DNA of 63,582 bases, the filler included, from Bacteroidales bacterium (lineage in GTDB: Bacteria; Bacteroidota; Bacteroidia; Bacteroidales; CAIWKO01), in NCBI GenBank assembly GCA_035389045.1. It is 4 parts of 4 records of this genome, joined end to end, with 100 filler letters (N's around TTAATTAATTAA, not from the genome) between each part and the next. Parts side by side here need not be neighbours in the genome. Positions count along the whole stretch, not along the records: positions 38,359 to 57,085 come from DAOORA010000077.1; 3 more parts are not named here. One strand, written 5' to 3'. Below the pieces are notes generated by a model. It searched no databases and was not told the origin of the DNA. It saw nothing but the letters and a program-made list of their open reading frames with translations. The translations under genes and the position numbers were made by a program. Of the stretch, positions 1-63,582 are shown one piece after another (position 1 is the stretch's first letter; each line of letters begins with the position of its first letter).

Positions 1-77
1 CTATGTCTGCAAAATCTGCCTCGTTTCGCTAAAAAATCCATCATAAATCTTATGTGCCATAAAATCAAAACAATTTC
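1..77 (+). mobile_element. MITE family A, copy 1 (right half; window starts inside it)
   Basis: 1-77 nearly identical to 24037-24112; ends in ATAAAATCAAAACAATTTC followed by TA. Confidence 0.85.
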
Positions 78-99
78 TAAAATTTTGCACAGTAATTTT

Positions 100-271
100 A
101 GGGCACCTCTAAAACTTCAATTTTCTTCGTACGTCTTTGTTCTTCAAATCCTTGCGTCCGGCAGGCTCAGTACGGGCATATGCTCTCAGTACACTGCGGT
201 TTTCAAAACTTCGACTGCCTCGAACTTTTTTGTTTTTTGAAGCGCCTGATCGGGGTTATAAGAGATGCCCT
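100..271. mobile_element. Second small non-coding element with terminal inverted repeats (MITE-like, family B)
   Basis: Left AGGGCACCTCT (100-110) and right AGAGATGCCCT (261-271) are inverted with one mismatch; right-end sequence recurs at 25955-25987. Confidence 0.6.
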
Positions 272-274
272 TTA

Positions 275-1525
275 TTAGCTCCCTGTCCGTATTGCCACAA
301 CAGGATCGAGTTTTGACGCCATATACGCAGGAATATAACCAGCAATAAGCCCAATGATTGCCGAAACAGAAATTCCCGCCATAATATTTCCAAATGTTAG
401 TGACAAATCCATATCAAAAAAACCTGCAACAATGAGGGTTCCGATGTACACCAGACACAATCCGAGTAATCCGCCGACCAGGCAGAGGATGATGGCCTCG
501 AACAAAAATTCAAACAATATAAAATAATTTTTGGCGCCCAGCGACTTTTGTATCCCTATGATATGGGTACGCTCACGAACCGAAACAAACATAATATTGG
601 CTATTCCAAAACCACCTACCAGCAGGGAAAAACCACCAATAATCCATCCGGCAATCGAAATCACACTGAAAATACTGTCAAAACCTCTTGAAAGCAAATC
701 GGTTTCATTGATCGAAAAATCATCTTCACTGCCCGGCTTTAGTTTACGAATCGAACGCATCACTCCCGTAATTTCATCTTTAGCTTCTGCATTGGTAAAA
801 TTAGGTTTTACTTTAACAATTAGTGCCGGATTATAATATTCATGAGAAATATCAATAACATTCCTGGCAAAGTTTACAGGTATGATGGCTTGTTTATCTG
901 TAGAATTGCCTAAAATATCATCTCCCTCTTTTTCAAAAACGCCTACCACTTCGAGTTTCCGTCCGAAAACTTTTACCTGTTTGCCGATAGGTTCCTGATT
1001 TTCAAAAAGATTTTCAGCAATGTAATCCCCAATGATGATAACATTCTTTCCGCCCGCAGATTCCTGTAGTGTAAAATACCTCCCGGCCCTCAACTTAACC
1101 GGAAAAACCTTATCGTAATCATGTGAAACACACGACACGCCCACATCATCAATACTTCTTTGAAGATGAACCAGGGTTTTGCCCGTCGAAATCATGAACG
1201 TGGCGGCATCAACACTGTTCGATCGTTTCAGCAGATCCGCCAGATCGGAATATTTGGTTTCCGGACGGTTGAAATATTTCCACCAGGGATAATCACTGCC
1301 GAATGACCATGGCCATTTCTGGATGAACAAAACATTATTGCCAAGCATTTCAATGTTTTTGCGAATAGTCATCTCTAAAGAATCCACGATGGTAAAAACC
1401 GAAATCACTGCAAAAATACCAATAGTGATTCCCAGTAATGATAAAAATGTCCGCAATTTATTGATGATAATCGACTGAAAAGCAGATATAAAACTTTCGT
1501 GAATAAGTTTAATAAAAAGTATCAT
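275..1525 (-). CDS. ABC transporter permease, MacB/FtsX family
   Basis: NKLRTFLSLLGITIGIFAVI N-terminal TM, large periplasmic domain, GGFGIANIMFVSVRERTHIIGIQKSLGA, ends ASKLDPVVAIR. Confidence 0.93.
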   Translation of the reverse strand: MILFIKLIHESFISAFQSIIINKLRTFLSLLGITIGIFAVISVFTIVDSLEMTIRKNIEMLGNNVLFIQKWPWSFGSDYPWWKYFNRPETKYSDLADLLKRSNSVDAATFMISTGKTLVHLQRSIDDVGVSCVSHDYDKVFPVKLRAGRYFTLQESAGGKNVIIIGDYIAENLFENQEPIGKQVKVFGRKLEVVGVFEKEGDDILGNSTDKQAIIPVNFARNVIDISHEYYNPALIVKVKPNFTNAEAKDEITGVMRSIRKLKPGSEDDFSINETDLLSRGFDSIFSVISIAGWIIGGFSLLVGGFGIANIMFVSVRERTHIIGIQKSLGAKNYFILFEFLFEAIILCLVGGLLGLCLVYIGTLIVAGFFDMDLSLTFGNIMAGISVSAIIGLIAGYIPAYMASKLDPVVAIRTGS

Positions 1526-1772
1526 GTATTATATTTAAAGAGTAACAATCTTAGATTTCTTTCGTTTAACACCTGTTTTGGTTATCGTTGATTTTTATAT
1601 GACGGTATAAAATTACAAAAAGTGTTGACTTAAGTATAATTACTCCCGGCGACAACGTAAGTTTTTGTCTGTGAGTTGAAATTTTTATTAAAAATATAAA
1701 ATAATAATTGGTAAAAATAATTTAATTCGTTTTAATTATCGAACTTTGCAACAATTATAATTATAGGTGAGG

Positions 1773-3290
1773 ATGAAAAGGATTAACCGCGCATTGATAT
1801 CGGTTTATCACAAAACAGGTCTTGAAGAAATAATTGAGAGGCTTAAATCTTCCGGTGTTACGATATATTCAACCGGAGGCTCGCTGGAGTATATAAAACA
1901 ATTCTGTCAGGATGTTATTTCCGTCGAATCGCTTACGGGATACCCTTCATTGCTTGGCGGCAGAGTAAAAACCCTGCATCCGAAAGTTTTTGGCGGCATA
2001 CTGTACCAGCGCAGCAACGATCAGGACCTTGCAGAAGCAGAAGAATTCGGGCTCCCTCCTATTGATCTGGTAATCGTTGATCTTTACCCCTTTGAAGCCA
2101 CAGTGGCTGCCGGAGAAACTGAAGAAGAAATAATTGAAAAAATTGATATCGGTGGCATATCCCTGATACGCGCTGCGGCAAAAAATTTTAACGATGTGGT
2201 TATTGTGCCTTCTGCCGAACATTACAGTAAACTACTGCAGGTGCTTACAGAAAAAAACGGTTGTACCTCACTGGAAGACCGCAGATACTTCGCTTCACAG
2301 GCCTTCAATGTTACATCGCATTATGACACAGCCATTTTTAATTATTTTAATTCAGACGGTAGTATCCCTGTTTTCAAGAAAAGTTTTTCCAACCCGACAG
2401 CACTCCGTTATGGCGAAAATCCTCATCAGCAGGGAGTTTTCTTTGGGAACCCTGACGAAATTTTTGAGCAATTGCACGGAAAAAGTATTTCATACAACAA
2501 CCTGCTTGATATTGATGCGGCCATTAATCTTATTTCTGATTTTCCGGAAACTACATTTGCAGTCTTAAAACACAACAATGCCTGTGGAGTGGCAAGCCGT
2601 AAAAAACTCTGTGATGCCTGGAAAGATGCCCTCGCCGGTGATCCCGTATCAGCTTTTGGAGGTGTACTGATAACCAACCGGACTATAGACAAAGAAACAG
2701 CCGAAGCGGTTCATGCTCTGTTTTTTGAAGTGCTCATTGCCCCTGATTATGAGAAAGAAGCGCTGGAACTGCTTTGTCAGAAAAAGAACCGGATCATCCT
2801 GAAACAAAAGATGAATAATTTCGGATCAAAACAATTCAGAACGTTGCTTAACGGTGTCATCGTTCAGGATAAAGATATGAAAACCGAAACACCCGACGAC
2901 CTCAGGGTGGTCACAGAAACAGCGCCGGATGCCACAGAAATTGAAGATCTGCTGTTTGCAAACAAAATTGTAAAACACACCAAATCCAATGCTATTGTCC
3001 TGGTGAAAAACTCACAACTGCTGGGCAGCGGTACCGGGCAAACTTCAAGGGTGGATGCGTTACGTCAGGCTATCGCCCGGGCAAAGGAATTCGAAAAAGA
3101 ACTGAACAAAGCCGTGATGGCGTCCGATGCGTTTTTCCCGTTTTCAGACTGTGTAGAAATAGCATCACGGGAAGGAATACGGGCTGTCATTCAACCGGGG
3201 GGATCGGTAAGGGATAACGACTCCATCGAATTTTGCAACAAACATAATATTTCAATGGTTTTTACCGGATTCAGACATTTTAAACACTAA
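1773..3290 (+). CDS. purH: Bifunctional AICAR transformylase/IMP cyclohydrolase
   Basis: RALISVYHKTG, GGRVKTLHPK, IDIGGISLIRAAAKN, LRYGENPHQ, ASDAFFPF, IQPGGSVRD, terminal RHFKH; ATG 1773 preferred over GTG 1767. Confidence 0.98.
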   Translation: MKRINRALISVYHKTGLEEIIERLKSSGVTIYSTGGSLEYIKQFCQDVISVESLTGYPSLLGGRVKTLHPKVFGGILYQRSNDQDLAEAEEFGLPPIDLVIVDLYPFEATVAAGETEEEIIEKIDIGGISLIRAAAKNFNDVVIVPSAEHYSKLLQVLTEKNGCTSLEDRRYFASQAFNVTSHYDTAIFNYFNSDGSIPVFKKSFSNPTALRYGENPHQQGVFFGNPDEIFEQLHGKSISYNNLLDIDAAINLISDFPETTFAVLKHNNACGVASRKKLCDAWKDALAGDPVSAFGGVLITNRTIDKETAEAVHALFFEVLIAPDYEKEALELLCQKKNRIILKQKMNNFGSKQFRTLLNGVIVQDKDMKTETPDDLRVVTETAPDATEIEDLLFANKIVKHTKSNAIVLVKNSQLLGSGTGQTSRVDALRQAIARAKEFEKELNKAVMASDAFFPFSDCVEIASREGIRAVIQPGGSVRDNDSIEFCNKHNISMVFTGFRHFKH

Positions 3291-3310
3291 TAAAATTAAT
3301 AAAACCTGCT

Positions 3311-4333
3311 ATGGGCTTATTGTCACTTTTCACCAAAGAAATCGCTGTCGACCTTGGAACCGCCAATACAATCATCATATATAACGATAAAATTGTTGTT
3401 GAGGAGCCTTCCATTATTGCCGTGAACCTCATTACCGGAAAAACAGAGGCTGTGGGAAAAAAAGCTCAGATGATGCATGGCAAATGCCATCAGAACATCA
3501 GAACCATAAGACCTTTGCGTGACGGTGTCATTGCCGATTTTCATTCGGCTGAGATCATGATAAAGGAATTCATTAAAATGATGAGCACCAAACATTCTTT
3601 GTTCCCGCCGTCTCTGAAAGCAGTTATCAGCATTCCGTCGGGCATCACCGAAGTGGAAGAACGTGCTGTGCGTGACTCGGCAGAACAGGCCGGCGCCAAG
3701 GAAGTGCGAATGATACATGAACCCATGGCAGCAGCCATAGGCATAGGTATCGATGTGCTGGAACCAAACGGAAATATGGTCATTGACATTGGCGGAGGAA
3801 CGAGCGAAATAGCTGTAATAGCCCTCGGAGGTATTGTGAACAACAAATCAATCCGTGTTGCCGGTGATGAGTTTAATGATGATATTGAAGAATATTTGCG
3901 CAAACAGCATAATATGAACATCGGGGAACGGACAGCCGAACGCATTAAAATCGAGGTGGGCGCCGCTTTGCCGGATATTGAAAATCCCCCGCCCGATTTT
4001 GCCGTACATGGCCGCGATATGCTCACGGGCATTCCCAAAGAGATCATGGTGAATTATGCTGAAATAGCCCATGCACTCGATAAATCCATATCAAAAATTG
4101 AAACAGCCGTACTGAGCGCCCTGGACATGACACCACCCGAACTTTCCGCAGATATTTTCCGCACCGGTATCTACCTCGCAGGCGGCGGTGCATTATTGCG
4201 CGGACTTGACAAAAGGCTGCACATGAAAACAAAACTGACCGTGCATATAGCTGAAGAACCGTTGAAAGCAGTAGCACGCGGCTCTGCCATTGCCTTGAAA
4301 AACTTTGATAAATTTCCGTTCCTCATCAAATAG
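3311..4333 (+). CDS. mreB: Rod shape-determining protein MreB
   Basis: IAVDLGTANT, IRPLRDGVIADF, EPMAAAIG, DIGGGTSE, LAGGGALLRGLD. Confidence 0.98.
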   Translation: MGLLSLFTKEIAVDLGTANTIIIYNDKIVVEEPSIIAVNLITGKTEAVGKKAQMMHGKCHQNIRTIRPLRDGVIADFHSAEIMIKEFIKMMSTKHSLFPPSLKAVISIPSGITEVEERAVRDSAEQAGAKEVRMIHEPMAAAIGIGIDVLEPNGNMVIDIGGGTSEIAVIALGGIVNNKSIRVAGDEFNDDIEEYLRKQHNMNIGERTAERIKIEVGAALPDIENPPPDFAVHGRDMLTGIPKEIMVNYAEIAHALDKSISKIETAVLSALDMTPPELSADIFRTGIYLAGGGALLRGLDKRLHMKTKLTVHIAEEPLKAVARGSAIALKNFDKFPFLIK

Positions 4334-4390
4334 AGCCGTTGCTTTTTGTTGATGATTTTATCACGAAAATCCTGAGTGTAATTTTTTCTT

Positions 4391-5221
4391 ATGCGCCCGC
4401 TGCTCCAGTTTTTGCTTAAACATTACAATTTTTTCCTGTTCATTTTACTGGAGTTCTTTGCGTTGTTTTATATTGTCCGAAGCAACTATTATCAGCAATC
4501 CGTTTTTATTAACTCTGCCAACGTAATCAGCGGAAGAATCTATAAAACAAAAAGTAATATTTCGGACTATCTTGCATTAAAGACAATCAACAAAATGCTT
4601 GCAGATGAAAATGCAAGACTCCGAAGCTCCAATCAGAGTGCATTTCTAAAGACCAATAACAGGACTTATGTGATCAACGACACGCTTTACCAGCAACAAT
4701 ATGAATATACCGAAGCATCCATTATTTCAAACACCTATCATAAGCTCAATAATTATATTACTTTAAACAAAGGGTACAATCAGGGAGTTCGTAAGGAAAT
4801 GGGAGTGATCAGTTCTCAGGGAGTCGTTGGTATAGTAAAAGATGTATCGGATAATTTCAGCACCGTCACATCCTTATTGCATTCCAAATCGAAAATATCC
4901 GCTAAAGTCAAAAAAAATGATTATGTGGGAACTGTGATCTGGGAAGGCGGAGATTATAATTTCGCCACATTGAAAGACATCCCCGCACATGTTAAAATTT
5001 CTTCCGGTGACACTATTGTTACCAGCGGATACTCTTTGATTTTTCCGGGGGGAATACCCATAGGAACCATTTACCTGTACAACCTGAATAAGGGCAACGA
5101 TTTTTATGAAATAAAAATCCGCCTCACCACCGAATTCAATAAAATTTCCTATGTGTATGTGGTAAAATCACTGATGAAAGAAGAATTGGATTCACTAAAA
5201 ACAAAGTCGCAAAATGACTAA
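4391..5221 (+). CDS. mreC: Rod shape-determining protein MreC
   Basis: N-terminal TM, coiled coil (LADENARLR), ITLNKG..GV..MGVISSQGVVG, GDTIVTSGYSLIFPGGIPIG; follows mreB. Confidence 0.95.
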   Translation: MRPLLQFLLKHYNFFLFILLEFFALFYIVRSNYYQQSVFINSANVISGRIYKTKSNISDYLALKTINKMLADENARLRSSNQSAFLKTNNRTYVINDTLYQQQYEYTEASIISNTYHKLNNYITLNKGYNQGVRKEMGVISSQGVVGIVKDVSDNFSTVTSLLHSKSKISAKVKKNDYVGTVIWEGGDYNFATLKDIPAHVKISSGDTIVTSGYSLIFPGGIPIGTIYLYNLNKGNDFYEIKIRLTTEFNKISYVYVVKSLMKEELDSLKTKSQND

Positions 5222-5723
5222 TCTGATACTGAAAAATATAATCCGCTTTTTTGTTCTGATATTTTTTCAGGTTCTGGTTTTTAATAACATTCATGTTTTT
5301 TCATACATAACACCATTCGTTTATATTTTGTTTGTCTTGCTGCTCCCGTTCGAAACACCCCGGTGGCTGCTGTTGTTATCCGGTTTTACCCTGGGAATAA
5401 CCATGGATGTTTTTTCCGACACCGGAGGGATACACACCGCGGCCACGGTGTTGATCGCTTATGTCAGACCCTGGACTCAAAATGTAATTTCTTCAAAACA
5501 AGAATATGAACCAGGCATACAACCCGGAATAAAAAACCTCGGTTTTACCTGGTTTTTTTCATACGGATTGATACTCACAGCCATACATCATGTCACCCTG
5601 TTCTATCTGGAGGTTTTCAGATTCACGGACTTTTTCAGAACATTGCTCCATGCCATGTACAATGTTGCATACAGCATGGTCTTTATTATAATATTACTGT
5701 ATTTGTTTTACAGAAAAATTTAA
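5214..5723 (+). CDS. mreD: Rod shape-determining protein MreD
   Basis: Hydrophobic 169 aa overlapping mreC stop; QVLVFNNI..FSYITPFVYILFVLLLP, GITMDVFSDTGGIH. Confidence 0.93.
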   Translation: MTNLILKNIIRFFVLIFFQVLVFNNIHVFSYITPFVYILFVLLLPFETPRWLLLLSGFTLGITMDVFSDTGGIHTAATVLIAYVRPWTQNVISSKQEYEPGIQPGIKNLGFTWFFSYGLILTAIHHVTLFYLEVFRFTDFFRTLLHAMYNVAYSMVFIIILLYLFYRKI

Positions 5724-5734
5724 ATACAGTGTCA

Positions 5735-6166
5735 CTAATTCTTTTTTCCTGCCTCGTCATCCTGCGCCCTGAAATCTGCTGTTTTAAATTCTATTAATTG
5801 CCAGTTTTCCTTTGGCTTGTACAGCGAAAAAGAAAACTTGGTGGGCTGCCTGTCGAATTTGAGCATAAAGATCATCACCACATAACTTTCCGAAATCACC
5901 TTTTTCTCAATGAGCTCATACCCGTAATATTGCCCCATCATCGGCAGTATTTCCTTAACTTTTACCTTATTACTTTCCTGAAGCTGCTTATTTATCCATT
6001 TATTTGTTCCGAAAATATAATCAAACGCAGCATCTGAGCCATTCGCCTGAAACAATTCAAAAAAATGACCGGTAATGTCTTCGGGCTTTTCCTGTGCATA
6101 AATCAAACACGGTTTTATTGCTAACAAACTCATAAAAATAATGACCGTTGAAATGTTAATTTTCAT
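5735..6166 (-). CDS. Hypothetical secreted protein
   Basis: 143-aa ORF with signal peptide ending IYA-Q; no family recognised with confidence. Confidence 0.75.
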   Translation of the reverse strand: MKINISTVIIFMSLLAIKPCLIYAQEKPEDITGHFFELFQANGSDAAFDYIFGTNKWINKQLQESNKVKVKEILPMMGQYYGYELIEKKVISESYVVMIFMLKFDRQPTKFSFSLYKPKENWQLIEFKTADFRAQDDEAGKKN

Positions 6167-6315
6167 ATTTGTACAACTTTATTGAATACTAAACCTTACA
6201 ATAACAAAATTCATCGTAAAATTATTTTATTTTTTTGTTTTTTTATCTTATTTTTTGTTTTTATTTATAACTTTGTTTGCTGTAAACAAATACAACAAAA
6301 AACAAATTAATATTC

Positions 6316-6819
6316 ATGAAAAATAAATTTATTATATTGTTGCTTACAATGATCTCTTTCAACTGTTTTTCACAGACGAAAGAATCCGGCAGCAGGTATT
6401 TCAAAGCCAGTTTTAACAATATCACCATAGATATTCCCGATGGTTTTGAAGCAGTCCCCAACCAAAACGGATTTCTTCACAAGGGCAGTGCTTCTACATT
6501 GATGATCAATGAAATATCAAATTCTCCTTACAGTTTTACGGTGAGTCATTTTAAGCCGGAAAATCTTGAAAAGGACGGGGCGAAGGTTACAGAAATGCAG
6601 GAAATAAAAACAGCTGCCGGACAGGACGCACTTCTTTATACACTCACACTGACGTTACCCGGCAAAGACAACACTACAAAAGTTGATTTTGAGCGTATGG
6701 TGCTGCTCACAGGCAACAATAATACAACATTTTGTGTTGTTGCAAGTTATCCTCTGATTATCAGAGACCTGATCCTGGAACCACTGAAAACATCCATGTT
6801 ATCCGTCATTATAAATTAA
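6316..6819 (+). CDS. Small secreted hypothetical protein, paralog of 13850-14398
   Basis: Signal peptide ending CFS-Q; shares GFLHKG/GFMHEG, EISxxPY, ERMxLxTG, AxYP, PLKxSxLSV with the 13850 ORF. Confidence 0.85.
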   Translation: MKNKFIILLLTMISFNCFSQTKESGSRYFKASFNNITIDIPDGFEAVPNQNGFLHKGSASTLMINEISNSPYSFTVSHFKPENLEKDGAKVTEMQEIKTAAGQDALLYTLTLTLPGKDNTTKVDFERMVLLTGNNNTTFCVVASYPLIIRDLILEPLKTSMLSVIIN

Positions 6820-6833
6820 TCAAACCGTTTGGT

Positions 6834-9635
6834 ATGAAAAAATTATACTATGCTTTTTCTTTGTTTTTGTTGTTCATCCCCGGCCTGGCCTTTACACAAA
6901 CTCAAACCGACACCTATCATGTAACATGGGAAACAGAAAGTCAGGACATGTGGGGCCCCAATGGTTCGGCATTCCTTATGGACACCTCCATCAATTTGTT
7001 TGATGTCAACGAAGCAGATGTGGTCACAGCCGGCTCTATCACCAATATTTTCGGCGGTGATTTCGGCGCTATGCTTTCTATAGATTACTGGCTCAGGCTG
7101 GGCTCGAATTTTAATATTGAAGGTTTTACAACGGGTTGGGTTGATGTAAATTATCCAACCATCATCAATCTTACATATCCTGCCAGCCAGACTTTTAATC
7201 CTGGACAGACGATCACCATTGCTTCAGATTATCAGGTGGATAACGGATGGTACTTAGAAACACAATTTCCAACATCAGGACATATTTCCTTTGACTTTTA
7301 TTTTGGATTTAATATTGATGTGGATGCTACCGTTTGCGTATGGAGTTGTTCTACTTTTGATGTTTTTGAAGTCGGCGTACCTCTTGATACAACCTTGCTT
7401 TTCGATATTTCTGACAGCAACGGCGTGGCTTCCATCACCTATCCCTGGTATGACCCCGTACTGGGATTCTATATGGCTCATGACACCATACTTCCCTTGA
7501 TTTTCAATAATCTTGGCGGCATTGGCCTAAGCGGGATGATCACATTGCCTTATGTAGAGACAAACGATTATATGCTCCCCAATGACAAATGCCTGTATGC
7601 CAAAGGCGACAGCGCATTTATGTGGTTCGACCTTGACATTCTCACCTTTCTCGGCGCCTTCGATCCGAGCCTGGACTCGATCCTCGATTTGCTGAACGGA
7701 ACAATTAATATTGGAGGAGGAATATCCATTGATTACAGCTTATTAACCATGCACCTGTTGGTTACAAGCTATATGGTACAGGATTTTTCGTTTTGCCCTA
7801 CCATTTGGGCAAACCTTACGTTTCCCAATCATTACAGTTTCACAGAGACGGTACCCGGTTCAGGGGCCGTGGTCAATTCGGGATACAGCAACAGCATTAC
7901 ATTCCAGGTTGACCATAACCTGAATTTAGACCTGCCTTGTGCCATGCCAAATCACCTGCCGGCATATGTAAAGTTTTCCATGGATAATAATTTCAGAAAC
8001 CACACCTGGGACAGTATCACTTTCACATTCGTACTTACCGCTTTTACATTTACTTTAAATCTGCCGTCGTTCCCTATCCTGCCCGATTTCTGCATACCTG
8101 AATACTGTATAAATATGCCGTTCCCCTGCCCGGAAAAATCCCTGGGTAACGATACCTGCTGGCAACAGGTTTGTTTTCCCGAAGTCTGCACTCCGGCCAC
8201 CACACCACAACCCGATCTCAGCTATACCATCGGGCCACTTATCAATCTGAGTATCCCCCTGGGATATATCCCTATAACCTGGTTCGACCAGACATGGGAA
8301 TTGGCAGGATTTCATCCCGATAACAGCGGAGTCGGCTTGTTCGATACCGTGATGCCCAACCAGATGGTGATGTATCCCACCCCGCCATTCTCAACTGAAA
8401 TTGACGGACCAAATGTGATCTGTTTTGGTGACACCAACGCTGTTATTACAGTTCATTCTATATATGGAACACCTCCATACACCTATGTATGGAACACTGG
8501 AGATTCCACCACCACCAGTGCAACGGCAGATAGCATAATGGTCGGGGTCGGAAGCTATACCGTTACAGTTTCTGATGCTAACGGATGCACCTCCACCGAA
8601 CAACTTATCATTTATTACGTAAATCCTGAAATTTTTATTGAGCTGACAGGCACCGACATCAATTGCGCCGGCGACAGTACCGGGATGATCGTTGCTCATG
8701 TATGGGGCGGAACGCCGGGATATACCTATAGCTGGTCGCCTTTCGGAGGAACTACCGATACCGCTTCAAACCTGCCTCATGGCACCTATATCCTCACGGT
8801 TATTGATTCTGTCGACTGTGATAAAACAGATTCCATCACCCTTATTGAATTACACCCCCTGCCTCCGGTTAATTTCACTGCTGATGTCACCGAAGGCTGC
8901 CAACCCCTGGTTGTTAACTTCAGCGAACTAAGTCCCGACCAGGGCCAGACCTACCTGTGGGATTATCACGACAGCACCGCTTACGACACTACTAAAAACA
9001 CCACACATATTTATCAGGATTACGGAACGTATGATGTGTCCCTGACCGTGGTCTCCATCTTTGGATGCGACAGCACCATGTACAGGCCCGGATACATCAG
9101 CGTCCATCCCAAACCCGTTGCTGAATTTACTTACGATCCCCACATTGTAAAGAAAACCGAATATCCGACCTGGACCGTGTTTTTTGAAGATCATTCAACC
9201 TTTGCTTATGCCTGGGATTGGGACTTTAATGATCCCGGATCGGGAACAGGCAACACGTCCGACCTTCAGTCGCCGGCTCATTCATTCTCCGGCGAAAATA
9301 TGTATTATGTTTCCCTGATCACAACCTCCGACTTTGGATGCAAAGACACGGTGGTTCACAAAGTTGAAGTCATCAATGACATACTCCGTTTTGAAAACGT
9401 TTTTACACCCAATAACGACGGGTATAATGATGTTTTTGAAATAGAAAATGTTGAAAAATATCCCGAAAATAAACTGACCATTTATAACCGCTGGGGCATT
9501 AAAGTTTTTGATACCTATCAGTATCGTAATACCTGGAATGCCGAAGGAGTTCCCGATGGCGTTTATTATTTTATTTTCAATCCGGGTATCATCGGCAGCA
9601 AACCAGTAGAAGGAACAATCACTATTATGAGATAA
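6834..9635 (+). CDS. T9SS type-B cargo: unknown N-terminal domain, SprB-like repeats, PKD domains, gliding-motility-type CTD
   Basis: True start MKKLYY at 6834 (signal peptide); GTPPYTYVW/GGTPGYTYSW repeats; GCQPLVVNF PKD; CTD FENVFTPNNDGYNDVF..IYNRWG..GVYYF..GTITIMR. Confidence 0.9.
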   Translation: MKKLYYAFSLFLLFIPGLAFTQTQTDTYHVTWETESQDMWGPNGSAFLMDTSINLFDVNEADVVTAGSITNIFGGDFGAMLSIDYWLRLGSNFNIEGFTTGWVDVNYPTIINLTYPASQTFNPGQTITIASDYQVDNGWYLETQFPTSGHISFDFYFGFNIDVDATVCVWSCSTFDVFEVGVPLDTTLLFDISDSNGVASITYPWYDPVLGFYMAHDTILPLIFNNLGGIGLSGMITLPYVETNDYMLPNDKCLYAKGDSAFMWFDLDILTFLGAFDPSLDSILDLLNGTINIGGGISIDYSLLTMHLLVTSYMVQDFSFCPTIWANLTFPNHYSFTETVPGSGAVVNSGYSNSITFQVDHNLNLDLPCAMPNHLPAYVKFSMDNNFRNHTWDSITFTFVLTAFTFTLNLPSFPILPDFCIPEYCINMPFPCPEKSLGNDTCWQQVCFPEVCTPATTPQPDLSYTIGPLINLSIPLGYIPITWFDQTWELAGFHPDNSGVGLFDTVMPNQMVMYPTPPFSTEIDGPNVICFGDTNAVITVHSIYGTPPYTYVWNTGDSTTTSATADSIMVGVGSYTVTVSDANGCTSTEQLIIYYVNPEIFIELTGTDINCAGDSTGMIVAHVWGGTPGYTYSWSPFGGTTDTASNLPHGTYILTVIDSVDCDKTDSITLIELHPLPPVNFTADVTEGCQPLVVNFSELSPDQGQTYLWDYHDSTAYDTTKNTTHIYQDYGTYDVSLTVVSIFGCDSTMYRPGYISVHPKPVAEFTYDPHIVKKTEYPTWTVFFEDHSTFAYAWDWDFNDPGSGTGNTSDLQSPAHSFSGENMYYVSLITTSDFGCKDTVVHKVEVINDILRFENVFTPNNDGYNDVFEIENVEKYPENKLTIYNRWGIKVFDTYQYRNTWNAEGVPDGVYYFIFNPGIIGSKPVEGTITIMR

Positions 9636-9647
9636 AACATTATTATT

Positions 9648-12600
9648 ATGAAACGAATATCAGCCTTTGCTTTTGTAAAACTCTCTCTGATCGGCTTATT
9701 TCTTATTTTGTCCAACCAGTCACAAGCTTCCTCCATATATGCCAACGGGCCAATTTCTTTTAACACTATCTGGTCGGTAGACACCGTTAAGGTTATTGGC
9801 GATATTACCGTCAACAGCAATGTAACACTTACCATTAACCCTGGGACCAGGGTGATCTTCCAGGGACATTACAAACTGAATGTCAACGGAAGACTTAATG
9901 CTGTTGGTAACATGTCGCAGACGATCAATTTTACAATCAACGACACCACCGGTTTCTCAAATATTTCTCTGAATACCGGCGGCTGGTATGGTATCCGGTT
10001 CATGAATGTCACGAGTACCGATTCCTCGAAACTCATATATTGTTCTTTCACATATGGCAAGGCCAGCGGCACCGGCGACGATGCCAATGGAGGAGCTGTT
10101 TTTGTTAATAACTTTTCCAAACTCCTGATTGCAAACTGTACGTTCGACCACAATGTCGCCAAAACAAACGGAGGCGCTATTTACCTTAAAAAATCAAATG
10201 CAAATATCAGGTTTAACTCCTTTATCAGTAACAAATGCACCAGCGGAGGGGGAATCTATATCAGTTCCGGCGCCCCCTCGATTTTCAACAATGCGTTCCT
10301 GACAAATTTTGCCAGTAATGGCGGTGGCGGGATATTCTGTACAGACACAACCCTGGCAAAAATCAACGGAAACCTCATCAGGCATAATATGGGATTGCTG
10401 GGCGGCGGCATGGGCTGTTACAATGCAAGCCCCATCTGTTTCAATAACACCCTGGTTTTTAACAAAGCCACCCATGGCGGAGGTTTGTCATGCATCAATG
10501 CCAGCCCCACTTACAAAAACAGTATTCTTTACAACAATACCGGCTCTGGCATAGGCAATCAGGTGGCACTAATGACCGACCTGTGTGATCCTAACTTCTA
10601 CTACTGTGATATCCAGGGCGGATTTGCAGCTTTCGGTATACAGGGAACCCAAACCTATACCGGACAATACCTGAATAATATGGCTGTGCTTCCTCAATTT
10701 GAAGATACCATCCAGCATAATTATCTGATTAAACAGACCTCACCCTGCATGGATGCCGGTACACCCGACACCACAGGGCTGAAACTCCTCAGTACTGATA
10801 TTGCAAAAAAACCGCGTATCAATATGGCACGTATTGATATCGGTGCATACGAACGCCAGCAGGTAGTAAGTGTCTGTGGCACCATATCACAAAATACCGT
10901 ATGGGATGCCGATACTGTGAAAGTAACCTGTAATGTTGTCATCAATAATGGCATGACATTGTCTGTGTCTCCGGGCGTTCATGTTGTATTTCAGGGATAT
11001 TATTCCATCACGGTAAACGGAAGAATTACAGCCAATGCACTACCATCCGACAGTATAGTTTTTACAGCAAAGAACACCACCACAGGCTGGGGCGGGATTA
11101 TTTTCAACAAAACGCCGGTCACTAATGACTCATCTGTGTTTTCCTTTTGCAGATTCAGTTATGCTAAAAACAATACCGGCTGGGGCGGAGTCATGAACAT
11201 CCGGAATTTTTCAAAAATCAGGGTCAGCAACTGCCTGTACAGATCCAATTACGCATACAGCGGCGGAGCAATATACGCTCATTATTCCTCGCTGCTTATT
11301 AAAAATTCTTCGTTCCGTTATAATACCGCAAATTCAGGAGCCGGAAAAGGAGGTGCAATTTTCTGTGATTCAATTTCCGGTATGAAGATAATAAACTGCC
11401 TTTTTGCCTATAACAGCAGTTACTCAGGCGGCAGCCTTTATTCACTTTTCTCGGGTCCGCTCATCAAATTATCAATGATATCAAATTCAAGCGCAAACAG
11501 CGGAGGCGGTATTACCTGCGATACATCGAATGCAAAAATCATCAATAGTATCATTGTCAATAATACAGCCACTACCGATGCCGGTGGAATATACATAAAC
11601 CGTTGCAATCCGGTTATTACTAATTCCTCTGTTTCTTACAATGACGCTATGAACGGAGGTGCTGTCCGGTTAGACCGTGGCATACCCAAATTCACCAACA
11701 CCATATTACACAGCAATGTAGCTTTCGCCACTGGAAATCAGGTATATATAAACGACACGTTAAGCATGCCCGAATTTTATTATTGCGACGTTCAGGGAGA
11801 CACTGCAGCTATGGGTAAAAACGGGTTTACTCATTTTCACGGCACCTACCAGTATAACATTGATACCATACCTGCATACACTGCTGCGCCTTCCGGATCC
11901 GGGGTTTCTTATTCAGGGATAACCGCCAACTGGTCGCTGGCGCCCTGTTCAAACCTTTTTAACAAGGGAAAAACAGACACCACGGGACTATTGCTGCCCA
12001 CAAGAGACTTCGGGGGTAATGCTCGTATTTATGCTAACCGTATCGATATCGGCGCTTATGAATTAATAAAACCTCATATCATCGTTCAGCCAACGACAAT
12101 ATTTGTTTGCGCAGGTGATACTGCCGCATTTTCAGTTTCAGTGGAATCAAGCTTTCCTCCAACATACCTCTGGCAATATTCAATATTCGGGATCATCTGG
12201 CTTACAGCCCCGGGAGACAACAACGATTCTGTTTATTATATCAATAATGTTTCCCAATCACAGGATGGCTATTATTACCGTTGTGTTGTTTCGGGAACAT
12301 GCAGTTCTGCTGAGAATTCACAGTCCGCCGTCTTAATCGTTAACCAGCCGCCAACAATCAATACTCAGCCTATTAATCAGACTATTTGTCAGAATGCCTC
12401 GGCAAGTTTTTCTGTTACTGCCAGCGGATCAAATATTCTTTACCAATGGCAGCAACAACCCCCTGCGAGCACATGGTCAAATTGTACAGGACTTACTGCA
12501 ACCCTGCCAACCTATACCATTACGAATGCATCAACCAGCCTGAACGGATATAAATTCCACTGTATTATTACCGGTGACTGTGAACCCGACACAGTCACAA

Positions 12601-13688
12601 TTGATGCTCTGCTCACCGTTAAAGCCCTTCCGGCAATTACAAGCCAACCTTCCAACCAAGGTGCATGTCAGGGACAGAATGTTACATTTAACATTGTGGC
12701 AACAGGCACAGGCATTACTTTACAGTGGGAAGAAAGCACCGATGGCGGGGCTACCTGGCATACAGCTCCTGGAGTTTCGACAACATCCTCTTATTCCGTT
12801 AACGGGATCATACCTTCCATGAATGGCTATAAATACAGATGTGTTATTTCCGGCGACTGCTCTCCTGCTGCAGTTTCAAATGTTGTTACACTCTCTGTCA
12901 ATACCAGCCCTGCAATAACCACCCACCCGCAAGATGCCAATGTATGCCTGAATTCAGACACTTCGTTCCGCGTTACCGCCACCGGCGGCAACCTCACTTA
13001 TCAGTGGGAGAAAAAAGCCCCGGCAGATACCGCATGGTCGAATGCTCCCGGCCCCACTTCCGTATCAGCAATTTATCAGATCGACAATGCGTCGATGATT
13101 GCTAATGGGACCTGGTACCGTTGCCGTGTGCAGAACACCTGCCCCCCGGCCATAACATCAGACAGTGCACAGCTTATTGTTCATTCCTTGCCTACGGTTT
13201 ATTTAGGCCCTGACACCTCAATTTATCTGTATAATGAATCCGTAGACATTGATGCCGGTAGTGGGTTCGCATCGTATGACTGGAGTACAGGCGAAAACAC
13301 ACAGACGATCACCATAGTGGGAACTGTAGCCGGTATCGGACCACACATGTATACGGTTACGGTCACTGACAACTGGGGATGCACAGCCACAGATAATATT
13401 ACGGTTACCGTCTTGGATAATACAGGCATTTCAATAACTGAATCCGAAACAAACATCCACATTTATCCCAACCCCGCCGACGACCATTTGGTTATTGATA
13501 TTAAAAACAATATCCATCCCGTAATAATAAGTATTTCCAACATTGATGGACAAGTGCTTTACTCAGGAAATATTGAAGAGAAAATCAGACAAAAGATCAT
13601 TGACATCTCTGATTTTTCAAATGGAGTTTATTTTTTGTCTGTTACCATCAATGGTAAAACATATAAAGAAAAAATTATAAAACTTTGA
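9648..13688 (+). CDS. T9SS type-A cargo with two right-handed beta-helix modules and about four Ig-like domains (adhesin-like)
   Basis: Repeated GGAI/GGGI and FxxN motifs; two closing motifs RIDIGAYE; Ig units ITxQP..C..F.V.A.G...YQW..YRC; CTD IYPNPA..GVYFL..KIIKL. Confidence 0.9.
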   Translation: MKRISAFAFVKLSLIGLFLILSNQSQASSIYANGPISFNTIWSVDTVKVIGDITVNSNVTLTINPGTRVIFQGHYKLNVNGRLNAVGNMSQTINFTINDTTGFSNISLNTGGWYGIRFMNVTSTDSSKLIYCSFTYGKASGTGDDANGGAVFVNNFSKLLIANCTFDHNVAKTNGGAIYLKKSNANIRFNSFISNKCTSGGGIYISSGAPSIFNNAFLTNFASNGGGGIFCTDTTLAKINGNLIRHNMGLLGGGMGCYNASPICFNNTLVFNKATHGGGLSCINASPTYKNSILYNNTGSGIGNQVALMTDLCDPNFYYCDIQGGFAAFGIQGTQTYTGQYLNNMAVLPQFEDTIQHNYLIKQTSPCMDAGTPDTTGLKLLSTDIAKKPRINMARIDIGAYERQQVVSVCGTISQNTVWDADTVKVTCNVVINNGMTLSVSPGVHVVFQGYYSITVNGRITANALPSDSIVFTAKNTTTGWGGIIFNKTPVTNDSSVFSFCRFSYAKNNTGWGGVMNIRNFSKIRVSNCLYRSNYAYSGGAIYAHYSSLLIKNSSFRYNTANSGAGKGGAIFCDSISGMKIINCLFAYNSSYSGGSLYSLFSGPLIKLSMISNSSANSGGGITCDTSNAKIINSIIVNNTATTDAGGIYINRCNPVITNSSVSYNDAMNGGAVRLDRGIPKFTNTILHSNVAFATGNQVYINDTLSMPEFYYCDVQGDTAAMGKNGFTHFHGTYQYNIDTIPAYTAAPSGSGVSYSGITANWSLAPCSNLFNKGKTDTTGLLLPTRDFGGNARIYANRIDIGAYELIKPHIIVQPTTIFVCAGDTAAFSVSVESSFPPTYLWQYSIFGIIWLTAPGDNNDSVYYINNVSQSQDGYYYRCVVSGTCSSAENSQSAVLIVNQPPTINTQPINQTICQNASASFSVTASGSNILYQWQQQPPASTWSNCTGLTATLPTYTITNASTSLNGYKFHCIITGDCEPDTVTIDALLTVKALPAITSQPSNQGACQGQNVTFNIVATGTGITLQWEESTDGGATWHTAPGVSTTSSYSVNGIIPSMNGYKYRCVISGDCSPAAVSNVVTLSVNTSPAITTHPQDANVCLNSDTSFRVTATGGNLTYQWEKKAPADTAWSNAPGPTSVSAIYQIDNASMIANGTWYRCRVQNTCPPAITSDSAQLIVHSLPTVYLGPDTSIYLYNESVDIDAGSGFASYDWSTGENTQTITIVGTVAGIGPHMYTVTVTDNWGCTATDNITVTVLDNTGISITESETNIHIYPNPADDHLVIDIKNNIHPVIISISNIDGQVLYSGNIEEKIRQKIIDISDFSNGVYFLSVTINGKTYKEKIIKL

Positions 13689-13805
13689 TAAGATTAACTG
13701 ATAAATAAAAAACCCAATTATTACTGTATGTTTTCCGTTTTATGTTTGATAATTGACTGTTTTGTAAAAACACAACTAATTAATTCCTGATAATTAATTT
13801 TTTCG

Positions 13806-13813
13806 TATATTTG
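13806..13813 (+). promoter_or_regulatory. Bacteroidota -7 promoter element
   Basis: TATATTTG matches TAnnTTTG, about 40 nt upstream of 13850. Confidence 0.55.
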
Positions 13814-13849
13814 CGTACTATGTAATTACTTGAAACCGACCAACAATCT

Positions 13850-14398
13850 ATGTATAAATTAACCGGCAACCTAATAATAAGCATTTTTGTTGTTGTCTTT
13901 TTTAGTTTGAGTAGCCTATCGTTTTCACAAGGCCTTAGCCAGGCACAGAAAGATTCAATACTCAATGCTTACGTCACTTTACCCAACAGTGATGTCCGGA
14001 TAGTACCACCTGCTTACTTCAAAGCATTTGCCAATGATGGAAAATTCGGATTCATGCATGAAGGAGCCGGAGCATCGATTTCTTTTCAGGAGATAAGCGG
14101 AACGCCATATCCTATCGTAGTTCAATACATGTCAAAAGAACACCTGGAAACTCAGGGTGTAAAATTCATCACTAAAGAAAATGTGCAGACCAAACAAAAA
14201 AAAGACGGGGTGATGTACCTCGTCAGTTTTCCGGTAAAAAGCAAAGACGGAAGCAAGGAACTGCAATACGAACGAATGATGCTGTTTACCGGAGATTATA
14301 ACCGTACCATCTGGATAAGCGCCAATTATCCTGTTGTGGCGCGTAAAATGCTCTTTGTCCCTTTAAAAGAAAGTTTGTTATCGGTACAATTTGATTAA
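13850..14398 (+). CDS. Small secreted hypothetical protein, paralog of 6316-6819
   Basis: Signal peptide ending SFS-Q; clear similarity to the 6316 ORF; 13 nt before the next large gene. Confidence 0.85.
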   Translation: MYKLTGNLIISIFVVVFFSLSSLSFSQGLSQAQKDSILNAYVTLPNSDVRIVPPAYFKAFANDGKFGFMHEGAGASISFQEISGTPYPIVVQYMSKEHLETQGVKFITKENVQTKQKKDGVMYLVSFPVKSKDGSKELQYERMMLFTGDYNRTIWISANYPVVARKMLFVPLKESLLSVQFD

Positions 14399-14411
14399 GC
14401 GAAAATAACTC

Positions 14412-17240
14412 ATGAAAAGATACCTGATCGTACTTTTTTGTTTGCTTCTCTCTTTCACGTTCGCGGGTAAAAGAGCGTTTTCGCAAACCCATATTGTAAC
14501 ACATAATATTGACTGGGTAACCCACGACCAGAATATGTGGGGCCCCAATGGCAGCCCGTTTACACTGAACATGGATATTGAATTGTTCGATATCAGTTTC
14601 GGCGATACAAATACGTATGGTGAAATTGTCAGCTTTTTCGGCGGGGATTTTGGAGCCGAAATAAGCATCGGTACCTGGATAGAGGCGGCTTCTGTCTTTA
14701 GTATACACGGATTCACCACAGGCTCCATTGATGCGGAGTATCCGGTAGAAATCACACTGACGTTCCCTGACAATTATACTTTTAATCCCGGACAATGGGT
14801 GACAATAAACACAGATTACACGGTTGAGCCGGGATGGGACCTTACTACGCACTTTCCGACCGCAGGTATCATCCAGCTCGATTTTTTCTTCGGATTCGGA
14901 TTAGATATTTCTGCCACCTTGTGCATCTGGGACTGTGTTACCTTTGATGTTATAAATATCAATATTCCGACAGACTCTATTAATATATTTTACCTGAATT
15001 CACAAACCGGGCAGGTATCATACCCTTGCTGGGACGGGTTTTTCTTTTCAATATGCCATGACGATATCCTTCCGATTATTATTCAGGACTGGTGGGATAT
15101 CGGTCTGACCGGGTTTATTGATATCCCGTATATCGTAACCACTGACCATTTGGGAACAGATAATTGTCTATATGCATCCGGTGAAGATCTGTGGCTTCAT
15201 CTGAACATCGATATCATACAATTGTTATCGGCAATAGCACAATTAATTCCGCCACCGGCAGGCCCTGCCATATCACAATTTCTGGGCTTGTTAAGCGGAA
15301 CTATCGACATTGGCGGAGGGGTTTCCATTGATTATGTTTTGCTATCCCTGAATTTCGGTCTTGACAGCTATATGCAACAGGATTTTACCCTATGCCCGAC
15401 TATATGGACCCGGTTTTCGTTTCCCACCTCGGTGGACTATACCGAAACCGATCCCGGTAACGGGGACTCGGTAGTTGACTCAGGATTTGATGACACCTTC
15501 GATATCCGCTGCGGAAATGACCTGAATTTTAAATATCCCTGCGACGGCTATCCTGTCTGGGATATTGGAATTCAACACTATATGACCAATGATTTTACTA
15601 ATCACACATGGGACAGCCTGGCATTTTATTTTAATATTACAGCTTTTGAATTCTGGATCAATCTTCCTTCCTTCCCGGTACTTCCCGATATCTGCGTCCC
15701 TGAATATTGTATTGATATCCCCGGTCCCTGTCCCGAAAAATCAAACGGGCCGGACACCTGCTGGCAAACCGTATGTATGCCACAGATATGCACACCACCC
15801 GTCATTTATACTCCTTCCGACCTGACCATCCATATCGGGCCTTTGTTCTCTATGACTTTTCCGCTGGGATACATTCCGATAACCTGGTATAATAACACCT
15901 GGCAGCTTGGCGGATGGCTGCCCAACCAGACAGGAATTTTTGATACCATCATGCCCTCTGAACAGATTATCCCCAATCCGCCCATGACCATGCACGCTGA
16001 GATCACCACACAGATCATCTGTTTTGGTGATACCAACGGCGTTATTACCGCCTTTGTTGAAAACGGCACTCCCCCTTACACGTATATCTGGTCGACGGGA
16101 GATTCAACAACGACAAACAGTACATCCAATTCCATTTCAAATCTCGCTTCCGGAATTTATTATGTAACTGTGTATGACTCAGGCCCGTGTTATTTCTATG
16201 ATACCGTAGAAATAAGCAATTTGGATCCACCACTGTTTATTTCGCTTGATGTTAAACATGTGACCTGCGTCACTGGTTCCGACGGTCAGCTTACTGCTCA
16301 TGTAACAGGAGGCACGCCTGGTTATACCTACGAATGGTTTCCCTTTGGAGGTTACGACTCTATTGCCAGCAATCTGCCGGCTGGAACATACTATGTTATT
16401 TCCACTGACCTGTTGGGCTGCGACATAAGCGATACGGCCACACTCATTGAACTATGGCCATTACCGGAAATTGACATTAAAGCAGAACCCGACAGCGGCT
16501 GCCAGCCACTCACCGTTCAGTTTTATGAAACCACGCCGGATTCCGGTCAGACTTATTTATGGGATTACCACGACTTAGGAATGACGGATACGGTGAAAAA
16601 TCCTATACATACGTTTAACTATGCCGGTGAGTACGATATTACGATCTATGTAACATCAAATCACGGCTGCCTCGACTCGCTGACCATCGAAGACATGATC
16701 ACCGTATTTCCCAAACCTAACGCCGACTTCCTGCCTGAGCCTGCCGAAACCGATATTCTTGAATCCTGGGTATCCTTTAACAACTTGTCTGATAATACTT
16801 TCTGGAGTTACTGGGCTCTAGGCGACGGAGAATATTCAAATGAAACAGAACCCATGCATCATTACGTTGATACGGGAAATTTCCATATAGTCCTTTATAT
16901 CGAAACAGAACATGGTTGCCGGGACACGGCTGCACATGATATTTATGTCAAAGAAAGCATTACCTTCTATGCCCCCAATGCCTTTACCCCCGATCAAAAC
17001 GGTATTAATGAGGAATTTTTTGTTAAAGGAACGGGGATAGATAACAGTACTTTTAATATGATTATTTATGACCGTTGGGGAAAACAGGTTTTTGAATCCT
17101 CCGACGTGGAGAAAGGTTGGGATGGCAAAATTAATGGCAACCTGGTTAAAGAATCTGCGGTATTTACCTGGGTGGTTACCTATAAAGACATTCTTCAGAG
17201 AAAGAAAAAACACACAGGAAGCGTATTGTTGATCAGATAA
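14412..17240 (+). CDS. T9SS type-B cargo, paralog of 6834-9635
   Basis: Shares QxMWGPNGS, FGGDFGA, TFNPGQ, MxQDFxxCPTIW, NHTWDS, NLPSFPxLPDxCxPEYCI; CTD YAPNAFTPDQNGINE..IYDRWG..GSVLLIR. Confidence 0.9.
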   Translation: MKRYLIVLFCLLLSFTFAGKRAFSQTHIVTHNIDWVTHDQNMWGPNGSPFTLNMDIELFDISFGDTNTYGEIVSFFGGDFGAEISIGTWIEAASVFSIHGFTTGSIDAEYPVEITLTFPDNYTFNPGQWVTINTDYTVEPGWDLTTHFPTAGIIQLDFFFGFGLDISATLCIWDCVTFDVININIPTDSINIFYLNSQTGQVSYPCWDGFFFSICHDDILPIIIQDWWDIGLTGFIDIPYIVTTDHLGTDNCLYASGEDLWLHLNIDIIQLLSAIAQLIPPPAGPAISQFLGLLSGTIDIGGGVSIDYVLLSLNFGLDSYMQQDFTLCPTIWTRFSFPTSVDYTETDPGNGDSVVDSGFDDTFDIRCGNDLNFKYPCDGYPVWDIGIQHYMTNDFTNHTWDSLAFYFNITAFEFWINLPSFPVLPDICVPEYCIDIPGPCPEKSNGPDTCWQTVCMPQICTPPVIYTPSDLTIHIGPLFSMTFPLGYIPITWYNNTWQLGGWLPNQTGIFDTIMPSEQIIPNPPMTMHAEITTQIICFGDTNGVITAFVENGTPPYTYIWSTGDSTTTNSTSNSISNLASGIYYVTVYDSGPCYFYDTVEISNLDPPLFISLDVKHVTCVTGSDGQLTAHVTGGTPGYTYEWFPFGGYDSIASNLPAGTYYVISTDLLGCDISDTATLIELWPLPEIDIKAEPDSGCQPLTVQFYETTPDSGQTYLWDYHDLGMTDTVKNPIHTFNYAGEYDITIYVTSNHGCLDSLTIEDMITVFPKPNADFLPEPAETDILESWVSFNNLSDNTFWSYWALGDGEYSNETEPMHHYVDTGNFHIVLYIETEHGCRDTAAHDIYVKESITFYAPNAFTPDQNGINEEFFVKGTGIDNSTFNMIIYDRWGKQVFESSDVEKGWDGKINGNLVKESAVFTWVVTYKDILQRKKKHTGSVLLIR

Positions 17241-17285
17241 TAATAATATTATTATTGAAAAATTGTCAGAGAAAACAATTGTTGC

Positions 17286-17293
17286 TATTTTTG
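17286..17293 (+). promoter_or_regulatory. Bacteroidota -7 promoter element (TTG at 17263-17265 as possible -33)
   Basis: TATTTTTG with TTG 20 nt upstream, ahead of 17364. Confidence 0.5.
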
Positions 17294-17363
17294 CCGACAT
17301 CAGTTTTTATTTTCAAATCGGTACATTTTTTGATAAGCCTGATGGTTTTGAAATTGAATTAAT

Positions 17364-17702
17364 ATGGAACAAAAAAAGAAAGTTATCATTCACTTCAATA
17401 ACATCTCATCCGAAGTTTTAGAAGCTGTCCAGAAAAAATATCCTGATGGGTATCAGGATCATATTTTTAAAGTTACAAAACCAAATGGTGATTTTTTTCA
17501 TGCAATTACCATTGACACCAAAGACGCCAGTTATCTCATCAAAGTGGATGTTAAAATTGACAATGCAACAGACGAAAAGATTGCCGAACAATTGTTTTCA
17601 AAAGACGATATCCCCGATATAGATATTAAATCATCAGGAGAAGATGAAGAGGATACTGAATCCCACGAGAAACCGCGTCCTGATGATGATGATAATTTTT
17701 AA
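17364..17702 (+). CDS. Small hypothetical protein with acidic tail
   Basis: KKVII...KKYPDGY...YLIKV N-domain resembles a conserved Bacteroidota hypothetical family (from recall); D/E-rich C-terminus. Confidence 0.8.
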   Translation: MEQKKKVIIHFNNISSEVLEAVQKKYPDGYQDHIFKVTKPNGDFFHAITIDTKDASYLIKVDVKIDNATDEKIAEQLFSKDDIPDIDIKSSGEDEEDTESHEKPRPDDDDNF

Positions 17703-17727
17703 TCCGTATTCGGACAATCCTGATAAA

Positions 17728-18294
17728 TCATTTCCCCCAACTGTAGGTATTTATTTCGAAACCTGCAAGTAACAGTAGTTTATCAATCACTGTATTAATT
17801 AATGCGTCCATGTTTTGCGGTTTTGAATAAAAGGAGGGTGAAGCCGGGCAGATGATGGCCCCCGACTGGGCGAGCAACCTGAAATTCTCGATGTGAACAA
17901 GATTATAAGGCATTTCCCTGACCAGAAGTATCAGCTTTTTGTTTTCTTTAAGCATTACATCAGCAGCCCGGGATATCAGATCATCAGCGTAACCATGAGC
18001 AATACGGCCTAACATTCCCATGCTGCAGGGGCAGATAATCATAATGTCATACTGTGAAGAACCGGAAGCAAAAGGGGCAAAAAAATCATTATTTTTATAA
18101 ACACGCCAAAAAAAGGGAATGGATTCTGCCGTCAATCCCAGTTCCAATTCACGGACTTTAATGGCATTATCAGAAAATACAAGCCCGGCATCACTAATCT
18201 GCTCCCTGACCGTTGTCAACTTCTGTAACAGTACCTCGGCGTATATAGCGCCGCTGGCGCCCGTAACACCAATCACAATTTTTTTTGCGGTCAT
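17728..18294 (-). CDS. ubiX: UbiX family flavin prenyltransferase
   Basis: KIVIGVTGASGAIYA, FFAPFASGS, PCSMGMLGRIAHG, RAADVMLKE, PASPSFY; start MTAKK at 18294 overlaps the upstream stop. Confidence 0.93.
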   Translation of the reverse strand: MTAKKIVIGVTGASGAIYAEVLLQKLTTVREQISDAGLVFSDNAIKVRELELGLTAESIPFFWRVYKNNDFFAPFASGSSQYDIMIICPCSMGMLGRIAHGYADDLISRAADVMLKENKKLILLVREMPYNLVHIENFRLLAQSGAIICPASPSFYSKPQNMDALINTVIDKLLLLAGFEINTYSWGK

Positions 18295-18902
18295 ATTTCG
18301 TAAATTGCAGATAATGTTATCGTACTGCTGAATTGCCACCTTTTTTGTATGCGCCAGTATTTTATTTCGGAACCGCGCACCGGTAGAATGGAGTTTTCAT
18401 AACGCAGGTTGGCTTTAAAGTGTTTTAGGATGTTTATCCCTAATCCGCCTATGGCGCTGAAATCAAACTTATTAAAACGGGGACGCTGAGAATCAGACAC
18501 TAAACCATACTCATCCTTTTCAATATTGATATTTTTCATCAGCACTCCCATTGCCGGACCGGTTTCAAACCAGAACCTATTGGAAAACTGCCACTTATAT
18601 AACAGGGCAAGTTCAACATAATGCAGATTCAGCTTATAAACAGAATAATCATTATTCTTTGGATGGGGGTTTTTACTGCTGCCTTTTAGTATATAATATA
18701 ACTCCAACTGTAAGGCTGACTTTTCATCAAAATGGAAGTTGGTAAATGCTCCGGCATAAGGGCCGGCTTTATTGAATCCCGAAAGCTGATCACCGGAAAT
18801 CTGCGATGCTGCAATACCGGCAAAAAATCCACCATGAAATTTTTGTGAATACGTAAAAGACATACCTGCAATGAAAAATAATAATACAAACAGTTGTCTC
18901 AT
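18291..18902 (-). CDS. Outer-membrane beta-barrel (porin-family) protein
   Basis: Start MRQLF at 18902; signal peptide ending TYS-Q; SQISGD..GFNKAG, amphipathic strands, C-terminal SAIYEI. Confidence 0.8.
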   Translation of the reverse strand: MRQLFVLLFFIAGMSFTYSQKFHGGFFAGIAASQISGDQLSGFNKAGPYAGAFTNFHFDEKSALQLELYYILKGSSKNPHPKNNDYSVYKLNLHYVELALLYKWQFSNRFWFETGPAMGVLMKNINIEKDEYGLVSDSQRPRFNKFDFSAIGGLGINILKHFKANLRYENSILPVRGSEIKYWRIQKRWQFSSTITLSAIYEI

Positions 18903-19099
18903 ATTTCTTACTTGTTTTATGCTATAAATAAATCCTTTATTTAAACTATAAAAACGGTTCACTGGATCGTGATTTGTTTTGTAAAAATAATATTTTTTTC
19001 AATAACAGCCTTTTTATGCCATTTACCATTCTCCCTGTTCCTCGCCTGGGTTTGACACTTGAACCGCCCATACCCCTCTGAAACCCTTATTCAGCAAGG

Positions 19100-19199
19100 N
19101 NNNNNNNNNNNNNNNNNNNNNNNNNNNNNNNNNNNNNNNNNNNTTAATTAATTAANNNNNNNNNNNNNNNNNNNNNNNNNNNNNNNNNNNNNNNNNNNN
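19100..19199. other. Artificial assembly linker (N44-TTAATTAATTAA-N44)
   Basis: Six-frame stop linker within N runs. Confidence 0.97.
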
Positions 19200-19302
19200 T
19201 TTTTTTCACATCAACAGTCTGCATCCCTTTAAAATCAAGCATTACAGCAATCAACAAATTTAAAGTTTTGCAGACAACTGTTTTTTTTAAAAAATTTTTT
19301 CT

Positions 19303-19337
19303 AAAAAAAACAGGCATCAAAATATCATTGATGCCTG
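19303..19337 (-). terminator. Intrinsic terminator downstream of the 30-aa ORF
   Basis: Stem CAGGCATCAA/TTGATGCCTG with 7-nt loop; A8 at 19303-19310 reads as a U-tract on the minus strand. Confidence 0.8.
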
Positions 19338-19362
19338 AAATTAAAGGTGTTTTTAAACCTTT

Positions 19363-19455
19363 TTATTTTTTCTTACTACCGCAGCAGCCTTTTTTTGCAG
19401 GTGCTTTTGCTGGTTTTTCAGTTTTGGTTTTGGTTGTTTTTTTTGCTGTTGCCAT
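19363..19455 (-). CDS. 30-aa Lys/Ala/Thr-rich basic peptide MATAKKTTKTKTEKPAKAPAKKGCCGSKKK
   Basis: Hand translation ATG 19455 to TAA 19363; AT-rich leader; strand-matched terminator 26 nt downstream; below the ORF-track cutoff. Confidence 0.7.
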   Translation of the reverse strand: MATAKKTTKTKTEKPAKAPAKKGCCGSKKK

Positions 19456-19688
19456 TGTATATAAAGTTAATTTCGATGTAAAAATACCATCAAAAAACCG
19501 CTGTTTAAAGAATGTGGCACAAAGAAATAAACATATTTATTAACACTGATTATTGTGTTTGGGCGACGGTGAAAACATATATGCAACCATGAATACCAAA
19601 AACATTACAGAAACAAATTCATATCAGTTATTAATGACCAAAAAACATGCACCTGAAAAAATATTTCAGTTGTATCAGAATTATTGAA

Positions 19689-19696
19689 TATCTTTG
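19689..19696 (+). promoter_or_regulatory. Bacteroidota -7 promoter element for the ferredoxin
   Basis: TATCTTTG(CA), 30 nt upstream of ATG 19726. Confidence 0.65.
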
Positions 19697-19725
19697 CATC
19701 AGTTTATTAACCAAAAATTATTGAC

Positions 19726-19893
19726 ATGGCTTATAAAATTTCTGACGACTGTACAGCATGTGGTACATGCATTGATGAATGTCCCGTTGAAGCTATCTCT
19801 GAAGGCGACATTTATAAAATCAATCCTGAAGTGTGCACCGATTGTGGCGCATGTGCTGATGTTTGCCCGGTGGAAGCTATTCACCCGGAATAA
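19726..19893 (+). CDS. 2[4Fe-4S] ferredoxin, 55 aa (absent from the ORF track)
   Basis: Hand translation MAYKISDDCTACGTCIDECPVEAISEGDIYKINPEVCTDCGACADVCPVEAIHPE; two CxxCxxCxxxCP motifs. Confidence 0.96.
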   Translation: MAYKISDDCTACGTCIDECPVEAISEGDIYKINPEVCTDCGACADVCPVEAIHPE

Positions 19894-19910
19894 TAACCAC
19901 ATTGTTATTC

Positions 19911-19943
19911 AAAAAAACCCTTCCGGCAAAGAAGGGTTTTTTT
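19911..19943 (+). terminator. Intrinsic terminator after the ferredoxin
   Basis: AAAAAAACCCTTC-cggcaaa-GAAGGGTTTTTTT. Confidence 0.85.
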
Positions 19944-20014
19944 ATTTTATCATTATCCGGGGTTTAGTGATTTTATTATTTTTGTTAAAATAATTCTTAA
20001 ATACAAATTTTTTC

Positions 20015-21583
20015 ATGAGGAAACATGTCGATTTTCTTGTTATCGGTTCGGGTATTGCGGGATTGAGTTATGCCTTGAAAGTTGCTGAAAAAGGAAGTGT
20101 TTGCATCATCACCAAATCTAAAGCAGAAGAATCTTCCACCAACTTTGCACAGGGAGGCATAGCAGCTGTAATGTACGATCCTGATTCTTTTGAAAAACAT
20201 ATAAAGGATACGCTTATCGCCGGCGCCGGCCTCTGCGATGAAAACATGGTGCGTATCACCATCACGGAATCTACTGAACGTATCAGAGAACTGATAAGCT
20301 GGGGAACTGAATTTGACAAAACAGCATCCGGAAAATTCGACCTCGCAAAAGAAGGCGGGCATTCCGAATACCGTGTTCTGCACAACAAAGATCATACAGG
20401 CGCCTCCATAGAAAAAGCCCTGCTCAATGAGGTGAAGAATCATAAAAACATTGCGGTTTTAGAAGATTATTTTGCAATTGACCTGATCACTGAGCATCAT
20501 TTAGGTGTCGAAGTAACCCGTCAGACGGCCGGAATACACTGTTTCGGGGCTTATGTGTTGAATCCCGAAGAAGACAAGATCACAACGGTTTTGTCAAAAA
20601 TCACCATGGTAGCAACGGGTGGCGTCGGAAATGTATACGGGAACACCACAAACCCACCAATAGCCACCGGTGATGGTATTGCCATGGTATACCGCGCCAA
20701 AGGACAGATCGAGCACATGGAGTTTTTGCAGTTTCACCCTACTTCCTTATATAATCCCAAAGAACGGCCTTCCTTTCTGATCAGTGAAGCCGTCAGAGGT
20801 TTTGGGGGCATACTGAAAACTCTTGATGGCTGTGAATTCATGCAAAAATACGATCCCCGGCTGTGCCTTGCCCCGCGCGACATTGTAGCACGTGCTATCG
20901 ACAGCGAAATGAAACTTCGCGGTGAAGAATATGCTTACCTTGATTGCCGCCACCTCGACAAAAACCAGCTTATCAACCGTTTCCCTACCATCTATGCAAA
21001 ATGCCTGAGCATCGGCATCGACATTACCCGGGAAATGATACCTGTTGTCCCTGCCGCTCACTACATGTGCGGCGGTATAAAAATCGATGAATATGGCCGG
21101 AGTTCAATAAAGAATCTGTATGCTGCCGGCGAATGTGCCTGCACCGGGCTGCATGGCGCCAACCGACTTGCCTCCAACTCTTTGCTCGAAGCGGTGGTTT
21201 TTTCGCATCGTGCGGCCATTGACTCCATGCAACAACTAAAACAAGTTGAACTGAATGACAACATTCCGGATTGGAACGCCGAAGGAACCGTTCTGAACGA
21301 AGAAATGATCCTGATCACGCAGACCACAAAAGAACTCCGTGAGATCATGAGCAACTATGTCGGCATCGTCCGCTCAGACCTCCGCCTGAAAAGAGCTATG
21401 GACAGGCTCAGAATCCTGTATCGTGAAACAGAAGAACTATACGAACGCTCTATCCTGACCAAAAAAATCTGCGAACTGCGCAATATGATAAATGTAGCTT
21501 ACCTGATCATTAAAATGGCTGCGCTGCGAAAAGAAAGCCGCGGGCTTCATTATTCTCTCGATTACCCTGAACTAAAAAAATAA
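20015..21583 (+). CDS. nadB: L-aspartate oxidase
   Basis: VIGSGIAG, AQGGIAAV, EGGHS, QFHPT, LISEAVRG, LAPRDIVARAI, AAHYMCGG, GLHGANRLASNSLLE, ESRGLHY. Confidence 0.97.
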   Translation: MRKHVDFLVIGSGIAGLSYALKVAEKGSVCIITKSKAEESSTNFAQGGIAAVMYDPDSFEKHIKDTLIAGAGLCDENMVRITITESTERIRELISWGTEFDKTASGKFDLAKEGGHSEYRVLHNKDHTGASIEKALLNEVKNHKNIAVLEDYFAIDLITEHHLGVEVTRQTAGIHCFGAYVLNPEEDKITTVLSKITMVATGGVGNVYGNTTNPPIATGDGIAMVYRAKGQIEHMEFLQFHPTSLYNPKERPSFLISEAVRGFGGILKTLDGCEFMQKYDPRLCLAPRDIVARAIDSEMKLRGEEYAYLDCRHLDKNQLINRFPTIYAKCLSIGIDITREMIPVVPAAHYMCGGIKIDEYGRSSIKNLYAAGECACTGLHGANRLASNSLLEAVVFSHRAAIDSMQQLKQVELNDNIPDWNAEGTVLNEEMILITQTTKELREIMSNYVGIVRSDLRLKRAMDRLRILYRETEELYERSILTKKICELRNMINVAYLIIKMAALRKESRGLHYSLDYPELKK

Positions 21584-21587
21584 TGTT

Positions 21588-22109
21588 ATGGCTCTGATGA
21601 AAAAAGTAAACGGCATCAGCCCCAAATGGGGAGCAAATTGTTTTTTTGCTGAAAATGCCACACTCGCCGGCGACGTGGTATTGGGCGCAGAATGCAGTGT
21701 ATGGTTCAATGCCGTTATCCGTGGTGATGTGCACAGTATACGCATTGGTAATAATGTAAACATACAGGATGGAGCTGTGGTTCACTGTACCTATCAGAAG
21801 GCCTCTGTTACCATAGGCAATAATGTTTCCATCGCACACCGGGCCATTATCCACGGGTGTACTATTAATGATAATGTTCTGATCGGGATGGGCGCCATCA
21901 TTATGGATGGTGTGATTATCGAAAGCAACAGTATTATTGCTGCAGGTGCGGTGGTGCTCGAAAACACCCTGGTTGAATCGGGCAGTATCTATGCCGGCAT
22001 GCCTGCAAAAAAAATAAAAAGCATTGACAAAACACTGCTGGAGGGACAAGTAAACCGCATATCGAGAAATTACATGATGTATGCCAGCTGGTACAACAAT
22101 GATAAATAA
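21588..22109 (+). CDS. Gamma carbonic anhydrase family (YrdA/PaaY-like) hexapeptide-repeat protein
   Basis: VWFNAVIRGDV, NIQDGAVVH, HRAIIHGC, LIGMGAIIMD. Confidence 0.92.
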   Translation: MALMKKVNGISPKWGANCFFAENATLAGDVVLGAECSVWFNAVIRGDVHSIRIGNNVNIQDGAVVHCTYQKASVTIGNNVSIAHRAIIHGCTINDNVLIGMGAIIMDGVIIESNSIIAAGAVVLENTLVESGSIYAGMPAKKIKSIDKTLLEGQVNRISRNYMMYASWYNNDK

Positions 22110-22140
22110 TACCTGTTGGTAAACTGTAAAAGGGATATAT

Positions 22141-23187
22141 ATGCACTTCAACGGTAAAAATTACAGAACGGTATGGATGGAAAAGAGTTCTGTCTTTATG
22201 ATAGAACAAAACCTGCTGCCCTTTGATTTCCGTATTTACGAATCAGCAAATTTCAGGCAGACATGCCATGCCATAAAAACCATGATCGTTCGCGGCGCCG
22301 GAGCCATTGGCGTTACAGCAGGATATGCCATGGCCCAGGCATTCGTTGAGGGATCGAACACAGATATCCTCAAATATGCCGCTGACGCAAAAAAAGAAAT
22401 TGAAGAAACAAGACCTACAGCGAGAAATCTTTTTTATGCTGTAGCCCGGGTGTATAATGCAGGGATAAATAATCCTCCGGACGCCATCGTTGAAGCAGAA
22501 AAACTGGCACAGGAAGATGTGGATGCCAGCAAGCGTATCGGAGAACTTGGCAACGAACTCATCATAGATGGTTTTGGTATAGAAACACATTGCAATGCCG
22601 GCTGGCTGGCCTTTACAGATTACGGCACCGCTCTTTCGCCGGTTTACCGGGCGGCAGCAACAGGAAAAAAAATTTTTGTTTATGTCGATGAAACCCGCCC
22701 GAGGAGCCAGGGAGCACGGCTTACGGCATGGGAACTTAAAAATGAGAACATTCCTCATGTTATAATTCCTGACAATGCCGGAGCTTACCTGATGTCGCTC
22801 GGAAAAATTGATATGGTCATCGTCGGCGCCGACCGTATAGCCGCCAACGGAGATGTTGCCAATAAAATCGGCACACTCGAAAAAGCCATAGCTGCCCGTG
22901 AATATAAAATTCCTTTTTATGTGGCTGCACCTACCTCCACGTTTGATCCAGATTGCATCAGTGGAAAACAAATCCCAATTGAAGAACGCAGCCCGGAAGA
23001 AATACTGTACCAGACCGGCCCCGACCAGGAAGGAAATATGCACAGAATTCTTGTCTGTTCTCCTGATTCACCGGCCATGAATCCCGCTTTTGATGTAACA
23101 CCGGCCAAACTGATCACAAAAATCATCACCGAGAAGGGGATTATCAATCCTGATAAAAACGATATCAAAAAACTGTTTTCAACATGA
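22141..23187 (+). CDS. mtnA: S-methyl-5-thioribose-1-phosphate isomerase
   Basis: MIVRGAGAIG, TRPTARNL, THCNAGWLA, DETRPRSQGARLTAWEL, VGADRIAANGDVANKIGT, NPAFDVTP. Confidence 0.95.
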   Translation: MHFNGKNYRTVWMEKSSVFMIEQNLLPFDFRIYESANFRQTCHAIKTMIVRGAGAIGVTAGYAMAQAFVEGSNTDILKYAADAKKEIEETRPTARNLFYAVARVYNAGINNPPDAIVEAEKLAQEDVDASKRIGELGNELIIDGFGIETHCNAGWLAFTDYGTALSPVYRAAATGKKIFVYVDETRPRSQGARLTAWELKNENIPHVIIPDNAGAYLMSLGKIDMVIVGADRIAANGDVANKIGTLEKAIAAREYKIPFYVAAPTSTFDPDCISGKQIPIEERSPEEILYQTGPDQEGNMHRILVCSPDSPAMNPAFDVTPAKLITKIITEKGIINPDKNDIKKLFST

Positions 23188-23786
23188 GTAAAGAGGAGTA
23201 TGGTGGCGTAAAATTTAAAACGGTTTTTGTGCAGAAACCCTGGCTGCATCACCCGTTTCTCGAAGAACTGAAAAAGTGGTGTGCAGTGTTTCACGAAAAA
23301 GGTTTGTCGCCTCCTTATCCCGGAGGCTCTTACGGCAACCTCAGTTTCCGAACACAAAACAATTCTTTTATTATCACCGGCACCTCCATTGGGTTAAAAG
23401 GAAACCTTGATAATACCTGTTTTGTGGAAGTCACCCATTGTGATGTACCGCAAAAGAACGTCTATGCGAAAGGCTTTCGCGAACCATCTTCCGAAAGTTT
23501 TATGCATTATATCATTTATAAAAACAGACCGGATATACACGCCATCTTTCACGGACACCATGAGCCCATCACACAAAACGCTGTTGTTCTGGGCATCCCG
23601 GAAACAATAGAAAAAACATCGTACGGGTCTGTTGCTCTGGCCGAAAGCGTACTTAAAATATTAGACCATCATAGCTTTATTGTTATCAAAGAACATGGTT
23701 TTGTTTCAATGGCAGAAACGATGCAGCAGGCCGGACAACAGACATTGCAGTACTTGCAAGAACTTAAGAATGTGATGGATCTTTAG
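23184..23786 (+). CDS. Class II aldolase/adducin family protein (MtnB- or DHAP-shunt aldolase-like)
   Basis: GNLSFR, PSSESFMH..IY, AIFHGH, HG metal ligands; ATGA overlap with mtnA. Confidence 0.88.
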   Translation: MSKEEYGGVKFKTVFVQKPWLHHPFLEELKKWCAVFHEKGLSPPYPGGSYGNLSFRTQNNSFIITGTSIGLKGNLDNTCFVEVTHCDVPQKNVYAKGFREPSSESFMHYIIYKNRPDIHAIFHGHHEPITQNAVVLGIPETIEKTSYGSVALAESVLKILDHHSFIVIKEHGFVSMAETMQQAGQQTLQYLQELKNVMDL

Positions 23787-23953
23787 ATACCTGTTCCTTT
23801 GCGGCAATTAATATCGATTAAAATATACCAATACATTTTAAGAACAGTTTTATGCTCTGCTTATAAAAGCAAACACACCAGAGATTACCTTATATCAACG
23901 GGTGAGTATCAGGCAGGAATGCCATGTGCATAATAAATTAATTGCACATTTTA

Positions 23954-24112
23954 GAAATTGTTTTGATTATATTTTTTCATATCTTTATGCGTCTTTTTTG
24001 CTGCAACTTCGTTAGATTTTTCGACATAGGATAAACTATGTCTGTAAAATCTGCCTCGTTTCGCTAAAAAATCCATCATAAATCTTATGTAACATAAAAT
24101 CAAAACAGTTTC
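23954..24112 (+). mobile_element. MITE family A, complete copy (159 bp)
   Basis: TIRs GAAATTGTTTTGATT and AATCAAAACAGTTTC; central hairpin GACATAG-gataaa-CTATGTC; three other copies in the window. Confidence 0.88.
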
Positions 24113-24150
24113 TTAATCATGGGCCACAAAAATTGTAATTATCAAATTGC

Positions 24151-24158
24151 TACTTTTG
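24151..24158 (+). promoter_or_regulatory. Bacteroidota -7 promoter element
   Basis: TACTTTTG(CA), 25 nt upstream of 24184. Confidence 0.55.
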
Positions 24159-24183
24159 CATACTCCATATTAATAATGCCGCA

Positions 24184-25683
24184 ATGAAAAATATCATCCT
24201 TACCATCACCTTTCTTGTTACTATTACAGGACTTACTTATTCACAACAGGTAAATGGAACAATAGTCTCCGATTCGGGAAATCTGAAAGTGGTAAAGATC
24301 TGGGGCACCCATTACCAACGGGGTTTTGCTTATGGATTTTTGTGTGGACACGACATTATGTCGGTATGGAATAATTATGTATTTCCGACGTATGGAATTT
24401 ATCTGAACCTGGCCAAACAAATCGTCGGAAATGAAAATTATTTTTCCATTGATAATCGTTACCGTGTCGAAGCTGGCGCCATACTTGACGGAATCGGCGC
24501 GGCAGGTTTTGACACTACCGGACTTTCGTACCTTGATTTATTTGTTGTAAATTTTCTTAACGACCTTCAGGGTTTTATGCCCAAGAAGCTGCCTTCACAA
24601 AACTGTTCCAGCCTGCTTGACTGGGGCGATGCTACGCTGGGGACAGACCTGAATGGAAAATCGGTCATTTGTCACCACCTTGATGCCGACCAGCCGGATA
24701 CAGCGATTATTAACAACCAGGTGCTTGTCATTCATTTTCCGTCGGAACCGGACGAACAGCCGTGGCTGCTTACCGGAACAGCAGGACAGATGACCGCGGC
24801 ACAAACGGTGAACAATAGCGGTTTGTGTGCCTTTTTAAATTCAGTGGAAGGATTCAGCGCCCAAATAAACATGCATTACGAACCTATAACCCTTGCTATC
24901 AGAAAGGCCATAGAAACCGCCGACTACAACAATGACGGGAAAAACAATACGGATGACATGCGCGCCGCCTTATCATCAAACGTTAACGGATATGCCAATG
25001 GATTTATAGTATGTGCTGTCGCACCCTCAACCGAAATCACCGACAGCCTGACGGCCGGCATCATCGAACTGGCATCGCAGCAGCCCTATGTCACATACCG
25101 CAACGCAGATTTTGCCGATTCCATTACGGGCGAAAATATTTATGCCGCAAACTCCATGATAAAAAGAAATAATGCCTACGATTTTTGTTCCCGTTACACA
25201 GCCGTAAAAAATGAAATAAACCTGAACTACAACGGACAAGGTATTGGTTCGCAGGACAATTGGGACATTATGAAAAACTTTTCCACACAAAGTACAAACC
25301 TACAAATGATACAGGTTATTCCAGAAAACCGTATTTTTAAAATTTCTATCCGCGACGCCGCACACCTCGCCTATCAAAAAACTCCCATGACACTGGACAT
25401 GAATATTCTGTTCACCCCGGTAGGAATTGATGAAACAAACCAAACAGAAAATTTTAATATACTAATGTATCCCAATCCTGTAAAAGAACAGATCCAACTT
25501 GAATTATCCGGAAACCATGACCATATAAGTTATGAAATATCGGATCTGACCGGACAAATCATACAAAAATCTGTGATTGTAAACAAAACAAATATTGATG
25601 TATCCGGGTTTCCACAAGGGTTATATCTTATCAAAGTTATTTCAGACAAAGGAGTTACCGTAAAAAATTTCATTAAAATATAA
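24184..25683 (+). CDS. T9SS type-A cargo, probable C45-family (Ntn-hydrolase) autoproteolytic acyltransferase/peptidase
   Basis: VVKIWGTHYQRGFAYG pro-region, QN-CSS nucleophile-like motif, CHHLD, TVNNSGL; CTD MYPNPV..GLYLIK..KNFIKI. Confidence 0.75.
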   Translation: MKNIILTITFLVTITGLTYSQQVNGTIVSDSGNLKVVKIWGTHYQRGFAYGFLCGHDIMSVWNNYVFPTYGIYLNLAKQIVGNENYFSIDNRYRVEAGAILDGIGAAGFDTTGLSYLDLFVVNFLNDLQGFMPKKLPSQNCSSLLDWGDATLGTDLNGKSVICHHLDADQPDTAIINNQVLVIHFPSEPDEQPWLLTGTAGQMTAAQTVNNSGLCAFLNSVEGFSAQINMHYEPITLAIRKAIETADYNNDGKNNTDDMRAALSSNVNGYANGFIVCAVAPSTEITDSLTAGIIELASQQPYVTYRNADFADSITGENIYAANSMIKRNNAYDFCSRYTAVKNEINLNYNGQGIGSQDNWDIMKNFSTQSTNLQMIQVIPENRIFKISIRDAAHLAYQKTPMTLDMNILFTPVGIDETNQTENFNILMYPNPVKEQIQLELSGNHDHISYEISDLTGQIIQKSVIVNKTNIDVSGFPQGLYLIKVISDKGVTVKNFIKI

Positions 25684-25866
25684 TTTTTGCCCGACTGATA
25701 ATTTACGCTCTAACCCTAACAGAATTTACTGATCCGCACGATATCCGCTCCGGCGGACCGCAAGGAAACAGGGTAAACAATGCTATCGTAAAAACGTATG
25801 CACCATCCATCCGGCATTGGAATGCGATGCGCGTATATTATAAAAGGTGGTTTTATACCTGATAAA

Positions 25867-25900
25867 AAAGTGGTTTCATTTTGTCAAATGAAACCACTTT
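25867..25900. terminator. Perfect 15-bp inverted repeat between convergent genes (probable bidirectional terminator)
   Basis: AAAGTGGTTTCATTT-tgtc-AAATGAAACCACTTT. Confidence 0.7.
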
Positions 25901-25954
25901 CTGTTGTCGAATAATTTTGCCGGACTTCTTTACCGGCTGTGATTTCTCTTTTTT

Positions 25955-25987
25955 AGGGCGCCCGATCAGGGTAATTAGAGATGCCCT
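25955..25987. repeat. Short derivative of element B abutting a stop codon
   Basis: GCGCCCGATCAGGGTAATTAGAGATGCCCTTTA resembles GCGCCTGATCGGGGTTATAAGAGATGCCCTTTA at 242-274. Confidence 0.6.
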
Positions 25988-27928
25988 TTACAATTTGATG
26001 AATTGTTTGGTTATAACAGATCCGGATTTCGTGTTAATACGGGTAATATATACGCCATTATTCAAATTGGAAATATCAAACACTGCAATAGTTCCATTGT
26101 TTTTATAATAATTAAAATTATTAACTTTTCTTCCTGAAATGTCATAAATTTCAATGGTAGTAATACTATTCAATGAATAATTATTTATTCCCTGCAGCAC
26201 AAAATGTTCATGAGCCGGGTTGGGAAATAAATTAATATTTTGCGGCAGGTCGTTCGTGTTTTCAGGGATATGGGCATATCCGTTCACGTCGATGGTGTCA
26301 AGATGATTGATAGGAGGGTTCTTCACAACAGTTACCGTGGCTAAAGAATCCGGCCAGTGCACCACGATGGAGTCAATGGCGGTATGATCACCCAATCCGA
26401 ATACCATGATAAAAGGCTGTTGTCCGCATTTGTTACCTCTTCCGGCATAAACTTCCCTCATTTTCACCAACGAATCCGCATATACAAAAATCCTTGCTCC
26501 GATGGCATTATAGTTACATCCCGGAGGCGCAATAAGCTTAACTGAAACCCAATTATTCTGGTTCCCGATTTCATTTCTGATTAAATATGTTTTAAGGTTA
26601 TTGTCTTTGGCAAAGATAAGGTCATCATCACCATCAAGGTCGTAATCTAATGGTTCGGTGGCATGTGTTGAACTGAACAGTGTGTCTCCTATAAATCCGA
26701 GCTCACTGTTTATATCCGCAAAAGTATGATCAGTGTTCTGATAAAACATATATAGCCTGTCTGTCGCAGGCACATAATGTCCCTGCATCAGCGACATATC
26801 TTCAAGCCCGTCGTTATCGAAGTCGAACCATGCAATATCATAATCTCCGTGATGGGAGGATTTGGGTGCGTCCCATGTGATTCTGTTCAGTTCCCAATGC
26901 AAATGATAATCTGTGCCTGGGCCTTCATTGATCACGATAGTGCTGCGTCCTTCATTAGCATCATTACCTCCGTGAACCTGCGCCAGCATCAGATCCATAT
27001 CGCCGTCATTATCGAAGTCCTCGGGGGCGGCAATCCAGTTGCAGAGATTCTGCCCGTTGTCGCCCTGCATAAACCGGGCATTGTAACCTGCAATGGCAGA
27101 AATATCAGAGTATGTTCCGTTGCCGTTGTTTTTCCATAATGTCCCGCCCGTCCGGCAATAGGGAGATGTAAGAATATCGGGCCATCGATCGTTATTCCAG
27201 TCTGTCACCTGACAGCCATACAATGGCTCATTTTTAATAGAAAGTCCTGCCGCCGTGGATACATCTGTAAATGTACCGTCGCCGTTGCCTTTAAAAAGAA
27301 AGCTATGATTCCAGATATTGCTGTTATAATCCTTAAAAAAAGTACCCATAAAAACATCCAGATTACCATCTTTATCATAATCCAGGAAAGAATGCCCTGT
27401 GGGGTTGTTTAATCCGATCTCGTGGATTCCGTTATTGGGAACTGTTGTAAATTTCCCTGTTCCATCGCCCAGCAGCACTTCGCCACGGTCGCCGTTATCA
27501 TAATAGGTTTCCAGATTGTACGTATCGTTTCCGGTGATCATATCCACATTTCCGTCGTTATTCACATCGGCGAAGACGGCATTTAAAATCCTGTGCCCGG
27601 CAGAATCGGGAATAATATTAGCATTGATACCTGATATGGGTGTAACATCCAGAAACAACCTGTCGAGCGGGTTTGTGGAATTTGTATCCTGCACATTTAG
27701 GTAAACCCTCATGGCGTCTTTACAATATATATCGCCGGTACGAACTACCAACAGATCGGGATAATTGTCGTTATTGACATCTGAAACCATAAGGTAAAAG
27801 GATTTTACTCCGATAAGACCAACTTGTCCGGTAACATTTTTGAACCAGGTGGTATCTTGCGCAGTACACGTGTTATTCCAAATTAATAACCCCATTAGAA
27901 CTATGAACAGTGAGTAATTTTTTCTCAT
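25988..27928 (-). CDS. CRTAC1-like FG-GAP/VCBS repeat protein with ASPIC/UnbV domain and T9SS type-A CTD
   Basis: Repeated DxNNDGxxD/DYDxDG loops; NAIGARI..REVYAG..FGLG..VVHWP; CTD LFPNPA..GVYI..QFIKL; start MRKNY at 27928. Confidence 0.9.
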   Translation of the reverse strand: MRKNYSLFIVLMGLLIWNNTCTAQDTTWFKNVTGQVGLIGVKSFYLMVSDVNNDNYPDLLVVRTGDIYCKDAMRVYLNVQDTNSTNPLDRLFLDVTPISGINANIIPDSAGHRILNAVFADVNNDGNVDMITGNDTYNLETYYDNGDRGEVLLGDGTGKFTTVPNNGIHEIGLNNPTGHSFLDYDKDGNLDVFMGTFFKDYNSNIWNHSFLFKGNGDGTFTDVSTAAGLSIKNEPLYGCQVTDWNNDRWPDILTSPYCRTGGTLWKNNGNGTYSDISAIAGYNARFMQGDNGQNLCNWIAAPEDFDNDGDMDLMLAQVHGGNDANEGRSTIVINEGPGTDYHLHWELNRITWDAPKSSHHGDYDIAWFDFDNDGLEDMSLMQGHYVPATDRLYMFYQNTDHTFADINSELGFIGDTLFSSTHATEPLDYDLDGDDDLIFAKDNNLKTYLIRNEIGNQNNWVSVKLIAPPGCNYNAIGARIFVYADSLVKMREVYAGRGNKCGQQPFIMVFGLGDHTAIDSIVVHWPDSLATVTVVKNPPINHLDTIDVNGYAHIPENTNDLPQNINLFPNPAHEHFVLQGINNYSLNSITTIEIYDISGRKVNNFNYYKNNGTIAVFDISNLNNGVYITRINTKSGSVITKQFIKL

Positions 27929-28129
27929 AATAAAGATTTTAATTGAACAAAAAAAACATAATAATAAAAACAGATGCTCAAATTTACACATTATCACTGA
28001 AACAAATATTTGATAAAGAGAAAAAAGTTTTCCGCAGGTTTATATCCCGTTGCCGGCATCCTTCCCTCTGGGCACAGGCAATAAATATGCCCCGACAACG
28101 TTTTCATAAAATTCCGCAGCGTATCCGTA

Positions 28130-29323
28130 TTATTTTTTCAATCTTCCATAATAGCATTTAAGGGATTCTTCTTCTGCTGCAATAGTACAGTAATTGCAAT
28201 CAATGCATCTTGATTTTGGCTGAGCGCCGTCTTTGAATTTTTTGACAATATTTGGTTCAATAATAAAAGGCTTGCTCATTGAAACAAAATCTGCTTTTTT
28301 TTCTGAAATTATTTTGTTTATTTCAGCTATTGATCTGATCCCCCCGACCACTATCACCGGGATACTGACATTTTTTCTGATCTCATAGGCATAAGCAATA
28401 TTGTAGCCCGTGTAGGGTTTGATTTTTTTAGTAAGCAGAGGCACTATCTGTTTTGCTAGGCCTTTAACTATTTTGGGATACGACTTATATCTAAAATTAT
28501 ATCTAAAGGCAGCATCAACGGGCAGGATGTCCCCACGTACCGTATACAGACCGTCTTCGTGCACCCCACAGGAAACTTCAATAGCCGCACATCCCGATTT
28601 CTCAAGCATTTGTGCGATTTCAACGGACTCTGCCAATGTCATGCCTCCTCTCCGGCCATCATGGGCATTCAGTTTCACCAAAACAGGAAAATCTTCAACC
28701 CTGAATTTTGCCTGGTCAAGAATTTCCCTGATAATCCTGAATTTGTTTTCGGTCGTCCCGCCCCATTTGTCGGTCCGCCTGTTCGAATAGGATGATAAAA
28801 ACTCTGAAAGCAAAAAACCATGGGCTATATGCAATTGAACCCCGTCAAATCCGGCTTTTTTTGCCCTGACGATCGCATCCGTAAAATTCAGTATTATTTC
28901 AATGATCTCCTGCTCTGACAATTCCTTTGGAAGGGTTTCATTAAATGACTTATTCCTTATTGCTGTCGGTGCGACGGTCGGGAATCCTGTTACCTTCGAC
29001 CTGGTCTGGCTTCCGCAATGAACAATCTGTAAGATTACTGGTGTCTGGTATTCATGTATTTTTTGTGTAATTTGGGCATAGGAATCTATATAAGAATCAT
29101 CATGTATCATCAGCATATTGCGGGAATTACTTTTTCCATTTTGCATGATTCCCGCAAAACCAGTAATAATACATCCCACATCATTTCGGGCCAGCACTTC
29201 ATATTTTTTAAGTAAACTGCCGGTCGGATATCCTGCTTCATCTGCGAGTCCCTCATGTGTTGCTGATCGGATAATCCTGTTTTTCAGCTTTATGGAACCA
29301 ATTTCTGCTGTTTCAAAAACCAT
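28130..29323 (-). CDS. NADH:flavin oxidoreductase (Old Yellow Enzyme family)
   Basis: LKNRIIRSATHE, QIVHCG, AGFDGVQLHIAHGFLLSEFLS..SNRRTDKWGG, VGGIRS, C-terminal CIDCNYC. Confidence 0.93.
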   Translation of the reverse strand: MVFETAEIGSIKLKNRIIRSATHEGLADEAGYPTGSLLKKYEVLARNDVGCIITGFAGIMQNGKSNSRNMLMIHDDSYIDSYAQITQKIHEYQTPVILQIVHCGSQTRSKVTGFPTVAPTAIRNKSFNETLPKELSEQEIIEIILNFTDAIVRAKKAGFDGVQLHIAHGFLLSEFLSSYSNRRTDKWGGTTENKFRIIREILDQAKFRVEDFPVLVKLNAHDGRRGGMTLAESVEIAQMLEKSGCAAIEVSCGVHEDGLYTVRGDILPVDAAFRYNFRYKSYPKIVKGLAKQIVPLLTKKIKPYTGYNIAYAYEIRKNVSIPVIVVGGIRSIAEINKIISEKKADFVSMSKPFIIEPNIVKKFKDGAQPKSRCIDCNYCTIAAEEESLKCYYGRLKK

Positions 29324-29473
29324 TCATACTATTATTAATTGAAGTTTCGCATAAAAAAAATAAAATTGATAAATACTTATAATTTGTGGATTGCAAAGAG
29401 AATAACATTATAGAAAACAACTTTTTTACATATAGTCAAAAAGAACAAAACCACGGTCAGTCAGAGCAGATTC

Positions 29474-29573
29474 TCCTTTGTGCGCCTTAGTGCAAACACT
29501 TTGTGCGCCTTAGTGGTAAAAAAAACGTAACCACGAAGTCGCACGAAGGAAAATCACAAAGGGACACGAAGGA
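29474..29573. repeat. Intergenic short-repeat hairpin of the CTTTGTG..CTTnGTG / CACnAAG..CACAAAG type
   Basis: Direct repeat CTTTGTGCGCCTTAGTG twice, followed by imperfect inverted copies CACGAAGTCGCACGAAG and CACAAAGGGACACGAAG. Confidence 0.7.
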
Positions 29574-29874
29574 AGAAATAAATTAAACATCAAAAAAATG
29601 GTTCGTATCAACCCTCATTGCCGCGCTGTGTACGGCTGCGTGACATAAAAAAATCATGCGAAACTTTAGTTATTAATTTATAGAAATCATTGTTTTCATT
29701 ATTTTCAAACTTTTATCATTAAGCATACCCTCTTGTTGAGGCAATGTTTCTGTATTATTATACTGATTCTTTTTATCAGTGAACCTGTTTTTATAATTGC
29801 TATAATATTTTATCCATAAGCATAACTAAGATACTATTGTGCCGGATTTTCTGCGTTTCTGACAAAGCATAAAA

Positions 29875-30735
29875 TCATTTTTCTTTCTTTACCAAATATT
29901 GATCGATGGCTTTTTTTGCAGCATCTGCACCAATAGCGATCAGTTTGTCCGCTTTATAAAAATCAAAAGTATTGGCAGAATCGCAAGGTATGTTTATCAA
30001 GATTTCTGGTTTATACTTTTCGATATTGAGTTTAACAATTTTATGTATCATGGCTGACGAACAGCTTCGCAGAAGAGAAACATACCCCGGATTGCGTGTG
30101 TCGTCAGACCCGGTATGTTTATAAATTTTATTCAGCAGTGTATTATGATGGATCCGTTTTTGCCTCGGTTTGATCAATTCACCATCCCTGTCTCCATATA
30201 AATTCACGACAATAAGAATATCGTTTTTTTTGCGGACAACATGCTCTGCAGGTACCGGGCTTAGCACGCCGCCGTCAACCAATACCGTATCTTCATGCTT
30301 TACCGACGTAAAAATTCCCGGAATAGCAATGGACGCTCTAACGGCATTATAAAAACTACCCTGTCTGAAAACAAAATCTCTTTCGTTAAGTATATCTGTT
30401 GCCACAGCCGCAAAGGGTATATTCATTTTTTCAATGTCCATGTCGGGAATGAACGTTTTCATTTTTTCGAGAACCCGATCTCCTTTTATTAATCCGCTGG
30501 TTTTCAGCGTAAAATCAATCAGCCCCCAAACGGCCTTTTTATCCAGGGTCCTCACCCATTCGCTGTATTCCTTCAGTCTTCCCATGGCATAAAGTCCGCC
30601 GACTATCGACCCGATAGAAGAACCTGCAACAGACGATATCCTGAATCCATATTCTTCCAGTTTGCCAACAGCACCGATCTGGGCAAGGCCTCTTGAGCCA
30701 CCGGCGGATAAGACCAATGCTGCTGAACGTTTCAT
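29875..30735 (-). CDS. Patatin-like phospholipase
   Basis: LSAGGSRGLAQIG oxyanion loop, GSSIG nucleophile, ASIAIPGIF, LVDGG. Confidence 0.93.
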   Translation of the reverse strand: MKRSAALVLSAGGSRGLAQIGAVGKLEEYGFRISSVAGSSIGSIVGGLYAMGRLKEYSEWVRTLDKKAVWGLIDFTLKTSGLIKGDRVLEKMKTFIPDMDIEKMNIPFAAVATDILNERDFVFRQGSFYNAVRASIAIPGIFTSVKHEDTVLVDGGVLSPVPAEHVVRKKNDILIVVNLYGDRDGELIKPRQKRIHHNTLLNKIYKHTGSDDTRNPGYVSLLRSCSSAMIHKIVKLNIEKYKPEILINIPCDSANTFDFYKADKLIAIGADAAKKAIDQYLVKKEK

Positions 30736-30854
30736 AAAAATTTGTTTATCCTGATCTGATATGTTTTCACAAATTAATATACTTGTTTGCCGGACATTCC
30801 GAACTAAGTTCCCCTTTGGCAGAATAACAGGACGGTTGCCGGCAGTTTATTACA

Positions 30855-31985
30855 TTATTTACAATGCTGTTCAATTATCAGATTCGCATCTGTCGCTCCC
30901 AGCTCAGATGATTTTTTAAAGTCCATGCAAGCGCTGTCTTTCATACCTGCCTCTAATTTTGCCAACCCGCGGTTGTAATAAGCCACAGCATAATCCGGAG
31001 AATATTCGATAGCTTCAGAATAATCAGCGATTGCGCCCGTATAGTCTTTGATGTTATATTTAACCAACCCCCGGTTATTGTATGCTTCGGCATACCGGGG
31101 ATTGATTTCAATAGCTTTGCTATAATCGGCGATGGCACCATTGTGATCCTTTTGTTCTTCCCTTGCCAGGCCTCTGTTATAATAGGCCTTCTCGTACTTC
31201 GGATCGATTTCAATAGCCTTGGTATAATCAGCTATTTCCCCCTCCGTATCCCTGAGTTTATAACTGGTTAAACCTCTGTTGTAATAGGCATCCGCATAAC
31301 GGGGGTTTATCTCAATGGCTTTTGTAAAATCAGTATTTGCTCCTTTGTAGTCCTTCAGGTCATATCTGGCATGAGCCCTGTTATAATATGCCTTTATGTC
31401 CGACGGATTATTTTCAATAGCTTTGGTAAAACTTTCCACAGCTCCCGAATAATCCTGAAGGTAATACTTTGCCACACCGATGTTATAATAAGCCGATGCA
31501 TATCCGGAGTCATTCTCTATGGCCCTGGTATAGTCTTCAATGGCGCCACTGTAATCTTTGAAACCTTCCTTCGACAGTGCCCTGTTATAATAGGCCGATG
31601 CAAACTTCGGGTTATATTCTATTGCCTTGTTATAGTCTTCTAACTCGCCCTTATAATCCTTTAAACTATACTTTGCCAGCCCCCTGTTATAATAGGCTGA
31701 TGCATATTCCGGTTTATACTCGATGGCCTTGTTATAGTCTTCGATTGCACCGCTGTAATCCTTGAGTTTATATCTGGCTAAACCCCTGCCATGGTATGAT
31801 GCAACATATTTTGAATCAATTTCTATGGCTTTGGTGTGGTCCGAAATAGCGCCGTTGTAATCTTTCTGCTTATACTTTGCCTGGCCGCTGTTATAATACT
31901 CCTCTTTAGTCTGCCCGTAACCGGCAGTTAAAATAAAGATGCAGCTGCAAAACAATACCGTCGTTAAGATTAGATTTTTTTTCAT
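30855..31985 (-). CDS. Secreted tetratricopeptide-repeat protein (about 10 TPRs)
   Basis: Signal peptide ending GYG-Q; 34-aa repeats AYYNRGLAKYxLKDYxGAIxDYxKAIE. Confidence 0.95.
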   Translation of the reverse strand: MKKNLILTTVLFCSCIFILTAGYGQTKEEYYNSGQAKYKQKDYNGAISDHTKAIEIDSKYVASYHGRGLARYKLKDYSGAIEDYNKAIEYKPEYASAYYNRGLAKYSLKDYKGELEDYNKAIEYNPKFASAYYNRALSKEGFKDYSGAIEDYTRAIENDSGYASAYYNIGVAKYYLQDYSGAVESFTKAIENNPSDIKAYYNRAHARYDLKDYKGANTDFTKAIEINPRYADAYYNRGLTSYKLRDTEGEIADYTKAIEIDPKYEKAYYNRGLAREEQKDHNGAIADYSKAIEINPRYAEAYNNRGLVKYNIKDYTGAIADYSEAIEYSPDYAVAYYNRGLAKLEAGMKDSACMDFKKSSELGATDANLIIEQHCK

Positions 31986-32195
31986 CTTTAGATACTCTAT
32001 TAATGAGGTTGCAATTTACAAAATATTCCCGAATAAGGTTGCTCCTGCTTGTAAAATCAAGACAAAAAAATCAAAGACACAATCTATCTATGCAAATAGA
32101 TTATTCCTTTTCAGACCTGTTTAAAAAAACTCAAGGTTTTACTGATCAATTTGTATATAAAAAACTATTTTTGTTAAAAAATAAAATCTTTTTTT

Positions 32196-34736
32196 ATGAA
32201 AAAATTATTACTGTTTGTATTGGTATTCTGCAATATACTTATGACAGGATACGCACAGGATAGCGAGGGTGGCATTCCGCCAAGTTTTGGAATAAAAAAC
32301 CTTTCCGGAGATATTGACATGGTCCGGATACAACAACCCGATCTGGTTCAACTGGCAGCCGAAGATATTGACCGTGCTTCAAAAAGCGAACCTTACCGCA
32401 TTGGTATCACTTTGCCGGTTGATCTTAGTATCAACAACGCCGGCACCTGGACTGATGTTCCCGGGCAGAATGCAAGTCTCTGGAGACTGACGGTTAAATC
32501 AGAAGGTGCACAGGCGATAGGTTTCGGCTATACTTCCTTTTATTTACCCGAAGGTGCAAAATTATTTTTATACAACAAAGACAGGTCAATGGTTATTGGC
32601 GCTTACACCTCACTGAATAATTCAGATAATTACTTTTTTGTGAATGAAAAAGTAAAAGGTGATGAGATTACCCTTGAATTATTTTTACCAAATGATAAAA
32701 GAAATGATGTGTTTTTGCACATTACCGATCTGAATTATTTCTACCGGCAGCCAGAAAACAGCATCACTAAACTTTCAGGATCCTGTGAGGTTAATGTCAT
32801 TTGTTCACCTGAAGGGGATAACTGGCAGGATGAAAAAAAAGGTGTCTGCAAGATCGATATAAAAAACGGTTCATACTGGTTTAACTGTAGCGGTTCTCTG
32901 GTTAACAACACCAGCCTGAACTGCACACCTTACGTGCTGTTGGCCGATCACTGCCATTACTACAGCGGATATCCTTCCACATCAGATTACAATTCCTGGG
33001 TATTTAATTTCCACTATGAATCTTCTACATGTTCAGGAACAACAGCAAGCGGAACATTCACCAAAACAGGCTGCACCCTGAAAGCTCACGACACCTACGG
33101 ACAAAATGATGTTGGTTCTGATTTTTGCCTGGTACAGATCAGCTCAGCCATTACACAAGATGTTTATTATAACGGGTGGGATCGAAATAACACGGCCAGT
33201 GCAAGCGGCGTTAGCATTCATCATCCTGATGGAGATATCATGAAAATTTCCACATATACTTCGGCTCTAACATCTGTTGATTATGGAGGAACAGGCACGC
33301 ACTGGCGTGTAGTATGGGCGGCAACAACCAATGGCCATGGCGTTACCGAACAGGGGTCTTCCGGCTCCCCGATCTTTAACAGCACAGGAAAAATCGTCGG
33401 AACTTTGACCGGTGGTAGTTCTTACTGCTCAACGCCCACTAATCCCGATTATTATGGAAAAATGTACTATCATTGGGATCAAAACGGCACAACTTCTGCT
33501 AAACGATTAAAAGACTGGCTGGATCCTACAAATACTGGTGCTACATCGTTAGCCGGAATAGCTTCCTGTTCATCCTGCACTCCGCCCAGCACGCAGGCAA
33601 CCTCATTTACCTCATCTTCCCTCACCAATACGTCCATGACCGTTGGCTGGACCCGTGGAAACGGCACCGGAGGTGTAATCGTGGTTGCAAGAGCCGGGAG
33701 CGCTGTAAATGCCAACCCTGTGAACGGAACCAATTACACCGCCAGTGCAACTTTTGGCAGCGGCACACAAATCGGTACGGCAAATTATGTTGTATACAAA
33801 GGTACAGGTACTTCGGTAAATGTTACCGGATTATCGGCTGGCACAGCATATTATTATGCAGTGTATGAGTATAACACCACCGGTATCTGTTATAAAACAC
33901 CCGCACTGACCGGTAATGCAACAACCACTGGCACCGTGGTCACTACTTGTGACACCCTGACAAACATTCTTCCAACAGATACGCTGACCCTTTATGGGTT
34001 CTCAGGCACCAACTGGGGAACATGGACCGGTCATAACTCGTATTCATTTTCTGAATTTGCCGAGCATTATTCAGGACTGACATCCGGCAGCATTTCAGGC
34101 CTTGAAGTATTTGTTGGGACAGCCTTTAGCGGGGCAATCGGCGGAAACCATAAAGTTACCTTTAACGTTTACCAGGGGGGCACAACACCCGGAACTGTAT
34201 TGGGTTCAAAAGATGTTGCCATTACAACTCTTACTGAATATTCCATAAATTATATCCTATTCACCTCGCCTGTTGCTTTTACAGGAACAGATATATACGT
34301 CGGGTATACCATTTATTATAATTCTCCCGCCGATACGTTCAATGTGGCTCAGACAACATCAAGCCTCACAAATTCAGGTTTTGTAAAATACAACGGATCG
34401 TGGTTTACCTTTCCCGGCCTTACCAGCAATTCCCTTATTTCAGCAATTTATGTATCTCCAATAATCTGTTCACCTGTAACAGAAGTCGCAGACAATGAGA
34501 CGTCCGACCTATTTAATGTGTATCCCAATCCTGTTTCCGACGAACTGATCATTGAACCCGGCGAGTATAACGAATCCATTGATTATGAGATATACAATAC
34601 TATGGGAACTGTTGTTTTCAAAGGAAAAGTTATGCAAAAAACCAAGGTACCTATGAACAGTTTTGCGTCCGGCGTCTATCTTATTAAATTCAACACAGGA
34701 AAATCATTTGAAATTAAGAAAATTATTAAAAAATAA
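32196..34736 (+). CDS. T9SS type-A trypsin-like serine protease (lysyl endopeptidase-like) with an FN3-like domain
   Basis: CSGSLVNN, LADHC (His), GSDFCL (Asp), TEQGSSGSP (Ser), VGTLTGG; GLSAGTAYYYAVYEYN; CTD VYPNPV..GVYLIK..KKIIKK. Confidence 0.92.
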   Translation: MKKLLLFVLVFCNILMTGYAQDSEGGIPPSFGIKNLSGDIDMVRIQQPDLVQLAAEDIDRASKSEPYRIGITLPVDLSINNAGTWTDVPGQNASLWRLTVKSEGAQAIGFGYTSFYLPEGAKLFLYNKDRSMVIGAYTSLNNSDNYFFVNEKVKGDEITLELFLPNDKRNDVFLHITDLNYFYRQPENSITKLSGSCEVNVICSPEGDNWQDEKKGVCKIDIKNGSYWFNCSGSLVNNTSLNCTPYVLLADHCHYYSGYPSTSDYNSWVFNFHYESSTCSGTTASGTFTKTGCTLKAHDTYGQNDVGSDFCLVQISSAITQDVYYNGWDRNNTASASGVSIHHPDGDIMKISTYTSALTSVDYGGTGTHWRVVWAATTNGHGVTEQGSSGSPIFNSTGKIVGTLTGGSSYCSTPTNPDYYGKMYYHWDQNGTTSAKRLKDWLDPTNTGATSLAGIASCSSCTPPSTQATSFTSSSLTNTSMTVGWTRGNGTGGVIVVARAGSAVNANPVNGTNYTASATFGSGTQIGTANYVVYKGTGTSVNVTGLSAGTAYYYAVYEYNTTGICYKTPALTGNATTTGTVVTTCDTLTNILPTDTLTLYGFSGTNWGTWTGHNSYSFSEFAEHYSGLTSGSISGLEVFVGTAFSGAIGGNHKVTFNVYQGGTTPGTVLGSKDVAITTLTEYSINYILFTSPVAFTGTDIYVGYTIYYNSPADTFNVAQTTSSLTNSGFVKYNGSWFTFPGLTSNSLISAIYVSPIICSPVTEVADNETSDLFNVYPNPVSDELIIEPGEYNESIDYEIYNTMGTVVFKGKVMQKTKVPMNSFASGVYLIKFNTGKSFEIKKIIKK

Positions 34737-34821
34737 ATTCAGAGATATTGACCGTGTAAAATATCTTGTGAGGCACCATCTATGATTTTAACTATAAATA
34801 CTGATTAATCATTCAGAAAAA

Positions 34822-34856
34822 AACGGCCTTGTAAAACAATGTTTTACAAGGCCGTT
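34822..34856. repeat. 17-bp perfect inverted repeat with a 1-nt centre between the tandem protease genes
   Basis: AACGGCCTTGTAAAACA-a-TGTTTTACAAGGCCGTT; A-tract on the left side only. Confidence 0.8.
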
Positions 34857-34960
34857 GCCTTAATAATTATCAGGTCTTCCGAAATAAAACAAAAAAACAT
34901 CTGTTTATACTTCATTTTTAAAACAAACCAGACTCTAACGAATTTTTAAAAACCACCATC

Positions 34961-37900
34961 ATGAAAAAGTTCATTCTGATCGTTATCATCCTCTGTTACG
35001 GAGTGATTACAACCTTTGCCCAGGATAGTCAGGGCGGAGTACCGCCAAGTTTCGAATTAAAAAATATTTCTCAGGATATTGATCTTGTTCAGGTGCAGCC
35101 ACCCGACATGGCGCTGCTTATGGAGGAAGATAATGACCGAGCAGCAAAAAGCGAACCTTATCGTATCGGCATCACCCTGCCTGTGGATTTAAGTATCATC
35201 AATTCAGGCACCTGGACTGAGGCCCCCAGCCAAAACGCAAATATCTGGAGACTTACAGTTAAATCTGAAGGCGCCAAAGCTATTGGTTTGGGCTATGCTT
35301 CCTTTTATTTACCTGAGGGTGCAAAATTATTTCTATATAATAAAGACAGGTCAATGGTCATTGGCGCCTACACTTCGCTGAATAATTCAGATAATTACTT
35401 TTTTGTGAATGAAAAGGTAAAAGGTGATGAGATCACCCTTGAATTGTTTCTGCCGAATGAGATAAAAAACAATGTGTTCTTGCACATAACCGAATTGAAT
35501 TATTTTTACCGGCAGCCTGAAAACAATATGGCAAAACTTTCCGGCTCCTGCGAGGTTAATATTAATTGTTCTCCCGAAGGAGATAACTGGCAGGATGAAA
35601 AAAAAGGCGTATGCCTGATTGATATCAAAAATGGTTCATACTGGTTCAACTGTAGCGGTTCGCTGGTCAACAACACCAGCCTGAACTGTACTCCCTATGT
35701 GCTGCTGGCGGATCACTGCCATTATTACAATGGATATCCATCATCCTCTGATTACAATTCATGGGTATTTAATTTCCACTATGAATCTTCCACATGCGCA
35801 GGAACAACAGCAAGCGGAACATTCACCAAAACCGGCTGCACTCTGAAAGCTCACGACACCTATGGACAAAATGATGTTGGTTCTGATTTTTGCCTGGTAC
35901 AGATCAGCTCGGCCATCACTCAGGATGTTTACTATAACGGATGGGACCGTAATAACACTGCAAGTGCAAGCGGCGTAGGCATTCACCATCCTGATGCCGA
36001 CATCATGAAAATTTCAACATATACCTCGGCGCTGACATCTTATAATTATGGAGGCACAGGCACGCACTGGCGCGTAGTTTGGGCGGCAACCACCAATGGT
36101 CACGGAGTTACCGAACAGGGTTCTTCCGGCTCCCCGATTTTTAACAGCACCGGAAAAATCGTCGGTACTTTGACCGGTGGCAGTTCCTACTGTTCAACCC
36201 CCACGAATCCGGATTATTATGGAAAAGTTTACTATCATTGGGATCAAAACGGCACCACTGCTGATAAAAGATTAAAGGACTGGCTGGATCCAACAAATAC
36301 AGGCGCTACATCATTGGCCGGGATGGCTTCCTGTTCATCCTGCACCCCTCCTACTACTCAGGCAACCTCTTTTACGTCATCCTCTGTAACAAACACGTCC
36401 ATGACTGTTGGATGGACACGGGGAAACGGCACCGGAGGTGTTATCGTTGTAGCAAGAGCCGGGAGCGCAGTCAATGCCAACCCCGTAAACGGAACTTCGT
36501 ACACTGCCAGTGCCACGTTTGGCAGTGGTACACAAATAGGCACGGCAAATTATGTTGTTTACAAAGGTACAGGTACTTCGGTAAATGTTACCGGATTATC
36601 GGCTGGCACAGCATATTATTATGCAGTTTATGAGTATAACACTACCGGCACTTGTTATAAAACACCGGCGCTGACCGGGAATGCAACCACCACGGGATCC
36701 TCCGGCACCACTTGTGATACACTGACCAACATACTTCCCACCGATACACTCACTCTTTATGGTTTTGGCGGTAGTAACTGGGGAACCTGGACAGGGCATA
36801 ACTCCTATTCATTTTCTGAATTTGCAGAGCATTACACCGGCGTAACATCTTCGAGTATTTCCGGCCTTGAAGTATTCGTTGGAACAGCCTTTAGCGGAGC
36901 AACAGGCGGAAATCATAAAGTCACATTTAATGTATATCAGGGCGGCACTACCCCCGGAACTGTTTTGGGATCAACCGATGTGGCATTGACAACCTTAAAT
37001 GATTATGCCATAAATTATATAACATTCCCCACGCCGGTTGCTTTTACTGGAACTGACGTATATGTCGGCTATACTATTTATTATAACACTCCTGCGGACA
37101 CGTTCAATGTGGCACAAACAACATCAAGTCTTACCAATTCAGGATTTGTAAAATACAGCGGCTCCTGGTATTCATTTTCTGCCCTCACCGGGAATGCCCT
37201 CGTTTCCGCCATATATGTTTCTCCGATCATCTGTACCAGTTGCAATCTCCCTGCCGCAGCAGGCTCCATTACCGGCTCTCCATCGGTATGCCAGGGACAA
37301 AACAACGTGGCCTACACGGTACCTGCCATAACAGATGCTTCGAGCTATATCTGGTCATACTCCGGTACCGGAGCTACCATTTCAGGATCCTCTAACTCCG
37401 TGAGCATCAATTTTTCAGCTTCAGCAACATCGGGAAATCTGACAGTCATGGGAACTAATGCCTGTGGCAACGGACCTGTATCTGCAAATTACCCTGTTAG
37501 CGTAAACCCCACACCTACCGTGACGGTTCCGGCTAATATCTCTGTCTGTAATAACGGGGCTGTCGCTGCAACCAGTTTTACCAGTACTCCCACCGGCGGC
37601 ACATTTACCTGGACCAATTCCAATACCGCTATCGGCTTGGCGGCCAGCGGTTCCGGAAACATTGCATCGTTTACAGCCGCCAACACCGGTACGACACCAA
37701 TTTCTTCCACCATCACTGTTACTCCTTATTTAAATGGATGTGTTGGCACACCGTCATCCTATACTATTACTGTAAACCCCACGCCTACAGTCACGGTTCC
37801 GGCTAATATCTCTGTCTGTAATAACGGGGCTGTCGCTGCAACCAGTTTTACCAGTACTCCCACCGGCGGCACCTTTACATGGACCAATTCCAATACCGCT

Positions 37901-38258
37901 ATCGGCCTTGCCGCCAGCGGCACCGGGAACATCGCTGCGTTTACAGCCACCAATACCGGTACGACATCGATTTCGGCTACAATAACTGTAACACCGACGG
38001 TAAACGGTTGTGCCGGAACGCCTTCTTCCTATACCATTACCGTTAAACCCACTCCTACAGTCACGGTTCCGGCTAATATCTCTGTCTGTAATAACGGGAC
38101 TGTCGCTGCAACCAGTTTTACCAGTACTCCCACCGGCGGCACCTTTACATGGACCAATTCCAATACCGCTATCGGCCTTGCCGCCAGCGGCACCGGGAAC
38201 ATCGCTGCGTTTACAGCCACCAATACCGGTACGACATCGATTTCGGCTACAATAACTG
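34961..38258 (+). CDS. Paralogous trypsin-like serine protease extended by 90-aa PKD-like repeats; 3' end lost in the gap
   Basis: Nearly colinear with the 32196 protein up to IYVSPIIC, then an Ig/PKD-like unit and 270-nt repeats; the stop in the ORF track comes from the linker. Confidence 0.9.
37502..38258 (+). repeat. Near-identical 270-bp coding tandem repeats (at least 2.8 units)
   Basis: Units start at 37502, 37772 and 38042; long identical stretches between units 2 and 3. Confidence 0.92.
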
Positions 38259-38358
38259 NNNNNNNNNNNNNNNNNNNNNNNNNNNNNNNNNNNNNNNNNN
38301 NNTTAATTAATTAANNNNNNNNNNNNNNNNNNNNNNNNNNNNNNNNNNNNNNNNNNNN
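38259..38358. other. Artificial assembly linker
   Basis: N run containing TTAATTAATTAA at 38303-38314. Confidence 0.97.
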
Positions 38359-38360
38359 TG

Positions 38361-38453
38361 AACAAATGCGTCAATGGCGTGGAGTGTACCGAAGAAGAAT
38401 TCCAGATGAACCGTAGAACAGAATTCAAAGTTACCAGCATCGGGAAAAAATAA
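38361..38453 (+). CDS. 3' end of an OmpA-family (PorE-like) peptidoglycan-binding protein; 5' part missing
   Basis: Hand translation NKCVNGVECTEEEFQMNRRTEFKVTSIGKK*; NRRTEF preceded by a CxxGxxC loop is the typical Bacteroidota OmpA C-terminus. Confidence 0.85.
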   Translation, partial: NKCVNGVECTEEEFQMNRRTEFKVTSIGKK

Positions 38454-39098
38454 AGGGAGCTGTCAAACAGTATATTACAAGCACTTTTTAATAATATCGC
38501 TAAGTTCAGGAAGATATTTCTTTTGATCCAATTGCTGTGTTAATTTTTCTGATATTGCTTCACAAAAAGCTATAACACCAAATTGTCAGAGATTCATTAC
38601 CTTTCAGGATATATTTGCTGGAAAATAAAAATTCATATTCATTATAACGAATTTTTTATGATAGTAAAACTACTTATTTGAATTTATTATCCATAGGCAT
38701 AAACACTACTCGAATCACTCTATAATACCAAAATTTTAAAATATTTATTAAACTAATACATATAATTAAAATGAAAAATAATACAAAACCATAAAATATA
38801 ATGCATTAGTTACTACTAAAAAAAATTTAGAAAGGTAAAAATCAACTGTCATAAAAATAGTAATGAAAAATAAGAATTCCAATAAGTTAAATGATAATTC
38901 TTATATAATTTTTTATAGTATATTATAGTATAAATCATGTTTTATTTAATTATCAAAAAAGAATAGTTAGATAAGCTAATTTATTTAACAAAAAATACTT
39001 ACTTTTATCCTTATTTTCGAGATTATTACAAGTATTTTGACGATAAAATACGTTATATACAGAAGCTATGATTATTATTATAAAACCAAATACGATCC

Positions 39099-42000
39099 AT
39101 GAAAAAAGCCATACTCTTTTTTACATTTTTTTTATTATTAATAATCTTTCCAAACCCAAGAGTTTATGGACAACCGGGATGTGCCAGTGTGACCATAACC
39201 ACAAATGGAGGGAACGATTTTATATTGCCTTGTCTTCAGTCTTGTACAACTTTAGAAGCAATTGCAATTCAAACCAGTGGCCAGACAAGTACATATTCGG
39301 TTTCTGCCGTTCCATATGCTCCTCCCTATCCATACGACACAGGGACTCCAATTTTAGTAAATATTGATGATAGGTGGAGCAGTGTCATAAATCTGCCTTT
39401 TACTTTCTGTTTTTATGGAATCAGTCATAATCAAATAATTGCCGGTTCAAATGGTGTTGTTTCGTTTGATGTATGGCAGGCGACAGGTTATTGCAACTAT
39501 GCTTTTATTGATTCATGTCCATCCCCTAGCTTGATTTTAAATGCTATTTATGGTGTTTATCACGATATTGACCCTACGGATACGGGAAGGTTGTATTACG
39601 CAATTCTTGGAGAATATCCCTGTAGGACTTTTGTTGTTAACTGGGATCAAATGCCCATGTTTTATAATCCTAATGAATGCGATTGTGACACCATGAGAGC
39701 AACGCACCAGATTGTTTTATACGAAACTTCAAATATTATAGAAGTATATATTAAGAACAAACCATTATGCAGTTGCTCGAACAATGGAAACGCTATTGTA
39801 GGGATTCAGAACGCAACTGGAACTCAGGGCCTTACAGCTCCCGGACGTAATACTATTCCTTTGTGGAGCGCTCAGAATGAAGCTTGGCGGTTTACGCCCA
39901 CAGGTTCATCGGTTGTTGGAATTGAATGGTATGAAGGAGGTAGTCTGATAGGGTCAGGAAATTCAATTCAGGTTTGTCCTACGAATAACACCACATATAC
40001 AGCACAAGCTGATTACAGTACCTGTACAGGAATACCAGTCACTGTTGATGATGAGATAACTATCAATATGTCAGCCAGCAGTACAAACCTTGCTCCGGTA
40101 AATCCCATTATTTGCAAAGGAGATTCTATCAATCTGACGGCTGCCGGTTCCAGCAATTTTGTCTGGAGCCCGTCAGACGGATTGAATCATACTACAGGAA
40201 CTTCTGTTAATGCTTCTCCAACTTCCACCACTACCTACACTGTAACAGGTTCAAATCCGGGTTGTACAACAACAAACTCCATAACTGTAACAGTAAATCC
40301 CAAACCTGTTATTACAAATATGGCTGTTACAATATGTAGCGGTGGTTCGTTTTCAGTAACTCCGGTTAATGGTATTAACGGAACAGTTCCTTCCGGAACT
40401 GTTTATAGTTGGCCTAGTCCATTTGTAACTGGAATTACCGGTACCAGTACAGGATCAAATGCTGTGAATGTTAGTGGCACATTGACTAATATCACAAATG
40501 CTCCAATAAATGTTATTTATACCGTTATACCAACTTCAGGAAGCTGTAATGGCTCTGCTTTTTACCTTACAGTCACTGTAAACCCGACTCCAACAGTAAA
40601 CGACCCTTCAGATCAGGTGGTATGCCATGGTTCGGGTACAACAGTTGTTAATTTTAGTGGCACGGTGACAGGAAGTATATTCAACTGGACAAATAGTAAT
40701 ACCGGTATCGGATTATCTGCCAGCGGATCAGGAGATATAGCATCATTTACCGCTATCAATNNNNNNNNNNNNNNNNNNNNNNNNNNNNNNNNNNNNNNNN
40801 NNNNNNNNNNNNNNNNNNNNNNNNNNNNNNNNNNNNNNNNNNNNNNNNNNNNNNNNNNNNCCAGCACGCCTGCCGGAGGAACGTTTTCGTGGACCAACTC
40901 AAATACTGCTATCGGAATTGCAGCAAGCGGAACCGGCGATATCCCTGCTTTCACCGCTACAAACACTGGAACAAGCCCGATCATGGCCACCGTGACGGTG
41001 ATACCCATCGTAAACAGTTGCCCGGGGACTCCTTCATCTTATACAATCGCTGTAAATCCCACACCTACGGTTACTGTTCCGGCAAATATCACTATATGCA
41101 ATAATGGAAATGTGCCTGCGTCAAACTTTACAAGCACTCCCACCGGTGGAACATTCACCTGGACCAATTCCAATACCGCTATTGGTTTATCTGCCAACGG
41201 ATCAGGGGATATTGCTGCATTTACTGCATCCAATTCGGGAACAAGCCCTATATCGGCAACTATTACTGTTACTCCCTTTGTGAACAATTGTACCGGAATC
41301 CCTTCCACTTATACCATTACTGTGAATCCAAGTCCAACAGTTACTGTTCCTGCTGACATTACTGTATGTAATAATGGTTCTGTAATTACAACTAATTTTA
41401 CCAGCACACCAACCGGTGGAACGTTTTCGTGGACCAACTCAAATACCACTATCGGATTATCTGCCAGCGGATCAGGAGATATAGCATCATTTACCGCTAT
41501 CAATATAGGTGTAAGCCCTATATCAGCAACCATTACCGTTGTTCCTAGTGTGAACAACTGCACCGGAGCCCCATCCACTTATACCATTACCGTGAATCCT
41601 ACGCCAACGGTTACTGTTCCTGCAAACATCACAATTTGTAATAACGACACTGTACCAGCTACAAACTTTACCAGCACACCTGCAGGTGGAACCTTCTCGT
41701 GGATCAATTCCAATACCGCTATCGGTTTGTCTGCCAGCGGAACAGGAGATATTGTCTCATTTACGGCTACAAATACCGGAACAAGTTCTATATCGGCCAC
41801 CATCACTGTGACACCCAGTGTGAACAACTGCAACGGAACCCCATCCACTTATACTATTACCGTGAATCCTACACCGACAGTTATTGTTCCTGCAAACATC
41901 ACCGTTTGTAACAATGGGTCTGTACCTTCAACAAACTTTACCAGCACACCTGCCGGAGGAACATTCTCGTGGACCAATTCCAATACCGCTATCGGTTTGT

Positions 42001-44480
42001 CTGCCAGCGGATCAGGGGATATAGCCTCGTTTACCGCTACCAATACCGGAACGTCTCCAATTTCGGCCACCATTACCGTCACACCAGACATAAACAACTG
42101 CTCCGGTACTCCATCTACCTATACCATCACGGTGAATCCTTCGCCAGGCGTCACTGTCCCGGCAGACATTACCGTATGTAATAATGGCTCTGTAACTGCT
42201 TCCAATTTTACCAGCACGCCTGCCGGAGGAACGTTTTCGTGGACCAACTCAAATACTGCTATCGGTTTAGCAGCCAATGGCACAGGTAATATTGCTTCGT
42301 TTAATGCTACTAATACAGGTACCTCCCCTATTTCAGCTACTATTACGGTTACCCCGACAGTAAACAACTGCAGCGGGGCTTTTTCCACATATATTATCAC
42401 AGTGAATCCTACGCCAACAGTTACTGTGCCTTCAAACATCACGTTATGTAATAATAGCAGTGTAGCGGCAACGAATTTCACCAGCATTCCTGCCGGTGGA
42501 ACTTTTACATGGACCAATTCCAACACAGCTATAGGCTTAGGGTCCGCCGGAACCGGAAATATCGCAACATTTACAGCAACGAATACAGGATCAACCCCAA
42601 TATCAGGCACTATTACCGTTGCTCCTTCCCTGAACAATTGCCCGGGCATAAATTCCACCTATACGATTACCGTCAACCCGACGCCATCAGTCAGCGTTAC
42701 TGCTGATGTGTCTGTTTGCAGCGGTGAAACAGTTCCGGCAACGGCATTTACAAGTAATACCCCAGGGTGTACCTTTGCATGGACAAATTCAAATACAGCT
42801 ATTGGTCTCTATGCCAATGGAACGGGGAATATTGCAGCTTTTACAGCGACTAATACAGGCACAGAGCCTATTACGGCGACTATCACAGTCACACCTTCTG
42901 CCAACGGTTGTCCGGGTACAGCATCAACATACAATATTACAGTAAATCCAATTCCTTCTGTGGCAAGCATAGCTAATATAACTTCATGCAGCGGGGATAC
43001 TATTCCTGCGATCACCTTTACAAGTCTTACAACCGGGACTACTTTTGCATGGACAAATTCCAACACCGCTATAGGTATTGCATCAAGCGGAACCGGAGAT
43101 ATACCATCCTTTATTGTTACCAATGCCGGAACCGTGGCTATTACTTCAACAATTTCAGTACTGCCAACAGCAAATAACTGTACAGGTACTCCTTCGGCAT
43201 TTACTATCATCGTGAATCCCTTGCCTGTTGTTACATTCGGCATATTGCCTCAGCTATGCGTAACTTCGCCATTATTGAATTTGTCCCAGGCATCTCCGTC
43301 TGGAGGCACATACTCCGGTCCCGGTGTTACGGGTAATACTTTTGATCCGGCAGCAGCGGGTATCGGTACTCATACCCTTACCTATGAATATACATTACCA
43401 TCTACCGGATGCAATAACTCTGCATCATCACAAATCGTTATAACAAGTGGATTAACAATAACCGTCACGCCTGACCACCCGTCATATTGCGATGGCGGCA
43501 ATGTATTGCTGACTGCTGAAGGGGCTTACAATTACAGTTGGCAGCCCAATACCGGTATATCTCCCAATACCGGAGCAAATGTTGTTGCATCACCACTAAA
43601 TACAACCACCTATACGGTTATCGGGACTAATCCTGATGGTTGTGCAGGTTCTGCCACTGTAACGGTAATGGTTTATCATATTCCTTTGTTGTCCATAACC
43701 CCTGTACCAGAAGATGGGTGCAGCCCACTGGAAGTGACTTTCGGATATATACCGGCCGGAATAATAGATACCAATTCATTATCCTGGAACTTTGGCGATC
43801 CCAATTCTGCAAATAATACATCAACAGCGACAGCACCTTCACATTTATACATAGATCACGGCACTTATCCGGTCAACCTTAGCGCTCAGACTATCGAGGG
43901 GTGTCCCGTGTCAGCCGCCGATACCGTGATTGCCTATAAAAAACCGGTTGCAGATTTCATATTTAACCCGGAATTTGCCTATACCGATAATGGCAGGATA
44001 GATTTTATCAACCTCACTACCGGCGTTAACGCATGGACATGGAATTTCGGTGATCCCGCTTCCTATAACGATAACTATTCAGGATTACTAAATCCTTATC
44101 ACATCTATACTGATTCAGGCACTTATACTGTTCAACTTATTGTATACAGCAGCCAAAACTGCTCCGATACACTTGAAAAGCCTTTAGTTGTTTTACCATC
44201 GATCATAATTTTCATTCCGAATGCTTTCACAGCAGACAATGACTTATTGAATGATATATGGAAGCCTGAGATTTCAGGAATAGATAAAAAGACTTATGAA
44301 TTGTATATTTATGACCGTTGGGGAATGAATATTTTTTATACTGATGATATCGATCAGGGATGGAATGGAACATATAAGGGAAAGAAGATAGAAGCCGGTG
44401 TATATGTTTATTATATCGTTTACCGGAATCTGATGGGAAAGCTGTATAAATACAGGGGAACTGTAACGTTAGTCAGGTAA
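39099..44480 (+). CDS. Very large T9SS type-B cargo (adhesin-like) with Cys-rich head, stalk of 90-aa PKD-like repeats, PKD domains and CTD
   Basis: Signal peptide ending VYG-Q; DDRWSSVINLPFTFCFYG head; repeats VNPTPTVTVP..FTSTP.GGTF.WTNSNTAIG; CTD FIPNAFTADND..IYDRWG..GVYVY..GTVTLVR; spans a 100-N gap. Confidence 0.9.
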   Translation: MKKAILFFTFFLLLIIFPNPRVYGQPGCASVTITTNGGNDFILPCLQSCTTLEAIAIQTSGQTSTYSVSAVPYAPPYPYDTGTPILVNIDDRWSSVINLPFTFCFYGISHNQIIAGSNGVVSFDVWQATGYCNYAFIDSCPSPSLILNAIYGVYHDIDPTDTGRLYYAILGEYPCRTFVVNWDQMPMFYNPNECDCDTMRATHQIVLYETSNIIEVYIKNKPLCSCSNNGNAIVGIQNATGTQGLTAPGRNTIPLWSAQNEAWRFTPTGSSVVGIEWYEGGSLIGSGNSIQVCPTNNTTYTAQADYSTCTGIPVTVDDEITINMSASSTNLAPVNPIICKGDSINLTAAGSSNFVWSPSDGLNHTTGTSVNASPTSTTTYTVTGSNPGCTTTNSITVTVNPKPVITNMAVTICSGGSFSVTPVNGINGTVPSGTVYSWPSPFVTGITGTSTGSNAVNVSGTLTNITNAPINVIYTVIPTSGSCNGSAFYLTVTVNPTPTVNDPSDQVVCHGSGTTVVNFSGTVTGSIFNWTNSNTGIGLSASGSGDIASFTAINXXXXXXXXXXXXXXXXXXXXXXXXXXXXXXXXXXSTPAGGTFSWTNSNTAIGIAASGTGDIPAFTATNTGTSPIMATVTVIPIVNSCPGTPSSYTIAVNPTPTVTVPANITICNNGNVPASNFTSTPTGGTFTWTNSNTAIGLSANGSGDIAAFTASNSGTSPISATITVTPFVNNCTGIPSTYTITVNPSPTVTVPADITVCNNGSVITTNFTSTPTGGTFSWTNSNTTIGLSASGSGDIASFTAINIGVSPISATITVVPSVNNCTGAPSTYTITVNPTPTVTVPANITICNNDTVPATNFTSTPAGGTFSWINSNTAIGLSASGTGDIVSFTATNTGTSSISATITVTPSVNNCNGTPSTYTITVNPTPTVIVPANITVCNNGSVPSTNFTSTPAGGTFSWTNSNTAIGLSASGSGDIASFTATNTGTSPISATITVTPDINNCSGTPSTYTITVNPSPGVTVPADITVCNNGSVTASNFTSTPAGGTFSWTNSNTAIGLAANGTGNIASFNATNTGTSPISATITVTPTVNNCSGAFSTYIITVNPTPTVTVPSNITLCNNSSVAATNFTSIPAGGTFTWTNSNTAIGLGSAGTGNIATFTATNTGSTPISGTITVAPSLNNCPGINSTYTITVNPTPSVSVTADVSVCSGETVPATAFTSNTPGCTFAWTNSNTAIGLYANGTGNIAAFTATNTGTEPITATITVTPSANGCPGTASTYNITVNPIPSVASIANITSCSGDTIPAITFTSLTTGTTFAWTNSNTAIGIASSGTGDIPSFIVTNAGTVAITSTISVLPTANNCTGTPSAFTIIVNPLPVVTFGILPQLCVTSPLLNLSQASPSGGTYSGPGVTGNTFDPAAAGIGTHTLTYEYTLPSTGCNNSASSQIVITSGLTITVTPDHPSYCDGGNVLLTAEGAYNYSWQPNTGISPNTGANVVASPLNTTTYTVIGTNPDGCAGSATVTVMVYHIPLLSITPVPEDGCSPLEVTFGYIPAGIIDTNSLSWNFGDPNSANNTSTATAPSHLYIDHGTYPVNLSAQTIEGCPVSAADTVIAYKKPVADFIFNPEFAYTDNGRIDFINLTTGVNAWTWNFGDPASYNDNYSGLLNPYHIYTDSGTYTVQLIVYSSQNCSDTLEKPLVVLPSIIIFIPNAFTADNDLLNDIWKPEISGIDKKTYELYIYDRWGMNIFYTDDIDQGWNGTYKGKKIEAGVYVYYIVYRNLMGKLYKYRGTVTLVR
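40578..43211 (+). repeat. 270-bp coding tandem array, at least 10 units
   Basis: Units at 41052, 41322, 41592, 41862, 42132, 42402, 42672 and 42942, plus partial units either side of the gap. Confidence 0.92.
40761..40860. other. Sequence gap (100 N) inside the repeat array
   Basis: N run without the linker motif. Confidence 0.97.
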
Positions 44481-44529
44481 GCCAAGCAAAATAAGGATAT
44501 CAGGCCATATCCCTTTAGTTATGATTTTT

Positions 44530-45132
44530 TCATTTTTTACCCAACCACCATTTTCGTTTTATGGGAGTTTGCCTTTCCAGAATTGTCAGTCCGTGGCTTG
44601 TTTCAATATGCTCCCTGATCTGCCATTCGGGATGCTCTTCGAGGAATTCATAAATAGCGGCCTTCATCCCTGGGCGGCCATCGAAAGGATTTACGATCCC
44701 AAAAGTTTCAGTATCGTGCATCATTATCCATTTTTTCACCCTCATATGATGATGCTCCAGTTCTGCTTTGATCTGCCCATACCAATGATCCGTATCAATA
44801 AATAACATATCCGTCATTTTTATCCTGACTTTCAGGCTATCTTTTGTTATATGTCTGAAGAACATGCCATCATCTTCCGCCGCTTGCCTTACCCGCAAAG
44901 CATTTTGGCTGACGACCACATTATAACTGTATACTTTTTCACAACCTGAGGCCAGAAAAGCAAGCGTAGAACAAGCTGAATCAATGCCCAATTCAGTAAC
45001 AATTTTACATTGGGACGCAAAATCAAAAAAAATATCCAGAAGCGGTTTTACCGAATCGTCACGAAACCCTTTTGAGCCGCGTTTGGCATAATCAAACAAT
45101 CTGAGCAGTTGTCCATTCTTAGGCTTGTCCAT
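44530..45132 (-). CDS. Class I SAM-dependent methyltransferase (Methyltransf_24-like)
   Basis: VTELGIDSACST, DMLFIDTDH.Y, IMMHDT, AIYEFL..HPEW, GLTILER. Confidence 0.8.
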   Translation of the reverse strand: MDKPKNGQLLRLFDYAKRGSKGFRDDSVKPLLDIFFDFASQCKIVTELGIDSACSTLAFLASGCEKVYSYNVVVSQNALRVRQAAEDDGMFFRHITKDSLKVRIKMTDMLFIDTDHWYGQIKAELEHHHMRVKKWIMMHDTETFGIVNPFDGRPGMKAAIYEFLEEHPEWQIREHIETSHGLTILERQTPIKRKWWLGKK

Positions 45133-45145
45133 AAAGAATAATCAT

Positions 45146-46111
45146 TTATTTTTTATGCGAAAATAAAACGGTAGCATAAGCAAGTTCGCGATTTTTTTCT
45201 TCGGTCAGTTCTTTAACATAAGATTTATCAAGGTATTTATCACCAGTATCTATAAGGTCTGCAACCTTCAATTGCAGGAATTCGTTTCGTGTTTCACCTT
45301 TCAATCCATCAGCCCAGTTTCGCAATATCCAGGTTAATGACCATATCGGTAAAGCCATTTCATTAATTTCAATCTTATCAAAATCCAAAATACCATCGAA
45401 AAGGCTCATCAATCCCTGATAGGTCATATTAAAATAATGACTTGGATATCCGTGATATGGCTGTAAGAAAGGGACACTACAGATAAGTTGCCCGCCAGGT
45501 TTCAACACACGTGATATTTCCCTGGCGCAACGAAAAGGATCTTTGACATGTTCAAGCACCGACAATGATATCACAGCATCGAATGAATTGTCAATAAATG
45601 GCAACATTTCTCCCACGCCTATTACATCAGTAGAATCATAACCTACAATTTCCAGATTGACGATATTTTCGAAATACTCGTCTCTCCTTCCCGCTCCGCA
45701 ATCAAGGATCAACCCGTTTGCATATTTACTGATTAATTTTTCAATGTTTCTGTCGTAATTATTGCTGCTGACGGCTAAGGTATCAAGGATGTTATACTTT
45801 GATCTTATTTCCGTATTAAGGAAATCGTAAAAATGCCCCGTTTTTTCGATGTAAGTCAAATCATCACAAAGCAATGGCCTTATCTTTTCCAGTTTAATTC
45901 GTTTAGGTTCAGCAATCACACTCAAAGGTAATCTAATGCACCGGCCTTCATTTTTTCCAAAAATATCGAAATGCTGACGGCCTGACAATACCGATAATCC
46001 TTCTTTTACAGCCCGTGCAACATCAGGGTTAGCATCCAGGTAAGCATCCTCGTTAAAATTTTCATCGGTTGCCTTTTCCATAAGGGGGTACGATTTCACC
46101 GAAGTATTCAT
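45146..46111 (-). CDS. Class I SAM-dependent methyltransferase with an N-terminal accessory motif
   Basis: LILDCGAG, LPFIDNSFDAVISLSVLEHV, RVLKPGG, PFLQPYHGYPSHY; N-terminal FNEDAYLDANPDV..HFDIFGKNEGR. Confidence 0.9.
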   Translation of the reverse strand: MNTSVKSYPLMEKATDENFNEDAYLDANPDVARAVKEGLSVLSGRQHFDIFGKNEGRCIRLPLSVIAEPKRIKLEKIRPLLCDDLTYIEKTGHFYDFLNTEIRSKYNILDTLAVSSNNYDRNIEKLISKYANGLILDCGAGRRDEYFENIVNLEIVGYDSTDVIGVGEMLPFIDNSFDAVISLSVLEHVKDPFRCAREISRVLKPGGQLICSVPFLQPYHGYPSHYFNMTYQGLMSLFDGILDFDKIEINEMALPIWSLTWILRNWADGLKGETRNEFLQLKVADLIDTGDKYLDKSYVKELTEEKNRELAYATVLFSHKK

Positions 46112-46141
46112 TATTTATAAATATAAATAAACCAACATAAG

Positions 46142-47251
46142 TTATTTTTTTGGCTTGGCCACGAGGTAGATGTAATCGGATGGCAACAGTTCACTCGTTA
46201 TCAGCGACTTCTCCACTTCAATAAGCACCTTCAGGGCTTTCTCCCCTTCTGAACTAGTCTCAAAATTTCCGGCTATTCCGTTCAGCAGCGGATGAAGTAT
46301 AGTACCGCCTGTTTTATGAAATTCACATATATCAAAATAATCAGCCATGATCTGTAAAATTTCTCCTGATCGGACGCTTTCATCAGGATCGGTCAGCATT
46401 AGTTTTTTAAGGTCGATCCGGTGTTCAAAAGATTTGATATCCACATTATTCTGATAACGTCTCAGTTTTTCGGGTAACAGATTTAAAAGTGCATGTACCA
46501 TTCCCAGCTGTTCGTTAGTAAACTGCAAATGGTCAGGTCCCACATATTCATACATCACCAGTATACCATCTTTTTTCAGGCCCCTGCGAATCTGGGAAAA
46601 GAAATGTTCAAGATTTTTAATATGATGTACCGTACCCCATGCGTTAATATAATCGTATTCATCTTCACCTAAAACGAACTCATTAAAATCCACCTGCCGG
46701 TATTCGATATTGGTAATATTTTCTGCCCTGCACCTGTCCTGCTGACGGGCAAGTAATCCTTCTGCAATATCCATCACTATGACCTCGCTGCAGAACTTAT
46801 TTTTTACAAGCCGGATTTCCGGCTTTGCAGATTCATCACATCCAATAAATCCGGCACGGATCAGTCGTCCATCGAAATTATTTCTTAGGACATTAACAGT
46901 ATAAGAAAGCATATCCATATTGGGATCGCCTGAAATACATTCAAACTGATATGCAGCAACCTGATCCAGTGTTTCCCAGTATATTTTAAAGCCATTGCTG
47001 ATATAATGCCGGACAGAATCATCCCAGATGAACCTGTTTTTATAGTCAGCCATATCGAAATTCCTGAATTCGTCTTCATAAGGTTCAAGTATTTCCTTTG
47101 CAGCATCAATTACAACTCCATATTCCAATGCCCAGGCCAGCAGTTTCTCCAGATCGCCTTCCCAGACTTCAGGAAAACAAGCCTGAAGATCTTTTCGGAT
47201 GGCAAATACGTTGATAAGTTCCTGAATACCTGTATATTTTTCTGCTGCCAT
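46142..47251 (-). CDS. Class I SAM-dependent methyltransferase with an N-terminal accessory motif
   Basis: VMDIA..L, YRQVDFN, YDYI..GTVHHI, GLKKDGILVMYEYVGP, DPDESVRS; N-terminal RKDLQACFPE..LLAWALEYG. Confidence 0.85.
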   Translation of the reverse strand: MAAEKYTGIQELINVFAIRKDLQACFPEVWEGDLEKLLAWALEYGVVIDAAKEILEPYEDEFRNFDMADYKNRFIWDDSVRHYISNGFKIYWETLDQVAAYQFECISGDPNMDMLSYTVNVLRNNFDGRLIRAGFIGCDESAKPEIRLVKNKFCSEVIVMDIAEGLLARQQDRCRAENITNIEYRQVDFNEFVLGEDEYDYINAWGTVHHIKNLEHFFSQIRRGLKKDGILVMYEYVGPDHLQFTNEQLGMVHALLNLLPEKLRRYQNNVDIKSFEHRIDLKKLMLTDPDESVRSGEILQIMADYFDICEFHKTGGTILHPLLNGIAGNFETSSEGEKALKVLIEVEKSLITSELLPSDYIYLVAKPKK

Positions 47252-47332
47252 TACTACTGTTCCCAAATTTTTAAATTCAGAAAAAACTGAAAAAGATTCA
47301 GATTTCTCCCTTCATTTTTAAAACAAAAATAG

Positions 47333-47340
47333 CAAATATA
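47333..47340 (-). promoter_or_regulatory. Bacteroidota -7 promoter element ahead of the three methyltransferases
   Basis: CAAATATA reads TATATTTG on the minus strand. Confidence 0.5.
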
Positions 47341-47343
47341 ATA

Positions 47344-50300
47344 TCAATTAATACGGGAGTGAATACTATCTTTTTTATCAATCATTACCGGATTCTGATC
47401 AAGGATTTTGTAAATAGTATAATCGGCCATTTCCTGAATCACAATATCGGGCTTTTCTTTTTCGATGATGGTTGGATAAAAAAGATGTGTGTAGAGAAAA
47501 TAAGTCTTACTAAAATTATTGGTTAAATAATACAGAAGAAACCCTCCGAACGAGTCGCCGTACATCAGCACAGAAGGGTTGTTGATTGTTTTATTATGGA
47601 AACAATAGGCAGGCGCCGGTGATGAAAATTCAGGATAAACCGGATAGGTAGTTTCGGTTGCAGCAGTCAGTTTATCATTAGAGGGCATATATTCACAATA
47701 CTTGACGAATTTCTCGATAGCAATCAAAACATAAAGGTCGGGTTTATAATTAGGAAATTTGATCCATGTAATATCTTTTAACGGCAAAGGAGTTCCTGTC
47801 TCCGGATAATCCCTGCTGATCTGTTCGATCATGGCAGCATATGCCACATAAGCTCCATAGTGGGTCCAATGTGAATTACTTCTGTAATACAGATCGGCAT
47901 AATTATTTTTCTTTGCTTCCATCAATGGATTATGAATATCAATAATATCGAGGTCGGTGTTTAACTTCAGATATTCGAGTAATTGTTCAAGTTTTGATTT
48001 CTGATGATAACGCCATAGACGGGGGCCAATATACTCTTCATAAACGGCATATGACATGGTTGGAAATACCAGGTAAAAGTGGATGTCCCGTTCCATAAGC
48101 CAATCGCGGCGAGCCACCAGCACATCCTTCATTTTCTTCAGCTCCTCCGGTGTAAGCGGGTTGCGGTTTTCATAATTCTCCCTGCACACTCCTCCAATAT
48201 AATACATCCAATTGTTTTCTCCGAAATGTACATTTTGATTATTCAGCACTTTCCTGAAAATCGAATATTCAATATAATTATTCAAAATAATGATGTTGTT
48301 TCTTCCCGGTATCTGGTCTTTCAGGTAATCATCAAGCCGTTTTACAAAAACTTCAGAAGAATCAGGCTTAAAAACAGGACGCGGATTGGTATAGCGCATC
48401 TCAGCAGTGAGCACCAGTCCTTCGGAACTAAATAAACTCAAAAGGAATCCATAAGAGATCAGGGAGACAAACACCAAAGTAAAAAAAACAGCCGTAAGTT
48501 GTTGCTTGCCAGTAGTGTTTCCCAGAAGAAGTAATAACAGAAAGAAAATTATTGTAATCAGTAAAAAGATATTATGTTTTAACCATAACTGTAAATTTAT
48601 CTCACCCATCTGCCCAGCTGCCGTCAATACAAAAAACGGATCATTTCCTTTGACCTGCAATACATTACCATATCTGACCATGTCGTTCAACAGCATCTTT
48701 TCAGGAGGCAAATCATCATAATTCCAGGTATTCTTAATCAGGCCTGTTTTTGTACAAATTCGGGTGTCCTTTAGTTCCTTTGTTGTTTCTGCGACATCAC
48801 AACGAAGGAACTTGTTCGCTGAAAGATCAATATTAGTTTTGAAAATGTTGAGGCCTTTGTCGGTTGAAATAATTTTAGTAGCTTCAAAAGAAGGATTGTT
48901 GTTATAATAAAATTGTACACTTTTTACAAGAGTGGATGTCTTCAATCTTACCTGATCCTGCAAATCGAGGCATAGCCAGTAATAAACAAACATCATCAAC
49001 AATGAAATAACGCATGATGCCATGAAATATCGCGTTCGCGGAGATATTATCACCACTACTGTAAACACGATAAAAAACAAAAGCAGCACAAAACTGTCAA
49101 TAAGATTTTTTGTATTGCTGTTTTTCAGGCAGGTAAATGGCAGCAAATGAACAATGACAGGCCTGCCAACCTGCTGAGCAACAGCCATAACACATTCATT
49201 ATCAACAAGGATGGTAGCATTACTGATAGAGCATACAGGCTCATTCTTATCAAATATGGAGTAAACATGATCGTTGTGAAAAAGATTTACAGACAGCAGT
49301 TGTATGGTGTCATTACTGTTCAGACTGTCAAATTTAAGAAAGAAACCTTCATCTGTGTTAAAGCGGCCTGAATAATGAAGATATTTATAAGATGGCGCGT
49401 CAAGTATCCATGAAGCAACGGAATCGGAGCCGTTAATGAGGCTTACAGCCGAAGGCTTTGAGGTCATGGCGGAAAAGTACAGGTGATCGTCGCTTTGCGA
49501 AGGTGCTTCTTTCTCCCATACAGCAGAAATAGAGTAATAGGTTAAAGGCAACAATAAAAAAGCATAGTATGCCGGTTTGAACCTAATCTTGATCAACAGC
49601 CTGTCGAATCCACTATAGAAAATCTGAAGCAACAATAAAACAAGGAAAACAAGCAAGGACAAAGCTAAGAATAGGTTTTGTTCCAAAAAGGACAGCCATT
49701 CAAGGTGCCTGATGAAATAAGCGGAAGACAGTTTAATGTATGGATCGTTGCCCGTAATATAGTATTTATCCTGTGACCTGACCAGGTCATTCAGAACAAG
49801 TATTTTCTGCGGCATCGATGCCAGATCGTATTCGGAACAGAAAAATCCGGGCTTGATCATTATTTTCAAATCCTGAAGATTAATAATACTATCGCCGGGA
49901 TCCAATCTAAGAAACCTGTCTTTTGAGTAATTTACGGGAACACTAAATGAATTTGAAATAAGGACTGATGAGAACTTTTTTTCCGGGGTAAAAAACGGAT
50001 CCTTATGATAAAAAATCTCCGCATTTTTTAGCTGCGTATCACAATTCATCGTTGCCCGTCCTATAAGGCTTTTATCGAATGTCAGGTGAGCGATGACCAT
50101 CACCAGCAGGGTAATAAGCAGGACTGCAATAAAATAACGTTTTGAAGGAGCACAGGCCAGTAGCACCAAAATTATCGCTACAAAAGCAAAAATTACCAGC
50201 CACAGGGGATTAAAACCTGAAGCACTTGTTTCCCAAACAGTTGGAGGGGGAAGATCAATGATCACCGGCTGCCCGCTTTGCTGCACAACCACGGCAATTC

Positions 50301-50709
50301 CGTCATCATTTTCAATTAGTTCTGCATTTTTAACATCACATTTCTTTTTAATACCTTCAACAAGTGATGCGACGTGATCGTTATGATACAGGTTAAATCC
50401 CAGAAAGCAAATAGTGTCACCCGCAGCAGCATCATTAATCATCAGGCTAAGCCGGCTACTGTCTGCAATTTGCCCGAGGCACTCCATATCTTTGTAACCT
50501 CCGGGGCTCACACTCCTGGTTATCAGAGTATTCCTCCCATCAAGCAAACTAAGGGATACCGGTTTTGAGGTTTTAACAGAAAAAAAGAAATAATCATTTG
50601 TTTTTTTTTCCGTTGGATAATCTTTAACCTTAAAACCATAGCACAAAAAATAGGCTAGTGGTACTGCCAGAAAAAGCAAATAAACCGGTTTAAGCCTCTT
50701 TTTTAACAT
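47344..50709 (-). CDS. Multi-TM protein: duplicated unknown module fused to an AlgJ/AlgX-like SGNH acyltransferase domain
   Basis: C-terminal YLKDQIPGR, V.FGENNWMYY, YYRSNSHWTHYGAY, MYGDSF, IEKEKPDIVIQE; N-terminal two thirds is an internal repeat with TM helices. Confidence 0.85.
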   Translation of the reverse strand: MLKKRLKPVYLLFLAVPLAYFLCYGFKVKDYPTEKKTNDYFFFSVKTSKPVSLSLLDGRNTLITRSVSPGGYKDMECLGQIADSSRLSLMINDAAAGDTICFLGFNLYHNDHVASLVEGIKKKCDVKNAELIENDDGIAVVVQQSGQPVIIDLPPPTVWETSASGFNPLWLVIFAFVAIILVLLACAPSKRYFIAVLLITLLVMVIAHLTFDKSLIGRATMNCDTQLKNAEIFYHKDPFFTPEKKFSSVLISNSFSVPVNYSKDRFLRLDPGDSIINLQDLKIMIKPGFFCSEYDLASMPQKILVLNDLVRSQDKYYITGNDPYIKLSSAYFIRHLEWLSFLEQNLFLALSLLVFLVLLLLQIFYSGFDRLLIKIRFKPAYYAFLLLPLTYYSISAVWEKEAPSQSDDHLYFSAMTSKPSAVSLINGSDSVASWILDAPSYKYLHYSGRFNTDEGFFLKFDSLNSNDTIQLLSVNLFHNDHVYSIFDKNEPVCSISNATILVDNECVMAVAQQVGRPVIVHLLPFTCLKNSNTKNLIDSFVLLLFFIVFTVVVIISPRTRYFMASCVISLLMMFVYYWLCLDLQDQVRLKTSTLVKSVQFYYNNNPSFEATKIISTDKGLNIFKTNIDLSANKFLRCDVAETTKELKDTRICTKTGLIKNTWNYDDLPPEKMLLNDMVRYGNVLQVKGNDPFFVLTAAGQMGEINLQLWLKHNIFLLITIIFFLLLLLLGNTTGKQQLTAVFFTLVFVSLISYGFLLSLFSSEGLVLTAEMRYTNPRPVFKPDSSEVFVKRLDDYLKDQIPGRNNIIILNNYIEYSIFRKVLNNQNVHFGENNWMYYIGGVCRENYENRNPLTPEELKKMKDVLVARRDWLMERDIHFYLVFPTMSYAVYEEYIGPRLWRYHQKSKLEQLLEYLKLNTDLDIIDIHNPLMEAKKNNYADLYYRSNSHWTHYGAYVAYAAMIEQISRDYPETGTPLPLKDITWIKFPNYKPDLYVLIAIEKFVKYCEYMPSNDKLTAATETTYPVYPEFSSPAPAYCFHNKTINNPSVLMYGDSFGGFLLYYLTNNFSKTYFLYTHLFYPTIIEKEKPDIVIQEMADYTIYKILDQNPVMIDKKDSIHSRIN

Positions 50710-50746
50710 CCCACGGATACTTTTTCGTTACTTGTATGTTTATACA

Positions 50747-52141
50747 TCAAAATTTGAAATATATAAATGGATTATAAGTTTCTGAAACAAGTCTCATTAC
50801 AGACATAATAAAAAGCAATATCAAAAGCGTTGCCTGCACAACAGGAATAATTCTCTTCATCCTGCCCTGCCGGAGTTTATCCGGAATTGAAACCGGGATA
50901 CTGAAAAAAATTCCCAACAACAGTATCAAGGTATGTTCCGTAGTAAAAAAGGCATTTAATCCCAATGCTCCGGGTTTTTCAGGAGAGAACATCAGCGAAA
51001 GAAAGCCGAAGGCATGACTGACGTTTTCTGTTCTGAAAAAAACCAGGCATGTAACAATGATAAACAACAAATAAACTACTGCAAAGCCATTCAGCTTTTT
51101 CAGAAATTTCAGAAGGAATAGTTCTTCCAGCGAGAGGAACAGTCCTTGCACCAGGCCCCAGATCAGAAAGTTCCATGTGGGGCCATGCCAGATACCGCAT
51201 ACGGTAAAAGTTATCATCAGGGCGATAACGATGCCGGCCTTGCCCCAATATCGCATCTGAAATGCCAGGGGGGTAAAAATATAATCCTTTATCCATGAAG
51301 CAAATGACATGTGCCAGCGGCGCCAGAACTCTGTCACCGATCTGCTGATGTATGGAAAATTGAAGTTCTCAGGAAGTTCGAATCCGAGCATCTTGCCTAT
51401 TCCAATGGCCATATCGGTATATCCGCTGAAATCAAAGAATATCTGTATGGCAAAAACCGCCATGGCAGTCCAGGCCACAAGCGGACTGATTACAATCGAG
51501 TCATTATCGACCATCAGATTAACCAGGGCTCCCAACTGATTGGCAATAATAACTTTTTTCCCCAAACCAATAATAAACCTTTTAATACCTTCGGCAAACA
51601 CCGGCAAGCTGAAAACACGGTCTTTCAGTTGTGTCCCGATTTGCTGATAACGCACCAGAGGTCCCGAAATCAGCTGGGGGAACATGGTGATATACAGAAT
51701 GATATAAAAGGGATTTTGTTCATAACGCTTGTTTTTCCTGTACACATCAATATTGTATGAAACAGCCTGAAAAGTAAAAAATGAAACCCCCAGTGAAATC
51801 ATGGTGTGTACTTCCGGAAGACCAGATATACCGGCATAAATAAGATTGTCTATAATAAATCCCAGATACTTGTTATAAATAAGTATCCCAATGAATGTCA
51901 GAATTGCAAAAACCAGGAAACCTTTTTTAAAGCGGGTACGTGCAATAAGCCAGGAGAAAAACCATGAAACAAATCCTATAAAAAGCAGCAGTATTACGAG
52001 TTTTCCTGCACCCCAAAAATAAAATACCATGCTGAAAAGTAACAGCAGTATGTTTTTCGCCCACAGTTTGGGAACCAGATAATAGGCTGCAAGAAATACC
52101 GGAAGAAAGGCAAAAATAAAAACTACCGAACTGAAAACCAT
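50747..52141 (-). CDS. MBOAT family O-acyltransferase (AlgI/DltB-like)
   Basis: MVFSS, LGVSFFTFQAVSY, FPQLISGP, DFSGYTDMAIG, FWRRWH, GIWHG (catalytic His), terminal YNPFIYFKF. Confidence 0.96.
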   Translation of the reverse strand: MVFSSVVFIFAFLPVFLAAYYLVPKLWAKNILLLLFSMVFYFWGAGKLVILLLFIGFVSWFFSWLIARTRFKKGFLVFAILTFIGILIYNKYLGFIIDNLIYAGISGLPEVHTMISLGVSFFTFQAVSYNIDVYRKNKRYEQNPFYIILYITMFPQLISGPLVRYQQIGTQLKDRVFSLPVFAEGIKRFIIGLGKKVIIANQLGALVNLMVDNDSIVISPLVAWTAMAVFAIQIFFDFSGYTDMAIGIGKMLGFELPENFNFPYISRSVTEFWRRWHMSFASWIKDYIFTPLAFQMRYWGKAGIVIALMITFTVCGIWHGPTWNFLIWGLVQGLFLSLEELFLLKFLKKLNGFAVVYLLFIIVTCLVFFRTENVSHAFGFLSLMFSPEKPGALGLNAFFTTEHTLILLLGIFFSIPVSIPDKLRQGRMKRIIPVVQATLLILLFIMSVMRLVSETYNPFIYFKF

Positions 52142-52166
52142 GAAAGGCTGTATTGCATTTGTGCAG

Positions 52167-52174
52167 CAAATGTA
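52167..52174 (-). promoter_or_regulatory. Bacteroidota -7 promoter element for the MBOAT gene
   Basis: CAAATGTA reads TACATTTG on the minus strand, 25 nt upstream of the ATG. Confidence 0.55.
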
Positions 52175-52298
52175 CTACTAAATTTAAAAACGATTTTTGA
52201 GAAAAACATATCCCGCAATTTTTTCCTGCCATACATGATAATTGCTGTAAAATATTATAATACAAGATTTTACAATGTTTTGATTTACCGTTAGTACA

Positions 52299-53795
52299 TC
52301 AAAGTTCCAGCAGTTTTTTCAGGTCGGAATCTTTAAAAACGGTTTTATTAAAAACATTGCCATAAAATGCCAGGATTCTCTCATGATCAAGGTGTTTCTT
52401 CAATACTGTATGGCTTTTTTGTATGCGTTTAGGATTAATAAGTACATTACGCATCCAGCAGACAAGAAGTTCTTTCAAATCATTGGATTTCAAAGGTACT
52501 TTTTCGGCCGGAAAAAGGTCGCCGTAAAATTCAATATCATCAAACATCTTCAGGTGAAGCTCTTTTTGTTCCTGGACAGCCAGTTCAAGGGCCTGAGCGG
52601 GATTGGGATCAAGGAGATGATACAGTCTTGTATTGTTATAAATACGTAATACGCTCAGCATGGGCTGGGCGGCATACTCCAGAGATGCCGCGAAGTCAAT
52701 GGTTTCAAGCGCTTCATCATAAGTTTCCGATGGAAATCCTGTGATAAAAAACACACGGGTGATAAAGCGTTTTGATAAGGCCTCGATGGCATGACGGGCT
52801 TTGTCAATATCCAGGTTTTTACCCGTTAATTTCTGCAGGCGAGGTGTCACCGTTTCCACGGCTAAGGCCATCTCAACCGTTCCTGCATGTTCAAACAGTT
52901 CAATCAGTTCATCATCAATCATATCGGCACGCAGGCCGTTGGGAAAATTGATCCTTATCCCCGGCAACTCCTTAATGATGACCGACAATAGTTTCTTGGC
53001 ATCCGTCATGGGGACATTAAAAACATCATCAAGAAAAACAAAATCACGAATGTCACGTTTTTCAAGATGCTCGCGCATCTCTGCCACCACATTTTCAGCA
53101 GAACGGCGGCGGATCTTTTTTCCGAACATCTGGTGACAATAAAAACAAGCGTAGGGACACCCCCGTGAACTGAATATAAATGCCGATTTAGAGGCATCCT
53201 GCAGGGCGTGGTTCTGTATGCCGCAATAATCCTGCAGGTCAATATAGTTGTAATCCGGAAATGGTAAAACATCAACAACCGGTATCAACGGCCGGGGATC
53301 ATTTACTTTTACCATCCCATTCTCAATCACCACCGTACCTTGAATATCCTGAGGTATTCCGGACGATTTCATGAGTCGTCCCACCAAATCGACAAAAGTA
53401 TCTTCCCCCTCGCCTATCACAACAATATCAGCCCATCCGGCCTTTATAATTTCGGCATACGAAGATGAGGGATAAGGTCCGCCGGCGACTAAGGGCACAT
53501 CCGGCCTTAATTTCCGTATCATTCGAGCCATTATTTCGAATGACTCTCTGGCTAAAGACAGCGCCCGCAAACCGATCAAATCAGGCTTGAACGAAGTTAT
53601 GATTGTTTCAGCTTTTTCCAATGGGTCGTGGCATACAGAAGTATGCAGTACTTTGAAATCTATCTCCGGAAATGATTTTTTTACGGCAGAAACCAGATAT
53701 AATAACCCTACCGGGTGATGACTGTAAAATACAGAGTGGGAAGTATTTCTGCTTTCCATGACATCAACATCTATCAATAGAATTCTCTGTATCAT
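52299..53795 (-). CDS. B12-binding domain radical SAM protein
   Basis: PVGLLYL, GGPYPS, VVIGEGE cobalamin domain; SRGCPYACFYC cluster motif; FLDDVF, FITGFPSET; start MIQRILL at 53795. Confidence 0.93.
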   Translation of the reverse strand: MIQRILLIDVDVMESRNTSHSVFYSHHPVGLLYLVSAVKKSFPEIDFKVLHTSVCHDPLEKAETIITSFKPDLIGLRALSLARESFEIMARMIRKLRPDVPLVAGGPYPSSSYAEIIKAGWADIVVIGEGEDTFVDLVGRLMKSSGIPQDIQGTVVIENGMVKVNDPRPLIPVVDVLPFPDYNYIDLQDYCGIQNHALQDASKSAFIFSSRGCPYACFYCHQMFGKKIRRRSAENVVAEMREHLEKRDIRDFVFLDDVFNVPMTDAKKLLSVIIKELPGIRINFPNGLRADMIDDELIELFEHAGTVEMALAVETVTPRLQKLTGKNLDIDKARHAIEALSKRFITRVFFITGFPSETYDEALETIDFAASLEYAAQPMLSVLRIYNNTRLYHLLDPNPAQALELAVQEQKELHLKMFDDIEFYGDLFPAEKVPLKSNDLKELLVCWMRNVLINPKRIQKSHTVLKKHLDHERILAFYGNVFNKTVFKDSDLKKLLEL

Positions 53796-53890
53796 TGTAT
53801 TAATTATCAAGCCTTTCGGTTATCATTATCACATAGTTTCACTTTTGCCGTGTGCTTTGCCCCCACGTAAATAGCAACGGTTATTTCCAG

Positions 53891-53917
53891 CAAATATAAT
53901 ATTTATTGTTAATTTTG
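53891..53917. promoter_or_regulatory. Back-to-back divergent -7 promoter elements
   Basis: TATATTTG on minus (53891-53898) towards the radical SAM gene; TAATTTTG on plus (53910-53917) towards the FkbH-like gene. Confidence 0.55.
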
Positions 53918-53944
53918 CCTTATTCGGATCAGAATGGAGGCGCA

Positions 53945-55672
53945 ATGAGAGATTTTTTGTACCTGTGCAAAAATCTTAAAAAGGATTTTTCGGGATTGGA
54001 AAAAGTAAAACTAGCTGTTTTGGGTGACACTTCAACCCAATTTCTTGTTCAGGCATTGCGGGGTATGGGCTATGAAAAAGGATTTGACCTGCAAATCTTC
54101 GAAGCCGATTACGACCAGATAGAACGCCAGGTATTCGACAATAATTCTGCCTTATACGAATTTAAGCCCGTAATAACCGTTGTATTTAAATCCACACATA
54201 AATTGCTGGAGAAATACAATAAATTGGATACTGTAAGTTACCAAAGGTTTGCTGATGATGAAATGGAGTCGGTTAAAAACATGAGCTCTGCATTAAACGG
54301 AAATCTTCATACGAAAGTTATTTTCTTCAACTATTCCGAGATTGATGATGCTGTTTTTGGCAGTTTTGCCAACAAAACAGCGTTCTCATTTTTGTTTCAG
54401 TTGCGAAAAATCAATTATGAGCTGATGCTGTTCGCATCCGAAAATCCGGATTTTTATTTATGCGATCTCTCGACCATTCAAAACATTGTGGGCAAGGCAA
54501 CTTTTTTTCAGCCATCGGTATACATCAATTCAGGGATGGTTTTAAGCATTGATGTGTTGCCCGAAGTATCATCAAAAACACTTGATATTATAGGCGCTTT
54601 GAAAGGCAGGTTCAAAAAATGCGTGATTCTGGACCTGGATAATACCCTCTGGGGCGGTATTATCGGAGATGACGGCATAGAAAATATCCAGCTCGGAAGC
54701 CTGGGGATCGGAAAAACATTCACAGAATTTCAGCACTGGCTGAAAAAACTGAAAAACAGGGGGATCATCCTTGCTGTATGCAGCAAAAATTCAGAACCAA
54801 CGGCTAAAGAACCTTTTGAAAAACACCCCGATATGGTCCTGCGCCTGGACGATATCGCCGTATTTGTCGCTAATTATATAAATAAGGCGGACAACATCAT
54901 ACAAATAAAGAACATCCTCAATATCGGCTATGACACGATGGTTTTTCTCGATGACAATCCCTTTGAAAGGAATCTTGTAAGACAAAGCCTGCCGGAGGTT
55001 TGTGTACCCGAATTACCGGAAGATCCCGCTGATTATCTTGAATATTTATATTCCTTGAACCTTTTTGAAACCGGCACTATTTCAGCTGAAGATGCTGAAA
55101 GAACGAAACATTATCAGCTTGAAGCCCATAGACAAAGCATTCAGCAGTTATTTATCAATGAGGATGATTACCTGCAAAGCCTGAATATGCGTTCTGTGGC
55201 GGAACCATTTAACAAATTCAATGCGCCGAGGGTGGCGCAACTGTCACAACGTTCCAACCAGTTTAACCTCAGGACTTTGCGATATACCCGTGAAGATATT
55301 GACTGGCTCATCCTTTCACCGGATCATTTCACTTTTGCCTTTACGCTGGAGGACAAATTCGGCGACTATGGCTTGATCAGTGTAGTGGTTTTACAAAAAG
55401 AAAAAACGAAAACATTATTCATTGAAAACTGGTTCATGAGCTGCCGTGTGCTGAACCGGGGAATGGAACAATTTGTCATGAACACCATTTTATCCTTTGC
55501 CAAAAAAAATGAATACACCCAGATAAAAGGGGAATATGCAGCTACCGCCAAAAACGAAATGGTGCGTGATCATTATGAAAATCTAGGATTTATCAAATCG
55601 GGCAACTCATGGATATTAAAGGTTGCTGAATATGAAAACAAAAAATGTTATATAACAAAAAATGAACGTTAA
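53945..55672 (+). CDS. FkbH-like HAD-IIIC phosphatase/glyceryl-ACP transferase
   Basis: KCVILDLDNTLWGG, LAVCSKN, FLDDNPFER, R.AQL.QRSNQFNL, DKFGDYGLI, WFMSCRVL; GGAGG before ATG 53945. Confidence 0.94.
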   Translation: MRDFLYLCKNLKKDFSGLEKVKLAVLGDTSTQFLVQALRGMGYEKGFDLQIFEADYDQIERQVFDNNSALYEFKPVITVVFKSTHKLLEKYNKLDTVSYQRFADDEMESVKNMSSALNGNLHTKVIFFNYSEIDDAVFGSFANKTAFSFLFQLRKINYELMLFASENPDFYLCDLSTIQNIVGKATFFQPSVYINSGMVLSIDVLPEVSSKTLDIIGALKGRFKKCVILDLDNTLWGGIIGDDGIENIQLGSLGIGKTFTEFQHWLKKLKNRGIILAVCSKNSEPTAKEPFEKHPDMVLRLDDIAVFVANYINKADNIIQIKNILNIGYDTMVFLDDNPFERNLVRQSLPEVCVPELPEDPADYLEYLYSLNLFETGTISAEDAERTKHYQLEAHRQSIQQLFINEDDYLQSLNMRSVAEPFNKFNAPRVAQLSQRSNQFNLRTLRYTREDIDWLILSPDHFTFAFTLEDKFGDYGLISVVVLQKEKTKTLFIENWFMSCRVLNRGMEQFVMNTILSFAKKNEYTQIKGEYAATAKNEMVRDHYENLGFIKSGNSWILKVAEYENKKCYITKNER

Positions 55673-55918
55673 ATGGTAAGACAAGATGTATTAGACCAGG
55701 TAAACAGTATCTTTATTGATGTACTTGACAAAAAAGACATCAATCTCACCGATGAAACCAGCGCCCGCGATATTGAAGAGTGGGATTCTCTGGCACATAT
55801 CCACCTGATCGTGGCTATCGAGCGAAAGTTCAACATTCGTTTTTCTTCAAAAGATATGCAAAGCTGGGAAAATGTGGGTGAAATGATAGATTGTATCTGC
55901 GAGAAATTAATGAAGTAA
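55673..55918 (+). CDS. Acyl carrier protein
   Basis: 81 aa; ARDIEEWDSLAHI phosphopantetheine Ser; starts immediately after the FkbH-like stop. Confidence 0.95.
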   Translation: MVRQDVLDQVNSIFIDVLDKKDINLTDETSARDIEEWDSLAHIHLIVAIERKFNIRFSSKDMQSWENVGEMIDCICEKLMK

Positions 55919-56100
55919 TTGATAACCAATGATTTATATTATTCCATAAAACCCTGAAGGTTGTCGAATGATACCATATGAAGATGTCCCATATCATAAA
56001 ATTCAATGTAATGCTTGTAAATAGTTATTCCTTAAAATACTCATAATCAATATTTTATAACTATTCATCTCAACAAATACTGCAAACTATAAAGCCAGAC

Positions 56101-57012
56101 ATGCCGCATACAATCGAATATATTATTGACCGCATCAGTGAACTCAACGCTTTACACAGCAAAAAGCTAAAAAAAAATATTGACAACTGTGATCTTGAAT
56201 ATTTTGAGCGCGCAGAGGTTTTTCTAAAAAAATATGAATCGATGCTGCTGGCCGAAAATAAAACTCTTGATTTTGCCATTGATTGTTACCTGCGGATGCT
56301 GGCCGATGTCAATTACGAAACGGTACAATTTCTTCGTAACGGATCGTATTCCAACAGTTCCTTTACCGGAGTTAACGAAAGGATCTACCGCAATCCTGAT
56401 ATAATGACGTATTATATGCATGGTTTGCTCCTGTCGCAGTTTTTATGGATACAGCATTATAAAGTCTTTCAGTTTTTTATTGAAATCATTACAGACCAAA
56501 GAAGACAGGTAAAAAATTATCTCGAAGTAGGCGGAGGCCATGGATTATTTATTTCAGAGGCCATCAGAGTCATCGGAAAACATGCCTGTTACGATATGGT
56601 TGACATCAGTAAAAGTTCTATCGAATTAGCAAAATGCATGACCGGCAACAATGATGTTTTATACCATCAAACCGATATTCGCGATTACAATTCTCCTTCG
56701 CAATATGATTTCATTACCATGGGTGAAGTTATGGAACATGTGGAAGATCCCGCCGGATTGCTTAGAAAAACATTCAGCTTATTAAACGACGGCGGCAGCT
56801 TATTTATCACGACACCTACCAACGCACCGGCTATTGATCATATTTATCTTTTTAATAATGCCGGTGAGATCAGGAAAATAATCAGTGAAGCAGGATTTGA
56901 AATAAAAGACGAATTATGTGTATATTCAGAAGATATGCCTGCAGCAAAGGCCGAAAAAAATAAAGTATCGATGATGTATGCTGGTGTGCTTAAAAAAACA
57001 GGGAAAAGTTAG
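56101..57012 (+). CDS. Class I SAM-dependent methyltransferase
   Basis: YLEVGGGHG, VDIS, YDFITMGEVMEHVEDP, LNDGGSLFITTP. Confidence 0.92.
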   Translation: MPHTIEYIIDRISELNALHSKKLKKNIDNCDLEYFERAEVFLKKYESMLLAENKTLDFAIDCYLRMLADVNYETVQFLRNGSYSNSSFTGVNERIYRNPDIMTYYMHGLLLSQFLWIQHYKVFQFFIEIITDQRRQVKNYLEVGGGHGLFISEAIRVIGKHACYDMVDISKSSIELAKCMTGNNDVLYHQTDIRDYNSPSQYDFITMGEVMEHVEDPAGLLRKTFSLLNDGGSLFITTPTNAPAIDHIYLFNNAGEIRKIISEAGFEIKDELCVYSEDMPAAKAEKNKVSMMYAGVLKKTGKS

Positions 57013-57024
57013 GGAGGGGTCGAT

Positions 57025-57085
57025 AGTCAGGAGTCAGGAGTCAGGAGGTCCCGATAGCTATCGGGAGGGAGTTGGGAGTCGGGAG
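57025..57085 (+). repeat. Degenerate heptamer repeats (AGTCAGG/AGTCGGG) interrupted by an 18-bp palindrome
   Basis: AGTCAGG x3, then TCCCGATAGCTATCGGGA (57049-57066), then GGGAGTT-GGGAGTC-GGGAG up to the gap. Confidence 0.8.
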
Positions 57086-57185
57086 NNNNNNNNNNNNNNN
57101 NNNNNNNNNNNNNNNNNNNNNNNNNNNNNTTAATTAATTAANNNNNNNNNNNNNNNNNNNNNNNNNNNNNNNNNNNNNNNNNNNN
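57086..57185. other. Artificial assembly linker
   Basis: N run containing TTAATTAATTAA at 57130-57141. Confidence 0.97.
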
Positions 57186-57315
57186 ATTTATGATGGATTT
57201 TTTAGCGAAACGAGGCAGATTTTGCAGACATAGTTTATCCCATGTCGAAAAATCTAACGAAGTTGCAGCAAAAAAGACGCATAAAGATATGAAAGGAAAA
57301 AATCAAAACAATTTC
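57186..57315 (-). mobile_element. MITE family A, inverted copy truncated by the gap
   Basis: Reverse complement matches 23954 to about 24083 with few differences. Confidence 0.88.
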
Positions 57316-58135
57316 TTAATCAATGGCTTGCCAGTTTATTCACATGCCAGGGATGATAATGATGCCTTACGGTTTATCATAAGTAATCTCATTAGTCAGG
57401 GTTTATACCGCAAAGTTGATATTGAGCGTGCATTTGGTGTAAGTGAAGACAGTTTCAGTCGTGCTTATAATAAATACTTAAAAAAGGGGAAGCTGGTTTT
57501 TTTGGACCATATGCCCGACATGGGAAGGCACATAAGATAACTGGCGCCAGACGTGAACGTATACAGTCGAAACTTGATAAAGGCCAGAACGCATATAGTA
57601 TTTCCCGCTTGTACAATTAGCCATGGAGCAACCCCTGGATGACTTACCAGGAATAACGAATAAACAAATAGAGCACAAAGAAAAGATCGACTCTCTGAAA
57701 AATCAGGAAACAGAACTTTTAGACCGACGTTCTAAAATCAAGCCTCGCATTAAAGTATATCTGATGCCTCAGCAAGAGCGATATAATAAACTGAAAACTG
57801 AAAGCAAACTATTAATGAATGTGAAAAAGATGATTTGTTATAAGGCTGAATCTTCTGTCGCACAATGGATCGTCCCATATCTGGCAAAAGGAGAAGATGA
57901 AAAGAGAATGGTTGTCAAACAGATCATTAAATCCAGAGTAGACCTAAAACCTGATCATATAGACCAAACATTAATAATAACGCTTCATTCATTGTCTGCT
58001 GCCAGATACAATTATGCTGCCATGGAATTATCTAAACTACTCAACCAGACTGATACTAATTTTACAGGTACTGATTTGAAAATGATTTTTGAAATTACCG
58101 CTAATTTAAATTGCGTGGAGTAAGGAGTTCTGAAT
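57316..58135 (+). pseudogene. Internally deleted, frameshifted transposase remnant
   Basis: Fragment 1 NGLPVYSH..RFIISNL..DIERAFGVS (HTH-like); fragment 2 KMICYKAES..DLKPD..LIITLHSL..LNQTDTNFTGTDLKMIFEI resembles, from recall, the C-terminus of a large putative-transposase family; no catalytic core between them. Confidence 0.65.
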
Positions 58136-58231
58136 TTCTTTTTCTGAGGTGCTATAAGAAAAGATTTTTACTATGAGTAAGGAAAGAAACATCGTATTCA
58201 TTATAACATGATATGGGAAATTAACGTTAAC

Positions 58232-58538
58232 AGGGGCAGCGCCCCGAAATATTTGTAAGCAGTAATACCCCATAAAAAATGTTAGGTGCAGAGCACCGTT
58301 ATATTATATCTGCCACATACATAATTAATTTAAATGGCCGGATAAGGTTCCATTGGTAAACACTTTATGCTAATGATGCATAACAATACCAGGTATAAAT
58401 ACTTCTTGGGGCGTGAAGACAATTGGTATGCATCAAAGTATGGAGGTTTCTGTCATAATCGGTTGTTTGATATTACGGTAAGCTGTACCTTATATCGCAT
58501 TTAAATTATTTTTACAAATGTTGCGGTGCTCTGCACCG
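58232..58538. repeat. Nested inverted REP-like doublets (REPIN-like)
   Basis: GGGGCAGCGCCCCGAAATATTTGTAA and AGGTGCAGAGCACCGTTATAT on the left; ATATTACGGTAAGCTGTACCT and TTACAAATGTTGCGGTGCTCTGCACC as inverted partners on the right. Confidence 0.75.
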
Positions 58539-58896
58539 GTCAAATGTGGCATCAAAAAAAAATAATGCCAAATAATAATTCCAGATAGTCCAGGCTTGTA
58601 CCCTAAGCCACCGTTTCATCACGAAACATAGATTCATTATAATAACATCATACTTTGCCTGCCTGTTTGCTTATATTCAGACAGGGTTATGCCTTTTAAA
58701 AAATATCGGTCAGGACAGAAATACAAGCAAGTGAAATCATCCACAAAACTTATACGGTATAAATATTTTTTCAAATAAATATGTTTATTGATAACCATTG
58801 ATTAGTTTCAGCACCTCAATAAAAGAAATAACCATGAAAAAAATAGTGGGTTCGTCATCCTGATAAATCATTAATTTTGAAGGTTAAAATACAGAG

Positions 58897-60726
58897 ATGC
58901 GGTTTCAGAAGAATTATTCATCGAGGCGTTATATAATATCTGCTATTTTTCTGGTATTAGGCATTATTTTCCTGATACGTTTATTCTTCATCCAGGTTAT
59001 TGATGATACTTATGAAGAATCTGCCAGGAACAATGCTTTCAGGTATATTACGGAATATCCGGCCAGGGGACTGGTGTATGATTGTAACGGCAAACTCCTG
59101 CTTTTTAATGAAGCCACCTATGACCTCATGGCTATTCCGCGACAGATTAAAAAAGATTTTGATACGCTGGCTTTTTGCAGGCTGAGCGGCCTTGACCTCC
59201 AGTTCCTGCGGAAAAAACTTAAAGCTGCAAGGAATTATTCTCCGTATCTGCCAACTATTATTGAAGAAAAACTTCCAAAAGAAACTTATGGAATGTTACA
59301 GGAAAAGCTTTCGGAGTATCCGGGTTTTTATATTCAGGCACGAACGATACGCAATTATCCTCAGCCTTATGCTGCGCAAATTCTCGGCTATATCGGTGAA
59401 GCAACTCCGGAGCTGATAAATACGGATGATTATTACCGCCCCGGAGACTATGTAGGGATTAGCGGACTGGAAAAGTCTTATGAGGATCAACTAAGGGGAG
59501 TTAAGGGATACCGTATCATCATGGTTGATGTGCATGGGCGAGACATGGGAAGTTATATGAACGGAAAATTCGACAAGAAAGCAAAAGCCGGGCAGAAATT
59601 ATATACTACCCTCGATATTGAGTTGCAGTCCTATGCCGAAAAACTGCTTCAGCATAAGCGCGGAAGTGTGGTTGCTATTGATCCAGAGACGGGCGGAATC
59701 CTGGCTATTTCCTCAAGCCCGTCTTACGACCCCAACATTCTGGTGGGGCGTGAACGGACAAAGAATTACTACAAATTAATTTCCGATAAAAATCTTCCGC
59801 TGTTCAACCGTGCCTTGTCGGGGCGTTATCCTCCAGGATCAACGTTCAAGCCTTTGATCGGGCTGATCGGACTTCAGGAGGGTGTCCTCACCACCGGTAC
59901 GGCATTTCCCTGCAACGGAGGGTTCCCGCTGGGTAATGGTAAAATGGTAAAATGCCACGGGCATTATTCCCCTATTGCGTTGACGGGAGCTATTCAGACA
60001 TCGTGTAATGCTTATTTCTGCAGAGTGTTTAAGGCTCTTCTTGAAAATAAAAAGTATGAAAATACAACCATCAGATTTAACGAATGGCGCAGGCAGGCCT
60101 TGACTTTTGGACTGGGCCACAAACTGGGTGTTGATCTGCCGAGTGAGTCAGGAGGTAATATACCCACCAGTGATTATTATGATAAATATTTCGGGAAAAA
60201 CCGCTGGAGAGCGCTGACTGTAATTTCGCTGGGGATCGGACAGGGCGAAATCCTGCTGACACCTCTGCAGATGGCTAATTATGCTGCAATACTGGCAAAC
60301 CGGGGATATTATTATACTCCGCATATCGTTGAGGCTGTCGGTACAAAAACTAATCTGAAGAAAAAATATCTTCAGAAACATGTGACCAGTGTGGATACAA
60401 AACATTTTGACTGTATAGTCGAGGGGATGCTGGGTGTGCTGGAAGGTGGAACAGCATACAATGTAAGGATGGACAGTATAAAAGTATGCGGAAAAACGGG
60501 TACTGCACAAAATGCCGGTAAAAACCATTCCATATTTATTGCCTTTGCACCTAAAGACCATCCTAAGATTGCAATTGCTGCGGTAGTCGAGAATTCGGGC
60601 TACGGGGCTACATGGGCGGCCCCCGTGGTCAGTCTGATGATTGAAAAATACCTGACGCACAAGGTGAAACGCGTTGAACTCGAAAAAGATATCATGGAAT
60701 CTAAATTAATCGACAACACCCAATAA
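58897..60726 (+). CDS. mrdA: Penicillin-binding protein 2
   Basis: N-terminal TM, PARGLVYD, GISGLEKSYE, YPPGSTFK (SxxK), SCN, GKTGTAQ; followed by rodA. Confidence 0.97.
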   Translation: MRFQKNYSSRRYIISAIFLVLGIIFLIRLFFIQVIDDTYEESARNNAFRYITEYPARGLVYDCNGKLLLFNEATYDLMAIPRQIKKDFDTLAFCRLSGLDLQFLRKKLKAARNYSPYLPTIIEEKLPKETYGMLQEKLSEYPGFYIQARTIRNYPQPYAAQILGYIGEATPELINTDDYYRPGDYVGISGLEKSYEDQLRGVKGYRIIMVDVHGRDMGSYMNGKFDKKAKAGQKLYTTLDIELQSYAEKLLQHKRGSVVAIDPETGGILAISSSPSYDPNILVGRERTKNYYKLISDKNLPLFNRALSGRYPPGSTFKPLIGLIGLQEGVLTTGTAFPCNGGFPLGNGKMVKCHGHYSPIALTGAIQTSCNAYFCRVFKALLENKKYENTTIRFNEWRRQALTFGLGHKLGVDLPSESGGNIPTSDYYDKYFGKNRWRALTVISLGIGQGEILLTPLQMANYAAILANRGYYYTPHIVEAVGTKTNLKKKYLQKHVTSVDTKHFDCIVEGMLGVLEGGTAYNVRMDSIKVCGKTGTAQNAGKNHSIFIAFAPKDHPKIAIAAVVENSGYGATWAAPVVSLMIEKYLTHKVKRVELEKDIMESKLIDNTQ

Positions 60727-61988
60727 TGGCAAAATCAAGAGACACGTTCTCCAACATCGACTGGCCTCTGATAGCCATATATGTTTTCTTTGTATGTGTG
60801 GGTTGGGTAAATATTTATGCGGCGGCTTATACCGAAGAACATCCCGGCATTTTCGATCTGTCCCAGGAATATGGCAAACAGTTTATGTGGATATGTGTTG
60901 CCATAACCCTTGGATTGTGTATCTTAATTATTGAGGCGCGGTTTTTTTCAACATTTGCTTACATTATCTATGGATCGGCAATATTTCTGCTAGTCATTAC
61001 TTTGTTCATCGGAAAAGAAGTTCACGGGTCGCACTCATGGATATTTTTTTCGGAAAACATAAGATTTCAGCCGCTTGAAATTGCAAAATTTGCAACCAAC
61101 CTGGCGCTGGCAAGACTTTTGGGCCAGATAGGCATAAGGATACAGGACCTGTCAACGCGTGTACAGGCCTTTGTTCTTATTTTACTTCCTGCCGTTTTGA
61201 TTTTGCTGCAGAACGAAACCGGTTCGGTGCTCGTTTTTATGTCATTCATATTTGTTTTATACCGCGAAGGCTTATCTGGCAACGTCCTTATCATTGGCTT
61301 TGCCGTGCTTGTTTTATTTATTTTTTCGCTGCTTATTGATCAGTTTATTGTTGCCGGTTTTATCCTGGCTGTAGCCTTAATGATTTTTTTCTTTATCCGT
61401 CGCAACAGAAGAAATATTGTGGCTTATTTCCTAGTTGTTACCGGTATCATAGCTTTTGTATTTAGTGTTAATCTGATTTATAAGCACGCATTACAGCCGC
61501 ATCAGCAAAAACGGATCGATGTATTGTTAGGAAAAATTTCTGATGTAAAAGATGCCGGCTACAATGTGAATCAGTCAAAAATAGCCATAGGATCAGGAGG
61601 CTTTACTGGAAAAGGATTTATGCATGGTACACAGACCAAATACAAATTCGTCCCGGAGCAGAATACAGATTTTATTTTTTGTACCATTGGCGAAGAGTGG
61701 GGATTTATCGGAAGCAGTCTTGTTGTTATCATGTATTTCCTTTTTATGATGCGGATTCTGTTTATAGCTGAACGGCAGAGGTCTGCCTTCAGCCGTATAT
61801 ATGGTTACGGTCTTGCATCCCTGATATTTTTACATGTTTTTATTAATATCGGAATGACGATCGGCCTGGCGCCAGTAGTGGGGATACCCCTGCCATTTGT
61901 CAGTTATGGTGGGTCTTCCATGCTGTCATTTACGGTGTTGCTGTTTGTTTTTATTAAACAGGATGCAAGCCGGAAGCAAATACTATAA
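60726..61988 (+). CDS. rodA: Rod shape-determining protein RodA (SEDS)
   Basis: FQPLEIAK, GYNVNQSKIAIGSGG, VPEQNTDFIF..IGEEWGF, GIPLPFVSYGGSS. Confidence 0.97.
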   Translation: MAKSRDTFSNIDWPLIAIYVFFVCVGWVNIYAAAYTEEHPGIFDLSQEYGKQFMWICVAITLGLCILIIEARFFSTFAYIIYGSAIFLLVITLFIGKEVHGSHSWIFFSENIRFQPLEIAKFATNLALARLLGQIGIRIQDLSTRVQAFVLILLPAVLILLQNETGSVLVFMSFIFVLYREGLSGNVLIIGFAVLVLFIFSLLIDQFIVAGFILAVALMIFFFIRRNRRNIVAYFLVVTGIIAFVFSVNLIYKHALQPHQQKRIDVLLGKISDVKDAGYNVNQSKIAIGSGGFTGKGFMHGTQTKYKFVPEQNTDFIFCTIGEEWGFIGSSLVVIMYFLFMMRILFIAERQRSAFSRIYGYGLASLIFLHVFINIGMTIGLAPVVGIPLPFVSYGGSSMLSFTVLLFVFIKQDASRKQIL

Positions 61989-62178
61989 TAAAAGCAAATA
62001 CCACATGAATAAGGAATTTGCCTACAATACTCAGATGATGGGCTATTGGATAATTCATAAAAACACCAAATGGTTTTTATAAAAAATAAATTATCCGGCG
62101 TCAAAAAGAAAAATAATTACTTTTGTTACACAAAAAAAACAATACACGGAATGTAGAATTTTGTAAAAAAAGGGGGAG

Positions 62179-63096
62179 ATGGCTATGATAGAAACCATCA
62201 AATTCAACACATTCAACTGGATACATATTTTAAATCCCAGTGAAGAAAATTTTGACTTTTTAATTGAGAATTATAATTTCCACCCCCTTGACATTGAAGA
62301 TTGCCGGAGTAAAGTGCAACGGCCCAAGATCGACATTTATGACGATTATTATTTTCTGATCCTTCATTTTCCATGTTTTGATAAAACAAACAGATTTCTT
62401 GATACCAAGGAAGTTAAGGTTTTTTGGGGCAGGGACTTTATAATCACAATCGGAAACTCCCACTGGATCGTAAAAAAGTTCTTTAACACGGTAAAGGATA
62501 ATCTGGAAGCATTCAAGGAAGAACTCAGCGCGGAAACCAGCGATGCTTTGCTGTATGAGATCATGGAGCGGCTGATGAAAGACACGCTGTCGCTGGTGGC
62601 ACGCATCGGCAGTGAAGTTGATCAGATAAATTACGGGTTGTTCAATGATAAATCGCAAAAAATAATTGAAAAAATTTCCGTGACACGTAAAAATGTCATT
62701 CTGCTGGATACCAGTTTCAGGCCGCAGTTACGATTGTTCCACAAATTTGAATCGGGCGAAATCAAAGGATTTGCAGAGGATATGGAAGATTACTGGGGAA
62801 ATATCCTGGACTACTATCAGAAACTCTGGGACATGATAGAGGACTACAAAGAAATGATTGAAGGTCTTTCAAAAACCTACGATTCGCTTCAGACCAATAA
62901 AATCAATGAGATCATCAAAATACTTACACTGATCTCTACGGTAATGCTGCCAATGACATTTATAGCCAGTGTATATGGTATGAACATTGATCTTCCGTTT
63001 CAGAAGAATACGGCGGCTTTTTTAATTATCACCGGAATCATGCTGGCTGTTCTTATCGCTTTTCTGTGGTTTTTTATCAGGAAGAAATGGTTGTGA
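62179..63096 (+). CDS. corA: CorA family magnesium transporter
   Basis: FHPLDIEDC, QRPKID, LPMTFIASVYGMN signature, two C-terminal TMs. Confidence 0.93.
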   Translation: MAMIETIKFNTFNWIHILNPSEENFDFLIENYNFHPLDIEDCRSKVQRPKIDIYDDYYFLILHFPCFDKTNRFLDTKEVKVFWGRDFIITIGNSHWIVKKFFNTVKDNLEAFKEELSAETSDALLYEIMERLMKDTLSLVARIGSEVDQINYGLFNDKSQKIIEKISVTRKNVILLDTSFRPQLRLFHKFESGEIKGFAEDMEDYWGNILDYYQKLWDMIEDYKEMIEGLSKTYDSLQTNKINEIIKILTLISTVMLPMTFIASVYGMNIDLPFQKNTAAFLIITGIMLAVLIAFLWFFIRKKWL

Positions 63097-63483
63097 TTAT
63101 TTCTTCAACCGGTCCATAAAATCCCGGGTGTTTATTATATAACGGCAATGAGTTCCTGAACCGATTGGCCCTTCCTCATCACGGGCTTCGACAGAAAAAA
63201 ACAGTTTTTTCCCATCAATTCTATCAAGCCGTGCTTCACAAACAACTTTCATTGATAGCGGAGTCGCTTTAAAGTGCCTGATATTGACTTCGGTTCCGAC
63301 GGTATTGTAACCCTCCGGCAGATATGGCTGAACAGCTTTTAAGGCCGTCTTTTCCATCAGAGCAATCATGGCAGGAGTGGCGAAAACCTCCACCAGCCCA
63401 GAACCGTAATATGCAGCCGTTTCATTAAAAGTGACCACTGTTTTTTCTATATGTGTTATTCCGGTTTTAAGATTTTCAATCAT
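63097..63483 (-). CDS. Hot-dog fold thioesterase (FlK-like)
   Basis: [37 protein letters not shown]. Confidence 0.9.
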
Positions 63484-63534
63484 ACTGATTAAAATTTGCA
63501 GTTTGAAAAATAAGTTTACTCAAAATTAGTTTTA

Positions 63535-63582
63535 GAAATTGTTTTGATTTTATCTTTTCATATCTTTATGCGTCTTTTTTGC
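63535..63582 (+). mobile_element. MITE family A, left end (window ends inside it)
   Basis: TA-GAAATTGTTTTGATTTTATCTTTTCATATCTTTATGCGTCTTTTTTGC matches 23954-24001. Confidence 0.85.

Follow-up and report, generated by a model that had tools for sequence, protein, structure and literature searches.

The window analysed here, 63,582 nucleotides of a wastewater Bacteroidales genome, consists of four contigs separated by N spacers, one of which, C77 (window 38359–57085), carries a conserved nine-gene cluster. All nine open reading frames described in the first-pass annotation were recovered on one segment at 44530–57012, along with every motif it had named (DLDNT, MSCR, WDSL, GIWHG, CPYACFYC and GDSF), and the profiles it had proposed as a check (FkbH/HAD-IIIC, MBOAT, ALGX, B12-binding and Radical_SAM) all score above their cut-offs. 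The genes form two divergent sets with 95 bp between the called ORFs. The control region between the radical SAM operon and the FkbH operon (53811–53944) contains the boxes TAATTTTG at 53910–53917 (plus strand) and TATATTTG at 53891–53898 (minus strand), which we take to match the Bacteroidota −7 box. Of the back-to-back promoters claimed earlier, the divergence and the two boxes are present, but a sigma-70 scan shows no enrichment (52 sites against 40.1 ± 7.2 in shuffles). Gene order is preserved in related genomes at 55–75% protein identity, which places the cluster beyond chance association. It is flanked by a gene for a PKD/CHU_C protein of the type IX secretion cargo type (39099–44480).

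The FkbH-type loader, 588 residues long as called (53906–55672, plus strand), contains an FkbH_N domain, a HAD-IIIC phosphatase domain and a C-terminal acyl-transfer domain, and scores 288 bits with TIGR01686 (cut-off 146.65) and 235 bits with FkbH_N. Since the alignment of its homologues begins at residue 13–14, the true start is probably the ATG at 53945. Asp243, Asp245 and Thr247 of the DLDNT motif (residues 243–247, 54632–54646) and Ser512-Cys513-Arg514 of the MSCR motif (residues 511–514, 55436–55447) are invariant in the eight aligned sequences. Residues 17–393 match the structure of the uncharacterized protein BF1531 from B. fragilis (PDB code 3slr) with an E-value of 3.9e-142. The start codon of the dedicated acyl carrier protein (ACP; 81 residues, 55673–55918, plus strand; PP-binding 30.5 bits, cut-off 20.8) immediately follows the FkbH stop codon. 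Its WDSL motif (residues 37–40, 55781–55792), which contains Ser39, is also present in the ACP of each other MBOAT module of this genome, and the protein is 51–79% identical to FkbH-adjacent ACPs of Bacteroidota and of a Treponema MAG. As described in the available parts of two reports, FkbH enzymes convert 1,3-bisphosphoglycerate to glyceryl-S-ACP (PMC7489565), and lactoyl- or pyruvoyl-ACP can be derived from the same precursor (PMC6162330).

The divergent operon begins with a cobalamin-dependent (class B) radical SAM enzyme (rSAM) of 503 residues (52299–53810, minus strand), made of a B12-binding domain (61.5 bits, cut-off 32.1) and a Radical_SAM domain (76.5 bits, cut-off 29.5). The cysteines C218, C222 and C225 of its CPYACFYC motif (residues 218–225, 53136–53159) are invariant in 9 of 9 sequences. 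The N-terminal B12-binding domain and the CxxxCxxC core are the same as in the methylases TokK, CysS and TsrM. Sequence matches are weak, to AprD4, a diol-dehydratase (2.3e-13), TokK (9.6e-8) and CysS (2.8e-4), and no NCBIfam equivalog is reached, the top score being 109 bits against a cut-off of 750. Unlike those of TokK, CysS and TsrM, the clade of the cluster enzyme adjoins membrane O-acyltransferases in glycan loci. In relatives, one or two rSAM copies lie between FkbH and MBOAT; among 18 loci of close orthologues, several of them from genomes that also entered the ten-locus neighbourhood comparison, MBOAT is found in 15, FkbH in 11 and at least one of the two in 17.

The MBOAT protein (464 residues, 50747–52141, minus strand; PF03062 86.5 bits, cut-off 27) is DltB-like. 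His277 of WRRWH (51311–51325) and His319 of GIWHG (residues 316–320, 51182–51196) are invariant in the 12 aligned sequences. Its profile matches the DltB structures 8jem and 6bug with an E-value of 5.5e-43, and its sole NCBIfam match is DltB, at 157 bits, under the cut-off of 375. The predicted complex with the ACP scores 0.44, compared to 0.00 for the best of three controls, with at least 96% contact agreement over three runs and a partner pLDDT of at least 82. In the calibration, 116 of 157 solved complexes reached the mark, as did 2 of 215 mismatched pairs; scores of 0.60 or lower came from only 18 of the 157 solved complexes and from both of the mismatches that passed. The model thus weakly supports contact between the two proteins, and since the DltB-DltC complex has already been solved, the pass may stem from likeness to it.

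The next gene encodes a giant fusion protein of 1121 residues (47344–50709, minus strand), in which two tandem membrane modules (residues 1–372 and 373–765) precede an AlgJ/PatB1-like SGNH-type domain (~780–1121) that matches ALGX over residues 827–971 (41.5 bits, cut-off 26.5). The closest solved relative of this domain is PatB1 from B. cereus (5v8d, E-value 3.7e-11), an O-acetyltransferase by its entry title; AlgJ (4o8v) is matched at 4.4e-3. The active-site Ser and His, in GDSF (residues 1051–1054, 47548–47559) and NSHW (47866–47877), are invariant, but Asn stands in for the Asp of the triad, the active-site stretch being N-x-H-W in the fusion and A/G-T-H-W in its paralogue described below. 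The model of the repeat unit (pLDDT 86.6) consists of a TM helix, a β-sandwich, a TM hairpin, a second β-sandwich and a TM helix; its sole domain-level fold match is a weak one, to a CBM60-like module, and this 4-TM double β-sandwich module was found in none of 300 other Bacteroidota genomes searched. A hydropathy scan gives nine TM segments, and with the charged loops placed inside, the protein would be N-in with every soluble domain periplasmic.

Three of the four methyltransferases annotated earlier exceed Pfam thresholds; the exception is MT1, a 200-residue soluble protein (44530–45132, minus strand) that scores 18 bits each with Methyltransf_24 and RMNT_CmcI, under their cut-offs. It probably has a class-I methyltransferase fold resembling CmcI and rhamnosyl O-methyltransferases, judging from its orthologues, of which 4 of 4 match Methyltransf_24 (best E-value 7e-5) and 3 of 4 RMNT_CmcI. 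MT1 has no match among PDB sequences, its fold model is poor (pLDDT 52), and its gene is kept downstream of the giant fusion in three related loci (L011, L012 and L016). MT2 (321 residues, 45146–46111, minus strand; Methyltransf_11 57.2 bits, cut-off 21.2) has no domain assigned to its N-terminal ~110 residues, and its orthologues (58–72% identity) adjoin MT1 in relatives. MT3 (374 residues, 46142–47266, minus strand; Methyltransf_11 41.8 bits) is an accessory gene product: it has no match in the ten related loci or the best 80 FkbH loci, and its single orthologue (58%) occupies the same place after the giant fusion in locus L120. MT4 (303 residues, 56101–57012, plus strand; Methyltransf_23 71.7 bits) follows the ACP on the opposite side of the cluster.

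The cluster stops 73 bp short of the end of C77, whose terminal repeat (57013–57085) connects this contig with C70: taken as reverse complement, the final 55 nt of C77 match the final 55 nt of C70 exactly, and only 6 of 135 contigs contain the palindromic core of the repeat. By this overlap, the cluster is continued by the polysaccharide genes of C70, and its earlier description as a stand-alone tailoring island is an artefact of the contig end. Because the cluster ends with its contig, the glycosyltransferases reported missing say nothing about the genome, and C70 indeed encodes GT2 glycosyltransferases, an ABC-2 exporter and FdtA/DegT sugar genes, the last being for a 3-amino-3,6-dideoxyhexose. 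Immediately beyond the join lies a gene for a VOC protein similar to methylmalonyl-CoA epimerase. C70 also carries a paralogous relay, composed of MBOAT2, a second giant AlgX-like fusion (BIG2), a fatty-acyl-AMP-ligase (FAAL)-like enzyme and ACP2, and a module on contig C34 contains an ACS-like ligase, an ACP, an MBOAT and GDSL-LysM proteins. Of the joined-locus ORFs that were scanned, only the MBOAT/fusion pairs are acyltransferases, and none encodes an LbH or GNAT protein; a 577-residue protein without family is polytopic.

The FkbH-ACP-MBOAT cassette is widespread, as had been anticipated. The best 80 FkbH-relative loci, which span Bacteroidota, Treponema, Bacillota and Ignavibacteria, include an ACP in 76 and an MBOAT in 66; the latter lies within 3 kb in 63 of the 66 and on the same strand in 63, and the median gap is 672 bp. 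The tailoring genes differ among these 80 loci: SDR (25), MaoC (22), VOC (19) and MT4 (14, all outside the family of the host and without rSAM), and more rarely KASIII (7) and rSAM (2). In nine Pfam-annotated loci they are placed between ACP and MBOAT, which fits tailoring on the carrier ahead of export. The gene 3′ of the cassette MBOAT encodes a protein that has one TM anchor, at its N-terminus, and weakly resembles SGNH proteins. A locus of an alphaproteobacterial MAG (L131) independently repeats the set, with rSAM (46% identity), ACP, FkbH (TIGR01686 281 bits), MBOAT, a TM-anchored 385-residue protein and, 3′ of the cassette, a methyltransferase 30% identical to MT4, all next to NeuB. Together with the 17 of 18 rSAM loci, it bears out the expected co-occurrence of rSAM and methyltransferase homologues with the cassette. 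The rSAM and the fusion, singled out before as unusual along with the methyltransferase set, are confined to the Bacteroidales family of the host, except that the rSAM-ACP-FkbH-MBOAT-methyltransferase set recurs in the alphaproteobacterial MAG.

The cluster is similar to the Dlt system in its small dedicated carrier with a DSL serine, an MBOAT with both histidine motifs of DltB, an ACP-MBOAT contact weakly supported by docking and a membrane-anchored extracytoplasmic SGNH-type partner. It differs in that the adenylating DltA is absent and an FkbH/HAD-IIIC loader is present instead, a hydroxy acid is the presumed payload in place of D-alanine, the partner is AlgJ/PatB1-like and not DltD-like, the MBOAT falls short of the DltB equivalog cut-off, and the host is Gram-negative. 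An MBOAT followed by an AlgX/AlgJ-family transferase is also the arrangement of AlgI/AlgJ/AlgX and PatA1/PatB1, with the active-site Ser and His retained, whereas the Asn in the triad and the fusion to two membrane modules set the cluster apart, as do the dedicated ACP and loader; for AlgI-type MBOATs the cytoplasmic donor is itself unidentified (PMC4432689), so homology cannot settle the MBOAT donor. With FkbH, OzmB and tetronate loaders the cluster shares the FkbH domain, the HAD-IIIC motifs, a stand-alone ACP and the expected glyceryl-S-ACP product, but it contains no PKS, NRPS, FkbK/FkbI-type dehydrogenases or FabH-like tetronate enzyme, and its acyl group would pass not to an assembly line but to a membrane acyltransferase. 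Acyl groups derived from glycerate, at times O-methylated, occur on surface glycans: according to the available text, T. forsythia has a glyceroyl group (Pse5Am7Gra) whose genetic basis is called unknown (PMC5378307), C. jejuni has di-O-methylglyceroyl-Pse (PMC3068675) and an FkbH-domain gene, cj1302, in its flagellar glycosylation locus (PMC7099621), and gellan has L-glycerate (PMC4432689). However, the glyceroyl groups of nonulosonic acids are amide-linked and presumably attached in the cytoplasm, and an MBOAT relay is not described for those glycans.

With loader, ACP, MBOAT and extracytoplasmic SGNH-type transferase all present, the Dlt/Alg-like architecture proposed at first stands, and the proposed replacement of the adenylating enzyme by FkbH agrees with the FAAL-like enzyme in the place of FkbH on C70. 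We hold it somewhat probable that the cluster is a Dlt/Pat-like relay with an FkbH loader, one of two paralogous relays in a surface-polysaccharide locus; no description of an FkbH-loaded MBOAT relay was found in the literature searched. In the chemistry and target that we infer, FkbH would take the C3 unit of 1,3-bisphosphoglycerate, dephosphorylate it and load it as glyceryl-S-ACP, if its subfamily follows the family. The unit would be tailored on the carrier in the cytoplasm, with MT4 and the VOC protein taking part and the rSAM performing C-methylation. The MBOAT, as homology, gene linkage and the docking suggest, would accept the acyl group at the cytoplasmic face and pass it across the inner membrane to the serine of the periplasmic AlgJ/PatB1-like domain, which would form an ester on the exported glycan, while the four β-sandwich domains may grip the polymer. 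MT1, MT2 and MT3 may methylate the acyl unit or else sugars.

Several observations argue against this relay. The canonical triad Asp is missing from both fusions, and the sub-threshold matches of MT1 include a sugar O-methyltransferase family. One locus (L126) has ACP, MT4, rSAM, MBOAT and the fusion but no FkbH, and in another (L134) an rSAM of 44% identity neighbours an AT3-SGNH acyltransferase and no ACP was seen, so that the rSAM could act on a glycan or sugar nucleotide. MBOAT is absent from 14 of the best 80 FkbH loci, 7 of which reach 4.5 kb or more in both directions, and in two such loci FkbH-ACP occurs with KASIII, GNAT-like or hexapeptide acyltransferases. These cytoplasmic enzymes would suit a rather unlikely alternative, in which FkbH, ACP and MT4, with or without rSAM, supply a modified C3 acyl donor for cytoplasmic N-acylation of the FdtA/DegT amino sugar, for which no dedicated N-acyltransferase was seen in the joined locus, and the MBOAT and fusion are an ordinary O-acetylation pair of the AlgI/AlgJ or PatA/PatB type with another donor. 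The N-glyceroyl and di-O-methylglyceroyl sugars, cj1302 and the kinship with PatB1 are in line with it; the operonic FkbH-ACP-MBOAT arrangement in 63 of the best 80 loci across several phyla, a separate ACP and loader for each MBOAT/fusion pair of the genome, the lack of a soluble ACP-using acyltransferase among the scanned ORFs of that locus and, weakly, the docking speak for the relay instead.

The relay might be correct and its acceptor different. Peptidoglycan, lipid A or another lipid, or the glycan that anchors type IX secretion cargo is an improbable target, suggested by the PKD/CHU_C gene flanking the cluster, by a PKD/CHU_C gene that adjoins MT1 in L016, by a Por_Secre_tail protein inside C70 and by the action of Dlt and Pat on teichoic acids and wall polymers (available text of PMC11035591; PDB titles). 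The cassette nevertheless lies amid GT2, ABC-2 exporter, Wzx-type flippase, NeuB or sugar-nucleotide genes here and in the relatives examined, and the four β-sandwich domains of the fusion, with their weak carbohydrate-binding match, also speak against these targets. The BF1531-like subfamily of FkbH carries an extra N-terminal domain; that it loads something other than glycerate, with the relay itself still correct, is very doubtful. Its only solved structure carries no functional annotation and the literature found on glyceryl- and lactoyl-ACP concerns secondary metabolites throughout, but TIGR01686 is far exceeded, the HAD motifs and Ser-Cys-Arg are invariant, and the MaoC dehydratase and SDR genes common in the related loci would suit conversion of a β-hydroxy C3 unit to lactoyl, for which a route from 1,3-bisphosphoglycerate-derived starters is proposed in the available text of PMC6162330. 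In the favoured relay, a methylated C3 acid appears to be assembled on a carrier protein and passed via a membrane enzyme to a surface sugar polymer.

The nine-gene cluster (window positions 44530-57012) lies on C77, one of the four contigs, which occupy positions 1-19099 (C75), 19200-38258 (C76), 38359-57085 (C77) and 57186 to the end (C114). The spacers at 19100-19199, 38259-38358 and 57086-57185 each consist of 44 N, 12 letters and 44 N, and genes flanking a spacer are not to be read as genomic neighbours. A separate masked run of 100 N (40761-40860) breaks a PKD-repeat gene. ORF calls bear out the nine reading frames listed in the first-pass annotation, and all six motifs that it quoted were located in the proteins. 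Its count of four methyltransferases stands for three clear class-I enzymes of 321, 374 and 303 aa, the Pfam families at the cluster being Methyltransf_11 and Methyltransf_23, and for a weaker fourth, MT1 (200 aa), which gives a sub-threshold Methyltransf_24/CmcI-like match. The MT1 profile has no match in the PDB, and its fold model (pLDDT 52) is too poor for a structure search.

Sequencing runs in which the stretch is present carry the labels activated sludge, wastewater or anaerobic digester, and a 95-99% identical strain from another run keeps the MBOAT, radical SAM, FkbH, ACP and MT4 genes on overlapping contigs. Two metatranscriptome libraries hold contigs at least 99% identical in 11 of 30 and 8 of 30 bins, with DNA carry-over possible; these matches, subject to the same carry-over, fall in MT1, MT2, MT3, the giant fusion, MBOAT, FkbH, ACP and MT4. 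Scans of the cluster for sigma-70 promoters and terminators gave nothing above shuffled sequences.

FkbH, of 588 aa, is assigned by FkbH_N (235 bits) and by the TIGR01686 FkbH domain, which scores 288.3 bits against a curated cut-off of 146.65 and covers profile positions 3-320 of 323. Alignments with homologues set in at residue 13-14, which makes the ATG at 53945 its most likely start. The HAD residues D243, D245, T247, S293-K294-N295, K327 and D349-D350 are invariant in all eight sequences compared, motif I DxDxT reading DLDNT, as is S512-C513-R514, whose Cys may correspond to the catalytic residue on which OzmB-type enzymes form the glyceryl-S-enzyme intermediate. Among solved structures the nearest is that of BF1531, an uncharacterised Bacteroides fragilis protein from structural genomics (PDB code 3slr, E 3.9e-142). 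Loading of a glycerate-derived unit on an ACP is established for the FkbH family (PMC7489565). In the full-text literature, with most subscription journals outside its coverage, FkbH is met only in polyketide and non-ribosomal-peptide contexts and in the mention of a Campylobacter gene.

The 81-aa ACP, whose start codon immediately follows the FkbH stop, matches PP-binding above the cut-off, contains the WDSL serine and is 51-79% identical throughout the FkbH-linked family. WDSL is shared with ACP2 of the paralogous module 2 (on contig C70), the carrier of a third module on contig C34 and an alphaproteobacterial ACP.

The MBOAT (464 aa) has DltB as its sole NCBIfam match, at 157 bits against an equivalog cut-off of 375, and is therefore by sequence a DltB-like protein rather than DltB itself. 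Its profile matches the DltB structures 8jem and 6bug with an E-value of 5.5e-43, both histidine motifs align, and all 12 aligned sequences keep H277 and H319. The carrier and the DltB-like MBOAT are common to this cluster and to Dlt, and FkbH would take the place of the DltA loader. None of the nine cluster proteins contains the AMP-binding domain of a DltA-type adenylating loader. The paralogous module on C70 does carry such a domain. Complex prediction for ACP and MBOAT gave 0.44, 0.47 and 0.43 in three runs versus 0.00 in three controls, which supports the pairing weakly. Passes at or below 0.60 prove wrong more often than not, except where a pairing was likely beforehand. The runs share at least 96% of their contacts with a partner pLDDT of at least 82, and the predicted docking could reflect likeness to the solved DltB-DltC complex.

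The third carrier-dependent MBOAT module of the same genome (L022, 3946-10699, on C34) encodes an MBOAT together with a pair of GDSL proteins, of which one carries LysM repeats. Its loader candidate resembles acetate-CoA ligase (658 bits, cut-off 729), and its ACP is 42-45% identical to the FkbH-linked one. The LysM domains suggest peptidoglycan as a possible acceptor for that module.

The giant fusion is a membrane protein of 1121 aa that starts with a tandem repeat, residues 1-372 and residues 373-765, with 29% identity between the copies. An ALGX domain follows at residues 827-971 (41.5 bits, cut-off 26.5). One repeat copy was modelled from a 14-row alignment with pLDDT 86.6 and pTM 0.82, and the model consists of a transmembrane helix, a β-sandwich, a transmembrane hairpin, a second β-sandwich and a long transmembrane helix. 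A Foldseek search with this model returned generic C2-like and β-sandwich likenesses (TM 0.1-0.2); the sole domain-level match, a hint only, is a CBM60 carbohydrate-binding module (TM 0.64 by target, 119 columns). In the ESM Atlas the N-terminal repeat found unnamed clusters only (0.87-0.90), giving no lead, and an alignment search found the repeat module in none of 300 other Bacteroidota genomes sampled phylum-wide, two marginal matches (E about 3e-4, with internal stop codons) being taken as spurious. The hydropathy scan shows nine transmembrane segments, one of which, at residues 737-763, precedes the ALGX domain. With positively charged loops inside, the N terminus is predicted to be cytoplasmic, and the four β-sandwiches and the C-terminal domain would be periplasmic.

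The C-terminal domain profile matches PatB1 of Bacillus cereus (E 3.7e-11) and AlgJ (E 4.4e-3), and the GDSF serine and the His-Trp pair are invariant in the domains compared. The Asp of the Asp-His-Ser triad is absent: where PatB1 reads D-H-H-W and AlgJ D-T-H-W, all four module-1 proteins (those of the FkbH-linked set) have Asn (N-x-H-W), and the two module-2 proteins have Ala or Gly (A/G-T-H-W). One relative encodes the second copy as two separate products, a repeat protein of 731 aa and an AlgX-like protein of 579 aa, which speaks for a fusion origin of the large protein.

The last gene of the cluster ends 73 bp before the end of C77, whose last 55 nt, once reverse-complemented, are identical to the final 55 nt of C70. 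Of 135 contigs, only 6 contain the palindromic core of this repeat. Five copies of the palindrome lie at the end of C70 (L025, 3960-4599) and one at the end of C77 (window 57013-57085), surrounded by an intergenic array of about 700 bp of short CTCCCGA/CTCCCAA/CTCTCAA-type runs. At this repeat array, which separates MT4 from the VOC gene, the assembly broke. C70 carries, in this order, the permease and the ATPase of an ABC-2 system, a double GT2, a radical SAM enzyme of the non-B12 type and a polytopic 577-aa protein, then a methyltransferase and a type IX secretion cargo protein, and after these a GT2, DegT and FdtA; there follow MBOAT2, a 194-aa methyltransferase, a 1150-aa paralogue of the giant fusion, a fatty-acyl-AMP-ligase (FAAL)-like enzyme and ACP2. 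On the opposite strand are a 247-aa methyltransferase and the VOC protein, best matched by methylmalonyl-CoA epimerase at 49.5 bits, below the cut-off. The contiguous assemblies of relatives read FAAL, ACP2, VOC(-), MT4(-), ACP(-), FkbH(-), then the radical SAM enzyme, MBOAT, fusion, MT2 and MT1, and one relative with the C70-C77 gene order is a single-contig genome. Because this order runs through both gene sets and C70 carries GT2 genes, the earlier picture of a stand-alone island lacking a glycosyltransferase turns out to be an artefact of the contig break.

Genes for type IX secretion cargo (PKD/CHU_C or Por_Secre_tail; window 39099-44480, L016 129-881 and L021 8333-10000) adjoin or sit within the glycan locus in the window's genome and in one relative, and a link between the modified glycan and cargo anchoring is possible. 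The start of C114 (window 57186-58123) is an insertion-sequence remnant: a 40-nt probe at 57200 is found in 20 contigs, and the match of a 166-aa ORF to Transposase_29 is confined to the C-terminal end of that family. The contig continues with genes for PBP2, RodA and CorA.

The radical SAM enzyme (503 aa) matches the B12-binding (61.5 bits) and Radical_SAM (76.5 bits) families above their cut-offs, and the three CxxxCxxC cysteines are invariant in 9 of 9 sequences. It is distinct in score from the characterised methylase equivalogs, the best NCBIfam match being ApyD at 109 bits against a cut-off of 750 and all 29 matches falling below their respective cut-offs. An alignment-based scan found 115 relatives, of which 78 loci were kept; 18 are close (at least 53% identity), all from Bacteroidales or Bacteroidota MAGs. 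Among these 18, MBOAT is present at 15, the giant fusion at 12 and FkbH at 11. The co-occurrence expected in the first-pass annotation thus holds, with FkbH or MBOAT at 17 of the 18 and the exception being a 5.8-kb contig, the counts being non-independent since several of these genomes already belong to the related-cluster comparison. One of the loci found, L126, keeps ACP, MT4, the radical SAM enzyme, MBOAT and the fusion and has no FkbH.

Relatives also occur outside the phylum. An alphaproteobacterial MAG encodes on one strand a B12 radical SAM enzyme (46% identity), ACP, FkbH (TIGR01686, 281 bits), MBOAT, a membrane-anchored 385-aa protein, a methyltransferase (30% to MT4) and an ABC transporter, with NeuB and a cytidylyltransferase upstream. 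A Thermodesulfobacteriota MAG has the radical SAM enzyme (35%) with MBOAT and an AlgX-like protein, and in a Magnetococcales MAG it (44%) adjoins an AT3-SGNH acyltransferase; the locus there is of O-antigen type, and no ACP was seen in it. By gene context this radical SAM clade is tied to membrane O-acyltransferases of glycan loci, and acyl-ACP or sugar is its candidate substrate.

Other arrangements were seen as well. In the genome of locus L120, an insertion separates FkbH from the radical SAM genes (L015, 10984-14878); it encodes an MjaI-type restriction enzyme, a DNA methylase/nuclease and a Schlafen/AlbA_2 protein. Contig C27 of the window's genome contains at least eight B12 radical SAM paralogues close together at about 6.5-26 kb (tblastn, 22-30% identity). 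A Fibrobacteraceae MAG (L130, 6894-9506) encodes an 870-aa B12 radical SAM protein whose N-terminal extension of about 380 aa is 26% identical to FkbH (tblastn), adjoined by a second B12 radical SAM gene and a carbamoyltransferase gene.

FkbH is widely distributed. A search with a single protein query located it in 14 of 41 genomes, the window's own included, and in 11 of 22 other genomes of its family, and a pattern scan of species-representative genomes gave at least 594 relatives. The best 80 of these, from which the neighbourhood counts are taken, are mostly from Bacteroidota (Flavobacterium, Chryseobacterium, Pedobacter, Mucilaginibacter, Prevotella, Bacteroidaceae) and include Treponema, Bacillota and Ignavibacteria. 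Within these best 80 an ACP is present at 76 loci and an MBOAT at 66; 63 of the 66 MBOATs lie within 3 kb and 63 are co-strand, with a median gap of 672 bp. Seven of the 14 loci devoid of MBOAT have at least 4.5 kb on both sides. Partners in the same 80 are SDR (25), MaoC dehydratase (22), VOC (19), MT4 (14) and KASIII (7); the radical SAM enzyme and the giant fusion each occur at two loci, both from the window's own family.

Nine named loci were annotated with Pfam, and seven of them consist of FkbH, ACP, zero to four tailoring genes and MBOAT, the tailoring genes sitting between ACP and MBOAT. A protein of about 300-360 aa with no Pfam match comes after MBOAT in the annotated cassettes; both examples checked (L054 and L069) have one N-terminal transmembrane anchor. 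The profile of these partners gives only weak SGNH matches (E about 0.01), and their comparison with the C-terminal domain of the fusion by hhalign was not significant (probability 4%), so that homology is not claimed. Some of the cassettes adjoin genes for a Wzx-type flippase, glycosyltransferases and pyruvyl-transferases. At the two annotated loci devoid of MBOAT (L037 and L062), FkbH-ACP is paired with KASIII, GNAT-like or hexapeptide acyltransferases. In a Treponema MAG (L059, 12083-16602), MaoC, an aldo-keto reductase and a split transketolase lie between FkbH-ACP and MBOAT, a gene content that hints at carbon-chain extension of the carrier-bound unit.

Domain identities, motif conservation, gene linkage and the paralogous ligase-loaded module are direct observations, and the most likely reading of them, to which we give somewhat better than even credence, is a relay in which a glycerate-derived unit loaded by FkbH is tailored, exported by MBOAT and esterified on a glycan. 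FkbH would load the unit onto ACP; MT4, the VOC protein and the radical SAM enzyme may then tailor it; the DltB-like MBOAT would accept it from ACP and carry it over the membrane, and the periplasmic PatB1/AlgJ-like domain would esterify a glycan presumably made by the neighbouring genes. The main rival, which we regard as unlikely, has FkbH-ACP serving cytoplasmic N-acylation of an FdtA/DegT amino sugar, with the MBOAT pair acetylating independently. In its favour, N-glyceroyl and di-O-methylglyceroyl sugars are known (PMC5378307, PMC3068675), and PMC7099621 places an FkbH-domain gene within the flagellar glycosylation locus of C. jejuni.

Two biosynthetic assignments were rejected. A methoxymalonyl-ACP pathway (FkbG-K) was set aside because the cluster has no dehydrogenases, Pfam finding no FkbK/FkbI-type dehydrogenase domain in any of the nine proteins; FkbG belongs to a methyltransferase family other than Methyltransf_11 or Methyltransf_23. 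A PKS or tetronate cluster was rejected since the locus has no KS or FabH-like gene.

The component parts and the logic of the relay are already known, and core cassettes occur widely. Full-text searches, with most subscription journals outside their coverage, turned up no description of an FkbH-loaded MBOAT relay or polysaccharide acylation system, nor of FkbH as the loader in a relay, of the radical SAM coupling or of a scaffold-fused transferase lacking the Asp. O-acylation of surface polymers alters charge, immune recognition, phage adsorption and enzyme resistance, and the group moved by the known relays is acetate in Alg, Pat and Wss and D-alanine in Dlt. The cytoplasmic donor of the acetate relays still awaits identification (PMC4432689).

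We propose only tentatively that FkbH-ACP-MBOAT cassettes form a large, unrecognised modular class, in which an acyl group is built on a carrier and exported to give non-acetyl esters on surface glycans, with radical SAM alkylation and a scaffold-fused Asp-less transferase in this lineage. If so, the esters would be glyceroyl, lactoyl or O- or C-methylated C3-C4 hydroxy-acyl groups, and gut Bacteroides and Prevotella would belong among the carriers of the class, as would Flavobacteriia and Treponema. Alkylation of the carrier-bound unit ahead of its export would, in this lineage, be the task of one or two cobalamin radical SAM enzymes, so that radical C-methylation would serve envelope decoration, and the ester would be placed by a transferase that lacks the canonical triad Asp and is fused to a polymer-holding membrane scaffold. 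Such a relay predicts new ester substituents, which would be lost in mild-base work-ups of polysaccharides. An operon-encoded donor, with FkbH, a dedicated ACP and swappable tailoring genes, would be a tractable model for acyl uptake and transfer by bacterial MBOATs, and the radical SAM link may represent a new substrate class for cobalamin radical SAM enzymes. As core cassettes are common, a function established for this one would help to annotate many genomes; BF1531 of B. fragilis is one of the relatives.
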